Source: Escherichia phage nieznany
Reading direction: 5' to 3' (one strand)
Length of the DNA stretch: 64,000 nucleotides
Sequence record: NC_052659.1
The translations under genes were made by a program, and so were the position numbers. The notes below the pieces were generated by a model, which saw only the letters and a program-made list of their open reading frames with translations, did no database searches and was not told the origin of the DNA. Numbering within the stretch: position 1 is the stretch's first letter; each line of letters starts with the position of its first letter. This document shows positions 1-64,000 of this stretch, in pieces.

Positions 1-99
1 CCATTTGCACGGATTCTCACTAATCATTGCACACCTCCATTCTTGTTAAGATATTTCGTACTGTACTTCATACTAATCTATAGATCAAGTATTATTTGT

Positions 100-200
100 A
101 CCTGTTTGTTAGATCTAATAATTATTTATTATTAATATTTAATAATTATTAATCTAGTACGGAGTACAGTACTTGAGTACAGAGTACTACATCAACGACC
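100..200. promoter_or_regulatory. AT-rich repeat-containing region upstream of first plus-strand gene (palindromic AATAATTATT x2, GAGTACAG/AGTACT repeats)
   Basis: Seen in sequence: 10-bp palindrome AATAATTATT at about 122 and 149; GAGTACAG twice at 166-195; no ORF. Confidence 0.3.
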
Positions 201-441
201 TAAAACCTTAACTCGCTGCGCTCGTTAATAGATTTCTAGGGTAACATACTTCGAACACAAAAGTCAAGAGTTTTATTAAAAATTATTTTCTGTGTGCAAA
301 AACCTTGCTTAAACAGGTAGCAATAGTATAGCCTATAACATAAGCTTCATAAGAGGCTGTAGAGCAAGTTTACTTACTAGGTAAGGTGATTTATCATCTT
401 ATATATAAAAAGTGCGTCAGAGACGCGTTTAGGAGGCTAGA

Positions 442-765
442 ATGAGATTTACAAGACAAGAGGTAGTTGTACTTGACGAAGCAATGACAATGATCGTCTT
501 TTACTATGAGGATATCTTCTGTGCAGCATATCATTTAAATGATATTCAGATTGAATGGAAGCAGATAGCATTCCTGTTGGACAAGAGTAATCATTTGGAT
601 GGCTTTGAGTATTTGGAGTGGGATGGTGCAAAGGAAGTTAAAATTGTAGGGTTAAATCACGATCAGATTGTTGACATGCAATGTAAGTTGTGTCATTATC
701 AGTTCTCAAACAGAGTCAAACTCGAAAGGCAATTGGAGGTGGTTAAAGATGATAGCACTAATTAG
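442..765 (+). CDS. hypothetical protein
   Basis: ATG at 442 preceded by AGGAGG; 107 aa ORF. Confidence 0.5.
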   Translation: MRFTRQEVVVLDEAMTMIVFYYEDIFCAAYHLNDIQIEWKQIAFLLDKSNHLDGFEYLEWDGAKEVKIVGLNHDQIVDMQCKLCHYQFSNRVKLERQLEVVKDDSTN

Positions 766-861
766 TGAGAACCCAATCCTGGCAACAATTGTTCTGATTT
801 TTGCCATGTGTGTGGTTCACGATGTTCTGGTAAGCTACTTTGACAACAAAGGAGGTAAGAA

Positions 862-1056
862 ATGAAAGACGTTATTCAAATGGTATTCCGTGTAACGCTA
901 GATGGTATACACGTTGTTAAAGGCACACAGAACTACACAGAAGCTAAAGAACACTTCTTAGAGTGGATTGATACATTGAAGACACAAGATGTGTCCTACA
1001 GCCGTGTTACGCTTACTGGCGACCATACCCCAATCATGGAGTACGTAAAGAAATGA
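862..1056 (+). CDS. hypothetical protein
   Basis: GGAGG RBS then ATG; 64 aa. Confidence 0.4.
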   Translation: MKDVIQMVFRVTLDGIHVVKGTQNYTEAKEHFLEWIDTLKTQDVSYSRVTLTGDHTPIMEYVKK

Positions 1057-1292
1057 GCAACTATCCAATTACAGGCGTAACCTATTCTTGTGTAGCAAAA
1101 GGTGGTTTATATACAGTAGTGGAATTTCCAAAACCTGCCGGAATATCTAAAGTGTTTGATCCTGTGGTTATCTATGAAGATCTTAGAACAGGTCAACGTT
1201 ACTGGAGATTTGTGAATGACTTTTTAGATCGTATGGAGGTAGTAAGTGGCGAAAACACCGAAGAAGTTATCAAAGCCAAAGGACGTTACTAA
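1053..1292 (+). CDS. hypothetical protein
   Basis: ATGA overlap with upstream gene; 79 aa. Confidence 0.4.
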   Translation: MSNYPITGVTYSCVAKGGLYTVVEFPKPAGISKVFDPVVIYEDLRTGQRYWRFVNDFLDRMEVVSGENTEEVIKAKGRY

Positions 1293-1593
1293 GAAACCGA
1301 AAAACGAGGTTCTCAAAGTAGCCAAATCAGTTCCTAAGAAAGATAAATTTGATACGGAGGCATTCGTCTTTGACACACCAATCGAGAAGATTGAAGAAGC
1401 GTTGCAACGTCTTGAGGAGCAGGAGGCAGATCCAATGGCTGAACCACTCACGCAGGATCAACTCTACTGGTGGGGATGGTGGGAATTGCACATGCCAGAT
1501 GCAAAAAGACGTGGCATGACTACAGTTCCAATCTGTGCGAAAGAGTCTGCGGTATTGGGACTTTATGAGAAACCGAGAGGCAGGAAGAAATGA
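1246..1593 (+). CDS. hypothetical lysine-rich protein (GTG start)
   Basis: GGAGG at 1236-1240 then GTG 1246; basic N-terminus. Confidence 0.4.
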   Translation: MAKTPKKLSKPKDVTKKPKNEVLKVAKSVPKKDKFDTEAFVFDTPIEKIEEALQRLEEQEADPMAEPLTQDQLYWWGWWELHMPDAKRRGMTTVPICAKESAVLGLYEKPRGRKK

Positions 1594-2261
1594 GGCTAGT
1601 TCATGGCATAGGTATAAATGATGCAGATCATAGAATAACCGTAAATGAGACGATAGGTGGCAAATTAAAACAAACTTGGATTTGTCCTTACTACTCAACT
1701 TGGAAAGGTATTTTAATGCGCACAAAAGAATCATTTTGGTTAAAGAATCCTACCTATCATGGGTGTAAAATAAATAAAGACTGGTTAAGATTTTCTAACT
1801 TCGAAACCTGGCTAAAGGAACAACCTAGCCATGCCGAGTGGTTAGCCAATCCTAAAGATTGGGCTGTGGATAAAGATTTTGTATTTCCTGGAAATAAGAC
1901 TTATTCCGCAGAAACTTGTTGCCTTTTGCCGCGCTATGTGAATAATGCACTCTTAGATAGTTCCTCTATTCGTGGAGAGTATCCGCTTGGTGTTTCTTAT
2001 CACAAGCAACATAAAAAATTATACAGCTCTATAAAGATAGAGGGTAAACAACATTTCCTTGGCTTACATTCTGATACTAAAGAAGCTCATAAGGCTTGGC
2101 AAGTAGCTAAGATAGACGCGCTGAAAGGTATCCTTACAAGATACAGAAAGGAGAATCATTATGATAATCGTATTTGTCTAAGATTGTTGGATGAAATTTA
2201 CTTAATTGAAGAGGATGTTAAGAATGCAAGAGAAACAAAAAGGTTTGGTCGTATGGCTTGA
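1590..2261 (+). CDS. putative homing endonuclease (AP2-like DNA-binding domain), paralog of 16883..17539
   Basis: Shares WLRFSNFETW / AWFTFSNFDNW and KQHFLGLHSDTKEAHKAW / GKHLGYFATEEEAHFAW motifs with the nrdA-nrdB intergenic ORF. Confidence 0.5.
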   Translation: MRLVHGIGINDADHRITVNETIGGKLKQTWICPYYSTWKGILMRTKESFWLKNPTYHGCKINKDWLRFSNFETWLKEQPSHAEWLANPKDWAVDKDFVFPGNKTYSAETCCLLPRYVNNALLDSSSIRGEYPLGVSYHKQHKKLYSSIKIEGKQHFLGLHSDTKEAHKAWQVAKIDALKGILTRYRKENHYDNRICLRLLDEIYLIEEDVKNARETKRFGRMA

Positions 2262-2586
2262 CGATTTACGTGATCCTAAAGACTACGGCTACCCAGAGGC
2301 TATCTGGGTTAAATCAGCACAAGAGATCTGGAGTTTGTATATGACGCTTCAGGTGAAGAGCATGACGAATGAAGTGACTGAAATTCACTTTGACAATGAC
2401 CTCGGCCCTGGGTACGATGGATATTATGTATTCACCAGACTGGAGAGCATGATTGCTGCTGGAGGTTTTAAAGGTTTGCAGAGTATCTATGTGCATACAT
2501 CCAATCCGGCGGCTGCACAGAAATTCATGCTGGCAAAAGAGCATCTTGCTCGTTACGGTATTGAACTGATTCGTAAACACTATTAA
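2224..2586 (+). CDS. hypothetical protein
   Basis: ATG 2224 with GAGGA upstream; 120 aa. Confidence 0.4.
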   Translation: MQEKQKGLVVWLDDLRDPKDYGYPEAIWVKSAQEIWSLYMTLQVKSMTNEVTEIHFDNDLGPGYDGYYVFTRLESMIAAGGFKGLQSIYVHTSNPAAAQKFMLAKEHLARYGIELIRKHY

Positions 2587-2597
2587 GGAGAGAAAAC

Positions 2598-2813
2598 ATG
2601 AAAATCAAAGATCTGCCAGTAGGCACTAAGTACAAACTAGCTCAAGCCCCACGTATGGATACGACCAGTACGTTTATCGTCGTGGATATTAAGTACATGC
2701 AGGATACTTTCGGCATCCTTGAAGATGAAGTTGGTATGAGCTATTGTATTGACAAGAACGAAATCGTTCCGTGGCGAGGTCACGAACTTTGTGAATGCAT
2801 CATTGTAGAGTAA
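2598..2813 (+). CDS. hypothetical protein
   Basis: AGGAGAG RBS; 71 aa. Confidence 0.4.
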   Translation: MKIKDLPVGTKYKLAQAPRMDTTSTFIVVDIKYMQDTFGILEDEVGMSYCIDKNEIVPWRGHELCECIIVE

Positions 2814-2829
2814 AACAGAAGGGGGGGCT

Positions 2830-2961
2830 ATGTACGTTATCTGGGTAGATGAAGGTGATGGGTGGTATATCTATAAAGAAACAGGCCATTGGCCTGATGT
2901 GCAGAAAGCCCTTGACAGTTTCGATTATTGTTACTATGATTCACACTTTGAAGACGAATAG
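2830..2961 (+). CDS. small hypothetical protein (43 aa, below ORF-track cutoff)
   Basis: GGGGGG RBS then ATG 2830; in-frame to TAG 2959-2961. Confidence 0.3.
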   Translation: MYVIWVDEGDGWYIYKETGHWPDVQKALDSFDYCYYDSHFEDE

Positions 2962-2975
2962 ACAGGAGAAATAAC

Positions 2976-3143
2976 ATGTGGAATAAACCCGCACAAGGTC
3001 AACTTCCTTACCCACATCAGGTGGTGATTGCCATCACACCAGAAGGAAAAGAAGTAGAGATGTATCGTGTCGGTAATCTTTGGTTCCCTGCTGGGGACAG
3101 ATGTTATGTCTACTGGACACCTGAAATGTGGAGGGCTAAGTGA
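2976..3143 (+). CDS. small hypothetical protein (55 aa)
   Basis: AGGAGAAATAAC then ATG 2976; stop TGA 3141-3143. Confidence 0.3.
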   Translation: MWNKPAQGQLPYPHQVVIAITPEGKEVEMYRVGNLWFPAGDRCYVYWTPEMWRAK

Positions 3144-3490
3144 AGGATAATATTTGCTACCAACATCTCTATTGGATTCATGACGAAGAGACTTACGCTC
3201 AACGTGTTATCGTATGTGCGGCTAATAAATACATCCTGACAACTGGGGAAGAACTGGTCGTACCTTGTGTCAGACACGCAAATCCGGTATTATCCCAGCA
3301 GATAAAACTTCTAATGGACGCTGGTTTGTTGTCTAAGTCCTATTGTCATCCAGATGATCAAGGGTTTATTGACCAATATTATAATTGGTGGAATCGTGTA
3401 GATGCATTTATTATTGCAGATCATGCTAATCAAATTGATTATGACAGAAATGGTCATTATCGTGAGTTATTTAGTGAGGGGCTATATTAA
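3140..3490 (+). CDS. hypothetical protein
   Basis: 116 aa ORF, GTGA overlap with upstream. Confidence 0.4.
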   Translation: MKDNICYQHLYWIHDEETYAQRVIVCAANKYILTTGEELVVPCVRHANPVLSQQIKLLMDAGLLSKSYCHPDDQGFIDQYYNWWNRVDAFIIADHANQIDYDRNGHYRELFSEGLY

Positions 3491-3984
3491 TGAGAGATAT
3501 TCTTACAGAACTTGGAGTAAACCACTGTAGTCATAAGCTTGAAGATGACTGGTTAGATTTTTATGCTATTAATTACGCTCAAGCACGTAAGAGCTTTAGT
3601 GAAGCTTTATCTCATGTTCAAGAGTTATTTAATGTAAAAGAAGATAAGGTATTGGCTAAAACATACACAATCAGTTCTTATGATTACACTAACCCTGAGT
3701 TTATGTTAAAATTTTGGAGAGATGTTAATCAGTTCATTAAAGAAAATACATCAAAGGACTGGAGTTTTTCCTATATTACTATTGAAGATACTGAAAAATT
3801 CCTAGACCAATATGATGATTTTGGTGAAGATTGTAAAGAAATTAGCGTTTATGCTTATGTTAAAAGCTTTGACCAGTTTACATCACAAGAGCAAAAAGAT
3901 GCAATCAATACAATGAGGTATTATGAGATGAAGCTGAAAGAAGCAAAAGAAGATTTAGATCGCTATAAAAGGGTGGCATATTAA
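3490..3984 (+). CDS. hypothetical protein
   Basis: 164 aa ORF; TAATG overlap. Confidence 0.45.
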   Translation: MRDILTELGVNHCSHKLEDDWLDFYAINYAQARKSFSEALSHVQELFNVKEDKVLAKTYTISSYDYTNPEFMLKFWRDVNQFIKENTSKDWSFSYITIEDTEKFLDQYDDFGEDCKEISVYAYVKSFDQFTSQEQKDAINTMRYYEMKLKEAKEDLDRYKRVAY

Positions 3985-4538
3985 TGTTTGTGACGAGTGA
4001 CCGCCATTTCTGGCACGATAAAGTTCTTGATTTTCAGGCGCATACCCGCCCATTTTCTAGCTTGGAAGAAATGCACGAGGCGTATATTAAAGAGTGGAAC
4101 GCCTGTGCAACTAAACCTGGTGTTAAAATGTATCACTTGGGAGATTTCAGTTTTGGTCTTGAAGAACAGACAGAAGAGATCTGCAAGCGTTTGCAAGGTG
4201 ATATCACCTTCATCGTGGGGAACCATGACCGCAGCTATACCCGTTCCGTAATGGAGAAGTACGGGCGTGTTGTTTGGTACGACGAAGTGAAATACCAGAA
4301 ACATTTCTTTGTATTGAGTCATTATCCTATGCTTACTTGGAACAAATCTCATAAAGGAAGTATTATGCTTCATGGTCATGAACATGGGAATCTTGTTCAT
4401 TTAGAGCACGAACGTGGAAAAACTATGGATGTTGGTGTAGATGTTCATGGTCGTTTCTTACATTTTGATGAAATCATTGAAGTGATGAAAGACCGTCCTA
4501 TGCGTATGGATCATCGTAAATTTAGATCGGAGGAATAA
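3984..4538 (+). CDS. calcineurin-like metallophosphoesterase
   Basis: Motifs DRHFWHD, GNHD, GHEH typical of metallophosphatase fold. Confidence 0.6.
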   Translation: MFVTSDRHFWHDKVLDFQAHTRPFSSLEEMHEAYIKEWNACATKPGVKMYHLGDFSFGLEEQTEEICKRLQGDITFIVGNHDRSYTRSVMEKYGRVVWYDEVKYQKHFFVLSHYPMLTWNKSHKGSIMLHGHEHGNLVHLEHERGKTMDVGVDVHGRFLHFDEIIEVMKDRPMRMDHRKFRSEE

Positions 4539-4680
4539 TAATGGTAACAATGTATGTACTGTTTGCAATTTTTTATTCTGGTAATGGTAATTCAACTTAT
4601 CAGGCAGAGTTTAACTCGCAAGGGGCTTGCATTATGGCGTTAGAGGAAGGTAAGCGTGTGAAGATTTTTGACCGTGGCAT

Positions 4681-4944
4681 GTGTGTGCCGAAGGGGTGAA
4701 AATGAATATTCCAGATGATTTTTATACCCACGAGAACTCGTGGAGAAAGGCTCTTGAACGTCTTATCGAACTGGAGCCTGTAACTGGTGAACCTGACGAA
4801 GATAACCGTGGGTTTTGGGAACATGAATTACGTGCATTCAATCACGCTTATGAGCAACTTCATAAGGGTTGTCCCCATGATGGTGCTACCTACTATGATA
4901 TGAGTGGGCGTGAACGCTGTGGAATGTGTGGAGGTGATATTTGA
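4681..4944 (+). CDS. hypothetical protein (C-terminal CxxC)
   Basis: 87 aa ORF. Confidence 0.35.
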   Translation: MCAEGVKMNIPDDFYTHENSWRKALERLIELEPVTGEPDEDNRGFWEHELRAFNHAYEQLHKGCPHDGATYYDMSGRERCGMCGGDI

Positions 4945-5126
4945 GAAAACTTATTGTACCATGGCTCTATTGCCCTTGTGGGAGCAGTAAGATTGAAGTA
5001 GAGACTGAAAAAGGTGATGAGTTATACCTCTATTATGGCGACAAAGTGAAATGCCTTGTTTGCGGAAATGAAGGTGAAATCGAAACAGATGATTGCTGCG
5101 CGTATGCAGTGTGGGAGGATGAATGA
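4941..5126 (+). CDS. small zinc-ribbon-like protein
   Basis: CPCG...CLVCG cysteine pairs; 61 aa. Confidence 0.35.
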   Translation: MRKLIVPWLYCPCGSSKIEVETEKGDELYLYYGDKVKCLVCGNEGEIETDDCCAYAVWEDE

Positions 5127-5347
5127 GTACAGCTATTTATGTAAGAGGCGTGAGTGAACACGAGCAATGTCTTTTCTCTTTTGGGGAAGGTGTAGAGATT
5201 GAGGATATGTATCAAGAGATTTGCGAAGTCTTGGATAATGAAGGATTCACTATTGTAAACTCTTTTCTTGTTACATCATCTGAATATTTAGAGGTTGATT
5301 TAACACAGATGATGTTTAGTGTCCAAGAAACAGTTTTTGATTGGTAA
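5123..5347 (+). CDS. hypothetical protein
   Basis: 74 aa ORF with ATGA overlap. Confidence 0.35.
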   Translation: MSTAIYVRGVSEHEQCLFSFGEGVEIEDMYQEICEVLDNEGFTIVNSFLVTSSEYLEVDLTQMMFSVQETVFDW

Positions 5348-5356
5348 GGAGAAATA

Positions 5357-6472
5357 ATGCTGCAATTAAATCCTACATTGTATGGTAAAGACACCAAAGG
5401 TAATATTAAAGAATGGTCTGTCTATACGGATGGTGCAACTGTTACAGTTGGTCATGGTCGTCTTGGTGGGAAGATTACTACGAAATCCTATGAAGCTGAA
5501 GCAAAAAACATTGGTCGTTCCAATGAAACAACACCGGAAGAACAAGCTGAACTTGAAGCTTTTGCCAAATGGACAAAACAGTTAAAGAATGGCTATTATA
5601 AAACAAAAGAAGAAGCTGAAAACCATGTTCCTTCCACACCAATGAAATGCCAGGATTATAAAGATTATCCTGAAAGGGTTGTGTTCCCTGGTTATGCACA
5701 ATACAAACTGAACGGGTTACGTTCTATGATTAACATGAAAGGGGAGTGTTTATCAAAAGCTGGGGAAGTGTACAACCTGCCACCTCATTGGAAAGGTATT
5801 CCAAACTTTATTAGTGAAGTTGTTGGTCATCCTCTTGATGGTGAAGTGTTTGCTGGGTTAGGTGTCCTTAGTCTGCAACAAATTAACAGTGCTTGGAAGA
5901 AGCATAATGCAAATACACCTTTGCTGAATTATTACGTATACGATATTCCAGTTCCAGGTCTACCGTTTGAAAAACGTGTTGATGCTCTTGCTGCTCTTAA
6001 GGCAGTAGTTGAAGATTATGGTCTTGACGAGCTTATTTGTGTAGTTCATACAGAGTATATTGAAAACCAAGAACAGTTTGATGCTTTCTATGAAAAAGCT
6101 TTACTTGAGAAAGCTGAAGGTGTAGTATATCGTAATGCTCACGGAGTTTACGAATTTGATAAACGTTCTTATGACGTTATTAAACGTAAGCCTCGCCACA
6201 CCCTTGAAGTTAAAGTAATAAATTCAAAAAGTGATAAAAATGGTGATGGAGTGTTGACAGGTGAGATGGAAAATGGTAAAGTAGTCGAATTCTTAATGCG
6301 TAAAGATGCTCATGAGACTATCAATTATCGTAAAGCAGAGAATGCTTCTACCTTGATTAATCAGTTCGTTGAAATAGAGTATGAAGAATTTTCAGATGAA
6401 GGTATTCCAACAAAACCTGTTGGTGTTCGTATTCGAGAAATGATCCCAGGCACTTGGGAACCAGCAGAATAA
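5357..6472 (+). CDS. ATP-dependent DNA ligase-like nucleotidyltransferase
   Basis: Motif I variant KLNGLR (KxDGxR with D->N), motif III LDGEVF, motif V EGVVYR, KRK near motif VI; 371 aa like small phage ligases. Confidence 0.6.
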   Translation: MLQLNPTLYGKDTKGNIKEWSVYTDGATVTVGHGRLGGKITTKSYEAEAKNIGRSNETTPEEQAELEAFAKWTKQLKNGYYKTKEEAENHVPSTPMKCQDYKDYPERVVFPGYAQYKLNGLRSMINMKGECLSKAGEVYNLPPHWKGIPNFISEVVGHPLDGEVFAGLGVLSLQQINSAWKKHNANTPLLNYYVYDIPVPGLPFEKRVDALAALKAVVEDYGLDELICVVHTEYIENQEQFDAFYEKALLEKAEGVVYRNAHGVYEFDKRSYDVIKRKPRHTLEVKVINSKSDKNGDGVLTGEMENGKVVEFLMRKDAHETINYRKAENASTLINQFVEIEYEEFSDEGIPTKPVGVRIREMIPGTWEPAE

Positions 6473-6525
6473 GGAGGAAAAATGTTCTTAGCTTATCATT
6501 GTGCAAAATACCTGGAGGCATTTTT

Positions 6526-6708
6526 ATGATAATTTTAGCAACAATTATTATGATGTTGATAGCAATTGCTATTATAATTCTGGCATCTTTTCCGGCGGAT
6601 AAATGGTATTTCAATATTCCACGTATGCTTGTTTTCGGTTTCGCAGGGATTTACATGGGTGAGTCTGTAGTAAATATTAGCAACTTTCTAGAAAGCTATT
6701 TTAAATAA
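6526..6708 (+). CDS. small membrane protein
   Basis: GGAGG then ATG 6526; strongly hydrophobic MIILATIIMMLIAIAIIILA. Confidence 0.4.
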   Translation: MIILATIIMMLIAIAIIILASFPADKWYFNIPRMLVFGFAGIYMGESVVNISNFLESYFK

Positions 6709-6717
6709 GGAGTTATA

Positions 6718-7443
6718 ATGATCGAGAATTTTTTTAAAGATATTAAATTCGATACTGAATTTTTCAAAAATGCAGCAAAGCACGTAATTGATTGGAATGC
6801 CAAAGCACGAGGTGGTGAACAACCTGAATTCACTCAAGAGCTATTTATGTCCCAAATCGGGTTCGTTCGTGAAGAGCTTAAAGAGTATGAAACAGCCGCG
6901 AAAGTAAACGATCATGTAGAACTCTTGGATGCAGCAGCGGATATTTTTGTAGTATCCAGTTATCTTACTTACATGTTCTTTGGTGAAGAACATACGATGA
7001 ATTTCTTGGACTATGCTGTAGGCGATGTTTTTACTCCAACTGTGTATACTGATTTTGATGCTTTGGAACAAACATTTACAGAGCCAGTTCAAATGGCACT
7101 AATGGCTGCTGGTATTATGCGTATGTCTCGTGACACTCTAATCCGTTCAAAATATCCAGAAAAGAAAGTTATTAAAGAGGTATTGAAAAGTAATGATTCC
7201 AAGTATCCAACTAAACAACAGTTGCTGAAAACTTGGAAAACTTCGGATATCGATTCAGCCATTGCACAAGAATGCGCTGCAATTGAAGAACGAAATGCCA
7301 ATCGTCCAGAAGGGGCATACACTGGTGTTCATGCTGTTTATAATGAAAAACAGAAAGTGTATGTGTTCTTTGATGATAAAGGTAAGATCATGAAACCATC
7401 GACCTTTGTCAAACCTAATATTGCAGGTATTATTAATAAGTAA
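6718..7443 (+). CDS. MazG-like nucleoside triphosphate pyrophosphohydrolase
   Basis: EE-x-E...ELLDAAADIFVV helical motif typical of MazG/dUTPase-like all-alpha NTP-PPase. Confidence 0.5.
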   Translation: MIENFFKDIKFDTEFFKNAAKHVIDWNAKARGGEQPEFTQELFMSQIGFVREELKEYETAAKVNDHVELLDAAADIFVVSSYLTYMFFGEEHTMNFLDYAVGDVFTPTVYTDFDALEQTFTEPVQMALMAAGIMRMSRDTLIRSKYPEKKVIKEVLKSNDSKYPTKQQLLKTWKTSDIDSAIAQECAAIEERNANRPEGAYTGVHAVYNEKQKVYVFFDDKGKIMKPSTFVKPNIAGIINK

Positions 7444-7499
7444 TGTTGTAAGCCGCCCTTTATGGGCGGTAATGTGAGATGTATTAAATAGGAGGAAAC

Positions 7500-8378
7500 A
7501 TGTTTGTAAAATCTTTTAAATCCGCTCTGCCTATGGTTGTTGGTGACAATGCTTCTGTAGCATCCCTTAACAGCATTACAGATATTCCTCTGGAATTTGT
7601 AACAGCAGAAGGCTCCCAGTCACACACTATCGGTCTTGTTCGTTTCGAAGATGACTCTAAATTTGTAAAAGAGTTTTCAGATCTTGAACTGCTTAATGTA
7701 GGTCAATCTGTGAAGAAGGTAGATAAAAAGAAAGTTAAACGTATTCTGAATGAACGGCTAGAAGAAATGCGTCAGGACATGGAGAGCGAAGGTAAAGAGT
7801 TTTATGTCGATAAAGAAGTAGTCAAAGCAATGAAGGAAGATATTGAATTTGCACTATTGCCTGAAACAGAACCTGAAGATTTCTTTAACTATGTTGTCTT
7901 GGATAAAACTACGAATCTTCTTTATGTTCTTAATGGAAGTAAAAAGGTTGCAGAAGAGATTACTTCTTTCCTCCGTTCCGTTCTGGGGACTTTCCCTTCG
8001 GTAGGTTTTAGTGTGCATGAAGAAGCTATTGTAAAAGGTTTTGGTGAATTGCTGGAGAATCACGAAGCAGATCGTATTACTCTCGGAAATTATATCAAAA
8101 TGGAGGATAGCGAGGGCGTTGTTGTTTGGAGTAAAGAATCCCTATACGAGTCTAAAGCTGTCGAACTAAAAGAAGATGGTAAAGATGTTGTTGCAATCGG
8201 TCTTGAATATGACGGTGTTGTAGATTTCGTAGTGGATAAAGAGTTTAAACTTTCTAAACTACGTTTTCCGAAATATTTTGCAGACGAAGAAGGCAGTATT
8301 GAAGCTTCAGTCCTTCTGTGCTTCAATGAGATTCGAGGTCTGATGGAAGATTTAACCAAAGCAACAATCCTTAAATAA
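7500..8378 (+). CDS. hypothetical acidic protein
   Basis: 292 aa ORF, GGAGGA RBS. Confidence 0.5.
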   Translation: MFVKSFKSALPMVVGDNASVASLNSITDIPLEFVTAEGSQSHTIGLVRFEDDSKFVKEFSDLELLNVGQSVKKVDKKKVKRILNERLEEMRQDMESEGKEFYVDKEVVKAMKEDIEFALLPETEPEDFFNYVVLDKTTNLLYVLNGSKKVAEEITSFLRSVLGTFPSVGFSVHEEAIVKGFGELLENHEADRITLGNYIKMEDSEGVVVWSKESLYESKAVELKEDGKDVVAIGLEYDGVVDFVVDKEFKLSKLRFPKYFADEEGSIEASVLLCFNEIRGLMEDLTKATILK

Positions 8379-8380
8379 GT

Positions 8381-8440
8381 TCTTGACTTGCGGGATTAGT
8401 TATGATATTATGCCTACCTACTTAATGAGGTAGGCTTTTT
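8381..8440 (+). promoter_or_regulatory. sigma70-like promoter (TTGACT-17-TATTAT) followed by stem-loop GCCTACCT..AGGTAGGC + T-tract
   Basis: Seen in sequence; same promoter plus stem-loop architecture as the minus-strand cassettes at 50-57 kb. Confidence 0.45.
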
Positions 8441-8450
8441 AGGAGGCGTT

Positions 8451-8660
8451 ATGAAAAAGATTCTGACAGTCGTTCTTTTAGCTTTTAGTTTCACAGTAGC
8501 AGCAGGTCAAATTACTTTAATCTTGTCTGATTCTGAAGTTAATGGCAATACAAAATATTGCTACTATTCTAACGCTAACCAAGATGAAGTTATAGCAATC
8601 CCGAAAAGTCGTCAATGTCCGTATACTAAAACATTCTCAACAGAGGATGACGATGAATAA
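8451..8660 (+). CDS. small secreted protein (signal peptide)
   Basis: N-terminal MKKILTVVLLAFSFTVAAG hydrophobic signal; 69 aa. Confidence 0.45.
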   Translation: MKKILTVVLLAFSFTVAAGQITLILSDSEVNGNTKYCYYSNANQDEVIAIPKSRQCPYTKTFSTEDDDE

Positions 8661-8672
8661 TTAGGGGGAAAT

Positions 8673-9791
8673 ATTAGCGGTTATATTTTAATTAAACCTG
8701 AAGATCTTCATTTATATGTCAACGAAGAAACAATAGCTGCAATTGATTATGATCAGATCGCTTTCCAAGCAGCGTCTGCATTAGAGAAAAGAACAATCAT
8801 TGCGAAGCACATCCCTTCAGGTGCTCAAAAGGAATTTAAAAATAAGACAGAGTTTTGGGGTAAAAGCAAGACTAAAATTGGAGGTTGGCTAGGAGATACA
8901 AATGCAGAAAGAGCCTCCAAAAACAAACGTCCCTTCACAAAGGAAGAGTTCGAAATCATTGATAAGCAATACCCGCCAGAAGATATCGGACACACCTTCC
9001 AAGCAGCTAAAACAAAAGTCTTAGGTATTCTAAAACATCTACGTTTAGAAAAATATTGCGGAGTTATTGGCGTAGGAAAAACTTTCAGACACGCCTTCAA
9101 AATGCCTGTAGAATATAAATCTGAACGATTAGATATCAAACCACTTCAGCTTTCAGAAACCAAAGATTATCTTGTGGAGTTCCACAATGGTGATGTTGTT
9201 ACTGTAATAGAAGCTGATGATGAGTTAGAGAAGTATGGTTTCCAAGGTTATAAAGATTATAAAAGGACGGGTAAATTTTCTTATATCGTAGTATCTATAG
9301 ATAAAGATAGTTTACATACTCCTAGTATCCTTTTTAATTTCTACAAAGAGGATGGAGTATTTAAAAATCCAGATATAATTCTTATTGACGAGTCTATTGG
9401 CGATATATGGATCGTAGATAAAGGTAAAAAGAAAGAAGTTAAAGGTTGGGGCAGTTACTGGTTAGCATATCAGATGCTAATGGGAGATAAAACAGATAGT
9501 ATCCGACCTTATCAAGATTTTGATATTAAGTTCGGAGATATTACTTGTTTTAATCTTCTTTCAGCTTGTAAAACTCAAGCAGAACTTTTCCAAACAGTTA
9601 AAGATACTTACTACTCATGGTTCCCAGAGGGTGTTAATTTTACTTCTTGGGATGGAGAAGAAGTCCATATGACAACAGATGAATGGATAGAAACAATTTT
9701 CCAGTTGGTATACATGAAACGCTGGGATAATGACGATACAACATTTGAGAGTATGCTTCAGTCATACATCTCACAACAGGAGGCAGAGTGA
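8673..9791 (+). CDS. rnh: RNase H / 5'-3' exonuclease (FEN family, T4 rnh-like); start codon uncertain (no in-frame ATG/GTG/TTG between 8661 and 9101)
   Basis: IAAIDYDQIAF, IEADDEL, VVSIDKD, LMGDKTDSI match the FEN/T4 RNase H motifs recalled from memory; N-terminal catalytic region lies upstream of the first ATG (9102); ATT at 8673 after GGGGG is a candidate start. Confidence 0.55.
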   Translation: MSGYILIKPEDLHLYVNEETIAAIDYDQIAFQAASALEKRTIIAKHIPSGAQKEFKNKTEFWGKSKTKIGGWLGDTNAERASKNKRPFTKEEFEIIDKQYPPEDIGHTFQAAKTKVLGILKHLRLEKYCGVIGVGKTFRHAFKMPVEYKSERLDIKPLQLSETKDYLVEFHNGDVVTVIEADDELEKYGFQGYKDYKRTGKFSYIVVSIDKDSLHTPSILFNFYKEDGVFKNPDIILIDESIGDIWIVDKGKKKEVKGWGSYWLAYQMLMGDKTDSIRPYQDFDIKFGDITCFNLLSACKTQAELFQTVKDTYYSWFPEGVNFTSWDGEEVHMTTDEWIETIFQLVYMKRWDNDDTTFESMLQSYISQQEAE

Positions 9792-10747
9792 GCAGATTAA
9801 CAGAAGAGCAGAAAGCAGATATCCTTAGTATGAGTGCAGAGGGTATGTCTTCTCGTAATATTGCAGCAATTGTTTTAGGTAGTCCAACAAGAAAAAGCAC
9901 AGTGAACGATTTCCTTGCACGATTTGGAGCAAGTAAACAAGAGCCAGTTAAAAAGAAACAACCCGTTATTAAAATTATTGATGTTGAAACTGCACCAGAG
10001 ATTGCATATACTTTCCGTCGATTCAAAGCCTTCATTTCTCCAGATCAAGTAATTCGTAGGGGTTATTTGTTATCTTACTCTTCTGCTGACCTATATACTG
10101 GTGAAGTGGAAGGTAAGAACTTGTCTTCTTATCCTCTTTTTGATATTGATCATACAGATGATTGGGAGCTTTGCCAAGATCTTTGGAACCTTCTGAATGA
10201 GGCAGATGTAGTTGTGGCACACAACGGGTATAAGTTTGACCGTGCATACATTAACCAACGATTTGCATATCACGATATGGCTCCTCCTTCTAATTATGTA
10301 GTTGTTGATACATTGAAGGCAGCTAAGAAACAATTTGCACTTCCTTCCAACTCCCTTAAAGAAATGGGAGCATATTTCGAAACAGAAAGTGAAAAACTGG
10401 ATAACGAGGGGTTCCCTTTATGGAAAGCATGTTGTGAAGGTGATCGTGATGCTTTTGAACGTATGCAGATTTACAATGATGGTGATGTTGTTTCACTCCG
10501 TGATTTGTATATGAAAATCCTTCCGTGGATTCCACAGCATCCTAACTTATCCGCTTATTACCCAGATGAGAAGGTCCGTTGTTCTCGTTGTGGCAGTGAT
10601 CACGTTCACGTTGTTACTGGTAAACAATACCACACTGCGGTAAGTTCTTTCGATATCATTCGTTGTGAATCTTGCGGAGGTTTGTCACGTAGTAGAGCAA
10701 ACACCAGATCCAAGGATAAACGAGCAGCAACTATCATTGGAATCTAA
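9788..10747 (+). CDS. DnaQ-like (DEDD) 3'-5' exonuclease with N-terminal HTH-like region and C-terminal Cys4 cluster
   Basis: Exo motifs IIDVETA, VAHNGYKFD, YNDGD; CSRCG...CESCGG; GTG start overlapping rnh stop. Confidence 0.5.
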   Translation: MSRLTEEQKADILSMSAEGMSSRNIAAIVLGSPTRKSTVNDFLARFGASKQEPVKKKQPVIKIIDVETAPEIAYTFRRFKAFISPDQVIRRGYLLSYSSADLYTGEVEGKNLSSYPLFDIDHTDDWELCQDLWNLLNEADVVVAHNGYKFDRAYINQRFAYHDMAPPSNYVVVDTLKAAKKQFALPSNSLKEMGAYFETESEKLDNEGFPLWKACCEGDRDAFERMQIYNDGDVVSLRDLYMKILPWIPQHPNLSAYYPDEKVRCSRCGSDHVHVVTGKQYHTAVSSFDIIRCESCGGLSRSRANTRSKDKRAATIIGI

Positions 10748-10753
10748 TAATCA

Positions 10754-10806
10754 GGGAGCTTATTGCTCCCTTTTTTATTGACAAAAATTTGATATTAGTG
10801 TATACT
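10754..10806 (+). promoter_or_regulatory. terminator hairpin (GGGAGCTTATTGCTCCC + T6) immediately followed by promoter TTGACA-17-TATACT
   Basis: Seen in sequence. Confidence 0.5.
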
Positions 10807-10833
10807 CTGCTAACCACAATAAAAGGAGGAAAT

Positions 10834-11061
10834 ATGAGCATTACATTAACAGGTAACGAAATTTTCGAACTGTTTGAAATGTTAGGTTTGAACTATACCA
10901 TCAATAAAGATCCAGATCTTCTTGACGTTGAAATAACAATCCAAGAAGATACAGCAATTTATAATGACGATGGTGATATTATCTATCAAGGTAGGGTAGC
11001 TTATTATGCAGACTACCCAGAAGAAGGTGCAGTAGGAATTCAGGAGGAAAATTATGTCTAA
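10834..11061 (+). CDS. hypothetical protein
   Basis: AAAGGAGG then ATG 10834. Confidence 0.4.
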   Translation: MSITLTGNEIFELFEMLGLNYTINKDPDLLDVEITIQEDTAIYNDDGDIIYQGRVAYYADYPEEGAVGIQEENYV

Positions 11062-11455
11062 TGCTTTTGATAATCAGGTTGACGGTGATCACTACACAAA
11101 AATGGCAATGCAACCTATTGAACTAGCTTATTTGGTTGGTGGCACACCTTGTTTTTGCAAATTGGCAAAATATGCAACACGTATTAAAGGTGAACGTCAG
11201 ATTAACCTAGATAAAGCTATTCATTGTATTGAACTAGAAAGAACCCTTATGCAAAATAACACGTATATGGTTCGTGAAAATTATCCATCTATGACAAATG
11301 CAGCTAAACATGATCAAGCTATGCTTCTTATTGATTTCTTCACAAAAGATCCTTTAATACGAGTAGCACTGAAACACATGTATAACTCTTCTTATGTAGA
11401 TGCAATCGAAGCTATTAAACAACTTAAGGAACGTATTAGTGGCGAGCAATACTAA
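11054..11455 (+). CDS. hypothetical protein (DUF3310-like, tentative)
   Basis: GDHY...MQPIE motif resembles phage DUF3310 family from memory. Confidence 0.3.
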   Translation: MSNAFDNQVDGDHYTKMAMQPIELAYLVGGTPCFCKLAKYATRIKGERQINLDKAIHCIELERTLMQNNTYMVRENYPSMTNAAKHDQAMLLIDFFTKDPLIRVALKHMYNSSYVDAIEAIKQLKERISGEQY

Positions 11456-11543
11456 ACAATATGGAGCAGGAGAAGTTTATAAAATATTCAACCGAAAAGG
11501 TGATAAACTTTTACTAACTTTGACTATTCCAGAAACAATGTGC

Positions 11544-11572
11544 AAGGCGGGGTTAGACCGCCTTTTGTTTTT
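11544..11572 (+). terminator. intrinsic terminator-like hairpin AAGGCGGGGTTAGACCGCCTT + T-tract
   Basis: Seen in sequence. Confidence 0.5.
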
Positions 11573-11622
11573 TAAACATAATATCCCACCAGGGGAATAT
11601 ACAGCTAAAAAGGTGAGCAATA

Positions 11623-12198
11623 TTGGCAGGTGAACCAAAAATAATGTGGGGTGAAGGAACACCCTGGAAAACACAAGCTGAATTTTATACTTATCTTAGG
11701 GGATGTTTTAGAAAAGCATGGATGAGACACCCTAATAAAATTAAGGTTATCAATGCAAGGCGTTTTAAAGTTGATCGCGTAGATAAAGACGGCAATGTAA
11801 TGATAGACAAGAAAACTGGAAAACCAAAACAAGTTTGGAATTGTGAGTGCGAAATATGTGGACATAGAGGAGGAATGAAAGACTTCCAAGTGGATCATAT
11901 TCACGCAGCAAAACAACTTCAATGTTTTGAGGATATTCCCCTTTTTGTTTTCCGTTTAATCTATGTGAAAGAAGAAGATTTGCGCATGGTTTGTAAATTG
12001 TGCAACTCTATTCTTGCTTATGCAGATAAACAAGGTATATCTTTTGAAGAAGCGAAAGCTGAAAAAGAAGCAATAGCTTTGTGTAGAGCTAAGAAAGATA
12101 AAGCTTGGTTGAAGAAGCGTAAAATAGAACCTGAAAGCACAGTAGCGAAACGCCGCAAACAAATAGTCAAAATCCTATTGCAGGAAATTGAAAGTTAG
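11623..12198 (+). CDS. HNH-like nuclease domain protein
   Basis: CECEICGH...QVDHIH...KLCN pattern compatible with HNH/EndoVII zinc-binding nuclease. Confidence 0.35.
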   Translation: MAGEPKIMWGEGTPWKTQAEFYTYLRGCFRKAWMRHPNKIKVINARRFKVDRVDKDGNVMIDKKTGKPKQVWNCECEICGHRGGMKDFQVDHIHAAKQLQCFEDIPLFVFRLIYVKEEDLRMVCKLCNSILAYADKQGISFEEAKAEKEAIALCRAKKDKAWLKKRKIEPESTVAKRRKQIVKILLQEIES

Positions 12199-12234
12199 TA
12201 TAAGATAACTATACTAAAAGAGAGAGGAGGTTTT

Positions 12235-12843
12235 ATGCAGATAGTATGTGATTGGGATTTAGTTGTGGCTCCATTAGATGTTGCTTGGTTAGAATGGTTG
12301 AATAAGATTAGTGGACTTGGTGTTAAGATAGACACATTCACAAAAAATGCAGACTATGATCTTACCAACTACTTTCCTGGTTTCAGGGAGGAGTTCAATA
12401 TAGATCCTTACGGATTTCTGGATAATCCTCATCTCTATGATACAATGGGTTTTGTTCCAGGTATGCCAGATTTCTTAAAGTATGTTTCAAGGAAAGGTAG
12501 CAATCTTTTGATCGCAAGTGTGACAAAAGGTGGTCACTTAAGTTCTAAACATAAGCATGTTTTAAGAACATTAGATACGATTGATTTTAGCAAAGGATCT
12601 GGTAACGGCTTTTTTGCTACGAAAGAAAAATACTTATTGCCTTGTGATATAGCAATAGATGACAGGGCTGATAACCTACTATATTTTCCAGATGAAGTGG
12701 TTAAAATATATTTTAATACGCCTTATAAAGATAACCATCTAGAAGAACTAAAGAAAAAACCAAATGTTGTGATCACAGGTTTAGAAGATCAGTGGCTAAC
12801 ATGTTTGGATGTTTTTAACACTTTGAACAATTTTAAAAACTAA
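12235..12843 (+). CDS. HAD-family 5'(3')-deoxyribonucleotidase-like protein
   Basis: N-terminal CDWDLVV (DxD) and IAIDDRADN resembling NT5C-type nucleotidases. Confidence 0.4.
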   Translation: MQIVCDWDLVVAPLDVAWLEWLNKISGLGVKIDTFTKNADYDLTNYFPGFREEFNIDPYGFLDNPHLYDTMGFVPGMPDFLKYVSRKGSNLLIASVTKGGHLSSKHKHVLRTLDTIDFSKGSGNGFFATKEKYLLPCDIAIDDRADNLLYFPDEVVKIYFNTPYKDNHLEELKKKPNVVITGLEDQWLTCLDVFNTLNNFKN

Positions 12844-12852
12844 GGAGAAAAA

Positions 12853-13851
12853 ATGACAAAACAGATTTCGGCTAGTATTATTGCGCATTCCATCACTGAA
12901 GACGGAAAAGAGATTGTAACTTTTGAACTAGAATATCCACGTATTATTCATTCAGAATTGATGACTCACCGCCTGTTCAGTCGTAATGCTGCTTCTAGCC
13001 GTGCTATACCTGTTAAAACACTGATTGAAATGGTGCGAAATCAACCTGCTCGTCCTTATCGTTTTGGGGCTAACCAACCTGGTATGCAGGATAAAGGTGT
13101 TGATCATGACGCTCTTATTGATGCAGGTTATACTGCTCAAGAGTGGTGGGATCTTGCCGCGCTTAGTGCAGCACGTTTTGCAGAAGAATTCTCTTTGGCA
13201 GGGTACCACAAACAAGTTGCAAACCGTCTTCTGGAACCTTTCCAACGAATTAAAACAGTTCTGACAGCAACAGAATATGAAAATTTCTGGTGGCTACGTG
13301 ATGACAAAGAAGCCGATCCTACTATCGAAGCTTTGGCTAAAGAGATGCACAAAGAGTATGAAGGATCTACACCAGAAGTGCTGAAACCAGGGCAATGGCA
13401 CACACCTTATGTAGACCATTTCTATGATACTATTGGCACAGAAGGTGACGATCATTTTGTTTTTGGTGGATACTACGTTCAAGATGAATCTGGAGAAGTC
13501 GTTGTGCTTACTTTGGAAGAAGCCAAAGCTATTTCAGCTTCGTGTTGTGCACAGGTTAGCTATCGTCGTTTAAATGCAACTAAAGATAAAGCTTTAGATA
13601 TCTATGGTCGCTTGCTGACTGGGCGCAAGGTTCATGCTTCTCCGTTTGAACATCAAGCCACTCCAATGCAAGAAACATGCGAACAATATGGAGAGAACTG
13701 TTTTGAAGATTTGTTTATCAATGCTCCTTGGGATTTTAACTCTTGGGAACCAGGTATTACCCATGTAGATCGTAATGGTAAGTTTTGGTCTGGCAATTTC
13801 AAAGGCTGGATTCAACATCGTCAACTTTTAACAAATCATACTAAATGGTGA
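12853..13851 (+). CDS. thyX: flavin-dependent thymidylate synthase ThyX
   Basis: ThyX-type signature HRLFSRNAASSRA (RHR-x7-S-like); 332 aa. Confidence 0.7.
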   Translation: MTKQISASIIAHSITEDGKEIVTFELEYPRIIHSELMTHRLFSRNAASSRAIPVKTLIEMVRNQPARPYRFGANQPGMQDKGVDHDALIDAGYTAQEWWDLAALSAARFAEEFSLAGYHKQVANRLLEPFQRIKTVLTATEYENFWWLRDDKEADPTIEALAKEMHKEYEGSTPEVLKPGQWHTPYVDHFYDTIGTEGDDHFVFGGYYVQDESGEVVVLTLEEAKAISASCCAQVSYRRLNATKDKALDIYGRLLTGRKVHASPFEHQATPMQETCEQYGENCFEDLFINAPWDFNSWEPGITHVDRNGKFWSGNFKGWIQHRQLLTNHTKW

Positions 13852-13865
13852 TCTGTTTAAATAGT

Positions 13866-13940
13866 TATTGACTTTAGTATTAGTTTTAGTATAATATAGC
13901 ACAATACTGGGAGGAGGTGAGTCCTCCCATTCAAAATGAA
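13866..13940 (+). promoter_or_regulatory. promoter TTGACT..TAATAT followed by 5' stem-loop GGGAGGA..TCCTCCC
   Basis: Seen in sequence. Confidence 0.4.
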
Positions 13941-13949
13941 GGAGAAAAT

Positions 13950-14360
13950 ATGTCATTAGTAAATACTACAACTTGGGCTACCGTAAGCATGTCTACTGTA
14001 ATGTCTACCCCTATCTGGAAACTAGAATCAAATAAACACAATGGCAATATCCCACACGAGAAACAAAATGCTGTTATTAGAGCGTCGCTTGTAATGCTGG
14101 GTATGGCTGAAGATTCACACTATTCTGTTGAGCGTAATGTGAATATCAGAAGCAATAACGATAAGCGAGTAGTGTTTGCAAATACAACGCTTTTCACTTT
14201 CCCTGTTTCACCTAATTGTGGTTTTAAACGAATCTATCAAGAAAATGATATTTTTCATTTTGGTGATGAAGAATTTACAGGTTGGGGTGCGTCACATATT
14301 AAGATGGATGATTTCGGTAACTCTTATGATCCTGCGAAAGCAGATGATACTAATCAATGA
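13950..14360 (+). CDS. hypothetical protein
   Basis: AAGGAG then ATG 13950. Confidence 0.45.
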   Translation: MSLVNTTTWATVSMSTVMSTPIWKLESNKHNGNIPHEKQNAVIRASLVMLGMAEDSHYSVERNVNIRSNNDKRVVFANTTLFTFPVSPNCGFKRIYQENDIFHFGDEEFTGWGASHIKMDDFGNSYDPAKADDTNQ

Positions 14361-14611
14361 GAGGGACAATGACTGATAATAAATATGAAGGCTGTGAAAT
14401 CGAAGTCTATTTTGATGAAACTGTTGGTTGTAATGTAACTGTAATTCTAGACACTTCAAAACGTTTATCTCCTAAAAGACAAGAAGCAGACCGTCGAGCA
14501 AAAGCAAAAGGGTTTGATGACATAACTCATTTTGAAGGTTTTCTATATGCTAATGGACTTTTTAATGAAATGAAGTTCGGTTATGATGTAGATGTTTTGA
14601 ATATGCATTAA
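14357..14611 (+). CDS. hypothetical protein
   Basis: 84 aa ORF, ATGA overlap. Confidence 0.4.
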   Translation: MRGTMTDNKYEGCEIEVYFDETVGCNVTVILDTSKRLSPKRQEADRRAKAKGFDDITHFEGFLYANGLFNEMKFGYDVDVLNMH

Positions 14612-14627
14612 TAATAGGGAGGAGAAG

Positions 14628-16871
14628 TTGATTCGTTTTGTAACTAAATCTAATGGTAAGACAGAGGAGTTTAATCCAGAAAAACTTCGCAAGTGGTCTG
14701 AATTTGCAGCAGGTAAACTAAACTGGTCTGAAATTGAATTAGAAGCTGTGAAGCGGTGTTATGACGGTGTGTCTACACGTGATCTGCATAAAGCAATGAT
14801 TGCAGCGTGTATTGACAAGAAAACACAAGCTTATAGTGATATGGCAGGAAGACTTCTTCTGGGTATGATTTACAAACAGGCTCATGGGGGATACCACAGT
14901 ATCCCTTCACTGAATACCTTTTATCATGATATGGTAGAACGTGGACATTGGGCTAAAATGGATTATACTGATGAAGAGATCAAAGAAATCGGTAAGATTG
15001 TAAAGCATAATAAAAATCTAACTTATGGTTATTCTGTTTTACGTCAGATGGTAGATAAATATCTTATTCGAGATGCAGTAAACGATGTGGTGCATGAGTC
15101 TCCACAATTTCTTTTCATTGGTATCGCAATGAAGGTTATGGAGATCCAACCAAAAGAACGCCGTATAGAAGATATTAAAAAACTTTATACTTATGTTAGC
15201 GATCTTAAGATTAATCTGCCATCGCCGTATCTGACAACTCTACGAACTCCAATCAAAGGAAGTGCGTCTTGTTGTTTATTCCGTGCAGACGATACGGCAG
15301 AGTCTTTAGCCATTGCTAATTACTTAGCTCATGAGTATACGTTGAATAACGCAGGTATTGGTGTTAATCTTCAAACTCGTGCCACAGGTCAAGGTGTTAA
15401 GAATAATCGTATTATTCATGGTGGTCTTCTTCCGTATCTGAAATGGATGGAAGATAGTGTTGGAGCTTCGAAGCAAGCAAGCCGTGGAGGTAGTGCTACA
15501 GTTACCTTCACCATACTTGAACCAGACTTCGACGATCTGATTCGACTGAAGAATCCAACAACACCTATAGATAAACGAGTAGACAAACTGGATTATTCTA
15601 TTGTTGTTAACCGTTCGTTCTTGCGTCGAGCAGCAAAAAACGAAGATTGGATGTTAGTTAGTTGTGATGATGCTCCTGAACTTTATGAAGCTTTGTATAA
15701 AAGTGAAGAAGAGTTTGATGCAGTTTATGACAAAGTAAGCCGTCGTCGCATTAAGAAAAAATTTGTTAAGGCTCGTGATCTTCTGACAGAGATTATTGTT
15801 CAACGTGCAGAAACAGGACGTATTTACATGTTCTTTGCTGACAACGTTAACAACCATACACCTTTCTTGGATACGGTGTATCAATCAAACCTGTGTCAAG
15901 AGATCTTCTTACCAACTAAAGCTTTCCACAGTATGCCGGATCTCTTTACTGGTGAGAATACAGAAGATCAAGAATTGGCTTTATGCTTCTTATCTTCTAT
16001 TGTTGCTGGTCGTGTCTTACCTGAAGAATATGAGGATGTTGCATACTACACTGTATTGACAATTGACAACGTTATTGAAACAATGGATTATCCATTTAAA
16101 CATAACGAAATAACTGCTAAAGCACGTAGATCTATTGGTGTAGGTATTACAAACTTAGCGCATTATTTGGCAAGTAATTTTGTAAATTATTCAGATGCTT
16201 ATGCTAAAAAATTAATGCATGAACTTGCAGAACGTCATTACTTTTGGTTGGCAAAAGCCTCTCTGCGTCTGGCTAAGGAAAAAGGTAATGCGGAATGGAT
16301 CGATAAGACCAAATGGCCTCAAGGTTGGCTACCAATTGACACTTATGCTAAAACAGTAGATAGTATCGGTAATTTTGATCTTAAAATGGACTGGGAAGGC
16401 TTACGTGCTGAAATCATTGAACAAGGTGGTATCCGTAACAGTGTCTTGGCTGCTATTGCACCTAATGAGTCCAGCAGTTTGGTAAGCAATACTACTAACT
16501 CTCTGTACCCTGTTCGTGATACTATTATGTATAAACAAAGTCAGAAAGGTAGCGTATTATTTATTGTTCCAGACTACGAAAAACTGAAAATGTTTTACCA
16601 GTCTGCCTGGGATACTCCGGCTAAAGATCTTGCAGAAATGTATGGTATCTTTACCAAATTCACGGACCAAGGAATTTCTTGTGATTCTTGGCTAGATTAT
16701 TCTAAATTGGTAGGTGGACGTTTATCAGTGAAAGCTGAGATGCAGTTTATTCTGAATTTTGCTAGATTGGGTGGCAAGTCGTTGTATTACCTTAATAGTA
16801 GAACAAAATCAGCAGATTCTTTAGCACAAGAAGATTCTGAAGACGAAGGGTGTAGTGCCTGTAAAATGTAG
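14628..16871 (+). CDS. nrdA: ribonucleoside-diphosphate reductase large subunit (class Ia NrdA), TTG start
   Basis: 747 aa; N-terminal ATP-cone-like region and overall NrdA architecture; GGGAGGAG RBS. Confidence 0.9.
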   Translation: MIRFVTKSNGKTEEFNPEKLRKWSEFAAGKLNWSEIELEAVKRCYDGVSTRDLHKAMIAACIDKKTQAYSDMAGRLLLGMIYKQAHGGYHSIPSLNTFYHDMVERGHWAKMDYTDEEIKEIGKIVKHNKNLTYGYSVLRQMVDKYLIRDAVNDVVHESPQFLFIGIAMKVMEIQPKERRIEDIKKLYTYVSDLKINLPSPYLTTLRTPIKGSASCCLFRADDTAESLAIANYLAHEYTLNNAGIGVNLQTRATGQGVKNNRIIHGGLLPYLKWMEDSVGASKQASRGGSATVTFTILEPDFDDLIRLKNPTTPIDKRVDKLDYSIVVNRSFLRRAAKNEDWMLVSCDDAPELYEALYKSEEEFDAVYDKVSRRRIKKKFVKARDLLTEIIVQRAETGRIYMFFADNVNNHTPFLDTVYQSNLCQEIFLPTKAFHSMPDLFTGENTEDQELALCFLSSIVAGRVLPEEYEDVAYYTVLTIDNVIETMDYPFKHNEITAKARRSIGVGITNLAHYLASNFVNYSDAYAKKLMHELAERHYFWLAKASLRLAKEKGNAEWIDKTKWPQGWLPIDTYAKTVDSIGNFDLKMDWEGLRAEIIEQGGIRNSVLAAIAPNESSSLVSNTTNSLYPVRDTIMYKQSQKGSVLFIVPDYEKLKMFYQSAWDTPAKDLAEMYGIFTKFTDQGISCDSWLDYSKLVGGRLSVKAEMQFILNFARLGGKSLYYLNSRTKSADSLAQEDSEDEGCSACKM

Positions 16872-16882
16872 TAGGAGAACAG

Positions 16883-17539
16883 ATGAAGAAGGGTAAACGT
16901 AAAGTTACCGTTCTCACAGAGAGGGGAGAAATCCCCTTGATTGTGGATGTTGAACGTAGATTGTGGGAAGGTGGTGTTATCAATGGAAAAAGGGTTAATA
17001 CATTCATAGATCCTTCCTATGCAGCTTGGAAAGGCATGTTTAATCGTGCATATCGTATGGAAAACATTAGACCAGGTTATAAAGATGTTACCGTGTGTGA
17101 TGCTTGGTTCACCTTTTCAAACTTTGATAACTGGTATCAAGAACATAACGTGGAAGGCTTTGTTTTAGATAAAGATCTTGTTCTTGAAGGAAATACTGTT
17201 TACTGTCCTGAATATTGTAGGTTTGTTCCTCCTTACATAAATACACTTTTAAGTTATGCTAAGAGGTATGAAAGAAAATACTTACTAGGAGCACATGTTA
17301 GGAAAGATGGTAAGATTTATGCCAAAGCTTCTGGGAGCAAAGGTAAGCATTTAGGTTACTTCGCTACAGAGGAAGAGGCACACTTCGCTTGGCTAAAGGA
17401 TAAAGCTAAGTCAATCAGGGAAACAGCGGATCGTTACAAAGAGGAAGAACATTTTTATCAAGAGGTGTACAACACTCTTGTAAACAAGGCGGATTTCTAT
17501 TGGCATCTGGCTGAAACAAAAACAGTGTTTCGAGGCTAA
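16883..17539 (+). CDS. homing endonuclease-like protein inserted between nrdA and nrdB (AP2-like domain)
   Basis: Paralog of 1590..2261; position equals that of mobE in T4 (established knowledge). Confidence 0.55.
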   Translation: MKKGKRKVTVLTERGEIPLIVDVERRLWEGGVINGKRVNTFIDPSYAAWKGMFNRAYRMENIRPGYKDVTVCDAWFTFSNFDNWYQEHNVEGFVLDKDLVLEGNTVYCPEYCRFVPPYINTLLSYAKRYERKYLLGAHVRKDGKIYAKASGSKGKHLGYFATEEEAHFAWLKDKAKSIRETADRYKEEEHFYQEVYNTLVNKADFYWHLAETKTVFRG

Positions 17540-17545
17540 ATATAA

Positions 17546-17567
17546 AGGGGCTTCGGCCCCCTTTTTT
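17546..17567 (+). terminator. UUCG-tetraloop hairpin GGGGCTTCGGCCCC + T6
   Basis: Seen in sequence. Confidence 0.55.
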
Positions 17568-17584
17568 ATCGAGGAGAATTTTAA

Positions 17585-18673
17585 ATGGCAGCAATTAATT
17601 TACACAATGAAGTTTACAAAACAGGAAAATATCCAGTATTTTTAGGGGAACAATTAGGGATCTTTGATTCTGTTAACGTAACTTATCCAGAAATGCACAA
17701 ACTCTACAAACTTCAAAAAGCACAAGATTGGGATGAGAATGAAGTCAATCTGGATCAGACACGTAAAGATTTCGTAGCTTGTTCTAAAAACAACTATGAT
17801 GTTATGATTAAAAACTTATCTTTCCAATGGGAAAATGATTCTCTTGCAAAATCAATCATCACTTTGTTCTCTCCATTCTTGAGTAACAATGAAGCCTGTG
17901 CTATGATGATGAAGCAGAGTGAAATGGAAGTTCTCCATGCGTTAACGTATTCTGAAATAATCCGTCAATGTACTCCAGATCCAATCGAAGTCATCAATCA
18001 GATTATGATTAATGATAAAATTTTCAATCGTATGGGTATCATTGCTGATATCATGGGTCAGTTGGAAGAAGCTGGTCATAAGTATGCTCTAGGATTGATT
18101 GAAGCTAACGATGAACTTCGACTGCTGATTCTTAAAGGGATGGTAGCCCTGATTGGGTTAGAAGGTATTCAGTTTATATCTTCCTTCTCTGCTACTTTTG
18201 CTATGGCAGAACAACAACTGTTTGTTGGAGCTTGTAAACTGATCCAGAAAATTATGCTAGATGAAATCTTGCATGTTAAGATGGATTATGCTGTAATTGA
18301 TGCATTGATGCATGACCCAATTTGGCGTAAAATTTACGAAGACAACATTGAAGAGTTGACTTTGATTCTTGACACTGTTGTTGAACAAGAGGAACAGTGG
18401 TGTGACTACCTGTTTAGTGAAGGGCGTTTTATTGTAGGTCTTAACGCCGAATTGTCTAAACAATGGGTTTATTTCAATGCTGCTCCTATTTATCGTCGAT
18501 TGAAAATGAAAGCCAAGTTTAAAGCACCTAAACATAGTCCTTTAGCTTGGATGGAAAAATGGTTGAATCCTGATTTGATTCAGTCAGCAGCCCAAGAGAT
18601 TCAGTTAACTAACTACAAATTAAATTCAGCTAACAAAGATCTCTCTGATGATGAGGAGCTTGACTTCGAATGA
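17585..18673 (+). CDS. nrdB: ribonucleoside-diphosphate reductase small subunit NrdB
   Basis: 362 aa, ferritin-like di-iron protein immediately downstream of nrdA. Confidence 0.85.
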   Translation: MAAINLHNEVYKTGKYPVFLGEQLGIFDSVNVTYPEMHKLYKLQKAQDWDENEVNLDQTRKDFVACSKNNYDVMIKNLSFQWENDSLAKSIITLFSPFLSNNEACAMMMKQSEMEVLHALTYSEIIRQCTPDPIEVINQIMINDKIFNRMGIIADIMGQLEEAGHKYALGLIEANDELRLLILKGMVALIGLEGIQFISSFSATFAMAEQQLFVGACKLIQKIMLDEILHVKMDYAVIDALMHDPIWRKIYEDNIEELTLILDTVVEQEEQWCDYLFSEGRFIVGLNAELSKQWVYFNAAPIYRRLKMKAKFKAPKHSPLAWMEKWLNPDLIQSAAQEIQLTNYKLNSANKDLSDDEELDFE

Positions 18674-18879
18674 TTTTGAAATGTGTTGGTATAATCGACA
18701 CATTCAAAGACGTTTTTGATAAAGGGGCTTCTTATGAAGCCTCTGAAATGAAGAATGGTTTTTGTGATGTATTCGGTAAACGCCTGAAGAAAAACGGCGA
18801 TCCTTGGCTAGGAGTTATGTCTTGTGGTCATATTATTGTAAATGGTGTTGCCAAGTTTGAAATAATTAAGGAGGAATAG
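18670..18879 (+). CDS. hypothetical protein
   Basis: 69 aa ORF, ATGA overlap with nrdB. Confidence 0.4.
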   Translation: MILKCVGIIDTFKDVFDKGASYEASEMKNGFCDVFGKRLKKNGDPWLGVMSCGHIIVNGVAKFEIIKEE

Positions 18880-19031
18880 TGGCTGAAAAACTTATTTTTT
18901 GTCCTGTGTGCGGTGGGACGGGACAGATGGAAGTGGAAATTATGGTAACATTTCCTTGCCTGAATTGTCATGGTGAGGGACGAGTAGTAGTCTTTGAAAA
19001 AGGAGGGTTGGAGGTAGAAGATGGAGAGTGA
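18879..19031 (+). CDS. small zinc-ribbon protein (50 aa, GTG start)
   Basis: AGGAGG then GTG; CPVCGG...CLNCHG. Confidence 0.4.
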   Translation: MAEKLIFCPVCGGTGQMEVEIMVTFPCLNCHGEGRVVVFEKGGLEVEDGE

Positions 19032-19185
19032 AAAAGAGTATGTCCGCATTCCACGAGAATTAACAGATCACATTGCAGAAGCAATAGCTTTCGAAGCTAG
19101 ATGTTGTGGAGGTATTGCTTACGATATTTATGAAGCAATTATTAAAGCTGCTCAAGAAGAGGAGGAGATGAATAATGGGTATTGA
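19021..19185 (+). CDS. small hypothetical protein (54 aa)
   Basis: Manual translation MESEKEYVRIP...; below ORF-track cutoff. Confidence 0.3.
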   Translation: MESEKEYVRIPRELTDHIAEAIAFEARCCGGIAYDIYEAIIKAAQEEEEMNNGY

Positions 19186-19501
19186 TATCGAATGGCGTAT
19201 GTTACAGGGTGCACCATATGATAAATGGAAAGAAATATTTGGAGACGACCCACAAGTTGAAGACCAGTTCGATGGGGACTTTAATTGGTTTCTCTGTGAA
19301 GGTTTGGGCTTGGAAAACATTTCCCCGTGGTACGATGCAGATCCTGAAGATTGTGTCTTCGGTGTCAAGCTGTGTAGCGGCTGTGGTGCTTGTGCCATAG
19401 ACCTCACAAGCTTAAATAAAAAAGCAAATGAGATCTATTTTGAACTACTTAATAAGTATAATATTGAAACTGAAACATTAGTGTCACAAAACGTCTGGTA
19501 A
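19175..19501 (+). CDS. hypothetical protein
   Basis: 108 aa ORF. Confidence 0.4.
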   Translation: MGIDIEWRMLQGAPYDKWKEIFGDDPQVEDQFDGDFNWFLCEGLGLENISPWYDADPEDCVFGVKLCSGCGACAIDLTSLNKKANEIYFELLNKYNIETETLVSQNVW

Positions 19502-19510
19502 GGAGAACTG

Positions 19511-20503
19511 ATGCGCTATCTGGTAACAGGTGGTCTTGGTTTTATTGGGAGCGCCGTGGTGCGCTCTCTTTGTCAAGATCCTAATAACGAAGTTTTTGTC
19601 GTTGATAAGATGGGCTATGCAGCAGATATTGAGAATGTAGGCGATATCACTCACGTTAAACTAAGCATGACAGATTTGGCAAACGAAACCCAGGTCAAAA
19701 GTTTAGTAGTAGAGTGCAATCCTGACTTCATCATTCACTTAGCGGCAGAAAGTCATGTGGATAATTCTATCAAGAATCCACGAGTTTTCATCGACTCCAA
19801 TATTATCGGTACATACAATTTATTGGAAGCTGCAAGGCTCCTCCCAAAAAATAAACTGAAGATGTTCGTACACGTCTCCACAGACGAAGTGTACGGCGAT
19901 ATGGCAGACTCTGGCGTTCCCTTTACCGAAGAGACAGCTTATGCCCCTTCAAGCCCGTACAGTGCGTCTAAGGCAGCATCTGACCATCTTGTGAAAGCTT
20001 GGCACCGCACCTACGATTTGCCTGTTGTGATAACCAACTGCTCCAATAACTTTGGGCCTTATCAACATCCAGAAAAGCTGATCCCAAAAATCATCACAAG
20101 TATCTTGACGAATAAAGAGATTCCGGTGTATGGTAAAGGCGACCAGGTGCGAGACTGGCTTTTTGTTGAGGATCATGCGCGAGCTATTCTTCAAGTGGCA
20201 ACAGGTGGAGAACCAGGTCAAACGTATAATGTTGGAACACGTAATCCCAAAACCAATATGGAGATCATCTATATGGTTTGTGACTATATGGATACTGTAC
20301 ATCCAGAAGCAGTAACCTACCCTTCTTCCAACTTGATAACTTTTGTTGAAGATCGTAAAGGACATGACTTGCGTTATGAAATCAATCCTTCTAAGATAGA
20401 GTCTGAACTGGGCTGGAGTGCAAACTCTACATTTGAACAAGATCTCTACTCAACGATTGAATGGTACTTAAACAACCCTCAATGGTGGAGTGAGAAAATT
20501 TAA
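19511..20503 (+). CDS. rmlB: dTDP-glucose 4,6-dehydratase (RmlB)
   Basis: N-terminal [11 protein letters not shown] Rossmann motif; SDR-type dehydratase; first gene of rml cluster. Confidence 0.85.
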
Positions 20504-20511
20504 GGAGGGTT

Positions 20512-21390
20512 ATGAAAGGTATTATTTTGGCGGGAGGAAGTGGAACCCGCCTTCATCCGGTAACACGCAGTGTGAGCAAGCAATTGCTCCCTGTGTATGA
20601 CAAACCCATGATCTACTACCCTTTATCGGTATTGATGTTGGCTGACATTAAGGATATTTTAATCATCACCACACCAGGTGATCAGGAAGACTTTGAGTAT
20701 CTTCTCGGAGATGGGTCTATGTTTGGGATAAAACTCACTTACGCAATCCAATCCGAGCCACGAGGTCTTGCGGAAGCTTTCATCATAGGTAAAGATTTTA
20801 TCGGAGAAGACTCTGTTGCTCTTATTTTAGGTGACAACCTATTCTTCGGACAAAGCTTTGGTAAACTACTGATTAACGCCAGTGAGATGGTAGATGTTTG
20901 GGGAGGAGCTTGTATTTTCGGGTATTTGGTGAAAGATCCTGAACGATTCGGTGTGGTTGAATTTGGGAGTAATCGTCAAGCTATTTCTATTGAAGAGAAA
21001 CCTGAAAATCCTAAATCAGATTATGCTGTCACAGGTTTGTATTTCTATGATAACTCTGTTATTCAACGTGCATTAGAAGTAACCCCTTCCGCGCGTGGAG
21101 AACTGGAGATCACTGATATCAATCGCAGCTACCTAGAAGACAGGAAGTTACAAGTGGAAGTTCTCGGACGAGGATTTACTTGGCTTGACACAGGAACACA
21201 CGCCAGTCTGATGGAAGCTGGTCAATTCGTGCAGACTATTGAGAACTGTCAAGGATTGAAGATTGCGTGCCTGGAAGAAATTGCTTTCAAAAAAGGGTGG
21301 ATTTCTTTAGAGACTTTGGTGTATCATGGAAACTCACTGAAGAAAACAGAGTACGGGCAATACCTACTCAAATTAGCGGAGAGAAAATGA
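20512..21390 (+). CDS. rmlA: glucose-1-phosphate thymidylyltransferase (RmlA)
   Basis: N-terminal [18 protein letters not shown], near-identical to the RmlA signature. Confidence 0.9.
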
Positions 21391-21953
21391 AAGTAGAAAA
21401 AACAAAAATTGAAGGTGCGGTAATTATCAAACCAGACGTTTATAAAGATGATCGTGGTTTCTTTCTAGAAACATATAATGAACAAAAATACGAAGATATT
21501 ATTGGTAGACAAACTTTCGTTCAAGATAACATGTCTAAATCAAACTTCGGTGTTTTGCGAGGAATGCACTTTCAAACAAATAACCCGCAAGGTAAGCTAG
21601 TTCGTTGTGTAAGTGGGGAAGTATTGGATTTCGCTGTAGATTTACGTAAAGATAGTCCAACTTACGGTGCTTGGGACGGTGTTGTTCTTCGTGCACGACA
21701 CCATACGCAGTTTTGGCTTCCGCCTGGTTTGGCTCATGGTTTTATAGTTTTGAGTATGGATGCTATCTTTGAATACAAATGCACAACTCCATACGACCCT
21801 TCTAGTGAACAAAGTTTACGTTGGGATGATCCTGATATAGGGATCGATTGGGGCTTCGATATGATTTTTGACGAAGGTTTTAAACCTATTCTATCAACAA
21901 AAGATGCAATGGCTAAATCTTTTCAACAGTTACGTAGCGAGGGTGTATGCTAA
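21387..21953 (+). CDS. rmlC: dTDP-4-dehydrorhamnose 3,5-epimerase (RmlC)
   Basis: ATGA overlap with rmlA; cupin-type epimerase motifs [14 protein letters not shown]. Confidence 0.8.
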
Positions 21954-22789
21954 CATATCTGGTATTGGGCGGTAATGGACAACTGGGACAAGCTTTACGT
22001 AAAGTGGCTCCTTCAAATGTATCTTTAATTTATCCTAAAGAACGTGTAGATATTACAAATTTTGAAGCTGTGCGAAACGCTATTATTGAAGATTATGTAG
22101 ATGGTGTTATTAATTGCGCCGCTTATACGGCTGTAGATAAAGCAGAACATGATTTTGCTACTGCTTTGGCTGTTAATGCGTATGGACCTGCAAATATTGC
22201 GGCAGTGTGCAGCAAACTTAAAATTGATTTTGTGCATATTTCTACAGACTATATTTTTAATTATTCTCATCCTATTTTTGAAGATACTACACCTAACCCA
22301 ATAAACAATTATGGGTATACGAAAGAACTTGGTGAAAAAATGGTGCGAGGAGTTAACCCAAATGCATATATTATTCGAACAGCCTCGGTATATAGCGAAT
22401 TTGGAAATAACTTTCTAAAAACCATGTTGTCTCGCTATAATGATGGACAACGTGATTTTATTATTGTTGCTGATCAGTTCTCTTGTCCAACATATGCTCC
22501 AGATTTAGCAGAAGCTATTTTTGAAGTATTAAAAACAGGTTGGTCAAGGTCTATTAAGACTTACCATTTTGCAGGAAGCCATCTTATTTCTTGGGCGGAG
22601 TTTGCGGAAAAGATCTTGACACAGATGCCAGAACCTGTTAAGATATCGGCGGTATCAGCTTCAACCTATAATGCTCCAGCAGCACGTCCGGTGAAGTCAC
22701 AACTAGTAACCAGTCACTATCTTACAAAATCAGATTTAAATAAAGGTATTGAACAGTCTTTAGCAGTATTACTTAATAAGGAGAGGTAA
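21947..22789 (+). CDS. rmlD: dTDP-4-dehydrorhamnose reductase (RmlD)
   Basis: N-terminal LVLGGNGQLG; completes the four-gene rml cluster. Confidence 0.8.
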   Translation: MLTYLVLGGNGQLGQALRKVAPSNVSLIYPKERVDITNFEAVRNAIIEDYVDGVINCAAYTAVDKAEHDFATALAVNAYGPANIAAVCSKLKIDFVHISTDYIFNYSHPIFEDTTPNPINNYGYTKELGEKMVRGVNPNAYIIRTASVYSEFGNNFLKTMLSRYNDGQRDFIIVADQFSCPTYAPDLAEAIFEVLKTGWSRSIKTYHFAGSHLISWAEFAEKILTQMPEPVKISAVSASTYNAPAARPVKSQLVTSHYLTKSDLNKGIEQSLAVLLNKER

Positions 22790-23049
22790 TGGAATTTGTA
22801 ATTTTTGGTAAACCTAACTGTCAATTTTGTGAAATGTCAAAACAACTATTAACCATGCGCAATAAACAGTTTGAATATTTAAGTCTTGATCAAGACTATG
22901 ATTTAGAATCAATGACTAAAACAGTTGTTGATCTTACCGGAGTTCCTCCACGCACATTTCCACAAATTCTGTCCGAAGTGAACGGGGAGGTAACATACGT
23001 AGGCGGTTTTACCGAACTGCGTGATCTCATGGCTCAAATTGCGGAGTAA
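22789..23049 (+). CDS. glutaredoxin/NrdH-like thioredoxin-fold protein
   Basis: GKPNCQFC active-site CxxC; 86 aa. Confidence 0.6.
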   Translation: MEFVIFGKPNCQFCEMSKQLLTMRNKQFEYLSLDQDYDLESMTKTVVDLTGVPPRTFPQILSEVNGEVTYVGGFTELRDLMAQIAE

Positions 23050-23054
23050 CAATT

Positions 23055-23204
23055 ATGAAAAGTAAACAGAAACGTAAGATCTTTTCTCGTGCTTTGGCAA
23101 ATGAGCTGAAGTCCAACATAAAGAAAACGAAACCAAAACGTGAAACTTCTCCAGAACATCTGTTGTTTAACGAGTTGGATCACGGAGTAGGAGACGACGA
23201 ATAG
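23055..23204 (+). CDS. small basic protein (49 aa)
   Basis: Manual translation MKSKQKRKIF... Confidence 0.3.
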   Translation: MKSKQKRKIFSRALANELKSNIKKTKPKRETSPEHLLFNELDHGVGDDE

Positions 23205-23211
23205 GAAGTAA

Positions 23212-23712
23212 ATGGCTAAAGTAGTAGATGAGTTTGATATGCTACGAGTCGATGAAGGACTGAAGCTTACTGTTTATCAAGACCATCTTGGTTATTGGAC
23301 AGTCGGCATAGGACACCTTCTGACTAAAATAAAAGATAAAGCAAAGGCTATTCAAATCTTAGATAATCTTCTTGGTCGTAAGACTAATGGAGTTATCACA
23401 GAAAAAGAAGCCCGTCAAATCTTTGCTGATGATGTTGCAAAAGTGAAGAGAGACATAAAAAACAGTGCTATCTTATCACCAATCTATGATAAGGTTAGTG
23501 ATACTCGTAAATTGGGAATAATCAACATGGTTTTCCAGTTGGGGTTAAAAGGTGCTGAAGGGTTTCAAAATAGCTTGACTTTAATCAGCAATGCATATTA
23601 TACTCAAGCAGGTAAAAACATGCGTAAAAGCCGATGGTATAGCCAGACGCCAAACCGTGCTGAACGAGTAATTAAAGTTCTGACTTCTGGAACTTTAGAT
23701 GCTTACAACTAA
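23212..23712 (+). CDS. e: T4-type lysozyme (endolysin e)
   Basis: MLRVDEGLKLTVYQDHLGYWTVGIGHLLTK and SRWYSQTPNRAERVI closely match T4 lysozyme as recalled. Confidence 0.85.
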   Translation: MAKVVDEFDMLRVDEGLKLTVYQDHLGYWTVGIGHLLTKIKDKAKAIQILDNLLGRKTNGVITEKEARQIFADDVAKVKRDIKNSAILSPIYDKVSDTRKLGIINMVFQLGLKGAEGFQNSLTLISNAYYTQAGKNMRKSRWYSQTPNRAERVIKVLTSGTLDAYN

Positions 23713-23713
23713 T

Positions 23714-23731
23714 AAAGGGGCTTCGGCCCCT
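23714..23731 (+). terminator. UUCG-tetraloop hairpin AAGGGGCTTCGGCCCCTT
   Basis: Seen in sequence; no long T-tract. Confidence 0.4.
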
Positions 23732-23749
23732 TCTAAAAGGAGTGCTACT

Positions 23750-24508
23750 ATGGGAAATAAAACCGCAGCTAAAACACAACGGCAGAAACTGGCTAATTCA
23801 GCAAAGATTGAAAGCCGTTATGCAGCAAAAGCGGTAGGTAATGACGATTACCGTTTAGATGAATTTATGCCTGAAGGGGACCAAAATAAGATTGTTCAAA
23901 GCATGATTTGGAATGATCTGACTGTTGTAAATGCTCCGGCAGGGACTGGTAAAACCTCTGTTGCTTTATGGAAAGCTTTGCAGATGCTTCGTTCAGGAGA
24001 CTTCCGTAAACTACTTTTTATCAAGAACCCTACTGAAGTCGGAGATGACCAGATTGGTTTCTTGTCTGGAGATAAAACAGATAAACTAGCAGCACACTAT
24101 GAATCTACAAAACGTATTTTCCAGCAATTCATGACAGCCAACAAATTGGAAAACGACATTGGATCAGGTAAGATCGAATTGAATATTCCTAACTATTTGT
24201 TGGGGGCCACCCTGGATAATACAATCGTCATTATTGACGAAGCACAACTTATGTCAACAGAAACACTTAAACTTCTTATTGAACGTGCAGGTATTAATAC
24301 GCATGTTATTGTATTAGGCGATGTTCGCCAGACATATGCAATTAAAAAACGTAGCAATGGTCTGCATCAAATTTTGGAACTTTTATATCCAGAAAATGAA
24401 GAAGGTGTTCGTGAGCCAATTGTAGATTTTATTGGATACGTTGAACTGACAACGGACGATAATAAACGTGGACGTTTGTCTAAACTGATTACTGAAGTGT
24501 TTATTTAA
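23750..24508 (+). CDS. phoH: PhoH-like ATPase
   Basis: Walker A GTGKTSVAL, PhoH-like architecture; start placed at ATG 23750 after hairpin and AAGGAG RBS. Confidence 0.75.
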   Translation: MGNKTAAKTQRQKLANSAKIESRYAAKAVGNDDYRLDEFMPEGDQNKIVQSMIWNDLTVVNAPAGTGKTSVALWKALQMLRSGDFRKLLFIKNPTEVGDDQIGFLSGDKTDKLAAHYESTKRIFQQFMTANKLENDIGSGKIELNIPNYLLGATLDNTIVIIDEAQLMSTETLKLLIERAGINTHVIVLGDVRQTYAIKKRSNGLHQILELLYPENEEGVREPIVDFIGYVELTTDDNKRGRLSKLITEVFI

Positions 24509-24540
24509 TAACATGGCAGGGAAGCCATTTATAAGGAGGA

Positions 24541-25044
24541 TTGATGGGTGTAGCAACAATAGCTATCGGAAGAAGCGGTATAGATGAGTGCTATCAAACG
24601 GGACTCGTAAAACCTAACGAATTTCGTCAAATTTGTGTAAACCATATTGAAAAAGAGATTGCTCTTACTTTAGAGAATATGACCCTCCGAGATAAACTGG
24701 AAATGTTTAAATGTTGGTGTCTAGGAGAAGATTGGCTTTTAAACCATTTTCAAGAACTTTCTGATAGTAAAGAAAGCTTGTTTGATTGTATAATAGGAAT
24801 AGCTGGCTCCGATCCTAGCCTTCTGCACATAACAGAAGAAGAGGCGAAGTTACTGTTCTTAAGTAATTTGTTTAATAAGAAAGCACTGCTTGTTCGTGAT
24901 TGCAGTGATCTTCTTAATAACCCGCTCGCAACGTCTGATCAAATTTTTGTTGACAAAGAGACACTACGTGCGATAGAATACATCTGCAAATATGTGAATG
25001 GCGGGAAAGCGGTTCTTAAAACATTAACAGAGGAGGAAGAATAG
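24541..25044 (+). CDS. hypothetical protein
   Basis: 167 aa ORF directly upstream of, and overlapping, the HslV-like gene. Confidence 0.45.
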   Translation: MMGVATIAIGRSGIDECYQTGLVKPNEFRQICVNHIEKEIALTLENMTLRDKLEMFKCWCLGEDWLLNHFQELSDSKESLFDCIIGIAGSDPSLLHITEEEAKLLFLSNLFNKKALLVRDCSDLLNNPLATSDQIFVDKETLRAIEYICKYVNGGKAVLKTLTEEEE

Positions 25045-25736
25045 TGACGACAATTATTGCAACCAAAAATAAGATTTTGAGTGACGGTAAGGTAACTTTT
25101 GGTGGACGTGTAGATTCTATTAATTTCAAAAAGGTCCGAAAAATTGGAGATTACCTTGTGGGTGGTGCTGGTCGTCTGACCTCCGTGCTTTCTTTCTTTC
25201 AATGGTTTGAACAAAATCTACAGTGCGAAGCAGCACGTGATGCTGTCCCTGGTTTGATGATTCACTCTGATCCAGATAAAGAAGATGAAGAGTTTATTGC
25301 ACTTGTTGTTCATCCAGACGGACGTATTTTCCTGCACGAAGGTAACAACCCAACACGTGCATATCCGATTGATGAAGAATATTATGCGGTAGGAAGTGGG
25401 TCAGACTTTGCTTTAGCTGCTCTTGATGCAGGGGCAACACCAGAACAGGCTATGGAAGTAGCTAAAAAGCGAGATGCTTTTTCTGGTGGTGAAACATTTA
25501 TTGAAGAACAAGACGAGATTATTGAATTAACAGACGATGATTTAGAAAACTTCTCCAAAGAAGAATTGATCAATCTTTTGAAATTCGGTAATCCCTACGG
25601 TGAAGAAGAACCTCGTAACGTGGCAGGCAACGAGGCGGATACTGAAGAAAAATATGTTGCAGAAAACAACTTGACTTCTAAATCTGAAAATATTAATCTC
25701 GTAAATGTGGCGGATTTCGAAGGAACCGCTATTTAA
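25044..25736 (+). CDS. HslV / proteasome beta-subunit-like Ntn-hydrolase peptidase with acidic C-terminal extension
   Basis: GTG start; M-TTIIA N-terminus (catalytic Thr after Met removal), KKVRK, VGGAG and YAVGSGSDFALAA match HslV TTIV...KKVRR...AGGTADA...GSGG as recalled. Confidence 0.7.
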   Translation: MTTIIATKNKILSDGKVTFGGRVDSINFKKVRKIGDYLVGGAGRLTSVLSFFQWFEQNLQCEAARDAVPGLMIHSDPDKEDEEFIALVVHPDGRIFLHEGNNPTRAYPIDEEYYAVGSGSDFALAALDAGATPEQAMEVAKKRDAFSGGETFIEEQDEIIELTDDDLENFSKEELINLLKFGNPYGEEEPRNVAGNEADTEEKYVAENNLTSKSENINLVNVADFEGTAI

Positions 25737-25742
25737 CAAACT

Positions 25743-25756
25743 GCCCCTTCGGGGGC
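25743..25756 (+). terminator. hairpin GCCCCTTCGGGGGC
   Basis: Seen in sequence. Confidence 0.4.
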
Positions 25757-25781
25757 ATTTCTTAAACATAGGAGATTAATA

Positions 25782-26216
25782 ATGTTACAAGTTCCTGCTA
25801 AGTTTGTTGAAGGCGCTATCCACTCTTACCGTCAAACATGTAAGAGGGCAAGAAACTGTTTAGATGGTCTGGTGGCAAAAACCTATACTGTTGAAAAGAA
25901 AAAACGTTGGTTTGGCAAAGATGTTTACGAAGTTAATATTTTTGGTGAACATAAACTAAACCACGATACTCCTGAAAACATGTTAGAAATATTTCTAAGA
26001 GATGACAAAATATCTCCTATGGATTACCAACTTTTAAAATTTTATGATTCTTCTTTAGCTATTGATAAGTTTGTTGAAGATATTCTGTCTAGAAAAACAG
26101 ATAAAAACACTTATCCTCTAGAGGCTGATCAAATAGGATTATTAAACGAGATTTCATCCTTTAAAGAGTTGGATAATATTACAAAAGAGGAGATTTTAGA
26201 TGGCATTAGATTATGA
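25782..26216 (+). CDS. hypothetical protein
   Basis: 144 aa ORF. Confidence 0.45.
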   Translation: MLQVPAKFVEGAIHSYRQTCKRARNCLDGLVAKTYTVEKKKRWFGKDVYEVNIFGEHKLNHDTPENMLEIFLRDDKISPMDYQLLKFYDSSLAIDKFVEDILSRKTDKNTYPLEADQIGLLNEISSFKELDNITKEEILDGIRL

Positions 26217-26709
26217 TCGCCCAACGAGCGATTATTATCCGACACCGCAAAAAGCAATCAACAGTTTGTTTAGTGTTATAGATTTCAAAAATCTAAAGGA
26301 AGAAGGTTGGGTTTTTGCAGAACCTTGTAGAGGTGAAGCTGAAGCGATTTATCGCCATTTTCCTGAAGGTTCAGAATATTGTGAACTTGAAGAAGGTAAA
26401 GATTATTTTAGTCATGAATGGGAAAATCGTCCCGACATTATAATCACAAATCCTCCATTCAAGTTAGCAATGGAGTTCTTGGAAAAGAGCTTAAAAGAGG
26501 CGGATGTTTGTATTTATCTTCTTCGGTTGGGCTTCTTGGAGTCAAAGAAACGACGAGAGTTCCATCAAAAGAATCCACCAACAAACCTTATAGTCCTTTC
26601 AGAACGGCCTTCGTTTGTTGCAGGTGGAACAGATAAGACAGCATACGCTTGGTATGTATACGACCCAAAGAATCGTTTGGGCCTCTCTCAACCATTTTAT
26701 TTTGTTTAA
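26200..26709 (+). CDS. phage Dam-like N6-adenine DNA methyltransferase (small form)
   Basis: IITNPPF motif IV; size about 170 aa typical of small phage Dam family. Confidence 0.5.
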   Translation: MALDYDRPTSDYYPTPQKAINSLFSVIDFKNLKEEGWVFAEPCRGEAEAIYRHFPEGSEYCELEEGKDYFSHEWENRPDIIITNPPFKLAMEFLEKSLKEADVCIYLLRLGFLESKKRREFHQKNPPTNLIVLSERPSFVAGGTDKTAYAWYVYDPKNRLGLSQPFYFV

Positions 26710-26721
26710 GGAGTGTGAACT

Positions 26722-26958
26722 ATGGGTAAACTAATTATGACAGTGGCTATTGATTTTGATGAAGTAGATGAAAGCCTCAACCTTTCACTTTCTACTGACG
26801 TAGATGGCGAAATGGATAATATTGAAGCAGCTACTGCTCTTTTCTTCAAAAAAGCCATTGAAGTTTATGCCGAACATGCTGCAAATCAGGCAGTAGATTA
26901 CGGTGGTATCGTGCGAGCTTTGGTTCACTCTACCGAGGACAATGACTGGGAAGACTAA
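26722..26958 (+). CDS. hypothetical acidic protein
   Basis: 78 aa ORF. Confidence 0.4.
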   Translation: MGKLIMTVAIDFDEVDESLNLSLSTDVDGEMDNIEAATALFFKKAIEVYAEHAANQAVDYGGIVRALVHSTEDNDWED

Positions 26959-27161
26959 TGGCTTACAATTATTACTGCATTTATGCACATGAAAAGAAGA
27001 AAGGTGACACTGGGACTAACGTTTATGCGGAGTCTGAATCTCATGCAAAAGAGATTGGTGCTATCCTTTTATCACGCTGGACTGGAAATAATTACAGTGC
27101 AGAAGATATGTTTGCAGAAGTGGATTCTAGTATCCAAGAAGGCAACATAACAACTACGTGA
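26958..27161 (+). CDS. hypothetical protein
   Basis: 67 aa ORF. Confidence 0.35.
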   Translation: MAYNYYCIYAHEKKKGDTGTNVYAESESHAKEIGAILLSRWTGNNYSAEDMFAEVDSSIQEGNITTT

Positions 27162-27180
27162 TATACTTATACTCCCTTCT

Positions 27181-27206
27181 CGGAGGGAGTATTTTTAAGG
27201 AGGGAT
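27181..27206 (+). terminator. hairpin ACTCCCTTCTCGGAGGGAGT + T-tract
   Basis: Seen in sequence. Confidence 0.5.
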
Positions 27207-27207
27207 T

Positions 27208-27402
27208 ATGCAGAGCGGAGAAGAACTTTTAGAGAAACAATTCTCAACGCGTCAACAAGCTTTAAGTTATATGGTTTTTCTAAGCAATCTTGATGTGAAT
27301 GAGATACTTTTACGGCGCGAAGGTAATTTCTGGAGCGTTAAATATCATGCAACAAGGTCTGTAATCTACCTGGAAGAGGCGGAATTCTCTTTGGTAGAAT
27401 GA
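27208..27402 (+). CDS. hypothetical protein
   Basis: 64 aa ORF. Confidence 0.35.
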   Translation: MQSGEELLEKQFSTRQQALSYMVFLSNLDVNEILLRREGNFWSVKYHATRSVIYLEEAEFSLVE

Positions 27403-27416
27403 TCCGAGGAGTAGTT

Positions 27417-27830
27417 ATGCGTTCAACTTTCACTGGCAAAATAAATGCTGGTTTGATTTTTACAGCAGTAAGCATTCTTAGCAAAAAGTTTAAAGTTGTT
27501 AACCTACCTGTGTGTGTCGATTTTGATCATGTTTTTGATCCTTCGAACCCCACTCGTTGCATAGTAAGGAGTAATGTTGAAAACCCAACAGAAAATCTTT
27601 TTTATGTAACAAAACCATCTCAAAGCATACTTAACCAGGTTGAGGCGAAATTGATACCTAACGGTAAATATTACTCCTTTTTACCTTGTAAGTCGGTTGA
27701 AGTAGAGAATAGCAGTACTTTCGCTAACAACTTGTCTGTATTCGTTTTCTTTGTTTCGCACGAAGATGAAACAGATGAAATGGTAGCAACAGTGAGATCA
27801 CTTTATGACTCTTTAGGGGGTTGTTTATAG
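27417..27830 (+). CDS. hypothetical protein
   Basis: GAGGAG then ATG 27417. Confidence 0.4.
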   Translation: MRSTFTGKINAGLIFTAVSILSKKFKVVNLPVCVDFDHVFDPSNPTRCIVRSNVENPTENLFYVTKPSQSILNQVEAKLIPNGKYYSFLPCKSVEVENSSTFANNLSVFVFFVSHEDETDEMVATVRSLYDSLGGCL

Positions 27831-28000
27831 TCAACAAGTGTGCGAAAATAATAAAGCCTGTGTAGATTTCATTATCAACGGTATTTGTGTTTGTAGAGTA
27901 GAATCTTTTTGGCTGCACGATACATATGTGACTGTAGCAGAGGTTATATCTGAACCAAAATTTAGTCATGCGGTTTCGTTAATAATTTGAGGAGGAAGGA

Positions 28001-28330
28001 ATGGAAATTACTACAGAACAAGCCCTTATCGACGAGGGTCGTAAAATCTTAGAAAAGCATTTAGGGGAGATTCATAAAACTCCTGGCTATTTGGGTTGGA
28101 GAATTGTTGAAGCTGTAGATTTCCTTCCTCGTAACAGTAAAAGCGTCGAAATGCGATCTCTTTTCTTATTAGTAAAGGTGGATGGGGATACACCTTTTAA
28201 AGATGCCGCAGAGCATATTGAAAAAGTTGAAGAGAAAGCTTATGCAGAATTTGCAGATCTTGTTTTAGAACAAGAGATTGAAGGAAAGGTAAATATTTTT
28301 ATTTTCTTAGATTTTGAGGAGGATAAGTGA
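28001..28330 (+). CDS. hypothetical protein
   Basis: GGAGGAAGGA then ATG. Confidence 0.45.
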   Translation: MEITTEQALIDEGRKILEKHLGEIHKTPGYLGWRIVEAVDFLPRNSKSVEMRSLFLLVKVDGDTPFKDAAEHIEKVEEKAYAEFADLVLEQEIEGKVNIFIFLDFEEDK

Positions 28331-29070
28331 TCATACATAGAGAAATTACTGTTAAAAGCGATCAAGATCTTTTTATAATTGGAGATCTACATGGTTGTTA
28401 TAATTTGTATGAAAAAGGAAAGGCAAAGTTAGGTATCCGAGATACAGATGTGGTTGTATCTTTAGGAGATCTTACTGACCGTGGAAAGCAAAACTTTCGT
28501 TGTGTTTTAGAATTTACTCGTAAACACAATCGCTACGCTATTCGTGGAAATCATGAAGACATGATGATTAAAGGTATGCTGGAAGGAGATCGTAGCTACT
28601 TCGAGTGTTGGTATCAAAATGGAGGATATACAGTCCTTGAAGAATGTGGTGAAGAAGGAGCTACAGCCTTAGCAATGATGACAGAAGATTTACCTGTTGT
28701 TCTCATTGTTAACTACAGAGGCATGAAACTTGCGTTTATTCATGGTGGGTATCCATCTTCTTTGGAATATCTCCCTATAACAGATATTCCAGAATACACT
28801 TTGAAGATGACAAAAACACAAGAAAACCGTTTTGCTGAAGCACTTATGTGGGACAGAGATATGGTGGACTGTGCTAAAGAGGGAATGAAACTTCCTGTTG
28901 TGATGGGTGTGGACTATGTGTTTCATGGACACTCTTATGTAAAAACACCTATTATCAATGCGAATCGTGTTTATATGGATACTGGATCTGTGTTCAATAA
29001 TAACTTAACATTTGCTTATTTCGATATGGACGGTGGTCTTCAATTTTATTCAACTCTTGAGGAGGATTAA
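28327..29070 (+). CDS. Ser/Thr protein phosphatase (PPP-family metallophosphatase, lambda-phosphatase-like)
   Basis: GDLHGC, GDLTDRG, RGNHED motifs. Confidence 0.7.
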   Translation: MIIHREITVKSDQDLFIIGDLHGCYNLYEKGKAKLGIRDTDVVVSLGDLTDRGKQNFRCVLEFTRKHNRYAIRGNHEDMMIKGMLEGDRSYFECWYQNGGYTVLEECGEEGATALAMMTEDLPVVLIVNYRGMKLAFIHGGYPSSLEYLPITDIPEYTLKMTKTQENRFAEALMWDRDMVDCAKEGMKLPVVMGVDYVFHGHSYVKTPIINANRVYMDTGSVFNNNLTFAYFDMDGGLQFYSTLEED

Positions 29071-29378
29071 TGTATAAGATTACAATTATTCAAAGTGTAG
29101 GTAATATCCGTAAAGAAGTTATCTTAGAAACAGAAGATGTTAATCTTGTTCGTGAGATTGTTTTTAAGGAAGATAACCTGCAAGCTGTAGAATCGGATGC
29201 ACCGAATCTTATGGTGGATCAAGAATATTCTGAACTTCGTCGTATTTTTGAAGAGATTCAGAAGAAAGAAACACAACCTACCATAAAACCTTTTGGTCCT
29301 TATGATCCGAGCAATCCTAGCAGTCCTTGGATCATGAGAAATACAGAACCATATACACCTTTTGAAATTACTTGCTGA
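29070..29378 (+). CDS. hypothetical protein
   Basis: 102 aa ORF. Confidence 0.4.
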   Translation: MYKITIIQSVGNIRKEVILETEDVNLVREIVFKEDNLQAVESDAPNLMVDQEYSELRRIFEEIQKKETQPTIKPFGPYDPSNPSSPWIMRNTEPYTPFEITC

Positions 29379-29385
29379 GGTGTTT

Positions 29386-29967
29386 ATGGCAGAATTGTTT
29401 TATACGGGAGTTGGAAGTAGAGACATCTCCGAAGAAGAGTGGGCTTTGATGGTAGGCATAGGGAAATGGCTTTCCAACCTTGGATTTAAATTAAGGTCTG
29501 GGAAGGCAGAGGGTAGTGATTCTGCTTTTGAAACAGGTGTCCAAGAGTCTGAAAATCCTACCAACAAGGAGATTTATGTACCTTGGGAAAATTTCAAAGG
29601 TAATCAGATTCCAGGTGATGTTATTGTTCTTGCAAAACCAGATACAATGAACTATGCTATCTCTGTGCAATGGATCAAAGATGTTCACCCAGCTTATGAA
29701 AAGCTTAAGCAGGGCGCTAGAAAATTGCACCAACGTAATGTGCATCAGGTGTTAGGTAAAGATTTGGAGAATCCTGCTCCATCATGTTTCTTGTTGGCTT
29801 GTGCCGATACTGATAAACACGGAGATGCAAAAGGCGGAACAGCTACGGCTTGGAAGATAGCTAAAGCAAATAATGTTCCTTGTTTAAACATTCGTGGGAA
29901 AACAAAACAAGAGATTTACGATTTTCTACGACCTTTGGTAATGAGGGCAATAACAAGTGATTCCTAA
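29386..29967 (+). CDS. DprA/SLOG-like Rossmann-fold protein (tentative)
   Basis: TGVGSRDIS and SGKAEGSDSAFETG resemble DprA GTR...SGxAxGID motif. Confidence 0.35.
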   Translation: MAELFYTGVGSRDISEEEWALMVGIGKWLSNLGFKLRSGKAEGSDSAFETGVQESENPTNKEIYVPWENFKGNQIPGDVIVLAKPDTMNYAISVQWIKDVHPAYEKLKQGARKLHQRNVHQVLGKDLENPAPSCFLLACADTDKHGDAKGGTATAWKIAKANNVPCLNIRGKTKQEIYDFLRPLVMRAITSDS

Positions 29968-30469
29968 ACGTAAACGTGGTGAACAAAGAACAAACTTGGC
30001 AGAAATCTTAGATTACAACATGGTTAATGATGTGACAAAAGAAATTCTCCCTGTTGTAGAAGATATTCTTCATAGAGGGTTACGATTCTGCTTTGATCGG
30101 GTGCATTTCATGTGGACACATAAAAGTGACTCCGCTTTGAATTTCTATCCTTTGGACTATACTCTGAACAATACAGAGATGAAAGATATCAACAAATACT
30201 TAATGGGATATAAAGATATAACCGAAACTGTTCTTGGAGAATTAGCAGAAATCTTGGCTAACGATATCCTTAGAAATATTAATAAGGCTCTTGACAGAAG
30301 CCCAGCAGGAGTAGTAGTATCTTTTGCTGTGCCAGATATGGTTAAATATGAGTCTACAATACCTAATAAAGCTTATGCCTTTCTTCGGAGAGACGTTCGT
30401 GGAAATGTGTTGGAGATGGAGTCAAACTACAAAATTGAGGAGGTTTTATGGCAGAGTTCGGATCAGTAA
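29957..30469 (+). CDS. hypothetical protein
   Basis: 170 aa ORF. Confidence 0.45.
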   Translation: MIPKRKRGEQRTNLAEILDYNMVNDVTKEILPVVEDILHRGLRFCFDRVHFMWTHKSDSALNFYPLDYTLNNTEMKDINKYLMGYKDITETVLGELAEILANDILRNINKALDRSPAGVVVSFAVPDMVKYESTIPNKAYAFLRRDVRGNVLEMESNYKIEEVLWQSSDQ

Positions 30470-30738
30470 CAAGTTTTGAAAGTAACTTCGTTACCGCTTG
30501 GGAAGCTTGGGATGAAATGGGTGTTGGTGAACTTTATTTTTACAATGTAACACTACGCCCAGAGTATGCTTACCTGGTACCAGAAGGTACAGTTCAAATT
30601 GGTATGTATTTGTCTTCTCAAGACGGTGTTGTTCAATTTGAGTTTTATTCAAACACAACGGACAACGAATTTACATATCGTGCATTTCATGTCACCATGT
30701 CTTTAGGAGAGGAGAAATTTTATGACGACCAAGTTTAA
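30448..30738 (+). CDS. hypothetical protein
   Basis: 96 aa ORF. Confidence 0.4.
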   Translation: MAEFGSVTSFESNFVTAWEAWDEMGVGELYFYNVTLRPEYAYLVPEGTVQIGMYLSSQDGVVQFEFYSNTTDNEFTYRAFHVTMSLGEEKFYDDQV

Positions 30739-30919
30739 AACAGTAGAAGAAGCCGTAAAAGCAGCTTATGATGCTTTAGCGGAAGCAGAGCAGTTAGCAG
30801 ACGAGACTGGAGAAGGTTTCCGTTTCTCCCCTGAATATGGGATGGGTGGTTATTATGATCCAGAAGATGAAAATGAGAATACTGGGACAAATTGGCATCC
30901 ATCTTCTTTAAGTTGTTAA
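30722..30919 (+). CDS. small acidic protein ending in WHPSSLSC (paralog family, C-terminal Cys)
   Basis: Shares C-terminal motif with 31206..31424 and 31434..31706. Confidence 0.4.
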   Translation: MTTKFKTVEEAVKAAYDALAEAEQLADETGEGFRFSPEYGMGGYYDPEDENENTGTNWHPSSLSC

Positions 30920-30930
30920 TAGGAGGTAAA

Positions 30931-31206
30931 GTGGGAATCGAAGATATCAAAGGTTATAAGGCGCATACTGACGATAAGATTGGCAAGGTTAACGCTATTA
31001 AAGATGCAGAAGAGCGTTTAGGTTTAATCTTCAAAGCTTTAGAGGAAGAGTATTGTGAAGCATATCATGGGTCTTTTGACGGCACAGAAAAAGAATTAGA
31101 TGTTGCATACGAGCGTATTGATCAAATCCGTTGTGCTATTAAACATTTAAAAGAAGCTAGTATGTGGGCTTGTCGTTCAGTTTTCCAACCGGAGGAGAAA
31201 TACTAA
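30931..31206 (+). CDS. hypothetical protein (GTG start)
   Basis: AGGAGG then GTG 30931. Confidence 0.35.
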   Translation: MGIEDIKGYKAHTDDKIGKVNAIKDAEERLGLIFKALEEEYCEAYHGSFDGTEKELDVAYERIDQIRCAIKHLKEASMWACRSVFQPEEKY

Positions 31207-31424
31207 TGAGTGATCGTAATGTTGAAGAATTAACTGAAAAAGCCCAAGCTATTATGGCTTTAGTGGACGAACTTACAAAAGAAGCTGAAGATGCTGGTTT
31301 TGGTCTTAGTTTAGAAGATAACGCAATCTGTTTTGAGGATTGGCAATCCTCTTCTTGTTATGGTGAAGGTGATGATGGTTTCGTCGTTAATTCTCAAGGC
31401 GTTTGGCACAGTAGTAGCTGTTAA
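31206..31424 (+). CDS. small acidic protein ending in WHSSSC (paralog family)
   Basis: GGAGGAG then ATG 31206. Confidence 0.4.
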   Translation: MSDRNVEELTEKAQAIMALVDELTKEAEDAGFGLSLEDNAICFEDWQSSSCYGEGDDGFVVNSQGVWHSSSC

Positions 31425-31433
31425 GGAGAGATT

Positions 31434-31706
31434 GTGGAGTCTGAAGGCGAACTGCTGATAAAAAAGAAAGTTAAAGAGATGGAACAAGCACAAAGAAAGT
31501 TTCGTAAGGAAATCGAAGAACTTTGTGAACAGTTTCAGGAACAAGCTTGGATAGGTGACTACGGTAACGGAGAAACTTATTACCCTACAGGAACGCCAGC
31601 CGCAGATCACTATATTGATTTCATTTGTGAAGATTATGGTGTAGAGTTGGATGAAAATGGTTTAACCACAAGAGGTGTTTGGATCTCTTCTTCCTCAATG
31701 TGTTAG
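31434..31706 (+). CDS. small acidic protein ending in WISSSSMC (paralog family)
   Basis: 90 aa ORF. Confidence 0.4.
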   Translation: MESEGELLIKKKVKEMEQAQRKFRKEIEELCEQFQEQAWIGDYGNGETYYPTGTPAADHYIDFICEDYGVELDENGLTTRGVWISSSSMC

Positions 31707-31726
31707 TAAATAATAACCCGCTTCGG

Positions 31727-31776
31727 CGGGTTTTTTATTGACAGAAATCTGGAAGCTTGATAAACTTAACCTATCA
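31727..31776 (+). promoter_or_regulatory. terminator hairpin CCCGCTTCGGCGGG + T6 followed by promoter TTGACA-17-TAAACT
   Basis: Seen in sequence. Confidence 0.5.
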
Positions 31777-31796
31777 ACCAATAGAGGAGAAATATT

Positions 31797-32738
31797 ATGG
31801 TGTTAATTGGTAGCCGTGCATTACAAATTCATGCTATGGATATGGGAAAAGACTTGTATCGCCCTTGTGTAGATTTAGATTACCTCTGTACAGAACAAGA
31901 ATGGGAAGAATTATCAAAAATGTTCTCTCAAGATGAGTTTGTTGAACTTGTAGAGCGTAAAGGGAACAAGGGCCATGTCAAAATGATAGCTGGTGCACAT
32001 TTGGAATACGATATTGCTTCTCAAGGAGATAGCACAGAAGCTTTGATTAGTTATTGTGAAGACTCTGATGATATTCGTCGAACTTACGCTGGACACGTTG
32101 TTGCTCCTTTAGATGTGCTCTACCTTCTTAAAATGAGTCATCGTTTTAAAAAGGATAGTCCTCACTTCTTTAAAACTATGAAAGATATTCATTTCATGCG
32201 ATCACTAGGCGCAAAGATCCCAGAAAATCTTAAGAGTATTTATGAGTTGCGTGAGAAAGAAACATACACTTACTCTCATCCAAACTTAAACGTGAGAAGT
32301 AAAGACTTCTTTAAAGGTGATGAGGTTCCGTATGTTTATGATCATGACTCTATTCATGAAGCAATCGCAGTAATGGATGCTCCAGCATATAAATCTTATA
32401 TGAAAGATGGAAGTGAAGTTATGACCAGCAAAGAAAAGTTTTTTGCTCAACCAAAACATGTGCGCCTGTTAGGTGTTTATGAAGAAGCGTGTGTTTTGGC
32501 TTTGGAACGTTCACAAATTCCTTTCGGTGAAGAGATCGGAGGTCCAACCCCTAAGCAAAGTTTTATGATGGCTTTATCTAAAGTTTGCACATCTATCACT
32601 AGTGGTTGGTTTAGGGAATATGCTTGGGAGAACTTTTATATTGTTACTAAACTATATGAAAACATGGGTGAAAACGACTATGTTGAACGTTTTAAAGCTA
32701 ATCGACATGTAGTTAAGCCTTTTGAAGGAGGTTATTAA
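31797..32738 (+). CDS. hypothetical protein; possible nucleotidyltransferase-fold (GS...DxD) - weak
   Basis: N-terminal LIGSRALQ...CVDLDYL loosely resembles a minimal NTase motif; 313 aa. Confidence 0.4.
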   Translation: MVLIGSRALQIHAMDMGKDLYRPCVDLDYLCTEQEWEELSKMFSQDEFVELVERKGNKGHVKMIAGAHLEYDIASQGDSTEALISYCEDSDDIRRTYAGHVVAPLDVLYLLKMSHRFKKDSPHFFKTMKDIHFMRSLGAKIPENLKSIYELREKETYTYSHPNLNVRSKDFFKGDEVPYVYDHDSIHEAIAVMDAPAYKSYMKDGSEVMTSKEKFFAQPKHVRLLGVYEEACVLALERSQIPFGEEIGGPTPKQSFMMALSKVCTSITSGWFREYAWENFYIVTKLYENMGENDYVERFKANRHVVKPFEGGY

Positions 32739-32739
32739 T

Positions 32740-33135
32740 ATGTGTGGATATCTTTCAGAAAGTTATTTCAAAGTGACGCATGAGGATTTAGAAAAAGCAC
32801 GATTGAAATTGACAGCTATTATTGAATACTCTAATACTGTTGATCACAGATTAAAGACTACTAAAGTATCTGTTCCTTGTTGGTTAGGTTTACGGCATAA
32901 AACAATGTCTCAACATGATCATGTTGTTCGAGAGATGCATGGTTGGTGTTGGTTTCACGATGTGGCTTTGCATTTTGGTTATATTACAGAAGAAGAACAT
33001 AGATTCTGTGAACTAACGTATCGTATTCCAACCCTTCACGATCTAGATTTGTGGAAGAAAGCAAACGAGATTTTTCTTACAGAAAGTGATTGGCGTAAAG
33101 TTATGGCTTGTCTTGAATGGAGGGGTAATGAGTAA
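32740..33135 (+). CDS. hypothetical protein
   Basis: GAAGGAGG then ATG 32740. Confidence 0.4.
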   Translation: MCGYLSESYFKVTHEDLEKARLKLTAIIEYSNTVDHRLKTTKVSVPCWLGLRHKTMSQHDHVVREMHGWCWFHDVALHFGYITEEEHRFCELTYRIPTLHDLDLWKKANEIFLTESDWRKVMACLEWRGNE

Positions 33136-33811
33136 AACAGTTTTGTCTATGTTTGACGGATCTGGGATCATGGTGTTACGTTATGCTGAAGCAGGTCACA
33201 AGTGTTTTTGTGTAAACGCTGATGAAGGGGACCACGGTAAATACGAGGTTAGGATGGAGCACCCAAACATAACCTATGTGAATGCTTGGATAGATTCTAC
33301 ATTCAACCCTGAAGATCATGGAATACCTAAACCCGATATTATTTTTGGATTTCCACCTTGCACTATGTTAGCAGGTAGTGGTAGCAAACACGAACGCAGC
33401 ACAGAGGAATTAGATGAAGCTTTAGCTAATATTCGTGTAGTGGAAGCTTTGGGTAACAAATACAATGTTCCTTGGATGATTGAGAACCCAGTAGGTAAAC
33501 TTTCAACCTTATGGCGTAAACCCGATTTTTACTTTGATCCTTATGAGTATGGTGGGTATTTGTTTGAAGAGGAAGGAAGCTTTCATCCTAAAATGCCTAC
33601 CCGCGATGGGTATACAAAGAAAACTTGTATTTGGCACGGGAATGGTTTTGTTCAACCAGTGAAGAAACCAGTAGATCATATAGGCTGCTTCTGGGGTTGG
33701 AAAAGCTTAGGCGGAGCTAGTGCAAAAACAAAACAACTTAGATCACTAACCGCACGTGGTTTTGCTCGTGCAGTGTTTTTGTCTAACAATCTTCTAGATA
33801 AGGAGAAATAA
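33128..33811 (+). CDS. minimal C5-cytosine methyltransferase-like protein (catalytic core motifs, no obvious target-recognition domain)
   Basis: Motif I FDGSG, motif IV GFPPC, motif VI ENP(V)G in canonical order within about 130 aa; total only about 227 aa. Confidence 0.45.
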   Translation: MSKTVLSMFDGSGIMVLRYAEAGHKCFCVNADEGDHGKYEVRMEHPNITYVNAWIDSTFNPEDHGIPKPDIIFGFPPCTMLAGSGSKHERSTEELDEALANIRVVEALGNKYNVPWMIENPVGKLSTLWRKPDFYFDPYEYGGYLFEEEGSFHPKMPTRDGYTKKTCIWHGNGFVQPVKKPVDHIGCFWGWKSLGGASAKTKQLRSLTARGFARAVFLSNNLLDKEK

Positions 33812-34464
33812 TGTCAAATTCCAAACCAGTAGTTGCTTATCAAGTAGATCGTAATGATGGTGAAGGAAGTGTTGTTATTTTCAGTACACACGGTCTTGAG
33901 GCTCGTCGAAAAGGTGCGTATCGTTTAGAATGTGAGTTTGAAGACTGCACAAGCCACCGTGTCAAACAATTTGATCAATATGCAGATAAAGGTTTTGTCC
34001 CTATCAAAGCCTTGCTGGAAGATGGTTGGTGGGTATATTCCGCTTTTGACTACTCAAAGTTGGAGGAGTCAGCTTCGTGCGCATCCGAGATCGAATATGA
34101 TGATTACTATGACACTCTCTACCTTCCAGAATGGCTTGTCTTTTCCCCTGATGAGAGAAGCGTCTGGAAAACTTGGGAAGAAATGGAGAGACATGCATAT
34201 AGCATCAATGAAGCCTTAGATCGTAAAGCTTGGTTTATTGAGGCAGTAAAGGCGGCATACCCTCAATTTTCATTCTGTGATTTCACTGGTGGCCCAGGGT
34301 ACATTACACATACAGCCTCTTTTGAGTTCCCTGGTTCACGTTATAAAGGTAACGTTTATTGGGATTGGGATGAAAATAAACAACCTTCGGCTCAAGACTT
34401 CCGTTGCTATGTTTGCCAAGGTGATCAAGAAGCCCTTGACAAATACCTACAAAGTCTGGTATAG
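33811..34464 (+). CDS. hypothetical protein
   Basis: 217 aa ORF, TAATG overlap. Confidence 0.45.
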   Translation: MSNSKPVVAYQVDRNDGEGSVVIFSTHGLEARRKGAYRLECEFEDCTSHRVKQFDQYADKGFVPIKALLEDGWWVYSAFDYSKLEESASCASEIEYDDYYDTLYLPEWLVFSPDERSVWKTWEEMERHAYSINEALDRKAWFIEAVKAAYPQFSFCDFTGGPGYITHTASFEFPGSRYKGNVYWDWDENKQPSAQDFRCYVCQGDQEALDKYLQSLV

Positions 34465-34522
34465 TGCCAACATCTGAACAAAGCCTCCTGTTTCAGGGGG
34501 CTTTTCTTTTATAGGAGGGAAT

Positions 34523-34996
34523 ATGTTTCAAGTAAATGTCAATGTGCATAATAGTTACTCTGATTGTGAGACGTGTGGCTATAATTCATCTAATGTTGTT
34601 CGTATTAGTGGCGATTTAGGAGAAGCTTCTTTTGGAGAAGAAGCAAGTTGCTTTAGTGGTATGGATGCAGAATGGAACGATATTGCACATTGGTTGGTGA
34701 GCAAACTAAAAGAAAAAGAGAAACCATTTCCTACTCTGCTTGATCGTTCTCTTGTAGAAGATGCAGGTAAAGCATATGCAGACTATGCGTATGCAGACGG
34801 GAAATATTTGGAAGATGATAAGGCTAACCATTTGCTTTATGTTTACTATGAAGCTGAATCTGCCTACGATAATTATTATAGCATGTCTAACATCCTACGT
34901 CTGTTTGCAGAGTTTGATATTTATTTCGAAGTAGAATTTTCAGAAGATGATACTTACGAATATGATTCTTATGATCCATTTGAGGAGGACGAATAA
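34523..34996 (+). CDS. hypothetical highly acidic protein
   Basis: 157 aa ORF, D/E/Y-rich C-terminus. Confidence 0.45.
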   Translation: MFQVNVNVHNSYSDCETCGYNSSNVVRISGDLGEASFGEEASCFSGMDAEWNDIAHWLVSKLKEKEKPFPTLLDRSLVEDAGKAYADYAYADGKYLEDDKANHLLYVYYEAESAYDNYYSMSNILRLFAEFDIYFEVEFSEDDTYEYDSYDPFEEDE

Positions 34997-35796
34997 TGCC
35001 AAGACGTGTATATTTTATTAGTGGTGCGGGACTAAGTGCTGACAGCGGAATCCAAACATTTCGCACAGAAACAGATTCTGGAAAGGCATTATGGGATGAA
35101 TACGATTTAACAGAAGTCTGTGACATTTTCAACTTCCGTGACGGTTATCAGCAAGAACAGGGTATTCCTGATGCTATGGGTGGCTTAGATGTGGAAGGAT
35201 ATAACCTCTACCGTAAAACTCACGACTTCTACAATAAACGTCGCGTGGAATTAGAGAAAGTTGACCCGAATCCAGCACATCTTCAGATTGGAGAATGGTT
35301 CGAAAAATACGGTGCAGAAAGGATTATTAACATTACTACTAACGTTGACGATCTATTAGAACGCGCTGGAATCGATAGAGAAGAAATATTGCACGTTCAT
35401 GGTTTCTTGCCAGAAGTTGTTGTTGATAACAAAATTATCAAAGATGTGGGTTACGCAGCTATTGATGTAGACGATTACAAATATGTGAAGCCTAATGTGG
35501 TGTTTTTTGGTGAGAATGCACCACTCTACACAGACATGTATCACAAACTGGATCAACTAACATCACAAGATATGGTTATCGTTGTAGGCTGCTCTAACCA
35601 AGTAATCAACTTCAACTGGGAACTCTTCCCTGCCCTGAATATTGGGGTTAAGATGGTTGTAGTTAACCCAGGTTTGAATTTTGTAGAACAAACTCTCTAC
35701 GAAGAACGTGGAGTGCTTGTCTACCGAGAGAAAGCAGGAACAGTCTTCAGTGATGAAGGCTTTATCAAAATGGTTGAAGACCATTTAAACAAATAA
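34996..35796 (+). CDS. Sir2 (sirtuin)-family NAD-dependent protein, lacking the zinc-ribbon cysteines
   Basis: GAGLSADSGIQTFR (GAGIS..GIPxFR), TTNVDDLLERAG (TQNID), catalytic HVHG, VVFFGE, VVGCS. Confidence 0.7.
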   Translation: MPRRVYFISGAGLSADSGIQTFRTETDSGKALWDEYDLTEVCDIFNFRDGYQQEQGIPDAMGGLDVEGYNLYRKTHDFYNKRRVELEKVDPNPAHLQIGEWFEKYGAERIINITTNVDDLLERAGIDREEILHVHGFLPEVVVDNKIIKDVGYAAIDVDDYKYVKPNVVFFGENAPLYTDMYHKLDQLTSQDMVIVVGCSNQVINFNWELFPALNIGVKMVVVNPGLNFVEQTLYEERGVLVYREKAGTVFSDEGFIKMVEDHLNK

Positions 35797-35804
35797 ACCA
35801 CTCA

Positions 35805-35822
35805 AGGGGCTTCGGCCCCTTT
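35805..35822 (+). terminator. UUCG-tetraloop hairpin AAGGGGCTTCGGCCCCTT
   Basis: Seen in sequence. Confidence 0.45.
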
Positions 35823-35839
35823 CTTATTAGGAGAATAAA

Positions 35840-36112
35840 ATGACTGAAGAAATCCGTGATTACTACCTTGCACATTACGTTTACTACTTTGCTAATGCTA
35901 CACAAAAAGGGGAAGGTAATCTTTACTTGGCAACAGGACATGGAACAGGTGTTAGGAAATCAAATATTGATAATGCCTTGGCTCAAGTAGCTGCGGGGCT
36001 AGAAGATAAACTTCAAACACCTGTAGTTGCAGTGATGCAAAATATAAGTTACCTAGCAAGTTGTACTGAAACCGAATTTAACGCATCTGAAACGCAATCT
36101 AACGAAGAATAA
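35840..36112 (+). CDS. hypothetical protein
   Basis: 90 aa ORF. Confidence 0.4.
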   Translation: MTEEIRDYYLAHYVYYFANATQKGEGNLYLATGHGTGVRKSNIDNALAQVAAGLEDKLQTPVVAVMQNISYLASCTETEFNASETQSNEE

Positions 36113-36115
36113 AAC

Positions 36116-36140
36116 AAAGGCACCCAAGTGGGTGCCTTTT
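36116..36140. terminator. bidirectional terminator hairpin AAAGGCACCCAAGTGGGTGCCTTTT at the convergence of plus and minus blocks
   Basis: Seen in sequence; flanked by A/T tracts on both sides. Confidence 0.6.
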
Positions 36141-36181
36141 CTATTTTAGAGCGTCTCTGTTCGATTTAGGTGGGTTCTAGC

Positions 36182-36412
36182 TTACTTGTGCAGTGCTCTC
36201 TCGTATAACTCAACAATCAATTCATCCTCTACTGTAATACGCGCCATTTGATCCGTCTTAAGAATTGTTGGTTGGTAGTGATGCATTTCACTATTAATAC
36301 TACAATCCCATTCATCATTACCTAAATACTCTCCTACATGAATCTTAACCATAAACGGAAACGGGTTATCTACCAAAAATGCCATACAACCTTCTTCGAT
36401 TTTATTTAACAC
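36182..36412 (-). CDS. hypothetical protein
   Basis: 76 aa ORF. Confidence 0.4.
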   Translation of the reverse strand: MLNKIEEGCMAFLVDNPFPFMVKIHVGEYLGNDEWDCSINSEMHHYQPTILKTDQMARITVEDELIVELYERALHK

Positions 36413-36503
36413 ACGACCTCCTATTGCTACAGATATGAAAAAACCCGCCGAAGCGGGTTCTATTGCTACGATAGAATCACTATCCTATAGTATTGTTTCT
36501 GTG

Positions 36504-36785
36504 TCAAGCCTTAGCGTAGAAAAACTTCTCATATTCAGCTTTTGTTACGATTGTGGGGCAACCTTTTGTTCCATCCTCGATAACAGGGGCTTCTACCATT
36601 CTGGTGTTGAATAAGCAATAAGTTCCACGCATATAAATACCCAGTTTTGTTTGTACAATGTGCTCTTTACTTACGCTTGAAAACTTAATCTCACCATCGG
36701 AGTCTCTTATAGCAATAAGCGCATGTTCGGGCCAATCTTTTCCTTTTGCTCCTAAAGCATTATACAGTTCTTGAACGAGTTCCAT
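36504..36785 (-). CDS. hypothetical protein
   Basis: 93 aa ORF. Confidence 0.4.
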   Translation of the reverse strand: MELVQELYNALGAKGKDWPEHALIAIRDSDGEIKFSSVSKEHIVQTKLGIYMRGTYCLFNTRMVEAPVIEDGTKGCPTIVTKAEYEKFFYAKA

Positions 36786-36797
36786 ATTACCTCCTTA

Positions 36798-36971
36798 TTA
36801 AATAACAAATTTTTCTTCTTCTGGTTTATCGTAATCTGGAGAATAAACATGTGCAGGATTAAAACCTTTAAAATTTCCGCGACCTTTACGTGGACAATTG
36901 AATGTGCGAGCTTGATGATCCCCAAAAGATTTCCCACAATGCATACATTTAAAATCAGTGCGTTTAGTCAT
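36798..36971 (-). CDS. small zinc-finger protein
   Basis: AAAGGAG then ATG; CMHCG...CPRKG. Confidence 0.4.
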   Translation of the reverse strand: MTKRTDFKCMHCGKSFGDHQARTFNCPRKGRGNFKGFNPAHVYSPDYDKPEEEKFVI

Positions 36972-37134
36972 GCCGTATCTCCTTTTAAAAGGCTGCACCT
37001 ATTGAAGATGCAGCTTTGATAGATTATTTAGATGAGTCTAAAATGTCTTTTACTTTTGCCGTGATAACGTCTTGATATTTGTTAATAAGATAGCCTACAA
37101 CTACACCTACGATAAATGAAACCATTATTTCTCC

Positions 37135-37743
37135 TTACTTAAGTGGTGAGAGAACAATCTCTCGGTTTTTTAAGAACCAAAGCATGTCATCTTGATCATA
37201 ATCTGATCCCTCTGTAGTAGAATTTTTGATAGAATCAAAAAACCAACGAGGTATACCAAAACAACTTCCAGATGACTGCACGTCTTTCTGTGACATTTTA
37301 AATGTGATTGGAAAATCACAATTATCAATCTCTCGAATATCTGCTGAAGATAAGATTGTAACTTCAACCAGTTCGTCGTTAGATGTAGTATCGTTGTCTT
37401 CCTGAATAATGTCAAATGCTTTTTGCACATCTTTTGCATCTAATGTTAAACCTGTGGCTTTCTGAAAAGCCGAAACAAAAATGAGAGCTTCTTCAGAGCA
37501 AGGGGCTTCCAGCAAATGAGCCATAATAGGTGACAAGCAAATGTTAAGATTTTTGTCATACCAACGAACAATCCACACAGGTGTTGATCCGTTTTGTTTG
37601 TCACGAGCCAAAATTGTAACGTGCTGACCCTCTTCTGGTATATGATACAAACCAGAAAAACCAGGGCCTGTAGTAGATTTTTTGACACGTGCTACATGTC
37701 CCACTTCTAAAGGATCTTTACCATCCCAAATCTTCTCTTCCAT
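37135..37743 (-). CDS. hypothetical protein
   Basis: 202 aa ORF. Confidence 0.5.
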   Translation of the reverse strand: MEEKIWDGKDPLEVGHVARVKKSTTGPGFSGLYHIPEEGQHVTILARDKQNGSTPVWIVRWYDKNLNICLSPIMAHLLEAPCSEEALIFVSAFQKATGLTLDAKDVQKAFDIIQEDNDTTSNDELVEVTILSSADIREIDNCDFPITFKMSQKDVQSSGSCFGIPRWFFDSIKNSTTEGSDYDQDDMLWFLKNREIVLSPLK

Positions 37744-37751
37744 ATAACCTC

Positions 37752-38015
37752 CTAAATAACATCTTTGAAATAGTGAATCACTTCAATATTATGATACAAA
37801 GTGCTTCGCTCTTTTGTGTACTCTGTTTTAGTAACAAACACTTTTGCAATACCGTACTTATGTGCTGGTAGGTTTGGATTAGTTTGCATAATTTCTTTCA
37901 CTACGCTTATAGTTTCGTGCTCGGATTCCCAATAAGTGAAGTAACCCTCACTATCAACGATTAAAGACTCGTTTTCAAGATCTACAAAACAGAAAAATAT
38001 TGACGGATGGCTCAT
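37752..38015 (-). CDS. hypothetical protein
   Basis: 87 aa ORF. Confidence 0.4.
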   Translation of the reverse strand: MSHPSIFFCFVDLENESLIVDSEGYFTYWESEHETISVVKEIMQTNPNLPAHKYGIAKVFVTKTEYTKERSTLYHNIEVIHYFKDVI

Positions 38016-38175
38016 TCTTTTTCTTCAACCTTCCTCAAAGCTTTTTGATCGAATATGGCGTGTTGCAATTCCCCGTTTTCATCGAACCAAGTTACTTTAC
38101 AAGATTCACCATAACTTTCTATTACTGTCATTTGTTTGTTTGCACCTTTAAGGCAAACCACATCACCTACTTGCA

Positions 38176-38625
38176 TCATGATTGAGTTCCTTTTTGTTTT
38201 TCAATAGCTGCACGAATTTCTGCTAAAGGTTCTGCTACCAAGTCTTCAACTTCTTGGATTTGTTCATTCATCACATCACGAACCATTTGAATACGCTCTT
38301 CAAGGGAAACAGCAAGTTCATCTGCATAAGCCATATTAAGAACGTGGTAGAAATTTTCTTGTGCACTTAAAGCACCAGATAACAAATAATCCTGATCTTC
38401 CTCTGGTAAAAGCATGTGTTGCTCATATTCAGCAAAAGTGTTTTTGTTAATCTCAAGCAAAGCACCCATCATAACATCATACTGATAATCTTTATGACCA
38501 GGATTGTTTAAAATAATATCTTCAAAGATATTAAGAAGAATCTTAGTAACAAAAGCATTGTTTTCGGCACCTTCCATCTGACGGATTACCGTGATTACTT
38601 CTTTTTCTTTAGCGTTTTGGCTCAT
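38176..38625 (-). CDS. hypothetical protein
   Basis: 149 aa ORF. Confidence 0.45.
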   Translation of the reverse strand: MSQNAKEKEVITVIRQMEGAENNAFVTKILLNIFEDIILNNPGHKDYQYDVMMGALLEINKNTFAEYEQHMLLPEEDQDYLLSGALSAQENFYHVLNMAYADELAVSLEERIQMVRDVMNEQIQEVEDLVAEPLAEIRAAIEKQKGTQS

Positions 38626-38815
38626 AGTGTTTCTCCTCTGATTCTATTTCGATATAGCCTGTGGTTTTGCACGGGTTACACTCGTAAATTTGACCTACAT
38701 CCGCCATAACATATCCTGCACCACCACAATAGGGGCAAGGCATAGGAGGACAAGGTATGGACGTAGTGATTGTTACGACATTATCAATTTCCAACATTTT
38801 CGCCATTATTACCAT
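38609..38815 (-). CDS. small zinc-ribbon protein
   Basis: CPPMPCPYCGG...CNPCK. Confidence 0.35.
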   Translation of the reverse strand: MVIMAKMLEIDNVVTITTSIPCPPMPCPYCGGAGYVMADVGQIYECNPCKTTGYIEIESEEKHYEPKR

Positions 38816-39057
38816 TCCGCTATTAACGTCAAACCAAGTGCATCGTTAAAACGCTCAACATTTGAGTATAGGTATGGAGGGGTTATTTGCTCTAAAATTT
38901 GTGCTGCTTCCACTTGGTGTTCTATGTTTTGAGAAGTTCGGGCATAAACTAAGACACCCATTTTATTCAAAATAAAAACAGAATCAGACCCATCCAGCTT
39001 ATCAACGGCTGCATACATTTTAGTCATATTTTCTCCTGGATTACCATTCAGCAACAA
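38809..39057 (-). CDS. hypothetical protein
   Basis: 82 aa ORF. Confidence 0.4.
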   Translation of the reverse strand: MLLNGNPGENMTKMYAAVDKLDGSDSVFILNKMGVLVYARTSQNIEHQVEAAQILEQITPPYLYSNVERFNDALGLTLIAEW

Positions 39058-39256
39058 GACTAGGATTCATAGCAAAAGCTTTGAAAGTTGTTATGTCATG
39101 ACTAACATTAAAACTAACACCTTTTACTTTCTCTAATATTTGAACTTTCGTCTCTCCGTCCCACGGTAGGATGATAACACCATCTTCTGTGATCAACCAC
39201 CAATGGTTCTCTCCATCTCGTGAATCTTTTGCTTTGTATAGAAAATTGGAACTCAT
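39041..39256 (-). CDS. hypothetical protein
   Basis: 71 aa ORF. Confidence 0.4.
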   Translation of the reverse strand: MSSNFLYKAKDSRDGENHWWLITEDGVIILPWDGETKVQILEKVKGVSFNVSHDITTFKAFAMNPSLVAEW

Positions 39257-39616
39257 TCTTCCTCCTGTTCGGTATTATTCACCTGTGAGACACAATGTAA
39301 CACAAGTTTTGTGAGTTTGTCAAGGATCTAATTACATTCTACAGAAGAAGAGGGTTAATAACTATAGGAATAGTCTTACTATAGGTGCAATACTAGTTAA
39401 GAGTTAGATTGATAGGTAAGACTTATCTTAAACAGATAATTGATAGGTGAGTCACCATTGACTTTTTCAAAAAAGTATGGTACCCTAAACATATGTTTAC
39501 GAGCGATAGCGAGTAGTAGATTTCTATATAATAATGTTTCATGTTACTCACGATAGTGAGGTATGAAACGTAAGTGAAGGTAGATAAACTATGATCATCT
39601 ATCTACCATCTATTAA

Positions 39617-39826
39617 TCAATATAGATCTAATGTTAGACTAACAGTTATCCAACAAACAATAGCAGTCCATATAACAAGTAATGATCTACAAACTACATC
39701 CCATTCGAATACATTGTATGTTAACCATTCTCCCATCACAACACAAGAACCTAACCAACATCCGACAATAACTATAATCCAATAAAAGAATCCTACAGTA
39801 GAGTATACAGCAAAAGCTTTTAACAT
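39617..39826 (-). CDS. small membrane protein
   Basis: GGAGGAAAG then ATG; hydrophobic with Trp-rich TM segments. Confidence 0.4.
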   Translation of the reverse strand: MLKAFAVYSTVGFFYWIIVIVGCWLGSCVVMGEWLTYNVFEWDVVCRSLLVIWTAIVCWITVSLTLDLY

Positions 39827-40053
39827 CTTTCCTCCAGAAGTTGTTCAACAGTTTGACGAGTATGATTGTCCCAGTAAACCTTAGTGAAGTCAAGAGTTCC
39901 TTGTTCGTTTCTCTTAGTTTCGAAGAAGTATCCGCCTTCTCTTTCTACTCTGTCTCTAATGTGCTCTATGAGGTGCTTTTTACAAGATGCTGATAAACAA
40001 TAGTCATACTCCCCACGAAGTAACGCTATAGCTGCAAGTCTGTTATCACCAAC

Positions 40054-40239
40054 TTAAGATATTGTCCAAGAAAGCATACTACCTTCTATACCTAAAGGTG
40101 TTTGTCGAATGGAATATCCACCATGCCGACTGATAGAAATTATGGCAAGTGGTTCTCCTGTTAGAGATCTTCCTAATGCACCTTCTGTTGGACTTCCTTC
40201 AACAATACGTTTGAAAAAAGCTTTGATCTTACCTAACAT
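40054..40239 (-). CDS. hypothetical protein (followed in-frame, after one TAA, by a 77-codon start-less open frame 39823..40053)
   Basis: AGGGGGA then ATG 40239. Confidence 0.4.
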   Translation of the reverse strand: MLGKIKAFFKRIVEGSPTEGALGRSLTGEPLAIISISRHGGYSIRQTPLGIEGSMLSWTIS

Positions 40240-40256
40240 AAGTCCCCCTTAAAAAC

Positions 40257-40391
40257 TTACTTGTTTAAAGTATCTCTTACTTGTTCTGCTTGACGTTTAG
40301 TAATAAAAGTCCCAACCGAAACGTTAAACTCATTGACTACAGAGAACGATCCATCACGGTTCTCACGAATATTAAACAATTTCTTACTCAT
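40257..40391 (-). CDS. small hypothetical protein (44 aa)
   Basis: GGAGGAGG then ATG; manual translation MSKKLFNIREN... Confidence 0.35.
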   Translation of the reverse strand: MSKKLFNIRENRDGSFSVVNEFNVSVGTFITKRQAEQVRDTLNK

Positions 40392-40587
40392 TTCTACCTC
40401 CTCCGATGCTTTGTGCCGTACCATCCCAAGCCATTAGAATATTTGCCAATAGTTCACGAGGCTCTTTAAACCAAACTTCCATTTCATCAAGAATCTCGTC
40501 CGTGTCGTAAGTATAACCTGGAACACCAAGTTCACATTTCTTAAGATAGCTTTCTAACCAGCGGTGATAATTCTTAACCCCATTCAT
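40384..40587 (-). CDS. hypothetical protein
   Basis: 67 aa ORF. Confidence 0.4.
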   Translation of the reverse strand: MNGVKNYHRWLESYLKKCELGVPGYTYDTDEILDEMEVWFKEPRELLANILMAWDGTAQSIGGGRNE

Positions 40588-40912
40588 ACTGTGCTACCTT
40601 TTCTTTTACCCAATCTACACGATCTTTATCATAATGTTGAGTGCCAAGGAAAAGACCATTGTGGAAACTTTCCTCACCGAAAGGATAAATCGGATCTAAA
40701 CCATCTTCTTCAAATAACATTTTTAGTCTCTGTGATGTAGATTTCTTAGTTTCTGAGTTGTAGCTTGTGGTTATAAGCCAATCTTCCAAACAACGACACA
40801 AACCTTGACGAGAATCCCAAGGAAAAACACAATCTCCGACAGGAGCTTGTTCAGCCCATTTCAACCAGCCTTTAAAAAAGTTATACAGTATGTAGTCTTC
40901 AGTGTAATACAT
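40574..40912 (-). CDS. hypothetical protein, member of 3-copy paralog family (GLC..PF..RVxWVKxRV)
   Basis: AAGGAGGAG then ATG 40912; motif RVDWVKEKV. Confidence 0.45.
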   Translation of the reverse strand: MYYTEDYILYNFFKGWLKWAEQAPVGDCVFPWDSRQGLCRCLEDWLITTSYNSETKKSTSQRLKMLFEEDGLDPIYPFGEESFHNGLFLGTQHYDKDRVDWVKEKVAQYEWG

Positions 40913-40963
40913 TATCTCCTCCTTTACGTATACAATAACACCCCGAAGAACGGGGTGCAACTG

Positions 40964-41575
40964 TTATTTAATCTGTTTGAAAATTTCGTTTGGAACGGTA
41001 CCGTTTAAAATACCTTCTACGATCTCCTGTGCAGATGTGTAAGAGAGTCCAAAAGAAGCTACGCCTAAAATTGCCTCCTTCAAAGGATCTGGCAGGGGTT
41101 CAAAATTACCTGCAACAAAGCCACCTGCACAAGCAGCGCCTTCATCATCCCAGAAAACAACTGCTACATCGTTACCATGCGAAGTTGTGCGATGTGCAAT
41201 AACTTCAACTTCGGTGCCTTCTTTAGGAACAGAATAAGAACTGTCCCAAGAATATCTTTCCAAATCAGGAACAAAGATAACCTTTTCACCTACTGGCGGC
41301 AGTTCACAACGATAATACCAAGAATTTTTTTCGTTCATTGTTTTATTTTCCTCCACGTCTTCAAAAGTAACGATCCAATCGTAGCCGTAAGAAAACGGAT
41401 ATTTTAGATCTAAAGAATAAGTTTGACCTAGATCGTCCTCAACAAGAACCATCCTGTCAAAGTTTGCGATGTTAGGATTATGTTTAATGATAGGGTATGT
41501 TTCCCCTACAGTAAATTGTCCCAAATGGTAAAGTTCATCTCTCCAAGTAATTTGGATATGAGTGCATTGAATCAT
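40964..41575 (-). CDS. hypothetical protein
   Basis: 203 aa ORF. Confidence 0.5.
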   Translation of the reverse strand: MIQCTHIQITWRDELYHLGQFTVGETYPIIKHNPNIANFDRMVLVEDDLGQTYSLDLKYPFSYGYDWIVTFEDVEENKTMNEKNSWYYRCELPPVGEKVIFVPDLERYSWDSSYSVPKEGTEVEVIAHRTTSHGNDVAVVFWDDEGAACAGGFVAGNFEPLPDPLKEAILGVASFGLSYTSAQEIVEGILNGTVPNEIFKQIK

Positions 41576-41579
41576 AAAA

Positions 41580-41852
41580 TCACCCCCAAGAAATATTTAT
41601 ATATCTTACAATGTTTGCACTGTCTAAAGCCATGTTTGCACCACACCCACGCTCGCGCCAGTAACTAACAATACCTTCACAGATACTTTCTTGTATCTTC
41701 TTATCACTTGGCATTTCTAGTATAAGACTTGGGTTGTGGATGTTTATGTTATAATATCCTTCCTCTGCGGCTTGAGCTACCAATTTACTTACTTTTTCAA
41801 AGTACGGGGAATTAGTGGCATCTGCCATTGTTTTTAAGGTTTGTCTATCCAT
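41580..41852 (-). CDS. hypothetical protein
   Basis: 90 aa ORF. Confidence 0.4.
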   Translation of the reverse strand: MDRQTLKTMADATNSPYFEKVSKLVAQAAEEGYYNINIHNPSLILEMPSDKKIQESICEGIVSYWRERGCGANMALDSANIVRYINISWG

Positions 41853-42217
41853 TATTCTGCCTCATCATAGAAGAAATCCAACTCTTGTTCCAGTTGTTTA
41901 ACTCGATCCTTAACCCACTGTACACGTTTTTCATTAAACATGCAACGTTTTTCCTTACACTCTTGCTCAAAAGATTTTGCTGTGTTAAATGGGAAAGTTG
42001 TATCTAAGCCAGCGTTTTCAAAACTGGCTAATTGCATACCATAAACAGAATATGCTAAAGAATGATCGGCTCGAAATTCATCACTTATATACATACGTAG
42101 ACCTCGGCATAAGCCAACATCAGCGTAACCACTTTCTCGTGGAAAGAGACGGAGGTGTTCTAACCAATTATTATAGAAATCTAAAAGAATCCTTTTACAC
42201 TTCAAATCAATTGTCAT
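41852..42217 (-). CDS. hypothetical protein, paralog family member (RVQWVKDRV)
   Basis: AAGGAG then ATG 42217. Confidence 0.45.
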   Translation of the reverse strand: MTIDLKCKRILLDFYNNWLEHLRLFPRESGYADVGLCRGLRMYISDEFRADHSLAYSVYGMQLASFENAGLDTTFPFNTAKSFEQECKEKRCMFNEKRVQWVKDRVKQLEQELDFFYDEAE

Positions 42218-42617
42218 AAAAAGTTTCTCCTTCGTCGAACAAGTTGGCAAGATTGTTCACGGCAATCTGCGTGGAAAGAAGACAACTGTTTGCAGACACA
42301 TAAGCACGAGCTATTTTGTAAACATAGGCTTTCGTATTACAATTGTCCAGGATCGGAAGACTTTCGTCGATAGCATCTATAACACTAAACATCACATCTA
42401 AAACTTTAATGGTGAGTGTTGTATTTGTATCTTCGTAACCTTTTTCAATCCGACCTGAATAGAAAGCATAGTCCTCAACAGTTCGTCGTTTAAACTGCCG
42501 CATAAAATCGGAACCATCTGTAGCAGAATTGAACAAATTTTCAAAAAATACGTCCCATCCGGCAAAAAGGGCTGACAGCATGATTAAGTGATCTACAGAT
42601 TCATTTTCTTGTTTCAT
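42207..42617 (-). CDS. hypothetical protein
   Basis: 136 aa ORF. Confidence 0.45.
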   Translation of the reverse strand: MKQENESVDHLIMLSALFAGWDVFFENLFNSATDGSDFMRQFKRRTVEDYAFYSGRIEKGYEDTNTTLTIKVLDVMFSVIDAIDESLPILDNCNTKAYVYKIARAYVSANSCLLSTQIAVNNLANLFDEGETFYDN

Positions 42618-42625
42618 ATCCTCTC

Positions 42626-43303
42626 CTATTTAATGTTAAGTCTGGCACACAAACGAGAAACAGTTTTAGCATCCCATTTACCACCACGTGCTGTTGCTAT
42701 TTTCTTACTATTGAATTTTTCAGCAATAGTTTTGTAAGGTGTATTTAAATCTCTAAGGATCTCCAAGCGTTCACGGAATGTCTCTGCAAAAGCGTCTGCT
42801 TTAACAGAGTTGTATTCCATTTTTCCTTTTCTACGTGCAGCGGCAGTTTTAGGATTAGCACTACCTAATAAAACACCTTTACTTTTTGCTACAGCAAGAC
42901 CCTTTTTAATGCGATCAGCAATGCCTCTAACTTCTTGTTCAGCCAGAACAGATAGAAGTTGTATAACCATTTTATCTGCGTCTGGCATGATGGCTATCTT
43001 AACATCGATCATTTCTAGAAGAGTTGCTACGGAGGCGTTGTTACGACCCAAGCGGTCAACTTTAGCTACCAATAAAGTTGCTCCGGTAGCTTTACACATT
43101 TCAACCGCTTTAACCAGTTCCTTACGTTGCTTCCAATCGCCCTTACCCGAATAGTATTCAGAAAATTGACCAATAACTTCAGCATCAGGCACAGAGTCTA
43201 AGAAGTAACGGATATCGTTCTCTTGGCTCTCCATACCATATTGTGCCTCACCTTTTTTCTGTTTAGAAAGACGACTGTAAACAACAAACTTTTTCATAAC
43301 CAC
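42626..43303 (-). CDS. serine recombinase (resolvase/invertase family) with C-terminal HTH
   Basis: VYSRLSKQKK (catalytic Ser region), VAKVDRLGRN, C-terminal HTH-like KTIAEKFNSKKIATARGG; own TTGACA-17-TAAAGT promoter. Confidence 0.75.
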   Translation of the reverse strand: MVMKKFVVYSRLSKQKKGEAQYGMESQENDIRYFLDSVPDAEVIGQFSEYYSGKGDWKQRKELVKAVEMCKATGATLLVAKVDRLGRNNASVATLLEMIDVKIAIMPDADKMVIQLLSVLAEQEVRGIADRIKKGLAVAKSKGVLLGSANPKTAAARRKGKMEYNSVKADAFAETFRERLEILRDLNTPYKTIAEKFNSKKIATARGGKWDAKTVSRLCARLNIK

Positions 43304-43367
43304 TCCTAAACCATTGCTGTATTCTCACTTTACAAAACGAATAAACACTTGTCAAGGTATTTATTAT

Positions 43368-43580
43368 TTACAGCCATTCTACTCTTAAGCAGTATTCCTC
43401 GACATGTTGTTTACGCTTGTTTTTATCTATGTAAGTGTATTCAACAAATGTTCCAAGATAGTCCTTGTCTACATTGTGTGGGCTATTGATTGGACATTTA
43501 GTACGACAAACCCGTTGCCACTGACGAAGAATTACGGCTTTGTTTTTAGGATCAAAGGGATGAGGGTAATGTACCTTCAT
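43368..43580 (-). CDS. hypothetical protein
   Basis: 70 aa ORF. Confidence 0.4.
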   Translation of the reverse strand: MKVHYPHPFDPKNKAVILRQWQRVCRTKCPINSPHNVDKDYLGTFVEYTYIDKNKRKQHVEEYCLRVEWL

Positions 43581-43904
43581 TCACGCCTCCTGTTTTAGTC
43601 GAAAAATATTTTGAATAACTAGAGATGTATAGTTATCACTTAGTCCCATAAGTTCTACTTCCAAGTTTCGAATATCTTCTACTGTAGGAGGATATGTTGG
43701 TAAAAATGCTTGAGCATTACCAGATCCAACCTCATTGCTGTAAGCAGTTGTAAAATTGTAAGATACAAAACATGAAACACCTTTTTGTCGGTACCCGATT
43801 AATCGACGAATACACCAGATAAGAGCCAAACCTATGAGAACACCTCCTAAACCAGCTAACAAGAAGGATAAGTTCATAATAGCTTCGTTAACAACTGCTT
43901 GCAT
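43581..43904 (-). CDS. membrane protein (one N-terminal TM helix)
   Basis: LSFLLAGLGGVLIGLALIWCI hydrophobic segment. Confidence 0.4.
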   Translation of the reverse strand: MQAVVNEAIMNLSFLLAGLGGVLIGLALIWCIRRLIGYRQKGVSCFVSYNFTTAYSNEVGSGNAQAFLPTYPPTVEDIRNLEVELMGLSDNYTSLVIQNIFRLKQEA

Positions 43905-43914
43905 TCTTTTCTCC

Positions 43915-44214
43915 TTAGTTATGTAAACCCAAATGTGCTACAACTTCTCTACGATAAGATAACTGCATAGCAATTTTATAGCCAGGATGAAAACCATTTA
44001 CATCAATGTCATCAAACCAAACCTCAAACGAACCGTGCTTAAGAGTCATTAAGTTGATATACCATTCGATAATATAATGATCGTCAGCAATACCTTCGAT
44101 GTAAAATTCTCGGCAACAGTGAGATAGGTCTTCACTTGTTTCACGTTTCCAGTCCTTGATAGCACCTTTCTCTTTGGCTTCATTCAAAATTTTGATCAGG
44201 TCTTCAACTTGCAT
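43915..44214 (-). CDS. hypothetical protein
   Basis: 99 aa ORF. Confidence 0.4.
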   Translation of the reverse strand: MQVEDLIKILNEAKEKGAIKDWKRETSEDLSHCCREFYIEGIADDHYIIEWYINLMTLKHGSFEVWFDDIDVNGFHPGYKIAMQLSYRREVVAHLGLHN

Positions 44215-44267
44215 ATCTATCTCCTTTGTGGTTAATCTTTATATTTTAAATATTGTACCGTCTTCTA

Positions 44268-44681
44268 TCAAATAGCCTCTTTCTCTAAAACAACTCTTTG
44301 GATCACAACATCTTCAATGTTTGCCAAACAATGACCCAAAGTCAATCCTGCCTTGAAAGGTGCTTGTAGTTTGGACTCGGCTTCTACGCGAATAGAATGT
44401 TCCGCTCCACACATCGTGTAATCTACACGGTAAACGTTTAAACCTAAGAACATAGATTCTTCTTCCTCACAACAAGGATTGAGTTCAGCCCATTCCCAAG
44501 CATCTCCTTCTAAAGCAAATGGAGTGTTGTAATTGAAGAAAGTGCAGCGCGGATACTCCCCGTTGAAAGAATCTTTCAACAAGATATATTTCTTACCGTT
44601 TGCGTGGAAGAGTTCTCCTTTGATAACCTTGCCTACAAGGATATCACTGTTAGTAGAACGGGTGCAGATAAACTTTTTCAT
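44268..44681 (-). CDS. hypothetical protein
   Basis: 137 aa ORF. Confidence 0.45.
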   Translation of the reverse strand: MKKFICTRSTNSDILVGKVIKGELFHANGKKYILLKDSFNGEYPRCTFFNYNTPFALEGDAWEWAELNPCCEEEESMFLGLNVYRVDYTMCGAEHSIRVEAESKLQAPFKAGLTLGHCLANIEDVVIQRVVLEKEAI

Positions 44682-44743
44682 GATTTTCTCCTCTTTGTTT
44701 TGATGAGATGATTATGACAAAGACAGATCCTTCTGTCAACGAT

Positions 44744-44965
44744 TTATTTCCACTCGCCTTGATGTTCTTTGATCTCGTAAGAGTAGTATTCGAACATGCT
44801 CATACAAACCACACCTGCCATTTCTAAACAAAGAGGTTTGTCATTATAGAAGGCACTTACTGCTCTTCCTGCTTTATGTGCTGCTTCTTCGGAATCACAA
44901 CCGCAAACGTTATGCACCCAAGGATCAGGGCCATCATATTTAAGACGTACAATCCACATGATCAT
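44744..44965 (-). CDS. hypothetical protein
   Basis: ATGA overlap with upstream gene. Confidence 0.35.
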   Translation of the reverse strand: MIMWIVRLKYDGPDPWVHNVCGCDSEEAAHKAGRAVSAFYNDKPLCLEMAGVVCMSMFEYYSYEIKEHQGEWK

Positions 44966-45189
44966 TCTTCCATCTCGAACCATTCAGGGAACACTTTGTG
45001 GAAGACACGTGTTGTTTCTAAGAGAAATTCCAACTCTTTTTCCAAATCTGCGTTCCAACCGTTTATTTTAACACGGATTGCCAATGCACTTGCACGGCGA
45101 CTCAATTCTTGACAGATTGGATCACGCAGAACTATTGAGTCATAAAACTGACAAACAGCCTCAAGTTCATACCAGTTATAATCCGACAT
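44962..45189 (-). CDS. hypothetical protein
   Basis: 75 aa ORF. Confidence 0.4.
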   Translation of the reverse strand: MSDYNWYELEAVCQFYDSIVLRDPICQELSRRASALAIRVKINGWNADLEKELEFLLETTRVFHKVFPEWFEMEE

Positions 45190-45515
45190 TATTCATCCTC
45201 CTCTGCAATACGATCTCTTACCCAATTAATCCTGTCCACGTTCAGGTGACATACCTTTGCATCTGATTCTAAGACATATGCATCGTAGTTCTCATTGAAA
45301 GGGAGTTCTTGACTCAACCCTTTGTGGTAAAACTGTGCGTGCATTTCATCTGACAAGGTTGTTATAATGGGGTTGTAATTACCTCTGTGCACATAATCGA
45401 ACAAGTTGGCACACAAACCACAATCCCGCCGAAAAGGTTTACCATCAGGAGCACCAACATCAATCCATGCTAGATAAATTTTATAAAACTCCATCAAATC
45501 TTTACTTGTTTTCAT
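45189..45515 (-). CDS. hypothetical protein, paralog family member (RINWVRDRI)
   Basis: 108 aa ORF. Confidence 0.45.
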   Translation of the reverse strand: MKTSKDLMEFYKIYLAWIDVGAPDGKPFRRDCGLCANLFDYVHRGNYNPIITTLSDEMHAQFYHKGLSQELPFNENYDAYVLESDAKVCHLNVDRINWVRDRIAEEDE

Positions 45516-45859
45516 TATTTTACCTCGATCACGTTGATAAATACATCTTCACGACAATCTTTATCGTCCCCGTAGATTTGACCTAATCGTACACATGCGT
45601 TAAAGGCGGATTTTGCGGGAATTTGATATTTACGGACAGGACCATTGTCTTTTGTGTAGGAAACCTCAAAGAGACGAATAGTGTCATCCTCAATTACATG
45701 AAACCGACCACAATCCATAATCAAAGAGATACACAGGGTATCCCCTTCTTCGTCTGTAATATAAAACAAACCTGGATTATCTATAACTTGGGAAGCTAGA
45801 TACTGCTTACCCTCTTTAAGGAACTCGACAGAAGACTCTGCACATAAAAGTTTAATCAT
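45515..45859 (-). CDS. hypothetical protein
   Basis: 114 aa ORF. Confidence 0.45.
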   Translation of the reverse strand: MIKLLCAESSVEFLKEGKQYLASQVIDNPGLFYITDEEGDTLCISLIMDCGRFHVIEDDTIRLFEVSYTKDNGPVRKYQIPAKSAFNACVRLGQIYGDDKDCREDVFINVIEVK

Positions 45860-45920
45860 TTTTCTCTCCTTATCTGTGTTGATAATGTATGTATACCATA
45901 CATAAAAGAAATGTCAAAGT

Positions 45921-46121
45921 TTATCGACACAGATAGTTGTAACGATCCGCTTTATCCTCTGCTTCAGCAAAGTCAGCAATCAAGGAAGTTTTGAGTTCTT
46001 CCAACTCTTTCACCCAAGAGTCGTAATCGTTCTGTGTTTCTCCAATAGTTTGGAGAAAACAATCGTCGTAGCCAATAGACATGGCTAACTCGATAATACG
46101 TTCCAGTTTTTCTTCCATCAC
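45921..46121 (-). CDS. hypothetical protein
   Basis: 66 aa ORF. Confidence 0.35.
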   Translation of the reverse strand: MMEEKLERIIELAMSIGYDDCFLQTIGETQNDYDSWVKELEELKTSLIADFAEAEDKADRYNYLCR

Positions 46122-46480
46122 TTCTCTCCTTCTACAGACTTCTGTTTAACATAAAAGTAAGCACCACGAGCAAGATACAAATCATGTTCAATATCGCTCA
46201 CAGGAAAACCATCTGGATTTTTAAAACCGTCTTCTACAGCCAAAATGAGAGATCGTAAACTGATAGCTAACAACTCCATTTGATCTTGTAGTTTTCTATT
46301 TTCTGCATAAAGGTTTTTGCATTTTTGTTCTGCATTTTTCCATTGTTCTAATGCATGATCATAGTTTCGCATAAGGATAGCTTTTTCTTGTTCACGTTTA
46401 AAAGTTTCTTCACAAATGAAACCTGTGCCTAAACCAGTTTCTTCATCTTTGACAAACACTTCAACAAAATCTTTAGACAT
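46118..46480 (-). CDS. hypothetical protein (coiled-coil-like)
   Basis: AGGAG then ATG 46480. Confidence 0.4.
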   Translation of the reverse strand: MSKDFVEVFVKDEETGLGTGFICEETFKREQEKAILMRNYDHALEQWKNAEQKCKNLYAENRKLQDQMELLAISLRSLILAVEDGFKNPDGFPVSDIEHDLYLARGAYFYVKQKSVEGEK

Positions 46481-46481
46481 A

Positions 46482-46745
46482 TTATCTCCTATTTGCTTTT
46501 GGATACTCCCAACCTTCTGGGAGATCTTCTTTACACATCCACTCAAAAGGCCAGCGACAATAACTATGCCACTTTCCATCGAGATATAAGCAATCTTCAT
46601 CCACTGGTCCACAAGGATTGATAACTACAACACACCCTTTTGCTCGCCAATATTGAACTATTTCGGGGTAAAAACAAGAAACGTCGGTCCACTCCCAGAT
46701 ACGTTCATCATTCAAACGATATGCTGCTGGCAATGTTTCTTCCAT
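46482..46745 (-). CDS. hypothetical protein
   Basis: 87 aa ORF. Confidence 0.4.
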   Translation of the reverse strand: MEETLPAAYRLNDERIWEWTDVSCFYPEIVQYWRAKGCVVVINPCGPVDEDCLYLDGKWHSYCRWPFEWMCKEDLPEGWEYPKANRR

Positions 46746-46749
46746 ATTA

Positions 46750-47196
46750 TTAAACCTCTGTCAAAGAGAAACGCCAATCCTTACTACTACCTACACCAAG
46801 GAAGATATAGTCTCCGGTACTAACGGAATATCCCCCAGCGGGAATCCAATCAGGAATCTCTGGCTTATGGCTGTAGCCATAACGCTCGCCACTCGAATCT
46901 GTTGCAATATAATTAACAAATTCAGGAACCTCTAAAGTTTCACCTTGATACTCTACACGCTTGAAGCCATCTTCCACTTCTTTCTCACCTTCTACCAGAG
47001 AAGCAAGAAGTTTGATGTGAGGGCAAGTGAAATCTTGTCCTGGATAACGTGAACGGATATCAGTTAACAATGCGATCACAGCATCAGATAACTCTTTATA
47101 ATCCTCATATCTTACAAATGTGCCTTCTGTCGGATCATCAGGACACAAACGCCAAACATCATTGCAGTTTACAGCATAATGTCGCACTTTAGTCAT
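46750..47196 (-). CDS. hypothetical protein
   Basis: 148 aa ORF. Confidence 0.45.
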   Translation of the reverse strand: MTKVRHYAVNCNDVWRLCPDDPTEGTFVRYEDYKELSDAVIALLTDIRSRYPGQDFTCPHIKLLASLVEGEKEVEDGFKRVEYQGETLEVPEFVNYIATDSSGERYGYSHKPEIPDWIPAGGYSVSTGDYIFLGVGSSKDWRFSLTEV

Positions 47197-47206
47197 AAAT
47201 ACCCCC

Positions 47207-47605
47207 TTATCGTTGCGTACAATCAGCTTCTAGAGTAAGAACATTCGTTATTGTTTTATCATTTTTTAGAAATGCAAACCAAGCTAAAGTGTCCCGATAT
47301 TCTGTGCGTAGCATAACCACTTCAGTAGTGCCAATAAATTGTTGTGAACCGTACATAGCACTACCATCTTTACTTTTTTCTCCTGTGTATTGCAGAATGC
47401 CACTCATCAAAGCACCACCTGAATTTTTAAGGATAAAGGAGTTATCTTTATTAATGACAACAGAAGCCATTTTCTTAGGACCAGAAATCACTTCACCTTT
47501 CAGATTTTTAACAACCACATCTGACACACACTCATAAACTTGAGACGCATTTGCTGTTCCAAGTGATGCAATGAGTAACAAGAAACCTACGATGATCTTT
47601 TTCAT
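47207..47605 (-). CDS. secreted/periplasmic protein (signal peptide)
   Basis: MKKIIVGFLLLIASLGTANA signal. Confidence 0.45.
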   Translation of the reverse strand: MKKIIVGFLLLIASLGTANASQVYECVSDVVVKNLKGEVISGPKKMASVVINKDNSFILKNSGGALMSGILQYTGEKSKDGSAMYGSQQFIGTTEVVMLRTEYRDTLAWFAFLKNDKTITNVLTLEADCTQR

Positions 47606-47701
47606 ATAAACTCTCCTCTTTGTTTACCCGATGCGCCCCCTGTTGGGCAGAAAGGGTTGTACGCAAAATTTTTAGCTCCAATCGTCGGGTGTCCCGACTC
47701 C

Positions 47702-47908
47702 TTACGCTTTTAATGTTTTAACAGAATGACAAGCTTTGCAAACAATAACCGGAACAAGTTCATCTCCATTATCCGCATAAATCACTGTTTTCTTCATTCT
47801 GCCACCGCATGAACAATACTCTGTATGATCCGCAGGAATATTAAATATTCCGTAATCACTTTCATACTGTTTCTTACATATGGACACTGCTTTCGTAAAA
47901 CAAGACAT
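47702..47908 (-). CDS. small zinc-ribbon protein
   Basis: CSCGG...CKACH. Confidence 0.35.
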   Translation of the reverse strand: MSCFTKAVSICKKQYESDYGIFNIPADHTEYCSCGGRMKKTVIYADNGDELVPVIVCKACHSVKTLKA

Positions 47909-47910
47909 GC

Positions 47911-48132
47911 CTACTCCGCAAGAACCTTCACTTCGTCAGAGAAGAATACGTAATCACAACCTTCCCAAACATCTTCTTCAAACCACTCCCATCCCTCGAC
48001 TTTGGACATTTCTTCTATCGTAACAAAGAATGTTGTCATATCCTCACTAACAAGATGTGCTTCAACAACAAAAGGAATCTGAACATTCTCAAAACCAACA
48101 TAACCCAATACATCACAAACTCTAATTTTCAT
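47911..48132 (-). CDS. hypothetical protein
   Basis: 73 aa ORF. Confidence 0.4.
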   Translation of the reverse strand: MKIRVCDVLGYVGFENVQIPFVVEAHLVSEDMTTFFVTIEEMSKVEGWEWFEEDVWEGCDYVFFSDEVKVLAE

Positions 48133-49780
48133 ATTATGCTCCTTTGTAGATTATGTTGGTGCGTTCACACTCTGCCACCAGCAAGCCAAGCTTTGTAAAA
48201 CTTCATTAGACGTAAGCTACTCAACGGAACATTTTTACTCTCTTGCATGATAATCTCCTCTCATCGTTAGCCATCTTTCATGGCAATCATCAATCACCAA
48301 CATCATACGATCAATCTTAGGGAATTACAATCGAATTATCATAGGGGATTCCTATCAATTATCCCCTATATACCGATTATTTTTGACACCCCACTCTTGT
48401 ATAAAAAGTAACCCAAAATATCTACGGGGAGAGATTATTTCGGGACACCCTGTTTCATGGCAATCATGGCAAGAATATCTAATAGAATCAATATCATATG
48501 GCAAAAATCATGGCGCATACGTAAGAAGTGCTTAACGCGAATTTTCGGGCCGTCAGGTCCACGCAGCGACAATTCCCAAATATCATGCGAATGAGAATAA
48601 TTATCATTCGTATTCAATGACTTATGCAAAGCTCATGCCAACGTAGCGACAAGGTGGGCCACTTGATTATAAATCACACAAACACTTATTTATCAATGGT
48701 TTGGCAACCTCATCATATGACGGAACAATGTCAACTAATCCCGCTCATGACAAGCAGACTATTATTTATATGAGAATGATTATTATTTAAACGTTTATTA
48801 ATATAAAAACTAGAATAAATCAAGATTATTCTGATTTTATTTACGTTTAAGAGAAGGTGCTCAACATATCGCGTAGCGATAGTATTCGCCCCCCAAAAGA
48901 TTAGCCTTTATTTTCTTGTATGTTTATACACTATGTGCACACTATGCAACCTGTCGCTATTCGCTCATGTTGCTACGTGCAATTATTCATCTTGCTAATG
49001 ATGATCACACTGAACGATAGTGATAACTCTTGTAATTACCACAATGATTATTGTTATTGCGCTAATGTTATGATCTTGGTAATTACATATAATGCTAATA
49101 ATAAGCCAGCGCAATAAGTGTAAGCGTCATTACGCTTGCAATTATTGCAAGCTACGCAGTAACAAGAAATAACCGTCACCGATGGTTATGATTGTTGGGG
49201 TGTAGTTGGCTTATTATTAGCTCGCTATGTGTCCGGCATAGCGTGCTAATGATGACTCTGTGAATGATTAGTTTTGTAATGATTTCATTCAGGCACTATT
49301 TTGCTAATAGTTATTATTTTAATGGTTTCGTTTGTTATTGTTCGTTAGTTGGTTGTTTTGTCATGTTATCGTTATTTTGCTTAGTATTCATCATGGTTTG
49401 ATTGTTTGTCGTTATCAATCATCTTGCTATTATTCCTTTGATTATGATTAGTTTGCTTATTGTTTTATGTTGTTTGTTGGTTAGTTGTTGCGAACTATTA
49501 TCAACATTATAGTTATGCACTTATATTGCATAGATAAACATGGATAGATGATAATGGTTATCATTGCACCAGAAAGGAGGTAAAAGGGTGTTTTTGATGG
49601 TTTGTTGTTGGTTGTTGATCGATTTTAACCGCTTTAAATGGCTCTCTAACAGCCTGTAACCCTGGGATGTATGGTTATTCGTTTGCTGGTTGATTAGCTC
49701 GATACCACGATTTATTCAGTTTTGTTCTGTGTCGGTTTTTCATAGGCGAAAGCTATCAACATTGTTCGGGCAAAAAGAAA
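48133..49780. other. 1.65 kb noncoding, repeat-rich, strand-compositionally skewed region (G/T-rich tract 49300-49520; repeated GCTAAT(G/A)(A/T)T and CGTAGCGAC motifs)
   Basis: No convincing ORF; low-complexity GT-skew; at least five GCTAATGATGA-like copies (about 48991, 49058, 49092, 49243, 49303) and CGTAGCGAC-like copies in both orientations. Confidence 0.5.
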
Positions 49781-49797
49781 GGGCGCTTGGTGCGCCC
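49781..49797 (-). terminator. terminator hairpin GGGCGCACCAAGCGCCC followed by U-tract on minus strand (same element repeated at 52132)
   Basis: Identical 17-nt hairpin with AAAGAAA/TTTCTTT flanks at 49781 and 52132. Confidence 0.55.
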
Positions 49798-49813
49798 CTT
49801 GTTTTGTTGTCGA

Positions 49814-50047
49814 TTATAACGCTTCATAGATTGAGTAGATCCGGTTTGCCAGGTCATTACGAAAGCGGAATTTTTCATCACGTTTGATCATCAGATCCTT
49901 AAAACCATATTCTTTCAATGCTTCATTAACTTTATGGCGGCAAACGTTCATATTATCCTGCGCGTCACCAATAAACTTATTACTGTGATGCATTGCTTTG
50001 ATCTCTTCCTCTAATACCAGGGCAACTACTGCGATCATCTTTTTCAT
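49814..50047 (-). CDS. hypothetical small protein (PeSL-array gene)
   Basis: ORF preceded by stem-loop and promoter cassette. Confidence 0.4.
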   Translation of the reverse strand: MKKMIAVVALVLEEEIKAMHHSNKFIGDAQDNMNVCRHKVNEALKEYGFKDLMIKRDEKFRFRNDLANRIYSIYEAL

Positions 50048-50101
50048 GCGTCTATCCTCTTCCTATTGCGTTTAATGGGGCGTTACCGCCCCGCTTATGG
50101 T

Positions 50102-50338
50102 TTATTGATTGATGTTATGATGAAAGTTATTTTCTTCAATAGCTTTTAAAATAAAAGCCGTGATCGCTTTCGTGTCTACTTGTTCGAACGTATCAGAATA
50201 AGCCCAATAATAATCATCCCCTACTTTCGGCGGGTAAACCTGGACAAGGAGATCGCCACCTGGTTGATCTATAAGCTCAACATGCAAGCCGGATGATTCA
50301 GCGGTTTTAACGGCGTTTAATACTGTTGCAATACTCAT
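50102..50338 (-). CDS. hypothetical small protein
   Basis: 78 aa ORF. Confidence 0.4.
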   Translation of the reverse strand: MSIATVLNAVKTAESSGLHVELIDQPGGDLLVQVYPPKVGDDYYWAYSDTFEQVDTKAITAFILKAIEENNFHHNINQ

Positions 50339-50382
50339 AATCTTTTCCTTTCTGATGTGGGGCGTTGCCGCCCCTTTGTTGA

Positions 50383-50682
50383 TTAGATCGCTGTTTCCAG
50401 TAGTTCGGCTAACGTCTTACCGCCTGATAGTTGGTCTAACGTTTGCTCTTCTGGCAAGAAATTAGCTGATATTAAACCGACTTGATTCCCTTTGTGCCAG
50501 TTAGCCTGGCGGATGATTCCATCCTTTAAGGATTTTACCGCCATTGTGCAACCGTCGCCAAATGATTCATTTTTATGGTCCATCACTTCATAAGCGCCCA
50601 GTTTGCTGCTGTTAGGCACCATTAACGCGAACACATCACCAACAACCAGTTTTTCTACGGTAACAATAGCGATAGTTTCCAT
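50383..50682 (-). CDS. hypothetical small protein
   Basis: 99 aa ORF. Confidence 0.4.
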   Translation of the reverse strand: METIAIVTVEKLVVGDVFALMVPNSSKLGAYEVMDHKNESFGDGCTMAVKSLKDGIIRQANWHKGNQVGLISANFLPEEQTLDQLSGGKTLAELLETAI

Positions 50683-50758
50683 TTTATTTTCCTCATTATC
50701 GGCGGCACCATTGCCGCCCTACAAGATACATATTACCAGACTAAGCCGACTTGTCAAA

Positions 50759-50869
50759 CTATTTTTTCTTTTTCTTTGCTTCCAACCGTCTAAGGTTACG
50801 GCTGGACTTATTACGCAAGGCGCTCAGATCGTCGTACCCTTTCCATGCTTGCATATCTTTCGGATTCAT
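50759..50869 (-). CDS. small basic peptide (36 aa)
   Basis: AGGGGGTAAC then ATG; manual translation. Confidence 0.25.
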   Translation of the reverse strand: MNPKDMQAWKGYDDLSALRNKSSRNLRRLEAKKKKK

Positions 50870-50878
50870 GTTACCCCC

Positions 50879-51079
50879 TTACTTGTTAGCCGGATCATAT
50901 ACCAGGACCGCGCCACTTGCTTTCACGCTTTCCGCTTCATAGTTGCGCAAATCGTTTTCTGTAAGATTGAGCGCGATCACTTCCTCGATCTCGATACCAG
51001 TGGCAAGGGCGATCTCTTTGATAATGTCTGCTATTTTCATGGTGTGTACCTTATAAGATGATTGATAAGATAGTGACAA
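50879..51079 (-). CDS. hypothetical small protein
   Basis: 66 aa ORF. Confidence 0.4.
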   Translation of the reverse strand: MSLSYQSSYKVHTMKIADIIKEIALATGIEIEEVIALNLTENDLRNYEAESVKASGAVLVYDPANK

Positions 51080-51267
51080 CGAAAGCGATTATACTGATGG
51101 CAAATGTCATCTTTTTACCTTCGGATACTGCCGGATTCTCTACCGTGTATTCTACTGTGTACTTGCTCATCGTGTAATCCTCTCGTTTGCTTTGGGGACT
51201 ATTCCCGCCGCCCTATGAATTAAATATACACTATCTCAAAATGATTGCAAGCCTTTTTCTAAATTAT

Positions 51268-51582
51268 TTATGCAGTAAACAAACCATCATTTACAACGGC
51301 GGCGATGATCTCCCGTGCCATTGATTCAGGGAAAGGGGCGCTATAGTCCTGGCTTGTCTCGTCGGTGTCAGTGATACAATGATAAGCTAACGAGTAAAAG
51401 CCTTTACTAACTGTTTTCAGTGAGACGATGATCACTCGGTCAAGCTTATTGGTGAATGTTGCCGTTAATGTGTTACCCTCCTGCGTCATGTTGGACAAGT
51501 AAGCGAGATCATTAATCAGGGAAAACATTAGCACGGTGTTAGCTTTACTCATGATTGCATCCTCAAAGGGGCGCGGCACCAT
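51268..51582 (-). CDS. hypothetical protein
   Basis: 104 aa ORF. Confidence 0.4.
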   Translation of the reverse strand: MVPRPFEDAIMSKANTVLMFSLINDLAYLSNMTQEGNTLTATFTNKLDRVIIVSLKTVSKGFYSLAYHCITDTDETSQDYSAPFPESMAREIIAAVVNDGLFTA

Positions 51583-51623
51583 TGCCGCCCTACACGATAA
51601 CTATAACACAATGTAAAACAGGA

Positions 51624-51830
51624 TCAACCTTTATTTTTCCACGGTGTCAGCTTGTTAATCATTGGTGATAAATAGCGTTTACCAACGTAAAACAGTACGC
51701 CAACTGATGCAACGGCGGCGACCTCATGCATAGCCGACGGGAAACGGGTATCATAATAAGATCCAATAATAGCGATAGCGGCAACGGCTGCAACGTCGAT
51801 AATGATTTTTTCTTGTTTTGCGGTGATCAT
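51624..51830 (-). CDS. small membrane protein
   Basis: hydrophobic segments VAAVAAIAIIGSY. Confidence 0.4.
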   Translation of the reverse strand: MITAKQEKIIIDVAAVAAIAIIGSYYDTRFPSAMHEVAAVASVGVLFYVGKRYLSPMINKLTPWKNKG

Positions 51831-51915
51831 AATATTTACCTTTTTGTATGGTGGGGAACTATTCCCCGCCTGATGTAATACAGTTTAACAGGTCCGGTTA
51901 TGGTGTCAACCGTTT

Positions 51916-52101
51916 TTAAAGATATTTTATGCTAATAACGTTTTCCGGTTTAACCTTGTTATAATGTGCATCAACATAGATCAAACCATCGTCAGAAAAG
52001 CCCAGGATCACGCCCTGCGCAATAAAACCGTATTCGTCACGGTAACGCACGGCTATTTTTAATGTTGCGCTGTACGCTGTTTTAAGCTCGTTTAAAATCA
52101 T
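51916..52101 (-). CDS. hypothetical small protein
   Basis: 61 aa ORF. Confidence 0.35.
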   Translation of the reverse strand: MILNELKTAYSATLKIAVRYRDEYGFIAQGVILGFSDDGLIYVDAHYNKVKPENVISIKYL

Positions 52102-52156
52102 TTTTGTTTATCCTCTACATGTAAAAAGAAAGGGCGCTTGGTGCGCCCTTGTTATG

Positions 52157-52303
52157 TTAATCCTCTAAATCCATCCAATTATATTTGTCACTCTTCCCGC
52201 GCTTTGTTTTATTACGCTTGTCGCCTTTGCGGATCACTTCCTCGTTCCAGGCCTTGCGGATCTTGGAAGATTGAATTTTTTCTGCGCGATTAGATGTATT
52301 CAT
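52157..52303 (-). CDS. small basic protein (48 aa)
   Basis: Manual translation MNTSNRAEKIQSSK...; terminator hairpin immediately downstream. Confidence 0.3.
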   Translation of the reverse strand: MNTSNRAEKIQSSKIRKAWNEEVIRKGDKRNKTKRGKSDKYNWMDLED

Positions 52304-52382
52304 TTTGTTTCCTCTTCATATGAGCGGCACCATTGCCGCTATATTGTTAATTTAAACTGTTTTGTAAAATTGTCAAGGTTTA

Positions 52383-52736
52383 TCATTCATAAGAGCAAGC
52401 AAGGATCACGCCTGCAATATAAAGCCAATAATTTTCCCTTTCTCGTTGGATTTTATCATCGCGGCTATTCTCTTTAATGTATCCCCAGGATGTTAACAGG
52501 CGATCAATTTCCCAATATTCGAAAGCGATATTGATATCTGATGGCAAACCTTGTAACCATGATGCAAGTGCTTTAACAATACTATAATTAAAACGTGATT
52601 GGTTATCAGGGTACCAGTACTCGGAATTAAAACGGCGCATCAATTCCGCGATCTTCTCTTTTTCGGTTGTAATACCGTAATCATTAAAATCGATAGCGGC
52701 AAGGATGTACTCTTTAATTGCATTTTGTGCTTTCAT
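52383..52736 (-). CDS. hypothetical protein
   Basis: 117 aa ORF. Confidence 0.4.
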   Translation of the reverse strand: MKAQNAIKEYILAAIDFNDYGITTEKEKIAELMRRFNSEYWYPDNQSRFNYSIVKALASWLQGLPSDINIAFEYWEIDRLLTSWGYIKENSRDDKIQRERENYWLYIAGVILACSYE

Positions 52737-52815
52737 GGTCTTTCTCTCTTTTTGAGCGGGAGCTATTCCCGCCCTACGTGTAACAGTTTACTGAAAATTA
52801 AATCCGTGTCAAGCT

Positions 52816-53037
52816 TTATTTTGTTACTACCATTTGGTACCCTGTTTCAATGTTAGTAAATACTGTTATCCCGTCCTGGCGTTCACTCATTAGCATACAA
52901 GGCGCTAACATCCTTTCTACTGCCTTGCACTCGTTGTAAACGGCGGTTATATCTCCTGCGGCCTTGTCTTCTGTAGTAAATGTCTCGTTTACGTAAACCT
53001 GACCAGCAACAACGGCGACAATAGCAAAAGTGATCAT
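52816..53037 (-). CDS. small secreted/membrane protein
   Basis: MITFAIVAVVAGQVYV hydrophobic N-terminus. Confidence 0.35.
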   Translation of the reverse strand: MITFAIVAVVAGQVYVNETFTTEDKAAGDITAVYNECKAVERMLAPCMLMSERQDGITVFTNIETGYQMVVTK

Positions 53038-53116
53038 AATGTTTTTTCTCTTTATGTGTTTCGTTTCAATTAGTTGATAATACAGCAATTTGCAGATTAG
53101 TCTTTAGCAATTCATG

Positions 53117-53335
53117 CTATTTACTCACAACAATATCGAAAACAAATTTTTCTTTGTTGTCTAAGCTCACGTATCCGATTCGACCACGCAATCCGAGAGT
53201 AGTGCCGTATTCGTAACCATCAAGACCTTTAACCTTCCAATCCATGCCCATTAAAACCGCATTATATTTCTGACCAACTACAAAAGCGCCACCAGTTGAT
53301 TCAATGCAAACAACTTTAATTTTACGGATTGCCAT
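53117..53335 (-). CDS. hypothetical small protein
   Basis: 72 aa ORF. Confidence 0.4.
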   Translation of the reverse strand: MAIRKIKVVCIESTGGAFVVGQKYNAVLMGMDWKVKGLDGYEYGTTLGLRGRIGYVSLDNKEKFVFDIVVSK

Positions 53336-53413
53336 TTTCTTTCTCTCTTTCTGGTGATTGGTTTCTCTTCTCTATAGCGCCCATTATAAGGCGCTATAAC
53401 GAAAAGTCAACGA

Positions 53414-53581
53414 TTATTTTTTAAGGCTTAAAGTACCTAACTTGTCAGCATGACGTAGACCAGGGAAGATCCATTTTCCTGATTCATCTTTTACAGGGGC
53501 TTTAAGCGTAGCGCCCAGGTTGGCGGCGTTAACTTTACGTGCAACGTTGCGAGCGGCTTCACGGGTAGCGAAAGTGATCAT
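53414..53581 (-). CDS. small hypothetical protein (55 aa)
   Basis: GAGGAAA then ATG; manual translation MITFATREAARN... Confidence 0.3.
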   Translation of the reverse strand: MITFATREAARNVARKVNAANLGATLKAPVKDESGKWIFPGLRHADKLGTLSLKK

Positions 53582-53676
53582 GATATTTTCCTCTTCTCTT
53601 TGTTAGGCGGTGGACCATTCCGCCGCCTTGATGTAATACAGTTTACTCTTTTTCTTTCCCGTGTCAACAATCTTTT

Positions 53677-53904
53677 TCAGATTAATTCATCCAGGCATAA
53701 CAGGCGATCAACGTTGAGATCGGTCAGGCTGATGGTTGGCACCTGGTAGGATTCGATGTACTCGACGCTTGCATATTCCCCAAAATTAGCAATAGCCCAC
53801 TTATTCAAGATCTCACATACATCATTAATCTTTTTGTTTGTTACAACTGCAATAACCTGGGAAGTGCCAACGGTGCCGGATACGCGAACAATATTGATAG
53901 CCAT
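53677..53904 (-). CDS. hypothetical small protein
   Basis: 75 aa ORF. Confidence 0.4.
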   Translation of the reverse strand: MAINIVRVSGTVGTSQVIAVVTNKKINDVCEILNKWAIANFGEYASVEYIESYQVPTISLTDLNVDRLLCLDELI

Positions 53905-53995
53905 AATCTTTAATCTCTCTGTTGTTGGCGGGAAACCACTTCCCGCCCTATGTGATACATCTTACACTAATTTTAAACGTTGTCAACTGTTTTTA

Positions 53996-54235
53996 TTACA
54001 TTCCAACCATCGCGGCGCGGATCGCTGTAGTGCTATACTTGAAACCGTCTGGAGTTTTATCTTGTCCAGTTTGTTCCAGGAATAACATCATATCACGGGC
54101 AGCATCATTACGATTAGTATTAGCGGCGATAAATTCTTTCGCCAACCGATATAATGATTCATCGTTATTAATCCAAAGGCTTACATTCCAGTGAGTTTTA
54201 TTTTTGTGACCTAAGAACATTTTTGATTTAGCCAT
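53996..54235 (-). CDS. hypothetical small protein
   Basis: 79 aa ORF. Confidence 0.4.
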   Translation of the reverse strand: MAKSKMFLGHKNKTHWNVSLWINNDESLYRLAKEFIAANTNRNDAARDMMLFLEQTGQDKTPDGFKYSTTAIRAAMVGM

Positions 54236-54324
54236 GATATTAATCTCTTTTTCAGTGAGGCGGGAAGTATTCCCGCTCTCTATGTAATACAGTTTACTCT
54301 TTTTATTCGTGCTGTCAATGCTTT

Positions 54325-54690
54325 TTATAAATCTTTTTTACGTTTAACATCGCTCGCATGACTGTATACAGTGATCCCATTGTCACGGCAAAAACGGGAA
54401 AGATACGCGCCGCGTGAAAACTCTTTACCTTCCATATTAATAACCTTGCTAAATTCTTCCAGGGCGACGGTATCAAAATGATCACCATAGCCATATTGAA
54501 ACGGAACGTTAACCACCTCGATCAGTTTACCGCCGATCTCAACGTCAACCATTAAAGAAAAATATGTGTTACCGTAAGACTGTTGAAACCAGCGACGGGC
54601 GCTAATGTGCACCGCTTCAATGCTGGATAATTCAATTTTAGCCGTGTTAGCCAGGGTAGCATAAGCGGAAACATTGATATTAATAGCCAT
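54325..54690 (-). CDS. hypothetical protein
   Basis: 121 aa ORF. Confidence 0.4.
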   Translation of the reverse strand: MAININVSAYATLANTAKIELSSIEAVHISARRWFQQSYGNTYFSLMVDVEIGGKLIEVVNVPFQYGYGDHFDTVALEEFSKVINMEGKEFSRGAYLSRFCRDNGITVYSHASDVKRKKDL

Positions 54691-54787
54691 GATGATAATC
54701 TCTCTTTTTGGTTAGTGGGAAGTATTCCCGATAAAAGTTATTATGCTTATACTATCACTCATTGTCAATAGTATAAGACTAAAACTT

Positions 54788-54967
54788 TTAACGATAATCG
54801 TTATAGGCTTTATTGACCTGGCGAATGTAACATTCGAAAGCAAGATCAATGTATTCGTATTCACGCACATAATCACCATAGGTCACTACATACATTTTTA
54901 AAGTTTCCTCATAAGCCAGGAGGATCGAATCTAAACCTATAATCTCAGTTTTTGCAATGATAGCCAT
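54788..54967 (-). CDS. small hypothetical protein (59 aa)
   Basis: Manual translation MAIIAKTEIIGLDS... Confidence 0.3.
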   Translation of the reverse strand: MAIIAKTEIIGLDSILLAYEETLKMYVVTYGDYVREYEYIDLAFECYIRQVNKAYNDYR

Positions 54968-54987
54968 GATGTTAACCTTTTATTGTT

Positions 54988-55044
54988 GGCGGCACCATTG
55001 CCGCCCTACGTGATAAACTATACCAGAAGTTTAAACAGTGTCAA
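54988..55044 (-). promoter_or_regulatory. exemplar PeSL cassette: -35 TTGACA (55044-55039), -10 TATAGT (55023-55018), hairpin GGCGGCAATGGTGCCGCC (55005-54988)
   Basis: Seen in sequence. Confidence 0.6.
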
Positions 55045-55050
55045 CCGTTT

Positions 55051-55413
55051 TTATTCGTAAATTTTACCGCTTTCGGCCCATACCATAACGCGGCGCATAC
55101 TATCCCAAGTGTTTTGATCCAAGTTTAAGCCGTGCAACTCTTCGGTACTTCCCAGACCAGGTACCGCTTTGTTGTAAGTCGCATATAAGCGCCCTTGATA
55201 CTCATACGCCAGAGTAAGATCCGTTTGAATCATCTTTTTAAGCATAGCATTAAGCATCATATTAGCGGCATGTTGATCACGTTTTAGCGGTAACATGTCA
55301 ATAAGGGCGCGATAAGCTGAAACATGAATATCAACCGTTTCACGTGGTAAATTTTTCATATCATCGCGGAAAGATACCAGATTAAACATGATAGTATTGA
55401 TTTGCTTGCTCAT
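55051..55413 (-). CDS. hypothetical protein
   Basis: 120 aa ORF. Confidence 0.4.
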   Translation of the reverse strand: MSKQINTIMFNLVSFRDDMKNLPRETVDIHVSAYRALIDMLPLKRDQHAANMMLNAMLKKMIQTDLTLAYEYQGRLYATYNKAVPGLGSTEELHGLNLDQNTWDSMRRVMVWAESGKIYE

Positions 55414-55681
55414 TGTGTTACCCTTTTTTGTTTTGGCGGGGAAGTATTCCGCCGCCCTATGTGATACATCTTATCAGATTAAAAAACGTTGTCAAGAATA
55501 TTTTTAGAAAATAATAGCCGCTACTACAACCCAAAATGGAACGGCTAGAATGATAGCGTTAATCGTTCCAACCGTCAAGCTATTTTCTTTATTAATCATT
55601 GTAAGCCTCTTGCATAATTTCACTATGAGCGGCACCATTGCCGCCCTACGTGGTAAATATTATGCCAGTGGCGGCGATATG

Positions 55682-56248
55682 TCAAAGACTATTTTCAAAG
55701 TTTTCTAGTGCGATCCTTTTTTCTTCCTCTGTCGGCTGATAATCAGGAAAAGCATCAACACACAACAACGGCGGGATCTCTTCGTACTCTTCCTCTTCCG
55801 TTGTCTCCTCGTCTTCCTCCTGGGCTATGGCTGCAATTTTGGCTAATTTTCTTTCAGCTTGAATCAATTTACCATCAAGTACGTTTTTTGCCATGTTGTA
55901 AGCGGTCCAGGTGATGCGCTTACTTTCCAGGGCCTGATCGAGCGCCGCTATCTTGCTGGGGTATTCATCCAGGACACGAAAAGCTGGATCAACTTTGTAC
56001 AAAGGATTATCTTTCGCGCCGTCGCTCGCATCTTCCGCACTGGATAAATCAGCGTTACCATTTGCCAGCCAGCCAGGGCGCACATAACGCGCTTTTACGT
56101 TGCCGTTACTACGTGCTAATCTGTTACCTATTTGCTCACCACTATATCCCGTGGATTCATCGATAAGATGATCGGGAATGATGCGCGGATCATCTGCTTC
56201 ATGTTTTACCCAAGACTGGATCACATATTCGCGGCCCATATTAACCAC
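55682..56248 (-). CDS. hypothetical protein with acidic C-terminal region
   Basis: 188 aa ORF. Confidence 0.45.
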   Translation of the reverse strand: MVNMGREYVIQSWVKHEADDPRIIPDHLIDESTGYSGEQIGNRLARSNGNVKARYVRPGWLANGNADLSSAEDASDGAKDNPLYKVDPAFRVLDEYPSKIAALDQALESKRITWTAYNMAKNVLDGKLIQAERKLAKIAAIAQEEDEETTEEEEYEEIPPLLCVDAFPDYQPTEEEKRIALENFENSL

Positions 56249-56498
56249 CTTTTTTCAACAATTGGCATACTTTAAAAAGACTTGCTGAATCCTTGCAAGG
56301 GTAGAAAGATGTACGATAATCACGTACGCCAACCTTGAGGATCTCGATGTTCTCGCATGTTGTTTGATCAAAGATATTTATTTCATCACGCCCCCTTATA
56401 TAAACATAGTGGGGATGTATTAACGCATATTTTGCTAATCTGTAAAAAGCGTTATCTTTGAACGCGATCACGTGACCTTTTAATTTGATGTAAAACAT
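56241..56498 (-). CDS. hypothetical small protein
   Basis: 85 aa ORF. Confidence 0.4.
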   Translation of the reverse strand: MFYIKLKGHVIAFKDNAFYRLAKYALIHPHYVYIRGRDEINIFDQTTCENIEILKVGVRDYRTSFYPCKDSASLFKVCQLLKKGG

Positions 56499-56574
56499 TC
56501 TACCACCTTACAAATAGCGGGAACTATTCCCGCTTTATGTAACATATTAACAAATTATTCGTTAATGTCAAGCC

Positions 56575-56847
56575 TTAAAGCAAAAACGCTACATCTTGCG
56601 CTTTTAATGTAGTGTCAACCATTTTCGGGCTTTTATAATCAACAAAGCGCGCGGTTTTTTCAATAGCAAAACCGAGATAATCTTGTTTATTGAATTTACA
56701 TTCTTTCTTAAATGTTTCCCGCGCCACGGTGATCGCTGCGTCCAGGGATAAACGCCCGTCAATATTGATATTAGCGAAAGATCCGCCACCGCTCATAGGT
56801 TTACCAGTTGTGCCAGCTACGATCATTGTTGCGCTATATGATGCCAT
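56575..56847 (-). CDS. hypothetical small protein
   Basis: 90 aa ORF. Confidence 0.4.
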   Translation of the reverse strand: MASYSATMIVAGTTGKPMSGGGSFANINIDGRLSLDAAITVARETFKKECKFNKQDYLGFAIEKTARFVDYKSPKMVDTTLKAQDVAFLL

Positions 56848-56937
56848 GATGATAATCTCTCTTCTGTTACGAGCGGGAAACCACTTCCCGCCCTATGTGA
56901 TACATCTTATCAGGTTGTTGTTTGTTGTCAATAGTTT

Positions 56938-57135
56938 TTATTCTATTCCTGCAATTTGATTAACGCGCTTGCATTTTGTAGCGTGCTGGTCTTCTGTAAT
57001 GACTCCCATTTCTAACAGGGAATCAATGAAAGATAAAACCGTTTCATGATCATCCTGGGGGTGACTGAACTCAGTAAAACCGTTTACCACTACGTTGATT
57101 TGTCCAGCTTTCGCCACAATGTGCAATGTTGCCAT
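56938..57135 (-). CDS. hypothetical small protein
   Basis: GGAG then ATG 57135. Confidence 0.35.
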   Translation of the reverse strand: MATLHIVAKAGQINVVVNGFTEFSHPQDDHETVLSFIDSLLEMGVITEDQHATKCKRVNQIAGIE

Positions 57136-57321
57136 GATCTTAACTCCAAATAGTGAGCGGCACCATTGCCGCCCTACAAGATGAATACTACGCCGCCGTC
57201 TGGTTAACGTCAACCATTTTTCAATCTTTTTTATTTTCTTTTTGCTTGCTATATATAAAGAAAAGGGCTATTATCTTTCTACCGCGCCAACCAGGGCGCA
57301 CAACAAAGAAAGGGCGATACC

Positions 57322-57585
57322 ATGACAACTACATTACACCTTATGCACTCATTGGGCTGGCAAGGCGGCACGGTGCACCAGGTAGCAAGCGCAACGGGCT
57401 TAAAGGTTGAAACAGTTCTCAACCTGGGCGATCATAGGGTGGAAGAAATAGATCATTTTGATACGTTCGCAAATGGTTATCTATGGGCTTGCAGTGGCGG
57501 CGGGGAAAGCAAGATACCACCAGGGGCGCGGGGCGATATGTATTTTTGGTTAGGTGTCCTATCCTGGCAAGAAAACAAAAAATAA
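57322..57585 (+). CDS. hypothetical protein in GC-rich island (plus strand, opposite to neighbours); coding status uncertain
   Basis: 87 aa ORF with AAGGG upstream; local GC content visibly higher than surrounding phage DNA. Confidence 0.3.
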   Translation: MTTTLHLMHSLGWQGGTVHQVASATGLKVETVLNLGDHRVEEIDHFDTFANGYLWACSGGGESKIPPGARGDMYFWLGVLSWQENKK

Positions 57586-57587
57586 TC

Positions 57588-57616
57588 TTGACAAGCCCAG
57601 GGATCGGGCTTATACT
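57588..57616 (+). promoter_or_regulatory. near-consensus sigma70 promoter TTGACA-17-TATACT on plus strand
   Basis: Seen in sequence; spacer AGCCCAGGGATCGGGCT is itself an inverted repeat. Confidence 0.5.
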
Positions 57617-57845
57617 GTTTTACATACAGAAGAGGAAGCGCCACCCCCACGGCGTAAAGGCGGGGCTAACATACCAGGGGGCACTGGTTGGAAGGTTGAT
57701 CGCCGGTAGGCTGGGCGCTATATATTTGTAAAGAAATGTAAAGATAAAATAATCGCTTGCTTTCCTAGCTGGATCTGTTATTCTTATTACATGGCGAGGG
57801 GACACGGGAGCGCGAGACAAACACCGCCCCTGCGCGTCATTCTCT

Positions 57846-57953
57846 AAATGAGATTGATTCTTATTTAATAAGGTAAATGACAATCATTCTCATTTATAAA
57901 CTTAAATGCGAATCATTATCATTTGCATTTCCATATGAGAACTCTTCTCATTT
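57846..57953. repeat. four 21-bp palindromic sites (AAATGAGA-N5-TCTCATTT type) at exact 29-bp periodicity: iteron/operator-like array
   Basis: Sites begin at 57846, 57875, 57904, 57933. Confidence 0.6.
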
Positions 57954-57975
57954 TCACCTGCATAAAAATTTTTGT

Positions 57976-58152
57976 AAACTTTAAATTTTGCTTTTGTACT
58001 TTCATTTTTGTAAAAGCAAAAAAACTTTAAATACTGTGGGCGCGCAAAATTTTTAAAATTTTCCTTGACTTTTGAGTTTTGTTTTGTATCTAACATTTTA
58101 AGATAATTTTCCTAAACTTTAAATTTTGGTTTTCAACTTTCACTTTTGTAAA
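57976..58152. repeat. two copies of a 39-bp direct repeat AAACTTTAAATTTTG(C/G)TTTT..ACTTTCA(T/C)TTTTGTAAA (57976-58014 and 58114-58152) in an AT-rich noncoding region
   Basis: Seen in sequence. Confidence 0.55.
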
Positions 58153-58394
58153 TTCTTAAAAAGTTTAAATAATTTGAGGGATTTTTGAGATAAAAGATAG
58201 TGGGAATTTGATATAACCTTTAATCTTATTGGTAAACCTTCAGGAACCCACTCAGATCGAATCCTAGTGATGCAAACTGAAAAAGACAAGGGTTTGTATA
58301 GGACAAAATAACAGGCTCTCTACGGTGCTGTAGGAGCCTTATTTCTGGGCTACAAAGTGACACCTTTGTTCTAAAAATGAAAAAAGTTAAAATA

Positions 58395-58937
58395 TCACAA
58401 ATATCGTCTTTGCGGTATTTTGTCTGGGAAAAGTATTTCGATCAGTTTATTATGATATTTGCCTAAAAGATTCTGCCCTTTCCAGGTAGCAGGGTTTAGC
58501 ACCCCTGGTTCATACATTCCCATTCCAATACCGTAAACCTTATCGTAAGGACTTGCTTCAACAAACGTTTTGTATTGGTAAAGGTGTAAGTCTGCATACA
58601 AATCTGGATTCTGTACATATTTCAAGCATAAGCCTCGCATAACAATACGCTCACGGTTCTCTTCCCACATATCATTATTAAAACCAGATACCGCTCGACC
58701 CATACGTTTGTAGTATGCTTGTTTCCTCTCGTTGTCACGTATAGTTGAGTGATCAAGGATAGCTGCTGCAATCGCATGATCCTTGAACAGCAAAGCCTTA
58801 CGCCACATCATATATTGCTCAACACAACAGAAAGTCTCATTGTAACCTGGTTCAGTTTCTGTAAAGGGTGCAATATACCAATTACTAAACACATCTTTAT
58901 GTGAAAAGAAGAATACATATTCATCAGTTATTCTCAT
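58395..58937 (-). CDS. NADAR / YbiA-like (DUF1768) domain protein
   Basis: N-terminal YVFFFSHKDVFSNWYIAPF and EQYMMWRKALLFKD resemble the NADAR family signature. Confidence 0.5.
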   Translation of the reverse strand: MRITDEYVFFFSHKDVFSNWYIAPFTETEPGYNETFCCVEQYMMWRKALLFKDHAIAAAILDHSTIRDNERKQAYYKRMGRAVSGFNNDMWEENRERIVMRGLCLKYVQNPDLYADLHLYQYKTFVEASPYDKVYGIGMGMYEPGVLNPATWKGQNLLGKYHNKLIEILFPDKIPQRRYL

Positions 58938-59149
58938 TTTTTCATGCCTTCTAAAACTTTAGCTTGCCCGTCTTGAAAAGCTTTCATCAGAACTATCTTA
59001 AGATTGACTTCCAAACGTTCTTCATCCTCTCTATAACAATCCAACACTGCTTTAAGTTCATCATAGTGGTTCAGAATAGGTTTAAAGATTTCATGATCTG
59101 CTAAACGTGCCATAGTTTCTCCTTTGTTAGTCCATCCACCAGTAGCCAT
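58934..59149 (-). CDS. hypothetical protein
   Basis: 71 aa ORF. Confidence 0.4.
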   Translation of the reverse strand: MATGGWTNKGETMARLADHEIFKPILNHYDELKAVLDCYREDEERLEVNLKIVLMKAFQDGQAKVLEGMKK

Positions 59150-59492
59150 AAACTGCGTCTGCGTCGATGAGTTTGTGTTTGTTGTTCCGCATGTAGTCTA
59201 AGATAAGTAGACGTTTATTGTATCTGGAGAGATTATGACCCTCTTTTCCGCCATAGTCAAAATATTTTGCAAGATCTTTACACTCAAACAAAATCAGTTC
59301 GGGAGTTTCTTCACACTGGTCTGTCTGGTACACTTGACGAATGATCATGTATACATCGTCGTCTTCCGCTAAATGCTCTACTGGTCCACATCCAGCAGGA
59401 ACAAATTCATAGTCCCATCTGATCAGATGTTTCTCTACTGCTTCAAAGAAATCCATCCTTTCATTGCGCATAATTTGAACGTCAACTAACAT
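59127..59492 (-). CDS. hypothetical protein
   Basis: 121 aa ORF. Confidence 0.4.
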   Translation of the reverse strand: MLVDVQIMRNERMDFFEAVEKHLIRWDYEFVPAGCGPVEHLAEDDDVYMIIRQVYQTDQCEETPELILFECKDLAKYFDYGGKEGHNLSRYNKRLLILDYMRNNKHKLIDADAVYGYWWMD

Positions 59493-60946
59493 GTTTCCTC
59501 CTCTCTCATTATTCCACCTGCTTGGTTGATAGCACTTAAGACGATAGCCAAATCCTCGCGCAGGAAGGTTTCACTATGACCATCTTTCATGTGCAAGCGT
59601 TCTACACAGCCAATAGACGGTAGAATCTGATCAGTCTTAGACTTTAGCTTACTCTCTAACGCCCTGCAAGCTTGGTAGGACGGCAGATCGAACAATGCTA
59701 TACGGCGCATAGAGTAATTGTTGTTTGCATTCTGCCCTTTGATCCTGATATCACTGTCCTTTGCAATCCCCAACTTGTAAGCTCCCGTGTCTTCTCCGTA
59801 CTCATCAAGAATAATATTGATGTAAAATTCTTGCATATTTCTGTTCTTACAGCCTGGACAACCTTTCCCATTGAGATAATCGGTAGGTGTGATCGTTTGC
59901 TCTCCATGCTCCCTACATAGATATTTAAACTTGCTGTTATTGCTTACCTTATCAATGAATCCTATAAATTGATCCCCTCGTTCCTGGCAAGCTTTGGTCA
60001 TACGGTAGGCCCATTGTTCAGGAGTGTAATGATAATATTTAGAACAACGGCAAGGAAGGCCACCCCTTTTCAAATGACTCATCTTCATCTCAAATTTATT
60101 ATCGCATAAGCCTTCTTTACAATAATCATCCTCTGCACATATAGGACATTCTACAATCCAGTAAACCTGACGACCTAATCTATCTACTCTATCGCTACGA
60201 TAATATTTACGCTCTACATTATCAGGACAAGCTTTTATAAAATCTTCAACATGTTGTTTATCCTCCATAGTATTCCTTTGTTTCGTCATTTCTCTTTGAC
60301 AACTGTAGCATCCAGTCCCTTGTTTAGCACTGTTTACAGTGGTAGTGCACCATTGACCATGAACCTTACACTCACAAATCAACTTAGTGCGGGAACCGTT
60401 CCACGGTTCCACATAGCCTCTAACAATCCAGGGTTTTTCTTTATAAGCTTCTTCTACTTCTTCTTTATGTTTCTCCCATGCAATCGATGTTCTTTCTCTG
60501 TTTGCTTCTCCCATACACTTCCTGCATCCACTCCCGTTTTTCGCAGAAGATATAGAAGTAGACCTCCACTCCCCATGTAAAGCACAACAACAAACCAGTT
60601 TAGTATTCCATCCTTTCCATTCTCCGTGCCATCCTGTAACAGTCCAAAACTTACCTGCCTGATTGTAAGTGGTTTGCACTTCTTCTTTATATTGCTCCCA
60701 GGTTTTTGATTTGTTTATAGATACTGCTTTACTTATAATCTCCCTACCGCATTCTGGACAACCCCTCCCTAGTTTAGCGGTATTTATGCTTGTTGTTTTC
60801 CATTCTCCATGCAGAGCACAGATGCATCTAAGTTTAGTTTTATTGCCGTTCCACGGCTCAATATAATCTACAACAGTCCAAGACTTACCTTGATAAGCTT
60901 GTTTTATATCTGTTTTATATTGTTCCCAAGTGACTATTTTTGGCAC
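59486..60946 (-). CDS. zinc-finger repeat protein (three or four about 65-aa Cys/His modules) with possible C-terminal GIY-YIG-like nuclease domain
   Basis: Repeated W..Y.EPWNG..TKL.C.C..HGEW.T....AK.G.GC..C modules; C-terminal FYINIIL-x9-YKLGIA-x6-R resembles GIY-(10)-YIG-R. Confidence 0.35.
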   Translation of the reverse strand: MPKIVTWEQYKTDIKQAYQGKSWTVVDYIEPWNGNKTKLRCICALHGEWKTTSINTAKLGRGCPECGREIISKAVSINKSKTWEQYKEEVQTTYNQAGKFWTVTGWHGEWKGWNTKLVCCCALHGEWRSTSISSAKNGSGCRKCMGEANRERTSIAWEKHKEEVEEAYKEKPWIVRGYVEPWNGSRTKLICECKVHGQWCTTTVNSAKQGTGCYSCQREMTKQRNTMEDKQHVEDFIKACPDNVERKYYRSDRVDRLGRQVYWIVECPICAEDDYCKEGLCDNKFEMKMSHLKRGGLPCRCSKYYHYTPEQWAYRMTKACQERGDQFIGFIDKVSNNSKFKYLCREHGEQTITPTDYLNGKGCPGCKNRNMQEFYINIILDEYGEDTGAYKLGIAKDSDIRIKGQNANNNYSMRRIALFDLPSYQACRALESKLKSKTDQILPSIGCVERLHMKDGHSETFLREDLAIVLSAINQAGGIMREEETC

Positions 60947-61034
60947 ACCTCCCCCTTTAGCTATTAGTGCGAGCCTACAACAAAAGAATAACTAAAATCC
61001 CTCCATAACAAATGCCCCTTGCGGGGCATCTTTA

Positions 61035-62174
61035 TTAGAACACGCTACCAAGTGTAGTGGAACGTTGTGTTACAGGCTCCAGCACCACTCGCAAAGTGTT
61101 TCCTGGTGTAGTGCTCATAACCAGAATCTTACCACCTTCAATCAGATCACAAGTTAGACCATCAGCCGTTGCACATAGATCAATATGTGGATCACCATCT
61201 TCATCCAGGATAACATAACTGTTGGTTTCCATTGCTTCCACTTCATCATCTTTCAAACTTTGTAGATAGATGTTCAGGGAACAAGCACCCGACAAAAACT
61301 TAGTAGGGGTGAAGTCGTGCCAGTTATTGATCCAATTCACCTTCAAGGTTTTGCCATTAGCTACGATAGAAGCCACATTCCATTTAGCATCGTTCCCTAA
61401 AGAAATACCCATCATTTCAAGACATTCTTTAAAAGTCATTTTTGGATAGAAATTCAATTCTTCTACAATGCCTTGAATAACATCGAAAGACAACTCTGTG
61501 CTAACATCCCATAAACGTTGGAAGTTATCTACGTGCTTTTTATTTACCAAGTTCTTATCCAAGTAATCTAACATAGTTTCACTAGACAGTTTATCGTAAT
61601 TGAAACTGTAGTAGATACGACTAGGACGGTTTACAAAATATTCCGAGATATAACCACTATTTTTAGTGAGGATGTAAAGTTTATTCCCACTTCCTGTTCC
61701 ATCCAACAAGGTCAACAGTGCTTCCTGATCTTCTTTCTTAGCGTACACTTTATCAAATTCGTCAAATAAAACAACAGCACGATCTGTAATTTTACTCATA
61801 AATTCTAAGAAGCCAGCATCTGTGTAAGGCTGTGTAACCAAAATGGTTGGAATACCTAAACCTTCTGTGGACATTAGAGACATGCTAATCAGTTTAGCTA
61901 ACATCGTCTTACCACTGCCTTTTGTCCCTGTCAGTAACACCCCAGTATTTTTACCTTCTTTACTACGACGAGCAAATGTTTTAATAACATGTGCGGCGCG
62001 ATTTTTAGTTTCCCCATAAAGAGTGTTCGGAAGAGAGAAACTTTCACCACGCACTAAAGAGTAGTTACCGTGCGGATCGCAGTTGACAACCCAAACTCCA
62101 GCAGGAAGTTTATTAGCTTCAACGCCATATTCCTTATTTACAACAGCTACATCTCCAAAAATAGTGTATTTCAT
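61035..62174 (-). CDS. AAA-family ATPase
   Basis: Walker A GTKGSGKT, Walker B VVLFDEFDK, sensor-1-like ILTKN and RPSRI. Confidence 0.6.
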   Translation of the reverse strand: MKYTIFGDVAVVNKEYGVEANKLPAGVWVVNCDPHGNYSLVRGESFSLPNTLYGETKNRAAHVIKTFARRSKEGKNTGVLLTGTKGSGKTMLAKLISMSLMSTEGLGIPTILVTQPYTDAGFLEFMSKITDRAVVLFDEFDKVYAKKEDQEALLTLLDGTGSGNKLYILTKNSGYISEYFVNRPSRIYYSFNYDKLSSETMLDYLDKNLVNKKHVDNFQRLWDVSTELSFDVIQGIVEELNFYPKMTFKECLEMMGISLGNDAKWNVASIVANGKTLKVNWINNWHDFTPTKFLSGACSLNIYLQSLKDDEVEAMETNSYVILDEDGDPHIDLCATADGLTCDLIEGGKILVMSTTPGNTLRVVLEPVTQRSTTLGSVF

Positions 62175-62530
62175 TAGAACGTTTCTCCTTTTAAAATAAT
62201 TACTGTAAACTTTGCAGTTTTTTCACTCTTAATATTCTTGACTAATAAGTATTCTCCTCCAGGGGCATCTTTGTATTGTTTAATAGCTACTATTTCATTT
62301 TTGCAAGTAGCTATAATCGAATAAAAAGGACGTTCCGTGTTATCTTCTTTTCCCGTATATGCCTCAACATCTTTACACTCTTCTAGAACACCATTCCCAG
62401 GTGTATAGTAAAACTTGTTGCCTGTGATCACAACATCTTTACCAATATCTGTTTTAACTGCTACAAATTTTTGAGCGTAAGTGGTGAAGCTTACGGTAGC
62501 CAGCAATGTGGCTAAGATTAGTTTTTTCAT
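62174..62530 (-). CDS. secreted protein (signal peptide)
   Basis: GGAGGGAAG then ATG 62530; MKKLILATLLATVSFTTYA signal. Confidence 0.45.
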   Translation of the reverse strand: MKKLILATLLATVSFTTYAQKFVAVKTDIGKDVVITGNKFYYTPGNGVLEECKDVEAYTGKEDNTERPFYSIIATCKNEIVAIKQYKDAPGGEYLLVKNIKSEKTAKFTVIILKGETF

Positions 62531-62541
62531 AAACTTCCCTC

Positions 62542-62706
62542 CTATTCCCACAACATACAAATCGCAGCGACAAACATATTAGCAATAGCCGCACCAAGAA
62601 CTATAAACATCGCCAGTTCAGAACAATATTCACCAACCAAAGGGGATACTATTGCACAGAGTAACCCCAATGTCAAACACAAGTTGATGATGAAGTTTAA
62701 AATCAT
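62542..62706 (-). CDS. small membrane protein (54 aa)
   Basis: AAGGAGAGAAT then ATG; hydrophobic manual translation MILNFIINLCLTLGLLCA... Confidence 0.3.
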   Translation of the reverse strand: MILNFIINLCLTLGLLCAIVSPLVGEYCSELAMFIVLGAAIANMFVAAICMLWE

Positions 62707-62715
62707 ATTCTCTCC

Positions 62716-62907
62716 TTACAACCAACCTTTTGCCTGATAGCCTTTAGAAAATCCATCTTCCCATTCTTCGAATTCCTTTTTGTGTGTCATTGGACAATAT
62801 GGATTTACTTTATTAAACATACCAAACTTGAACCCTGCGGTATACCCCTTCTTAAAAGCTATTGATTCTAAAGAGATCATATTCTTTCTCCTCTTAGAAC
62901 TCGACAA
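62716..62907 (-). CDS. hypothetical small protein
   Basis: 63 aa ORF. Confidence 0.35.
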   Translation of the reverse strand: MSSSKRRKNMISLESIAFKKGYTAGFKFGMFNKVNPYCPMTHKKEFEEWEDGFSKGYQAKGWL

Positions 62908-63145
62908 TGATTTTGTCTAAGTGTTCTGCTTCAACTTGGGATAATGTTAACACCTGCACCAAACCTCTGTCAATACCAATTTTAATGACTTGCAAATAAT
63001 CACCAAAAAGATCTGATAAAGAAATAGCATGTTCCGTAACTACAATAACTTCATTACCTTTAGTGTATTCTTTCCACACCCGACCACATTTATAAATGTA
63101 ATCTTTTTGATCTTCAGTAATCATTTTAGGTTTGATACTTAGCAT
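62894..63145 (-). CDS. hypothetical protein
   Basis: 83 aa ORF. Confidence 0.4.
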   Translation of the reverse strand: MLSIKPKMITEDQKDYIYKCGRVWKEYTKGNEVIVVTEHAISLSDLFGDYLQVIKIGIDRGLVQVLTLSQVEAEHLDKIIVEF

Positions 63146-63483
63146 TAAAGACTCCCGTATTCTGGTTCAATATTATGTTTACGACAAATAGTATCCCAAC
63201 GTTCATTACCAAAACTTCTTCCATGTAGAGCGTTAAATGCGAAATGCTCTGCCAACCACAATACTACATCATCAGGATCTGTGTCAAGAGGAATTCTAAA
63301 CTCTCGATCATAACGCATACGCAGAATAAAATCCTTATCATCTTCAAGGAGATACATGTGACTTTTAGCCCGTGATGCCAAATCAAAGAAAGGAGGCTCG
63401 TCTTTCCAAACGTGACGCTCAACTTCAACACCATGATCAACTACCAGAGTAGCGATCACCTCTCTCATTTCTTTACTAAACAT
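63145..63483 (-). CDS. hypothetical protein
   Basis: GGAGG then ATG 63483. Confidence 0.4.
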   Translation of the reverse strand: MFSKEMREVIATLVVDHGVEVERHVWKDEPPFFDLASRAKSHMYLLEDDKDFILRMRYDREFRIPLDTDPDDVVLWLAEHFAFNALHGRSFGNERWDTICRKHNIEPEYGSL

Positions 63484-63493
63484 ATTACCTCCA

Positions 63494-63682
63494 TTAACCA
63501 ATTAGTTCAACCGATTTGCAAATGTAGATCCAAACTGGAGTGAGCATAAGAGCTATACCGAATGCACAATTCCACTTAATTCCCATTTCCTCTATTAGAG
63601 ACATGATTAAGCCAACAGCACTAATAATCAGATAGATCCCTAAGAAAGCCATTGTGAAGAATTCAGACATATTTAGCTCCAA
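63494..63682 (-). CDS. small membrane protein
   Basis: hydrophobic MAFLGIYLIISAVGLIMSLI. Confidence 0.35.
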   Translation of the reverse strand: MELNMSEFFTMAFLGIYLIISAVGLIMSLIEEMGIKWNCAFGIALMLTPVWIYICKSVELIG

Positions 63683-63984
63683 AGATTATCAAAATAATTA
63701 GCGAATAAAAGACGGCCTTCTAATCGTGCCTTCCTTTGATCTTCAGCATACACGATTTCTGGATTACCACTATCAATAAAAGCATTCTCCATCTTTTCTA
63801 AAATATTTAACCACTCTCTTCTACCTGTCTCCTCTTCTTCATCTGTATACGGCGCACTTCTATTTGGATACAAAACACGCATCAGTTTAGTTGGGATCAT
63901 GACAAACGTGCTATTGTTTGCCTTCTCACGGAAGGCTTTAATTCCTGCATAGATTACCTTCCCCAAAGCTGCATCCAAATCCAT
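63673..63984 (-). CDS. hypothetical protein
   Basis: 103 aa ORF. Confidence 0.4.
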   Translation of the reverse strand: MDLDAALGKVIYAGIKAFREKANNSTFVMIPTKLMRVLYPNRSAPYTDEEEETGRREWLNILEKMENAFIDSGNPEIVYAEDQRKARLEGRLLFANYFDNLWS

Positions 63985-64000
63985 CAGGTCACTTTCTTCT

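Follow-up and report, generated by a model that had tools for sequence, protein, structure and literature searches.

The sirtuin locus

The window (the whole 64,000-nucleotide stretch of DNA analyzed here) comes from a phAPEC8-like coliphage, a Phapecoctavirus, and the lytic phage context given in the original prediction is therefore correct. Its sirtuin gene stands in a two-gene cassette behind a small partner ORF, and candidate transcription signals lie around the pair:

34436..34465, + strand: sigma-70-like promoter match with an extended -10 (TTGACA, 18 nt, TGgTATAGT; 11 of 12 positions), the best of the region
34480..34504, + strand: terminator-like hairpin 5' of the two-gene cassette (11-bp stem, then a T tract; -16.4 kcal/mol, z -3.2)
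34523..34996, + strand: partner ORF of 157 aa preceding the sirtuin gene (pI 4.05; C15-x-x-C18 and C43 invariant in its family; PHROG 9509, function unassigned)
34996..35796, + strand: phage sirtuin gene, 266 aa, pI 4.65, a single SIR2 domain of the class III (CobB/SIRT5-like) type without zinc-binding cysteines
35804..35821, + strand: terminator-like hairpin with a UUCG loop, 8 nt past the sirtuin stop codon (-12.7 kcal/mol; weak, z -1.85)
36116..36139, both strands: bidirectional terminator where the + and - transcription units converge (-17.5 kcal/mol, z -4.9)

The stop codon of the partner ORF overlaps the start codon of the sirtuin gene (TAATG). The partner ORF is limited to Stephanstirmvirinae-type lineages, with unrelated ORFs preceding the sirtuin gene elsewhere; it is 38% identical to the gene immediately 5' of the sirtuin gene in phage JohannJBalmer, and its relatives form only 9 protein clusters in a database of 5.8 billion proteins. 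Pfam and PDB sequence searches returned nothing for the 157-aa product, and the best Foldseek match of its model (pLDDT 79) had an E-value of 0.11. An "aminoacyl-tRNA synthetase" label attached to the partner in BASEL records was considered and found to be unsupported. This acidic, Cys-containing protein may be a regulator, an adaptor or a substrate of the sirtuin.

The number of promoter matches in the region equals the expectation from shuffled sequence. The terminator at 36116..36139 is also annotated in phAPEC8, and the GC skew changes sign at this point. It is plausible that the sirtuin locus belongs to the early region of the phage. A 73-aa ORF on the opposite strand of the sirtuin gene is conserved as well, but was set aside as a frame artifact of the conserved coding region. 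The suggestion that the DprA-like ORF at 29386..29967 is a SLOG domain found no confirmation, Pfam and PDB sequence searches having given no match.

A sirtuin without zinc-binding cysteines

The sirtuin ORF and the motifs that had been read from it are real and lie where they had been placed (GAGLS at residue 10, GIQTFR at 18, TTNVDDL at 114, HVHG at 133, VVFFGE at 168 and VVGCS at 196). The product scores 74.5 bits with the Pfam SIR2 profile PF02146 (E = 1.4e-20; cut-off 24), of whose 180 positions the match spans 1-178, and it matches PHROG 2162 over its full length (E = 1e-96); by these scores the SIR2 assignment is far beyond chance. The predicted fold is CobB-like, with a Rossmann domain and a small domain superimposable on solved sirtuins, and the closest structural match is E. 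coli CobB itself (TM 0.83-0.86, 26% identity). Scores against the NCBIfam CobB models fall far under their cut-offs (NF001753, 94.5 against 243; NF040867, 79.7 against 320), so the phage sirtuin is not a CobB equivalog. The sequence is strongly acidic, with 45 Asp and Glu to 26 Lys and Arg. The ORF encodes a genuine enzyme of the sirtuin type, predicted to use NAD, that has lost the zinc-binding cysteines. It is not a new element: GenBank already holds an identical protein, named "NAD-dependent protein deacylase," and the gene is a member of a known phage family that has been both annotated and published.

All statements of invariance made here about the sirtuin are based on an alignment of 36 sequences of its clade. 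In this alignment G10, A11, G12, S14, F22, R23, N116, D118, H135, G198, S200 and N224 are invariant, and the residues of the NAD+ site and of catalysis (GAGxS, the FR loop, the N and D of xxNxD, the His of HG, G-x-S and N) are accordingly complete. The individual features within the gene are as follows:

35023..35064, + strand: NAD-binding motif and cofactor-binding loop, residues 10-23 (GAGLSADSGIQTFR); G10, A11, G12, S14, S17, F22 and R23 invariant in all 36
35119..35121, + strand: codon of Cys42, aligned with CobB Ala76 (HMMER against CobB 6rxj); invariant
35230..35241, + strand: Y79-N-K-R82, the class III "Y-x-x-R" signature (Y102/R105 in SIRT5), aligned with CobB Y92/R95; Y79 and R82 invariant
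35335..35349, + strand: TTNVD, residues 114-118, nicotinamide-pocket motif, with Thr115 where sirtuins have the Gln of TQNxD
35398..35400, + strand: codon of His135 in HVHG, the general base of catalysis, aligned with CobB His147; invariant
35404..35496, + strand: residues 137-167, the degenerate zinc ribbon; a beta module of three strands without Cys, DVGY being kept
35497..35514, + strand: VVFFGE, residues 168-173, acyl-lysine substrate-binding loop; V168 corresponds to CobB V187 and F171 to CobB F190

The cofactor loop has a low pLDDT, as expected of a flexible apo loop, and model confidence is also low in the substrate strand (residues 201-210). The Y-x-x-R pair recognizes acidic acyl groups in CobB and SIRT5 (PMC6636992; PMC9499238), and alignment to CobB places Y79/R82 in this class III position. 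V168, F170, F171 and E173 are invariant across the clade, and the CobB numbering of the HMMER alignment to 6rxj was verified by the mutant names A76G, Y92A, I131L and V187Y. CobB Ala76, the counterpart of Cys42, is mutated in the engineered acyl-selectivity variants Ac2 and Ac3, and its equivalent in SIRT5 is Ala86.

Two cysteines occur in the whole sirtuin, C42 and C199, both outside the zinc-ribbon region. With no Cys in the stretch from His135 to FGE, the protein has no Cys4 zinc site, and neither has any of the 36 aligned clade members; by sequence, the two CxxC pairs that would hold a structural zinc are lacking. The original prediction had described the protein as being without the zinc ribbon. 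This is borne out for the CxxC cysteines, but in the predicted model the ribbon is not deleted and survives as a Cys-free remnant, a 33-aa module (residues about 136-168) with strands at residues 136-143, 147-150 and 164-168 and a pLDDT of about 94. The "D[IV]GY" motif is common to the phage sirtuin and its nearest Cys4-bearing relatives, where it lies within the ribbon.

The Gln of TQNxD (Q140 in SIRT5) has been called universally conserved and NAD-binding in sirtuins (PMC9499238), whereas Thr occupies its place throughout the zinc-less clade. A T115Q variant made in silico gained 4.7 bits against PF02146. Across sequences, Thr co-varies with the missing ribbon cysteines (odds ratio 24.9, a statistic that ignores kinship), and this co-variation suggests an altered chemistry.

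The original prediction had likened the protein to SIR2 domains of bacterial defense systems, and its interpretation is partly supported. The score against the defense-type profile PF13289 (SIR2_2) was 14.5, below the threshold of 24.5; no PADLOC family matched the 266-aa sirtuin; and no defense partner or fusion (HerA, ThsB/SLOG, pAgo-APAZ, the DSR C-terminal domain or STAND) was found when the neighbors were scanned with Pfam and PHROGs.

Phage distribution and gene neighborhoods

The PHROG 2162 family (T5.102, "putative Sir2-like protein") is present in 979 phage records, 289 of them from Salmonella phages. Identity between the sirtuin of the window and representatives from rV5-like, Mydo-like and T5-like phages is 47-55%, or 47-68% with Justusliebigvirus included. 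No cellular homolog of the TTNVD clade appeared in a scan of genome contigs, and a scan for motif DNA gave one match only, on a phage-like MAG contig; by these scans, the zinc-less TTNVD sirtuin clade is restricted to phages.

Among 63 loci from 18 lineages, no universal functional partner was found, and the neighbors track phage taxonomy. An RNA ligase is among the neighbors of the sirtuin gene in 4 of these 18; in lineage 15, the gene immediately 5' of the sirtuin is cREC. In Vequintavirinae the sirtuin gene sits amid genes for RNA ligase, cREC, P-loop kinase and phosphoesterase, the order in Mydo being phosphoesterase, RNA ligase, cREC, P-loop ATPase and sirtuin. In the window, the 7 kb to each side of the sirtuin gene contain no RNA ligase, cREC, kinase, MazG, HAD or 2H gene. 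A cREC gene (2245..2583) forms a block with genes for phosphoesterase, DNA ligase and MazG, 28-32 kb away. A tblastn search (E < 1e-3) of the whole phAPEC8 genome and the window returned no homolog of the Mydo RNA ligase or P-loop kinase, and no homolog of NAMPT or PRPP synthetase was found in this genome. A Rnl1-type ligase occurs in 718 phage records, 15 of which are from Salmonella phages. phAPEC8 has 11 tRNA genes. The NADAR-like protein that had been noticed at 58395..58937 (- strand) was confirmed by its match to PF08719 (122 bits).

Proposed function and alternatives

The function of the protein is most likely a substrate-dependent consumption of NAD+, and probably lysine deacylation. 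The best explanation of the evidence, which we hold tentatively and a little short of an even chance, is that a phage-restricted, zinc-less sirtuin on a class III scaffold acts as a CobB-like protein deacylase during infection. The fold, the complete NAD+ site, His135, N116, D118 and an intact tunnel (C42, Y79, R82, V168 and F171) are demonstrated features. The sirtuin would be translated from the compact two-gene cassette together with the small, very acidic, Cys-containing protein, and would bind NAD+ in the canonical manner. A substrate side chain would then enter the tunnel, where an oxygen of the substrate, beside an anionic group held by Y79/R82, could attack C1' of the nicotinamide-ribose and free nicotinamide, and the resulting adduct would be resolved by a ribose hydroxyl that His135 activates. 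Acylated lysines of host or phage proteins are the likeliest substrate, with acidic acyl groups (succinyl or malonyl, for example) favored along with acetyl, and the outcome would be a reset of host-machinery acylation during infection.

Weighing against deacylation are the change of Gln to Thr, the sub-cut-off scores of the CobB models, the RNA-repair gene setting in Vequintavirinae, which fits a published prediction, the low model confidence of the substrate strand, and a Y-x-x-R pair that might bind a phosphate just as well. In the literature, we found no biochemical or genetic data and no published assay for any member of the clade.

A broader alternative, possible but unlikely in our estimate, is that the lineage has given up lysine deacylation and that some other anionic nucleophile, held by the retained Y-x-x-R pair, attacks NAD+. 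In Stephanstirmvirinae, the enzyme would then form a two-protein unit with the CxxC...C partner, which would direct or gate it. Candidate nucleophiles would include an RNA 2'-phosphate, making the enzyme a sirtuin-fold analog of Tpt1, and a small molecule or protein group that bears a phosphate or carboxylate. It would then be the first viral sirtuin with a non-acyl-lysine substrate.

The RNA version of this idea, which we regard as rather unlikely, is that of a KptA/Tpt1-like RNA 2'-phosphotransferase that repairs tRNAs cut by host anticodon nucleases. An oxygen of the RNA 2'-phosphate would attack C1' of NAD+ and the ribose 2''-OH would then attack phosphorus, yielding 2'-OH RNA and ADP-ribose 1''-2'' cyclic phosphate, a two-step course that would parallel sirtuin chemistry. 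Such a role was predicted for the clade with rV5, Mydo and SP15 named (PMC9503650), and our protein shares 47-55% identity with rV5-like, Mydo-like and T5-like representatives. It would agree with the Mydo gene order, with the RNA ligase and cREC neighbors in the lineages given above and with the tRNA genes of phAPEC8; the invariant Y79/R82 site could bind phosphate, and the Gln-to-Thr change together with zinc loss hints at a new function. However, no homolog of the Mydo RNA ligase and P-loop kinase was detected here (the ligase search covered the Mydo type), and because the block of cREC, phosphoesterase, DNA ligase and MazG genes here stands without the sirtuin, the linkage in Mydo may reflect synteny and not function. 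The genomes carrying ligase and sirtuin also overlap only in part, with 718 records (15 Salmonella) for the former and 979 (289 Salmonella) for the latter. Moreover, the protein is acidic, and the only conserved basic residues that caught the eye in the alignment are R3/R4 near the N-terminus, R23 of the cofactor loop, the class III pair R82/R83 and K165, and the host E. coli encodes a KptA of its own.

Transfer of ADP-ribose from NAD+ to a macromolecule is distinctly unlikely. The acceptor would be a protein of the host or the phage, perhaps the 157-aa partner, or some other nucleophile, and the enzyme would then correspond, on a sirtuin basis, to T4 Alt/ModA/ModB or to the pair of SirTM and GcvH-L. 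SirTMs, however, are without the catalytic His and are macrodomain-linked, whereas His135 is invariant and none of 10 neighbors scanned here is a macrodomain. The restriction of the partner ORF to Stephanstirmvirinae-type lineages also speaks against it, and the conserved pocket for acidic acyl groups would be needless for transfer onto a bare side chain.

The leading idea of the original prediction was a free NADase or anti-defense manipulator of NAD+ and ADP-ribose, which would hydrolyze NAD+ and so halt the metabolism of the host or disturb immune signals made from NAD. It can draw on the loss of the zinc module, a TTNxD motif nearer the defense-type SIR2_2 consensus TTNYD, a gain of 5.7 bits against PF13289 in a V117Y variant, a weak, sub-threshold SIR2_2 match and the NADAR and cREC genes in the window. 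We consider it highly improbable.

Returning to deacylation, about a thousand sequenced phages carry such sirtuins, including T5 and therapeutic-candidate rV5-like, phAPEC8-like, Klebsiella and Salmonella phages. Deacylase activity in these enzymes would mean that phages actively reshape the acylome of their hosts. Activity on RNA 2'-phosphates, or ADP-ribosylation of targets, would instead extend the range of sirtuin chemistry. The question is readily testable in T5 or in phages of the BASEL collection.

Comparison with known systems

With CobB and SIRT5, the phage protein shares the NAD+ motifs, the catalytic His, the FGE loop and the Y-x-x-R signature. Unlike CobB, it is acidic and has no zinc cysteines, with Thr in place of Gln, Cys at the position of CobB Ala76 and a variable 23-residue insert at residues 49-71. 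The SIR2 NADases of defense systems (ThsA, DSR1/2, SIR2-HerA, SIR2-APAZ, KomC and Avs5) resemble it in their Rossmann core, the lack of a ribbon and the T-T-N-x-D motif. SirTM sirtuins are missing the catalytic His, and their partners are a macrodomain and a lipoyl-carrier protein; the phage protein, with His135 present and no macrodomain among the neighbors scanned, stands apart from this combination. KptA/Tpt1 could be a functional analog at most, in being NAD+-dependent and in attacking at C1' before the ribose 2''-OH attack; it has the fold of the ART superfamily, and no sequence or structural similarity to it was seen.

Absence of zinc ligands was reported earlier in the Sir2/CobB proteins of the Vibrio "schizoT4-like" phages KVP40, phiSt2 and phiGrn1, by Skliros et al. 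(2016; PMC5107563), who suggested from homology modeling and transcript profiling that they deacetylate host proteins, for example Acs, and who listed homologs from T5 among other phages. Those proteins are likewise phage-encoded and zinc-less but belong to a distant lineage, Vibrio-phage homologs being about 35-37% identical to our protein, and come from a group of jumbo T4-like phages that carry NAMPT and NMNAT genes.

The closest system is the distinct clade of viral sirtuins with a predicted role in RNA repair, whose prototypes are rV5, Mydo and T5-like SP15 (Iyer, Burroughs, Anantharaman and Aravind, 2022; PMC9503650). By sequence our protein is a member of this clade and of PHROG 2162, sharing the single domain, the lack of Cys4 and TTNVD. 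Its setting, however, differs: in this Phapecoctavirus, the sirtuin gene lacks the RNA-end repair neighborhood of the clade and is paired in its cassette with an acidic ORF that contains cysteines and is specific to the lineage.

Identity of the sirtuin

The original prediction of a SIR2 enzyme at 34996..35796 (+) was borne out: the ORF encodes a strongly acidic 266-aa protein (pI 4.65) in which all quoted motifs were found (GAGLS at position 10, GIQTFR at 18, TTNVDDL at 114, HVHG at 133, VVFFGE at 168 and VVGCS at 196). It matches the Pfam SIR2 profile PF02146 (E 1.4e-20, 74.5 bits against a cut-off of 24) and, over its full length, PHROG 2162, "Sir2 (NAD-dependent deacetylase)" (E 1e-96). 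The closest solved relatives by sequence are Sir2Af2, E. coli CobB and SIRT5, and the top Foldseek matches were to CobB (E 1e-15, TM 0.83-0.86, 26% identity), followed by Sir2Af1/2, SIRT5, Sir2Tm, Hst2 and SIRT2. The best NCBIfam models are CobB-type, yet the scores fall far under their cut-offs (94.5 vs 243 and 79.7 vs 320), and the protein is best described as CobB-like, but not as a CobB equivalog. While the assignment to Sir2 enzymes lacking the zinc site stands, the proposed resemblance to defense proteins does not: the score on the defense-type Pfam profile SIR2_2 was 14.5, below the threshold of 24.5, a PADLOC search of the sirtuin gave no match, and no defense protein was among its top 50 Foldseek matches.

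Two features depart from canonical sirtuins, namely the loss of the zinc cysteines and the replacement of the Gln of TQNxD by Thr115. Sirtuins carry two CxxC pairs between the catalytic His and the FGE loop; here, as predicted, these are gone, the only cysteines being C42 and C199, neither of which lies between His135 and that loop. In the AlphaFold model (pLDDT 89.4, pTM 0.87), residues 136-168 form a three-stranded beta module (pLDDT about 94) which keeps D[IV]GY, a motif that the nearest Cys4-bearing relatives have within their zinc ribbons. On this model, we take the ribbon to be degenerate rather than absent.

The Gln of TQNxD has been described as universally conserved in sirtuins and NAD-binding (PMC9499238), and in point-variant scoring its restoration at Thr115 raised the PF02146 score by 4.7 bits. 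In a set of 126 representative relatives whose motif could be recognized, Thr was paired with Cys loss (odds ratio 24.9, Fisher's p 1.9e-12, no phylogenetic correction): Thr occurred with 0-1 Cys in 30 and with at least 3 Cys in 8, and Gln with 0-1 Cys in 11 and with at least 3 Cys in 73. Intermediate forms occur. The SIR2_2 profile carries TTNYD, and on that model a V117Y variant gained 5.7 bits, whereas Thr115 by itself adds only 0.4 bits. The Gln-to-Thr change and the zinc loss, together with the sub-threshold CobB scores, caution against calling the protein simply a second CobB.

Substrate pocket and predicted activity

In an alignment of 36 members of the zinc-less phage clade (51-95% identity to the query), the NAD+ site (G10, A11, G12, S14, F22, R23, G198, S200, N224), the nicotinamide pocket (N116, D118), the catalytic His135 and the FGE substrate loop (F170, F171, E173) are invariant. 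Mapping onto CobB by a HMMER alignment, with numbering verified by the CobB mutants A76G, Y92A, I131L and V187Y of PDB entries, gave the equivalents C42 = A76, Y79 = Y92, R82 = R95, V168 = V187 and F171 = F190; CobB A76 corresponds to SIRT5 A86. C42, Y79 and R82 are each invariant across the clade, and acidic acyl groups are recognized through Y92/R95 in CobB and Y102/R105 in SIRT5 (PMC6636992, PMC9499238).

As modeled, the protein is shown to have a sirtuin fold with a complete NAD+ site, a catalytic triad and a conserved tunnel with a predicted anion-binding Tyr/Arg pair. We tentatively favor a lysine deacylase with a preference for acidic acyl groups, acting on host or phage proteins. NAD+ would be consumed solely with a co-substrate, releasing nicotinamide.

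Local cassette

Only one gene follows the sirtuin in its + strand unit, which faces a long series of small, convergent - strand ORFs.

Features around the sirtuin gene
34436..34465 (+), promoter-like site: TTGACA, 18 nt, TGgTATAGT
34480..34504 (+), hairpin, -16.4 kcal/mol, z -3.2
34523..34996 (+), partner ORF, 157 aa
34996 (+), sirtuin start: ATG overlapping the partner stop (TAATG), with a GAGGAGG Shine-Dalgarno site ahead
35804..35821 (+), hairpin after the sirtuin, -12.7 kcal/mol, z -1.85
36116..36139, bidirectional terminator at the point of convergence

With a pI of 4.05, the product of the partner ORF is very acidic, and its C15-x-x-C18 and C43 are invariant. The ORF occurs only in Stephanstirmvirinae-type lineages; in Justusliebigvirus JohannJBalmer, the gene immediately before the sirtuin is 38% identical to it. 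Pfam, PDB sequence and Foldseek searches gave no match for it. Terminator-like hairpins are enriched in the region (10 vs 4.2 +/- 2.0 expected). The promoter count equals the shuffle expectation, and the promoter call is therefore weak. This site is the region's best sigma-70-like match and ends 15 nt upstream of the strong terminator-like hairpin, which a transcript from it would reach in its first 35 nt or so; the arrangement (34436..34504) could represent attenuation, a 5' stabilizing stem or a spurious promoter match.

Genomic neighborhood and RNA repair

Gene neighborhoods have led to the prediction that viral sirtuins remove RNA 2'-phosphates in a KptA/Tpt1-like manner (PMC9503650), and the order in Proteus phage Mydo (phosphoesterase, RNA ligase, cREC, ATPase, sirtuin, DNA ligase, with MazG a few genes further downstream) does resemble a yeast-type tRNA repair set. 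The window holds a homologous block at 2245..7422 (+), but without either the sirtuin or the RNA ligase.

Window counterpart of the Mydo block
2245..2583 (+), cREC, PF20274 "cyclic-phosphate processing receiver", E 1.4e-14
3990..4502 (+), phosphoesterase
5357..6466 (+), ATP-dependent DNA ligase
6775..7422 (+), MazG-like pyrophosphohydrolase

The sirtuin lies 28-32 kb away from this block, and the Mydo RNA ligase, ATPase, NAMPT and PRPP synthetase had no tblastn match in the whole phAPEC8 genome or the window. Across 63 sirtuin loci from 18 lineages, no neighbor family was universal, and the commonest neighbors track phage taxonomy (lineages out of 18 with the gene within 7 kb: NrdD 7, a 190-aa phosphoesterase 7, ATP-dependent DNA ligase 6, MazG 5, NAMPT 5, RNA ligase 4, P-loop ATPase 4). 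A search covering the Mydo/Rnl1 type alone among RNA ligase families found it in 718 phage records (Pseudomonas 175, Streptomyces 101, Salmonella only 15), against 979 for the sirtuin (Salmonella 289), so that the two distributions overlap only partially. An RNA-repair role is possible for the Vequintavirinae but gains no support from the window; 2'-phosphate removal by this protein is unlikely.

Other genes upstream of the sirtuin
19500..22800 (+), complete four-gene dTDP-rhamnose set (RmlA-D-like), beside ribonucleotide reductase genes
27399..27830 (+), PHROG 4806 ("histidyl tRNA synthetase"-like), 143 aa
28327..29070 (+), calcineurin-like phosphoesterase, PF00149
29386..29967 (+), "DprA-like" ORF, PHROG 768
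31797..32738 (+), 313-aa protein with DUF7277 and DUF7275, E 6e-76

The calcineurin-like phosphoesterase and DprA-like ORF belong to the sirtuin's + strand unit, 5-6 kb upstream, in an arrangement conserved in related lineages 2, 6 and 8, and the DUF7277/DUF7275 protein is kept upstream of the sirtuin unit in related phages. A SLOG domain was considered for the DprA-like ORF, for which Pfam and PDB sequence searches gave no match. The PHROG 4806 ORF is about 190 aa long in AV126 and phAPEC8, and the short form may be a frameshift or truncation; phAPEC8 has a second ORF (gp042) with the same PHROG-style product name. The RmlA-D-like genes were assigned by homology to the annotation of the near-identical phages AV126 and phAPEC8.

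NAD+-related genes

The NADAR ORF that had been called was confirmed (58395..58937 (-), 180 aa, PF08719 E 3.4e-35, 122 bits against a cut-off of 35.1) and sits among small early-type ORFs. NADAR has been reported for 27% of myoviruses and for more than 48% of medium-sized and large phages, and here it lies 23 kb from the sirtuin on the opposite strand; it is therefore weak evidence of a functional link, and the suggested NAD/ADP-ribose theme does not rise above background. ADP-ribosyl transfer by the sirtuin itself seems to us quite improbable. Free NADase or anti-defense activity is a very distant prospect. A plain NADase would have no need of the conserved substrate tunnel. The NAMPT and PRPP synthetase genes near sirtuin relatives in other phages, together with the NAD-dependent DNA ligase encoded by a T5-like phage with a clade sirtuin, speak for protection or recycling of NAD+ by these phages and against its destruction. 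Beyond these activities and the favored lysine deacylation, the remaining probability belongs to other possibilities or to a function not yet imagined.

Distribution and precedents

The phage belongs to Phapecoctavirus, being an E. coli myovirus of the phAPEC8 type with a genome of about 150 kb. Over 3 kb around the sirtuin gene, it shares 98.8% identity with phage KKP 3954 and 88.7% with phAPEC8. By tblastn, homologs occur in 979 phage records (Escherichia 374, Salmonella 289, Klebsiella 131, Vibrio 50), with identities of about 53% in T5-like, 47-55% in rV5-/Mydo-like and 35-37% in Vibrio jumbo phages. The gene is thus carried by about a thousand phages, T5 among them, and its predicted function is easily tested. 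In the T5-like phage DT57C (NC_027356.1), only residues 189-224, or 14% of the query, are matched by the region annotated sir2, which suggests a truncated or replaced gene, and hence one that some such phages can do without.

The zinc-less clade seems to be limited to phages. A search with clade-specific peptide patterns turned up no relative among 185,579 prokaryotic species (one genome each), and the N-x-TTNVDDL-x-ER DNA pattern had a single match in 596 Gb of prokaryotic genomes, on a 43-kb MAG contig. This Bacilli contig, JBOFGC010000083, is phage-like by eye, with NADAR-like, NAMPT-like, zinc-less sirtuin, endonuclease VII-like and NrdD-like ORFs in a row (genes of interest at 1383..7851); its sirtuin adjoins the NAMPT-like ORF, and its lineage is far from the enterobacterial phages. 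On a 279-kb IMG/VR jumbo-phage contig (6721..8198), a distant zinc-less sirtuin is flanked by a small Cys-rich ORF and by an ORF that, by eye, is nucleoside 2-deoxyribosyltransferase-like, which would be another NAD/nucleoside-related neighborhood. One nearest Cys4-bearing relative is in an apparently cellular setting, beside an ankyrin-repeat protein and a diacylglycerol kinase (short contigs).

Deposited proteins 100% identical to the sirtuin are named "NAD-dependent protein deacylase" or "deacetylase of SIR2 family". Skliros et al. (2016; PMC5107563) reported that the Sir2/CobB proteins of Vibrio phages phiSt2, phiGrn1 and KVP40 lack the zinc ligand, suggested that they deacetylate host enzymes such as Acs, and gave a list of homologs that includes T5 and further phages. 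According to Iyer, Burroughs, Anantharaman and Aravind (2022; PMC9503650), most viral sirtuins belong to a distinct clade found in proteobacterial phages, with Serratia BF, Escherichia V5, Proteus Mydo and Escherichia SP15 as prototypes. Neither half of the finding is thus without precedent; our literature search found no experimental work on any member of the zinc-less clade. In summary, earlier publications already cover the gene family, its loss of zinc and its distinctness, and this exact protein is already annotated. The present analysis adds four incremental points: a class III pocket that is conserved and includes invariant Cys42, co-variation of the Gln-to-Thr change with the loss of zinc, a two-gene cassette that pairs the sirtuin with an acidic CxxC...C protein, and the absence of RNA ligase linkage in the window lineage.

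Follow-up and report, generated by a model that had tools for sequence, protein, structure and literature searches.

A private ochre codon probably disrupts a conserved accessory gene in the phAPEC8-like Escherichia phage nieznany

The DNA analysed here is a 64,000-nucleotide stretch of the genome of Escherichia phage nieznany (NC_052659.1), referred to below as the window. On its minus strand, a 61-codon open reading frame at 40054..40239 begins with an ATG at 40239..40237 and ends with a TAA at 40056..40054. A Shine-Dalgarno-like sequence, AAGGGGGA, lies at 40243..40250 on the same strand, 3 nt upstream of this ATG; both the frame and this element were read directly from the strand. Past the TAA, whose context in the message is UAA-G, the frame continues through 77 sense codons (40053..39823, minus strand) until a second TAA at 39822..39820 closes it. 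None of these 77 codons is ATG, GTG or TTG, and the only near-cognate codons among them are ATA at codons 9 and 29, ATT at codon 32 and CTG at codon 73. The second TAA overlaps the start of the next gene (39617..39826, minus strand), reading ATGTTAA together with its ATG at 39826..39824. This downstream gene encodes a 69-aa hydrophobic, predicted membrane protein of PHROG 24123 (unknown function) and is preceded by its own GGAGG at 39831..39835 (minus strand), 4 nt upstream of its ATG. The minus-strand reading agrees in every respect with a preliminary description of the locus, which had given these coordinates, the 77 start-less codons and the overlap of stop and start, and which had offered a nonsense mutation, non-canonical initiation, low-level readthrough and a chance open frame as explanations.

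The two pieces, the TAA between them and the closing TAA span 39820..40239 (minus strand), and in related phages this interval is a single gene of 139 codons plus stop. The window region is 95-99.8% identical at the nucleotide level to about 60 phAPEC8-like E. coli myoviruses (Phapecoctavirus, Stephanstirmvirinae), the locally closest being DIJ07P1, EF1-1, REC and ESCO5. A single 420-nt CDS is annotated here in phAPEC8, EF1-1, ESCO5, phAPEC8_ev052, UP17 and 3A1_SA_NWU, and in all six its translation is uninterrupted, with CAA at codon 62. The phAPEC8 orthologue, G377_gp208 (YP_007348425.1), aligns colinearly with the window without an indel in the gene; the ESCO5 orthologue is HOR27_gp041. This is the uninterrupted orthologue, predicted at about 138 aa, that the preliminary description had proposed to look for, and the nonsense-mutation option that it had listed first is borne out. 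In the same region, about 98% identity to the E. coli phapecoctaviruses is also found in records whose names give Campylobacter, Acinetobacter, Pseudomonas or Klebsiella as the host (for example MG065650.1, OP562383.1 and MH252123.1). These host assignments may not be trustworthy, or E. coli may be the source from which the phages were carried over.

Profile comparisons place both pieces in one protein family. The 61-aa piece matches positions 1-61 of the 139 positions of PHROG 14510 (E = 7.5e-26), the 77-codon piece matches positions 63-139 (E = 2.4e-39), and the intact phAPEC8 orthologue matches positions 1-139 (E = 8.4e-72). In more distant members of the subfamily, single genes align over both halves as well, namely phi92 gp027 and PaulScherrer bas60_0174 (136 aa each), phiWec179 (144 aa) and, in Klebsiella phage KP13-16, a gene of 140 aa. 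Across 1.84 billion representatives, an exhaustive search with the profile recovered no more than 27 members of the family; the majority are 132-150 aa long and matched end to end. One unbroken frame of about 135-145 codons is expected of a family member, and all relatives examined are uninterrupted, whereas the window copy is broken by TAA at codon 62; its two halves cover the profile, which makes it a disrupted member of PHROG 14510. At the level of sequence, these comparisons establish that the two pieces descend from one gene.

The length of the start-less frame would not by itself have justified this conclusion. Mononucleotide shuffles of the window produce a mean of 0.7 start-less open frames of at least 77 codons per 64 kb, and two are observed, so that length alone is not beyond chance and it is homology that makes the frame real. 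The only longer start-less stop-to-stop frame in the window, 16790..17116 (minus strand), is 109 codons long and likewise lacks ATG, GTG and TTG. Judged not protein-like in translation, it could have arisen by chance, perhaps opposite a plus-strand gene as its antisense, and it may be the other case of non-canonical initiation to which the preliminary description alluded.

For 39823..40053, a noncoding stretch that is stop-free by luck would fit the shuffling result. A tblastn search with the 77-codon piece finds it in 130 phage records, with identities as low as 33%, and the piece has the strong PHROG match given above. The C-terminal half evolves in relatives with a dN/dS of about 0.05-0.28, which indicates purifying selection; in the comparison with phiWec179 its synonymous sites are saturated. 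The stop falls within a conserved block, W-x-I-S-Q-V-G-D-N-R, and is followed directly by the GDN motif, which is invariant. The alignment has 30 invariant columns, 22 of them downstream of the stop. Purifying selection on this half in relatives excludes a chance open frame, and the coding signal whose absence would have spoken for one is evident in both conservation and dN/dS.

The premature stop itself is private to this genome. At position 40056 the coding strand of the window carries T, and the plus strand A. Eight related records were read base by base, and each has C there, with CAA (Gln62) and an uninterrupted 139-codon CDS; the others were assessed with a 36-mer centred on the TAA. Among 50,697 phage records this 36-mer has no exact match; 63 records match it, each with at least one mismatch. 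The corresponding 36-mer with CAA is found exactly in 53 of the 63, and the remaining ten are one mismatch nearer to the CAA than to the TAA version. Three of these ten were read directly: codon 62 is CAA, a synonymous change lies close by, and the 139-codon CDS is intact. Among the matches listed, 53 of 60 are annotated, and in all of these one feature, labelled 'hypothetical protein', covers the 36-mer. A Y-degenerate 29-mer, which accepts either allele, matches a single metagenome contig (OBRO01000001.1, 150.7 kb), which has CAA, and neither allele is matched in IMG/VR or in GTDB genomes. Among 153 billion called genes, none is recorded with exactly this 61-aa product.

Within the gene, EF1-1 and DIJ07P1 each differ from the window at one base only, position 40056. 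Because the stop is private and the gene is otherwise identical to these two copies, the alignments trace the split to one transition at 40056, from C to T on the coding strand and so from G to A on the plus strand. The same identity to the two nearest relatives suggests that the mutation is recent.

Separate expression of the 77 codons would require re-initiation after the TAA or a non-canonical start. The in-frame near-cognates ATA (codons 9 and 29) and ATT (codon 32) offer conceivable starts, and an 80-aa database homologue, P0021, begins with ATG exactly at the equivalent position. Against this, the frame has no in-frame ATG, GTG or TTG, no suitably placed Shine-Dalgarno sequence precedes the ATA and ATT codons, and a start at codon 9 would remove the invariant GDN motif. 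No close relative examined has two genes here, and P0021, the only candidate for a stand-alone C-terminal half, sits on a 1.2-kb contig that ends 34 nt away, a position that does not allow interpretation. A separate product is extremely improbable on this evidence. The non-canonical initiation suggested earlier fails on the same grounds: the two separate genes that it would predict are seen in none of the relatives examined, and both halves belong to one profile.

P0021 is a distant homologue comprising the C-terminal half only, located on L012 1..483 (GCA_013565735.1, contig JACCDR010277974.1, 1190 bp). Its start is equivalent to codon 62, and in-frame stops lie 4 and 10 codons upstream. The residues upstream of its ATG are still family-like (G*RGATV*ISIM, compared with GLRGSIVYHNIIM in KP13-16). 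With only 34 nt of contig upstream, P0021 may represent a second independent disruption, a genuinely split gene or poor sequence.

A further question is whether the phage really has T at 40056. If this base were a consensus error or a sub-population variant, codon 62 would be CAA and the gene intact. Such an artefact would agree with the absence of the TAA 36-mer from the 63 related records and with the CAA of the metagenome contig, and since EF1-1 and DIJ07P1 agree with the window at every other base of the gene, one wrong base would suffice. The change is a substitution, however, whereas homopolymer indels are the more usual assembly error. The window differs by about 2% from its relatives overall, so real private SNPs are plentiful. 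Against DIJ07P1 (OZ035743.1) in particular, the whole window shows about 90-99% identity in mosaic blocks, with numerous private SNPs.

The quality of the assembly was checked by comparing DIJ07P1 open reading frames of at least 60 aa with the window. Among coding-strand frames of at least 100 aa, the TAA at codon 62 is the sole mid-gene stop; the other flagged frames are short or on the opposite strand. An error-prone assembly was rejected because no second mid-gene stop appears in a confident gene relative to DIJ07P1. As the assembly does not look error-prone, a real mutation at 40056 is favoured over a consensus error, and an artefact is judged unlikely, though it is the alternative that deserves the most weight.

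Two other features emerged from the comparison with DIJ07P1. A gene of the 140-codon class at 42198..42617 (minus strand) ends four codons before the end of its DIJ07P1 orthologue, an Arg codon near the C-terminus having become a stop (EGETFYDN*FEV, compared with EGETFYDNRFEV). Several stretches of the window, for example about 44060-46500, 49840-50930 and 1570-5350, have no alignment to OZ035743.1, which suggests exchanged or inserted accessory modules.

If the stop is real, its efficiency matters. tRNA-Gln is known to read UAA as a near-cognate codon, and UAA is an efficient terminator in E. coli. The closest relative, DIJ07P1, encodes a tRNA-Gln with anticodon UUG, and the frame downstream of the TAA is intact, so low-level readthrough, possibly through such a phage tRNA, might yield some full-length protein with the wild-type Gln, in amounts sufficient for function. 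The intact frame is fully accounted for by the recency of the mutation, however, and the stop is not conserved in the relatives, so nothing here is programmed. Leaky termination of this kind is quite improbable. The readthrough option of the preliminary description is likewise left without a conserved or programmed signal, the TAA 36-mer being found in none of the 63 records and the metagenome contig carrying CAA.

Programmed readthrough, such as that producing the A1 coat extension of Qbeta, shares with this locus an in-frame stop followed by a long extension that encodes real protein. Stops of this type are usually leaky UGA or UAG codons that are conserved among relatives. The stop here is UAA and is absent from the 63 related records and the metagenome contig. 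Judged by the alignments, the resemblance is superficial, since the key criterion is a conserved stop and the relatives have a sense codon.

A stronger form of suppression would have the phage's own tRNA-Gln insert the wild-type Gln at UAA during infection, giving the full 139-aa protein. The window contains no tRNA genes. The DIJ07P1 tRNA cluster (OZ035743.1, 140689..142703) comprises ten tRNAs (Met twice, Arg, Ser, Asn, Thr, Gly, Gln-UUG, Pro and Ile), none with a suppressor anticodon, and the equivalent cluster of phage nieznany lies outside the 64-kb window. The tRNA-Gln gene there could in principle carry a UUA anticodon, in which case the phage would harbour both a nonsense allele and its own suppressor. 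This is very improbable, more so than leaky reading of the stop.

The explanation that probably holds is an ordinary nonsense allele, in which a private ochre mutation has inactivated a conserved accessory gene in a phAPEC8-like phage. The C-to-T change at 40056 would have converted codon 62 of a 139-codon gene from CAA (Gln) to TAA. Translation would begin at the ATG at 40239, which has a good Shine-Dalgarno sequence in front of it, and would end at UAA-G, giving a fragment of 61 residues. The fragment 40054..40239 is thus the sole part of the gene where efficient translation is expected. That the 77 codons are still open and gene-like would reflect nothing more than the young age of the mutation, which has left no time for further decay.

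With the truncation, 56% of the protein is lost, and with it the GDN motif and the 22 invariant positions downstream of the stop. Loss of so much of the protein, including its most conserved part, suggests that the allele is most likely null. The consequences for the next gene would be small. The now-untranslated 231 nt are C-poor (40 C and 54 G), and together with the GGAGG that the 69-aa gene possesses, this composition suggests that strong polarity on that gene is not to be expected. The overlapping membrane-protein gene is also the next gene in phAPEC8, EF1-1, ESCO5, phi92 and the distant contig L012, where its product is again 69 aa.

The surroundings of the disrupted gene are a run of small genes, all in PHROGs of unknown function. 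Genes in blocks of this kind are generally dispensable, and the phage would presumably tolerate the loss for this reason. Nearby, 38609..38815 (minus strand) encodes a 68-aa protein with a CxxCxGxG-type zinc-finger motif and weak matches, all below the Pfam cut-offs, to the DnaJ central domain, Anti-TRAP and Lar. Relatives call this protein 'DNA ligase' through PHROG 13972. It is far too small for a ligase, and the label looks like a propagated misannotation.

The intact protein matches no Pfam family and no PDB sequence, and among the titles and abstract openings surveyed in the literature, no paper addressing this gene was found. An AlphaFold model built from five sequences is of moderate confidence (best pLDDT 81; 46-67 for the other four models) and predicts the order helix, three strands, helix, two helices, two strands, helix. 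The label 'potential transcription regulator' attached to phi92 gp027 and PaulScherrer bas60_0174 finds no support in the Pfam, PDB and AlphaFold results, and no recognisable DNA-binding domain was found by sequence or fold.

A comparison of the window copy with known systems clarifies its nature. It shares with the PHROG 14510 orthologues its genome position, its neighbours and the 139-codon frame; it differs in having TAA for CAA at codon 62, so that the expected product stops at residue 61. The ochre mutants of classical phage genetics, such as those of T4, arise by the same single CAA-to-TAA transition and likewise yield a truncated product while the downstream frame stays intact. The window allele differs from them in occurring in a natural or laboratory isolate, in a presumably non-essential gene, and in not having been selected as a conditional-lethal; no suppressor tRNA is seen in the window or in DIJ07P1. 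The window copy is a disrupted member of an already known, uncharacterised phage protein family, and the mechanism is of the most ordinary kind.

An annotation that treats the locus as a single disrupted member of the phAPEC8 gp208 / phi92 gp027 family, whether called pseudogene or nonsense allele, is preferable to one with a 61-aa gene followed by an unexplained open frame, and to one that invokes recoding or non-canonical initiation. If the base at 40056 is real, a conserved Stephanstirmvirinae gene is naturally knocked out in this isolate, which would provide a small but usable hint that the gene is dispensable under the conditions of isolation.

Follow-up and report, generated by a model that had tools for sequence, protein, structure and literature searches.

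Three small genes of Escherichia phage nieznany (NC_052659.1), a Phapecoctavirus, are, by sequence, true and ancient paralogs of one widespread phage protein family. Each of them is under purifying selection, and their diversity arises by gain, loss and replacement of copies, not by rapid substitution. The initial annotation of the window, i.e. the whole 64,000-nucleotide stretch analysed here, had described them as a three-copy family, and all three ORFs are found in the ORF list where it placed them, on the minus strand:

40574..40912, minus strand: copy A, 112 aa, an ORF with BLASTP matches to B and C, a phrog_2510 match and a dN/dS of 0.07
41852..42217, minus strand: copy B, 121 aa, an ORF with BLASTP matches, a phrog_2510 match and a dN/dS of 0.06
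45189..45515, minus strand: copy C, 108 aa, an ORF with a phrog_2510 match, an AlphaFold model and a dN/dS of 0.34

These lengths are counted from the ATG starts, which are the ones used in the GenBank annotations of relatives, and the start codon of copy A (40912) is preceded by a strong ribosome-binding site (AAGGAGGAG) 5 nt upstream.

The motifs by which the family had been recognised (GLCRC/GLCRG/GLCAN, PFGEE/FPFNTA/LPFNEN and RVDWVKEKV/RVQWVKDRV/RINWVRDRI) are all present, and the matches are statistically significant, as pairwise BLASTP gives E-values of 6e-9, 7e-10 and 3e-10 with 26-30% identity over ~105-109 aligned residues. When the 186 ORFs of the window were compared all against all, the only cross-matches were those among A, B and C and one unrelated pair. 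In an HMM database search each protein independently matches phrog_2510 along its full length (A, 4.7e-27; B, 2.1e-26; C, 1.6e-32), and each covers positions ~4-113 of the 219 in this profile, which represents a tandem pair. Both the BLASTP and the phrog_2510 matches bear out the proposal that one small gene was duplicated and diverged. The count of three holds for intact copies, to which a 24-codon remnant of a fourth has to be added; beyond these no further family copy was detectable in the 64-kb window. Duplication of a larger cassette is ruled out because the all-against-all comparison shows no paralogy between the genes that flank A, B and C.

Copy C is, on its residues, the canonical family copy, as it carries every family consensus residue; it also has the highest family HMM score (C, 128 bits; A, 92; B, 86) and, of the three, comes nearest to the homologs of other phage groups, with 38-42% identity. 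Copies A and B are divergent paralogs by the same residues. Copy A keeps C35, P72-F73, H90, R95 and W98 and has C37, R57, L61 and G83 where the family usually has N, E, Q and E, while copy B carries a Met instead of His90 and also lacks N37, E57 and Q61. The gene order resolvase, 137-aa gene, B-type copy is found in more distant relatives as well.

A, B and C belong to a large catalogued but uncharacterised phage family, PHROG phrog_2510 (with phrog_6418, phrog_27059 and phrog_2176) and pVOG VOG7392; the catalogued family and ours are the same and differ in nothing, and the catalogues assign it no function. All 71 of the 71 diverse members tested match phrog_2510 and phrog_6418 alike, and the phage tuntematon genes tuntematon_258, _261 and _271, which carry the VOG7392 tag in GenBank, are orthologues of A (98.2% identity), B (99.2%) and C (91.7%), respectively. 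Pfam and NCBIfam scans of A, B and C gave only sub-threshold chance matches, a Pfam scan of the 71 diverse members one by one gave no recurrent weak family, and a literature search returned no paper naming phrog_2510 or VOG7392. The family comprises 1,546 representatives at E ≤1e-3 and 496 at E ≤1e-10, the former being clusters at 50% identity. With copy C as query, tblastn finds homologs at 640 places in 259 phage records from unrelated phage groups, among them T7-like, N4-like, T1-like and rV5-like phages, and the hosts span many Proteobacteria; an IMG/VR search returned two loci only and word-indexed protein searches 6, 23 and 1 proteins. Many members are natural two- and three-domain fusions, and one sits in a multi-module phage protein whose modules are joined by repeated AAPAVQAE linkers. 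No annotated domain was found in the fusion partners (P0054, P0106, P0080 and other longer members).

The initial annotation further regarded the genes as being under diversifying selection, which the orthologues contradict. Calculated from orthologues across 9-11 related loci, dN/dS is 0.07 for A, 0.06 for B and 0.34 for C, compared with 0.00-0.28 for 12 neighbouring genes. Copy C has its substitutions in loops 20-32, 44-50 and 86-88 and at surface positions, and none of them hits a motif residue. Copies A and B are ≥95% identical in ~60 genomes, after which the next identities fall sharply to <40%; orthologues of A at ≥80% identity occur in 63 Phapecoctavirus records and those of B at ≥95% identity in 63 records. 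Because of this low dN/dS (0.06-0.34) and the presence of A, B and C in ~61-63 of ~69 Phapecoctavirus records, we consider each paralog to be functional.

The number of copies varies between genomes. The family contains at least 13 paralog groups, and a genome carries from 3 to 7 or more copies: 3 are present here, 6 in phage KKP 3954 and at least 7 in PsgM04F. The difference from KKP 3954 maps to two features of the window:

48165..48248, minus strand: fourth-copy remnant, corresponding to copy F of phage KKP 3954 and identical to it in translation over the first 24 codons
48176..48186, no strand assigned: junction left by a deletion of 4,633 bp, by comparison with KKP 3954 in the blastn map

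By blastn, window positions 36000-48186 correspond to KKP 132358-144548 and positions 48176-48850 to KKP 149182-149856, the two flanking alignments overlapping by 11 bp, and the segment deleted here (KKP 3954 144549-149181) includes copies D and E and the greater part of F. The remnant translates as MQESKNVPLSSLRLMKFYKAWLAG, then GRV, then a stop, and on this alignment it is a deletion scar. In a variable slot, copy G stands in place of a 79-aa ORF. Compared across genomes in this way, the family genes behave as accessory, modular units.

The block of small minus-strand genes in which all three copies lie has the look of an early region. The homolog in the T7-like phage JG068 sits in the early operon, between the host promoters and the first terminator, and that in the N4-like phage Axy11 sits in the early region, upstream of the RNAP II genes. 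Within the block, five of the seven best coding-strand sigma70-like sites lie in intergenic gaps, which make up 10% of it, the promoter calls being consensus matches in AT-rich spacers. Two putative promoters and a hairpin bear on the three copies:

43327..43355, minus strand: sigma70-like promoter, TTGACA, 17 nt, TAAAGT, from a consensus scan and an intergenic enrichment test
44711..44739, minus strand: sigma70-like promoter, TTGACA, 17 nt, TG-CATAAT, an 11/12 match, from the consensus scan and enrichment test
40938..40958, minus strand: G+C-rich hairpin GCACCCCG-TTCT-TCGGGGTG with a weak T tract, from a sequence scan

The site at 44711..44739 is the block's best and precedes by 30 nt the 137-aa gene that lies downstream of C. 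The one at 43327..43355 stands 24 nt ahead of the recombinase gene and probably drives the run of recombinase, 136-aa gene, B, 90-aa gene and 203-aa gene; it would probably reach A as well if the hairpin, which stands directly upstream of A, is read through. This hairpin may act in attenuation or stabilise the RNA, and its equivalent in phage Schickermooser is annotated as a putative terminator. No Rfam family matches between 36 and 58.5 kb, and the literature search found no transcript data for this phage group. From the promoters and the parallels in other phages we infer that A, B and C are probably transcribed by the host RNA polymerase early in infection.

The AlphaFold model of copy C (pLDDT 91, pTM 0.84) has five helices, and we are confident in this predicted all-alpha fold, which has no solved relative; no PDB chain gave a significant structural match to the family. 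A typical member is predicted to be a soluble, mildly acidic, all-alpha protein of ~105 aa. The pI is 4.7-5.3 for A, B and C (family median 5.2) and the net charge −4 to −7. Near-invariant residues are G33-L34-C35, P72-F73 and R95-x-x-W98-V99; Cys35 is kept in 188 of 189 domains (99%) and Arg95 in 190 of 191, and position 92 is Asn or Asp in 97% and position 90 His in 79% of domains. In the model helix 2 has Cys35 at its N-terminus, and H90 and N92 lie in the loop before helix 5. Copies A and B have kept the scaffold residues and changed a stripe of semi-conserved polar residues (N37, E57, Q61 and E83).

We tentatively propose that A, B and C are early-transcribed stoichiometric binding modules, each with a different host factor, the likeliest of the readings weighed here although it falls short of probable. 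A role in anti-defence or host interaction, as the initial annotation suggested, is plausible from context, and host binding by the three proteins and the nature of their targets are guesses. In such a model each module would engage its own host factor, in host takeover or counter-defence. G33-L34-C35, P72-F73 and R95-x-x-W98-V99 would fix a rigid five-helix scaffold, and specificity would be set by the variable loops 20-32, 44-50 and 86-88 and also by the polar stripe on helices 2-4, which is replaced in A and B. Large myoviruses would then hold arrays of modules that are altered by gain, loss or swap of whole genes. The nieznany phage has kept the three copies found genus-wide, and a single deletion of 4.6 kb has cost it three others.

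Some observations sit uneasily with binding modules. No likeness to known anti-defence or host-takeover proteins was found, and the orthologues are under purifying selection with no arms-race signature. The conservation of Cys35, Arg95, N/D92 and His90 also exceeds what a mere scaffold would normally require, and it would fit a ligand, metal or catalytic site common to the family at least as well. The proteins might be small thiol-dependent enzymes, or ligand- or metal-binding pocket proteins, with a new all-alpha fold, which we consider rather unlikely. Cys35 would be the nucleophile or a ligand, His90, Asn/Asp92 (H-x-N) and Arg95 would complete the site, and paralogs without the His, B among them, would have become specialised or lost catalysis. 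The conservation of these residues and their modelled placement at the helix start and in the loop before helix 5 are in line with such a site, the candidate residues are unchanged among the substitutions between C orthologues, and a universal site would explain both the strong purifying selection and the presence of the family across phages of many Proteobacteria. However, His90 is missing in ~21% of domains, including the strongly constrained copy B, and the polar residues do not form one all-or-none unit, co-variation being limited to E57 and Q61 (phi 0.56); a split of the family into intact and dead active sites is rejected on the same pattern. Moreover, the fold matches no known hydrolase or transferase, and 100 residues is small for an enzyme. 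It is a little less probable still that the family is a new all-alpha fold with a Cys35/His90/Asn-Asp92/Arg95 site, serving as a hitherto unrecognised thiol-dependent enzyme or as a small-molecule or metal module, and that virulent phages of Proteobacteria deploy it early in infection. If so, the paralog array of a large myovirus would be a set of these modules whose specificities have been remodelled, for instance to act on different immune or stress pathways of the host.

Alternatively, the proteins could work within the phage's own programme instead of on host factors, for example by regulating its transcription or replication, as adaptors in these processes or as chaperones, with the paralogs acting on different phage partners or forming hetero-oligomers. 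We regard this as distinctly unlikely. The family occurs in phages with wholly different transcription and replication machineries (T7-like, N4-like, T1-like and rV5-like), therefore a shared phage-encoded partner is improbable; the acidic pI argues against DNA binding; and three copies are naturally dispensable, as seen from the deletion relative to KKP 3954. The model of a natural tandem protein, P0008 (pLDDT 74, pTM 0.55), has no confident inter-domain packing, with all helper sequences falling on the first domain. That the motif similarity stems from chance or composition, or that the ORFs are not real genes, has next to no probability and is already refuted by pairwise E-values of 1e-9 to 1e-10, HMM E-values of 1e-26 to 1e-32, dN/dS far below 1, the confident predicted fold and 1,546 homologous clusters, with nothing found in its favour.

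A multi-copy family of small, catalogued but uncharacterised genes is ordinary for a large virulent phage. As a large and widespread family with a confident fold, no solved relative and a near-invariant Cys and Arg, this one is a candidate for experiment, for which near-isogenic natural phages with 3, 4, 6 or more copies are ready comparators. Identifying what it targets or does would provide an annotation for thousands of phage genes now called "hypothetical" at a stroke.

Small early phage proteins that block host factors include T7 Ocr, T4 AsiA and the Acb2-type nucleotide sponges. Like these, the family is small, soluble, acidic and all-alpha and is placed, here by inference, among the early genes of virulent phages. 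PADLOC-DB defence-protein HMMs gave no match to A, B or C at E ≤1, and the net charge of −4 to −7 and the lack of a PDB fold match are not those of DNA mimics such as Ocr and ArdA. Set against the Cys-His-Asn/Asp triad of papain-like and NlpC/P60-like cysteine hydrolases, the family conserves Cys35 at 99% and N/D92 at 97% but His90 at only 79%, with none in B, and it does not have their alpha+beta fold. Atd1, an anti-TIR protein reported from Phapecoctavirus phages (PMC11724313), is encoded by the same phage genus; identity with it is ruled out because Atd1 is a MazG-like (p)ppGpp pyrophosphatase (bioRxiv 10.1101/2022.06.09.495361) and the family has no MazG Pfam or PDB fold match. The "early host takeover" proteins Eht1 and Eht2 are ruled out as well, since both are membrane proteins and come from a temperate phage of Pseudomonas.

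Expandable paralog arrays for host interaction are also formed by the gene accordions of poxviruses and the multigene families of large DNA viruses. As in poxvirus accordions, the copy number of the family varies between near-identical genomes, here by deletion and cassette replacement. Unlike recent tandem amplifications, however, A, B and C are old, at 26-30% identity, and each is held by purifying selection.

The initial annotation had picked out three short ORFs with an ordered set of shared motifs. All three are real genes on the minus strand, their ATG starts match the GenBank annotation of relatives, and every quoted motif is present:

40574-40912, minus strand, copy A, 112 aa
41852-42217, minus strand, copy B, 121 aa
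45189-45515, minus strand, copy C, 108 aa

A strong AAGGAGGAG ribosome-binding site precedes the ATG of copy A by 5 nt. Pairwise BLASTP among the copies is significant (E = 6e-9, 7e-10 and 3e-10; 26-30% identity over near-full length), each copy independently matches phrog_2510, a family of small phage proteins (E 1e-26 to 1e-32), and an all-against-all comparison of the 186 window ORFs gave cross-matches only among A, B and C and within one unrelated pair. On these sequence comparisons paralogy is certain, and chance similarity as the source of the shared motifs is excluded. In the same comparison the genes adjoining the three copies show no paralogy with one another, which rules out duplication of a larger cassette.

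Positions 40000-46000 of the window are 95-99% identical to the genomes of ∼63 Escherichia phages in Phapecoctavirus, a genus of phAPEC8-type myoviruses (∼150 kb) in the subfamily Stephanstirmvirinae, with phage vB_Ec-G1 as the best match (98.9%). All three copies belong to a block of small minus-strand genes spanning ∼12 kb (36.1-48.1 kb), which meets a plus-strand block (1-36 kb) at a bidirectional terminator (36116-36139), a perfect 10-bp-stem hairpin reading as a terminator on both strands; a reversal of GC skew coincides with this point of convergence. Three GenBank records labelled as Campylobacter, Acinetobacter and Pseudomonas phages (MG065650.1, OP562383.1 and OR584014.1) share 82-98% identity with E. 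coli Phapecoctavirus genomes across the studied region, and their stated hosts are doubtful.

The three-copy finding is confirmed and extended, as the window holds a fourth, truncated copy and up to seven copies were counted in relatives. Scanning 12 related genomes or loci with an HMM resolved at least 13 paralog groups (<60% identity between groups). Copy numbers per genome or locus are given below.

Family copies in the window and its relatives
Window: 3 intact copies
Tuntematon, AV125, DE16 (6 kb window): 4 copies
EF1-1: at least 5 copies
KKP 3954 (complete genome): 6 copies
IMG/VR contig: at least 6 copies
PsgM04F: at least 7 copies

The extra copy G, 51% identical to C, sits where the window has a 79-aa ORF (44744-44983, minus strand). 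This is a variable slot: the window ORF has no Pfam match, and tuntematon, AV125 and DE16 carry copy G (106 aa) in its place. KKP 3954 carries 4,633 bp (KKP 144549-149181) that are missing from the window and bear two further family genes, D and E, and most of a third, F; the alignments flanking this gap overlap by 11 bp at window 48176-48186. Here ORF 48165-48248 (minus strand) is a still legible scar: its opening 24 codons specify the N-terminus of KKP copy F, and three unrelated codons and a stop follow. Such a scar indicates that the window phage descends from an ancestor with more copies and that D-F are dispensable. The ∼1.7 kb at 48133-49813 is AT-rich, contains zero ORFs of ≥50 aa on the coding strand, breaks the GC skew and carries four degenerate 30-nt direct repeats and several inverted repeats. 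The ends of the KKP 3954 record map within it, and window 48542-48850 matches both KKP 149548-149856 and approximately KKP 1-309, an arrangement suggestive of a genome end or terminal repeat, or else of regulatory or origin sequence heading the early block.

Orthologues of A, B and C at ≥80% identity occur in ∼61-63 records and are near-universal in the genus, beyond which the identity of A and B homologs falls sharply to <40%. Copy C shares 38-42% identity with homologs from T1-like, N4-like and Rhizobium phages but only 26-29% with A or B, and so the split between the paralogs is old, or transfer between phage groups was involved.

The family extends well beyond the genus. An exhaustive profile search with the alignment of the three paralogs, run against representatives of 50% identity clusters, returned 1,546 representatives at E ≤1e-3, of which 496 reach E ≤1e-10. 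Single-domain proteins of 100-115 aa make up the majority; natural two-domain members (∼200-240 aa) are numerous, a single member has three domains, and a few form part of longer proteins, with no annotated domain found among the fusion partners. The contigs on which representatives lie are phage-sized. Using tblastn, copy C matched 640 places in 259 annotated phage genomes, including Phapecoctavirus, rV5-like phages, Justusliebigvirus, N4-like podoviruses (of Achromobacter, Erwinia and Klebsiella), T1-like siphoviruses, Rhizobium phages, the T7-like Burkholderia phage JG068, Delftia phiW-14 and the jumbo phage BcepSaruman. All these homologs are annotated as hypothetical, and copy number ranges from one in small phages to several in large myoviruses. 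A DNA-level search of 5,426 complete E. coli genomes gave no member, and the family's sequences diverge too far for bacterial genomes to be scanned with degenerate patterns. One 159-aa member (NZ_CP148392.1, 49153-49632) lies on a 92.8 kb E. coli P1-like phage-plasmid (Phd/Doc, dut, DUF2829), near a metallophosphoesterase gene and a PAPS-reductase-family gene; in T1-like phage Sf12 a metallophosphatase gene likewise lies within a few genes of the family copy, a weak hint of an association with such genes. The family is already catalogued (PHROG, and pVOG as VOG7392) yet uncharacterised: we found no match in Pfam, NCBIfam or PADLOC, no relative among PDB sequences and no paper mentioning phrog_2510 or VOG7392. 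Atd1, an anti-TIR protein known from Phapecoctavirus, was considered and rejected as a relative, being MazG-like and unrelated.

Diversifying selection, also proposed initially, is not supported at the gene level. Pooled Nei-Gojobori estimates over 9-11 loci give dN/dS of 0.07 for A, 0.06 for B and 0.34 for C, against 0.00-0.28 for 12 neighbouring genes. Of the 15 genes, copy C is under the weakest constraint, yet clearly below 1, and its replacements fall in loops (20-32, 44-50, 86-88) and at surface positions, never touching the motif residues. The paralog family is real, old and constrained, and its copy number shifts by whole-gene gain and loss.

The proposal that a small early gene was duplicated and diverged holds for duplication and divergence; early expression is likely. 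The annotated host promoters and the first terminator of JG068 (PMC3765740) enclose its homolog, gp5. The homolog of N4-like phage Axy11 precedes the RNAP II genes, at 2.8-3.2 kb from the left end, and that of Sf12 comes after the helicase and VRR-NUC genes. We found no transcriptome for Phapecoctavirus-type phages. Five of the seven best sigma70-like matches on the coding strand fall in the intergenic 10% of the block (binomial P ∼2e-4), four of them 24-38 nt upstream of a start codon; as AT-rich spacers inflate such matches, the enrichment is supportive, not conclusive. A G+C-rich hairpin lies just upstream of copy A.

AlphaFold2, given a 23-sequence alignment, yields a confident model of copy C (pLDDT 91, pTM 0.84) with five helices (5-19, 34-42, 50-64, 77-85 and 93-107). 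This predicted fold is without a solved relative: Foldseek against the PDB gave a best E of 2.2 (TM ∼0.2), and structural relatives came only from BFVD, all uncharacterised phage proteins. The model of a natural tandem protein (pTM 0.55) is too uncertain for judging dimer packing. Conservation was counted over 191 domains.

Conserved residues (copy C numbering)
C35: 188/189
P72: 191/191
F73: 190/191
R95: 190/191
G33: 183/189
W98: 182/189
N/D92: 97%
H90: 79%
N37, E57, Q61, E83: 64-76%

Co-variation is confined to E57 with Q61 (phi 0.56), and no all-or-none residue pattern among the 191 domains separates active from dead copies. Copy C has every consensus residue, while A (C37, R57, L61, G83) and B (G37, M57, S61, M90) depart from it and keep C35, P72-F73, R95 and W98. 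All three are mildly acidic (pI 4.7-5.3; family median 5.2).

Our preferred reading, held tentatively, is that the three paralogs are early, soluble modules that bind host factors, in which a conserved scaffold would display surfaces particular to each paralog. The anti-defence role raised in the initial annotation is conjectural. The main rival reading sees C35, H90, N/D92 and R95 as forming a ligand pocket or the site of a thiol-dependent enzyme. It draws on the extreme conservation of the Cys and Arg, an invariant site that may prove to signal a new activity. We consider this reading unlikely; the absence of the His from 21% of domains, among them the well-conserved copy B, counts against it. 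A role within the phage's own programme is less likely still, because the family occurs across phages with unrelated replication and transcription systems.

Several other genes of the window deserve mention. Between B and C lies a serine recombinase gene (42626-43303, minus strand; Pfam Resolvase, E 5e-18), present here in a virulent phage and under very strong constraint (dN/dS 0.02). It keeps its place in the gene order next to the B-type copy even in distant relatives, is truncated in phage Schickermooser and is labelled 'methionine ABC transporter ATP-binding protein' in several GenBank records. A 68-aa ORF (38609-38815, minus strand) contains two CxxC motifs, one of them of CxxCGGxG type, and its only match, to DUF5351, is weak and sub-threshold; its 'DNA ligase' label in the G1, EF1-1 and PsgM04F records looks like a propagated misannotation. 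Finally, a second paralog pair (1590-2261 and 16883-17539, both plus strand; 30% identity over 196 aa, E 9e-25) has no Pfam match. Its latter member sits between the ribonucleotide reductase alpha (14628-16871) and beta (17585-18673) genes, and since KKP 3954 has a mere 44 bp gap at this position, it may be a mobile, homing-type insertion.

Follow-up and report, generated by a model that had tools for sequence, protein, structure and literature searches.

A conserved small serine recombinase of Phapecoctavirus phages: locus, ancestry and a tentative resolvase-type role

Results

Recombinase locus

The window (the whole stretch of 64,000 nucleotides of Escherichia phage nieznany, NC_052659.1, that was analysed) carries at positions 42626-43303, on the minus strand, an open reading frame of 225 codons that contains the gene for a small serine recombinase. 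An earlier interpretation made from the letters alone (here called the sequence-only reading) had given this whole interval as the gene. The frame stands and lies on the minus strand, but its coding start has to be moved: translation is likely to begin at the ATG at 43297 rather than at the GTG at 43303, because the AGGAG motif is spaced 6 nt from the former and 0 nt from the latter. A coding sequence of 672 nt is used in the annotated copies of the gene that were examined. Residue numbers given below (Y9, S13 and so on) follow the 225-aa frame counted from GTG 43303. The gene is separated from its neighbours by 64 bp upstream and 8 bp downstream, and the features found in and around it are as follows.

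42626..43297, minus strand: serine recombinase coding sequence, 223 aa plus stop (open reading frame, Pfam PF00239, invariant catalytic residues, AlphaFold2, Foldseek)
43304..43308, minus strand: Shine-Dalgarno motif AGGAG, 6 nt upstream of ATG 43297 (read from the sequence)
43327..43355, minus strand: promoter-like site of sigma-70 type, TTGACA-17-TAAAGT, within the 64 bp that precede the recombinase (consensus scan, 10/12 matches)
43340..43365, no strand assigned: 26-bp imperfect dyad with 9-nt arms, 1 mismatch and an 8-nt spacer, centred on the -35 box

The promoter of its own that had been proposed for the gene was thus recovered (43355-43327), its function being a prediction. The region as a whole is not enriched in sigma-70-like matches of promoter quality (11 found against 9.4 expected in shuffles). 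What supports the promoter reading is the place of the site, in the sole 64-bp upstream gap, together with the -35 boxes of the orthologs: by eye, a TTGACA or TTGACT box accompanied by a -10-like hexamer is seen upstream of the gene in Justusliebigvirus, in the Klebsiella relative and in Shewanella phage 1/40. Early transcription of the recombinase by host RNA polymerase, starting at this sigma-70 promoter, is probable; both the use of the promoter and its timing are inferred.

The 26-bp dyad is a unique sequence in the window and includes one (43348) of the four variable sites in the 64-bp gap. Dyads of equal quality occur at 2.25 per kb in the window, which gives a chance of about 0.14 of finding one in a gap of 64 bp. 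It is therefore not significant and makes a weak candidate for an operator or binding site; as a recombination site it was discarded, as its frequency is not above chance. Stronger hairpins are seen by eye upstream of the orthologs in Shewanella, Vibrio and ICP1 phages and in L026, where they overlap the promoter or the ribosome-binding site. They are lineage-specific and mostly terminator-like, with T-runs, and look like insulation from read-through rather than a common recombination site. The idea that such conserved upstream dyads might serve for recombination was dropped, given their mostly terminator-like nature and their lack of resemblance between lineages.

Protein family and structure

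That the gene codes for a small serine recombinase, with a catalytic serine and a DRLxR motif, is confirmed and lies far above chance. The Resolvase N-terminal domain (PF00239) matches residues 7-144 with E=5.4e-18 (65.9 bits, against a cutoff of 23.3), as it also matches all 51 homologs in our alignment. The nucleophile motif Y-x-R-x-S and the motif D-R-L-x-R are both intact, and residues Y9, R11, S13, D83, R84, L85, R87 and E124 are invariant across the alignment, which reaches down to 32% identity. Among phage families it is PHROG 125, 'DNA invertase', that matches best (E=1e-32); among PDB sequences it is Tn3 and gamma-delta resolvase, which align over residues 47-148 at an E of about 3e-6. 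The gene almost certainly codes for an active serine recombinase.

An AlphaFold2 model built from the 51-homolog alignment reaches a mean pLDDT of 90.7. Residues ~5-140 form a mixed alpha/beta catalytic domain, 111-141 a long E-helix and 151-221 a DNA-binding domain of four helices at the C-terminus. Foldseek assigns a probability of 1.00 to Sin, gamma-delta-type and integrase catalytic domains, with the Sin catalytic domain among the top matches (target TM about 0.7). Large serine recombinases, the Bxb1-type integrases, give the longest alignments, of 250-265 columns.

The C-terminal helix-turn-helix proposed earlier is present as a set of DNA-binding helices, but its supposed type is not: in the combined profile check that had been suggested, Resolvase PF00239 is found and HTH_7 (PF02796) gives no match at E up to 1 in the recombinase and none among the 51 homologs. 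The only second Pfam signal is PF07508 'Recombinase' at residues 189-218, below the cutoff (E=0.003) and covering positions 19-48 of the 102 in the profile. Among the homologs, PF07508 is matched by 30/51 and PF20552 (HTH_62) by 12/51. By profile comparison, the DNA-binding domain is of the short helix-turn-helix type of large serine recombinases (the N-terminal part of PF07508, or HTH_62). The protein has the two-domain architecture of PF00239 combined with the N-terminal part of PF07508 or with PF20552 at a length of ~215-250 aa, its own PF07508 match being weak.

None of the named NCBIfam equivalogs (YneB, XisF, Mpi, CcrB) is reached; the best is YneB with 32 bits against a cutoff of 175. 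Membership of a defence or anti-defence system was considered and set aside, since PADLOC returned no match for the recombinase or for four neighbours.

Phage identity and conservation

The 3-kb surroundings of the gene are 97.6-99.1% identical to 63 records of Phapecoctavirus phages. On this identity the source is a Phapecoctavirus (phAPEC8-like, Stephanstirmvirinae) and not a T4-like phage, as had been assumed when the recombinase was called unusual for its host; in this subfamily it is a normal and widely annotated gene. The genus comprises virulent myoviruses of roughly 130-160 kb.

The protein is highly conserved. Start codon aside, an identical sequence is found in 61 GenBank phage records, and among eight Phapecoctavirus genomes 40 variable nucleotide sites in the gene go with 2 variable residues. 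In the same eight genomes the small genes downstream show 6 variable residues at 16 variable sites and 7 at 21. Judged by this polymorphism, the recombinase gene is under strong purifying selection. The copy of phage Schickermooser carries six small deletions (1, 1, 7, 1, 2 and 7 nt), all in the first half of the gene and with clean flanks; it is either a pseudogene or a local sequence error. If the deletions are real, the recombinase would be dispensable in the laboratory.

As an object the recombinase is already known, since public records hold the gene and mostly annotate it rightly. The names given are hypothetical protein, DNA invertase, resolvase, serine recombinase and recombinase family protein; several records wrongly call it a methionine ABC transporter ATP-binding protein. 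A literature search found no experimental study of the gene. In one paper a resolvase function is guessed at, 'keeping concatemers as single genomes' (PMC10282059), and a genome report on relatives states that specific recombinases are absent (PMC5374246).

Relatives and ancestral position

At 52-57% identity the relatives belong to Justusliebigvirus (phi92-like) and to Klebsiella and Serratia phages of the Stephanstirmvirinae, those at 35-38% belong to Vibrio and Shewanella phages of 127-149 kb, and one at 30% occurs in at least two records of Vibrio phage ICP1. In Justusliebigvirus, the Klebsiella relative and Shewanella phage 1/40 the gene belongs to a co-directional block that runs from PhoH and an HslV-type protease, through the recombinase, to a DprA-like gene, with further genes in between. 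An 89-kb metagenomic phage contig keeps the part PhoH - ClpP-like protease - recombinase of this block.

Phapecoctavirus has the PhoH-protease-DprA block intact but without the recombinase, and an empty slot can be pointed out in the window:

27162..27207, plus strand: empty ancestral recombinase slot between two small open reading frames, with a terminator-like hairpin (ACTCCCT-N6-AGGGAGT) followed by a T-run

The frames on either side (26958-27161 and 27208-27402) are homologous to the neighbours of the Justusliebigvirus recombinase, with 66% and 35% amino acid identity. The slot is collinear in the 57 Phapecoctavirus rows listed, and three oddly assembled WPEC records match partially. The present gene lies 16 kb from this slot, on the opposite strand and amid small early genes. 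Its position is constant in 63 Phapecoctavirus records, with no polymorphism for presence or absence.

Among 81 orthologous proteins shared with Justusliebigvirus, identities (median 62%, quartiles 48-73%) span the 57% seen for the recombinase, and in a crude neighbour-joining tree most of the large-myovirus copies cluster, while two (L100, L012) fall elsewhere. The simplest reading of these comparisons is that the recombinase is old and has been vertically inherited in the Stephanstirmvirinae and in related virulent myoviruses of 130-150 kb, and that it moved once within the genome, in the lineage ancestral to Phapecoctavirus and phiWec181/188. No clean 'empty site' matching the new location was found in Justusliebigvirus, where the early block is too divergent and most of the neighbours have no homolog.

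Further away the surroundings vary. The neighbourhoods of 80 IMG/VR relatives place the gene beside the terminase in some cases and in early exonuclease-type modules in contigs of ~34 kb; among the 19 recurrent neighbour clusters inspected there is no tail-fibre gene. On an Aeromonas chromosome a relative at 42% identity adjoins a large serine integrase of 501 aa, at the margin of an integrated element that also encodes a DUF5906 primase.

Search for recombination sites

Direct and inverted repeats were sought in the window and in the complete genome of vB_Ec-G1 (99% identical, 151,245 bp), which was assembled for the repeat search and for comparison. The search in both returned only terminator hairpins and promoter/stem-loop cassettes, and all inverted repeats of at least 18 nt in vB_Ec-G1 belong to these two kinds. 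The earlier observation that the gene lacks flanking inverted crossover sites is shared by us, as no credible inverted repeat was found anywhere in the 64-kb window; the suggested search near the tail-fibre genes, carried out on the complete genome of vB_Ec-G1, gave none either. The promoter/stem-loop cassettes were dropped as recombination sites: their stems differ in sequence yet stay paired, which suits a structural role, as RNA or as a hairpin.

A res site was likewise sought in the phage DNA searched, and neither this nor any other site for the recombinase was found. An adjacent res of three subsites (~114-120 bp) is absent, the gaps beside the gene being 64 bp and 8 bp and their sole dyad not above chance. 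The names of 58 annotated neighbouring genes include no transposase or tnpB.

The 24-kb block of tail-fibre and baseplate genes, which lies far from the recombinase gene, is collinear and on one strand (in the rows sampled, from 64 records holding at least 80% of the block). Extra places of the block number 8 among 237 records, and those listed sit at record ends. Differences in the fibres among records arise by module replacement.

Copies in a prophage or plasmid state were sought in the 20,395 records that make up 5,426 complete E. coli genomes, and no match to the gene region was obtained. Integration and plasmid-prophage states are thus unsupported, and on these comparisons the recombinase would not be an integrase.

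Inverted early-promoter segment

When vB_Ec-G1 is compared with Justusliebigvirus JohannJBalmer, a segment of ~1.2-1.5 kb with divergent early promoters is seen to be inverted. Both orientations occur within Justusliebigvirus, at a flank identity of about 95%. Type A is represented by JohannJBalmer and OZ035773 (direct alignment) and, by inference from single collinear matches, by phi92 and others; type B by PHB05 and VEcB MT932211 (direct alignment) and, from split matches, by PD06 and others. The segment in Phapecoctavirus is of type B and its orientation appears fixed, the 35 rows listed of about 60 all being collinear and on one strand.

The junctions are not reciprocal, with two extra small genes in type A, and bas62_0100 is one open reading frame in type A and two in type B. 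No convincing inverted repeats were found at the end points. Part of the segment is 73-89% identical between the types, the flanks 94-98%. From these alignments the inversion reads as an old rearrangement that is maintained as two alleles.

Discussion

We propose as the best explanation that an old, vertically inherited recombinase resolves or cyclises joined copies of the phage genome; as a whole this comes close to, and stays somewhat below, an even prospect. A dimer of the recombinase would bind a short dyad of which each phage genome has a single copy, and two site-bound dimers on replicating phage DNA would join in a tetramer. Here Ser13 (225-aa numbering) would cleave both strands, after which rotation of the subunits would swap the partners. 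The outcome would be that joined genome copies are resolved or cyclised, like in plasmid multimer resolution or in P1 Cre/lox.

Taken for itself, a resolvase-type action with phage DNA as its target is tentative and somewhat doubtful; it leans on the family context. Full-length relatives (35-40% identity, 96-98% coverage) are present in 126 plasmid records, 106 of them non-mobilizable, and share the two-domain architecture of the phage protein. Three of these plasmids (5.7-6.4 kb) were opened: the one from Marinovum holds RepA, a ParA-like gene and the recombinase, and in the other two the recombinase stands among unnamed genes. The gaps upstream of the recombinase genes on the small plasmids are about 650 bp. 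A lone serine recombinase on such plasmids is conventionally read as a multimer-resolution enzyme (PMC3632715). Against this role it must be said that a concatemer-packaging phage has no obvious need for the resolution of dimers, that the phage offers an upstream gap of 64 bp against about 650 bp on the plasmids and a site was not found, and that multimer resolution by the plasmid relatives is itself presumed from context. Resolution of multimers, one of three roles that the sequence-only reading had put forward, therefore stays the best remaining option through its plasmid relatives, albeit without the res site that would go with it. We rank the resolvase-type role first and a target in foreign DNA next, with the smaller options behind and the remaining probability given to no particular role.

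That the enzyme acts on foreign DNA (host sites, co-infecting phages, satellites or plasmids), as a weapon or counter-defence, is unlikely in our judgement, even though several observations would suit it: the apparent early expression from a host-type promoter amid small early genes of the host-takeover type, the failure to find a site in the phage genome, and the conflict between ICP1 and its satellite PLE over serine recombinases (PMC9638900), given the 30% relative in two ICP1 records. The ICP1 protein Adi in that conflict is a different protein from the present recombinase. PADLOC is without a match, the ancestral synteny with DprA-like, ligase and PhoH genes suggests phage DNA metabolism, and the extreme conservation over hosts from Shewanella to E. 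coli better fits a target internal to the phage. It might also be argued that the protein has been domesticated into a DNA-binding regulator and has lost the ability to recombine DNA, as no pair of sites was found and the hairpins or dyads at the promoters and leaders of the orthologs hint at tight regulation or autoregulation. We consider this quite improbable: the nucleophilic serine and the catalytic arginine and aspartate are all invariant in 51 homologs down to 32% identity, and loss of catalysis is for that reason unlikely.

The remaining alternatives concern DNA inversion and mobility. Were the recombinase an invertase that flips the early-promoter segment, it would control in a programmed way how the early genes are ordered or fused, and the first-expressed genes of a strictly virulent phage would be re-assorted or joined by DNA inversion. 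The occurrence of two orientations inside one genus at about 95% flank identity, the presence of the recombinase in type A as well as type B genomes among its matches and the name 'DNA invertase' in many records speak for this idea, which we nonetheless regard as very unlikely in view of the non-reciprocal junctions, the split of bas62_0100, the lack of inverted repeats at the end points, the divergence of part of the segment (73-89%) relative to its flanks and the single orientation in the Phapecoctavirus rows listed. A small selfish mobile cassette, or an integrase, whose gene marks an insertion is still harder to reconcile with the data. Gene and promoter do lie at different places in Phapecoctavirus and the other genera, and the Aeromonas relative at 42% sits within an integrated element beside a large serine integrase; yet there is a single relocation in the whole subfamily, flanking repeats are absent, identity to Justusliebigvirus matches the genome average, the E. 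coli genomes hold zero copies, and 50,697 phage records show the cassette, at >90% nucleotide identity, neither in an unrelated phage nor at several unrelated sites. With the same place in 63 records and purifying selection, the recent insertion that had been suggested gives way to one ancient relocation. The least probable of all, with hardly any chance of being right, is the Gin/Cin-like switch of host range through inversion of tail-fibre genes that had also been suggested: the enzyme class fits and these phages have many fibres and spikes, but neither the window nor vB_Ec-G1 has credible inverted repeats, HTH_7 is missing, the fibre block is collinear in 64 records, the fibres vary by modules and the gene is far away.

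These outcomes have a practical side. Members of the genus are being considered for therapy, and 'recombinase' or 'integrase' genes raise a safety flag when genomes are screened; on the evidence given here, the gene belongs to the conserved core of a virulent lineage and is not a gene for lysogeny. In biological terms the question is which role a strongly conserved site-specific recombinase has in phages that never integrate. Being short and self-contained, a recombinase of this kind with a simple site is also a potential tool for genome engineering.

Comparison with known systems

With Tn3/gamma-delta resolvase and Sin the recombinase has in common the catalytic fold, the Y-x-R-x-S and D-R-L-x-R motifs, the long E-helix and a similar size (about 200 aa), and it differs in an identity of only ~25% and in a C-terminus that is not HTH_7. 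Tn3-family enzymes come with an adjacent three-subsite res of ~114 bp and a transposase, whereas the phage recombinase has neither and its host phage is virulent. The invertases Gin, Cin, Hin and Pin are likewise small serine recombinases, some of them phage-encoded (Mu, P1), and PHROG 125 bears the label 'DNA invertase'. They are characterized by HTH_7, by an invertible segment with inverted repeats of at least 26 bp and by linkage to tail fibres, all of which the phage recombinase lacks; both orientations are found among isolates in those systems, whereas the fibre block here shows no polymorphism in orientation.

P1 Cre is a phage-encoded site-specific recombinase that, with a single site per genome, cyclises and monomerises phage DNA. 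The analogy with Cre/loxP is functional only: Cre, which belongs to a temperate plasmid-prophage, is a tyrosine recombinase, and a lox-like site was not found here. TnpA of the IS607 type has an N-terminal MerR-like helix-turn-helix, a C-terminal catalytic domain and usually tnpB, whereas in the phage recombinase the catalytic domain is N-terminal.

Closest in build are the 'recombinase family proteins' of small non-mobilizable plasmids of 5.7-7 kb (pMaD11 of Marinovum algicola, Klebsiella, Synechococcus), with full-length homology and a common architecture; these have a non-coding region of ~650 bp upstream and are presumed resolvases for multimer resolution, a function assigned from context only. 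The integrases of Bxb1, phiC31 and TP901-1 give the longest structural alignments, and the C-terminal helices match the first ~50 positions of PF07508/HTH_62. With 450-600 aa against 223 aa, these integrases additionally possess the rest of the recombinase domain, a zinc ribbon and a coiled coil, which are absent from the phage protein. Overall, the recombinase belongs to a distinct subfamily that combines a resolvase-type catalytic domain and E-helix with a short helix-turn-helix that resembles the beginning of the recombinase domain in large integrases.

Variation around the recombinase gene in relatives

In Shewanella phage 1/40 and a relative, a 34-bp hairpin lies directly 5' of the recombinase gene, and the two phages have it as exact reverse complements of each other (compared in the retrieved DNA records L013 and L014):

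L013 5956-5989 against L014 5958-5991: hairpin upstream of the recombinase, with 12-nt arms and a 10-nt centre that holds a -10 box

A single flip accounts for the six differences between the two hairpins, which are probably the outcome of a small hairpin-mediated inversion. In phage Schickermooser (NC_048196; record L006, 3001-3400) the first half of the recombinase carries six small deletions, and consequently the annotation covers the C-terminal 128 codons only; either this copy is a pseudogene or the deletions stem from faulty sequencing. An Aeromonas sp. chromosome (record L097, 8001-10218) encodes a small recombinase of 42% identity, and a large serine recombinase of 501 aa faces it in convergent orientation. 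The pair is located at the border of an integrated element that encodes a DUF5906 primase and looks satellite-like.

Several GenBank records of relatives (e.g. MT496970, OR352956 and LR597654) name the recombinase 'methionine ABC transporter ATP-binding protein', and in others the 70-aa neighbour upstream of it is labelled as an ABC transporter protein. Both names are propagated misannotations.

Differences among related genomes

A divergent-early-promoter segment of approximately 1.2-1.5 kb is found in both orientations among Stephanstirmvirinae:

63673-64000 of the window (edge only); vB_Ec-G1 114014-115700; JohannJBalmer 73147-74420; retrieved records L107, L108 and L109: divergent-early-promoter segment

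Justusliebigvirus contains both orientations inside one genus, and in Phapecoctavirus a single orientation is apparently fixed. The junctions of the inversion are imprecise and no clean inverted repeats were found at the segment. One gene at this position is present as one ORF in one orientation form and as two ORFs in the other.

Compared with its 99% identical relative vB_Ec-G1, the window shows several indels and replacements, all within blocks of small early genes:

48186-50016 and 59502-61032: indel and replacement zones

At the position that matches 48186/48217 of the window, vB_Ec-G1 has 5.1 kb of additional DNA. An aminoacyl-tRNA-synthetase-like gene (27399-27990) is broken into ORFs of 143 and 50 aa in the window due to one additional G in a G-run; in vB_Ec-G1 it is intact (one ORF of 196 aa).

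Repeated elements within the window

Three small early genes near the recombinase are mutual paralogs (26-30% identity), and two further ORFs are annotated as HNH endonucleases in the relative:

40574-40960, 41852-42250 and 45189-45515, minus strand: paralogous small early genes
1590-2261 and 16883-17539: HNH-annotated ORFs, about 220 aa each

One of the latter lies between both ribonucleotide-reductase subunit genes. Both resemble one and the same Justusliebigvirus region, and this suggests that they are homing endonuclease copies.

Another repeated element is a cassette that occurs at least 15 times, each time ahead of a small early ORF, and consists of a sigma-70-like promoter with a GC-rich stem-loop after it:

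50600-57200, minus strand: cassette block (counterpart in vB_Ec-G1 at 120.5-130 kb)

The stems vary in sequence among copies with the pairing kept, and the longest exact matches between Phapecoctavirus and Justusliebigvirus (up to 172 nt) fall within this block. These cassettes are similar to the promoter-early-stem-loop cassettes known from T4-type phages.
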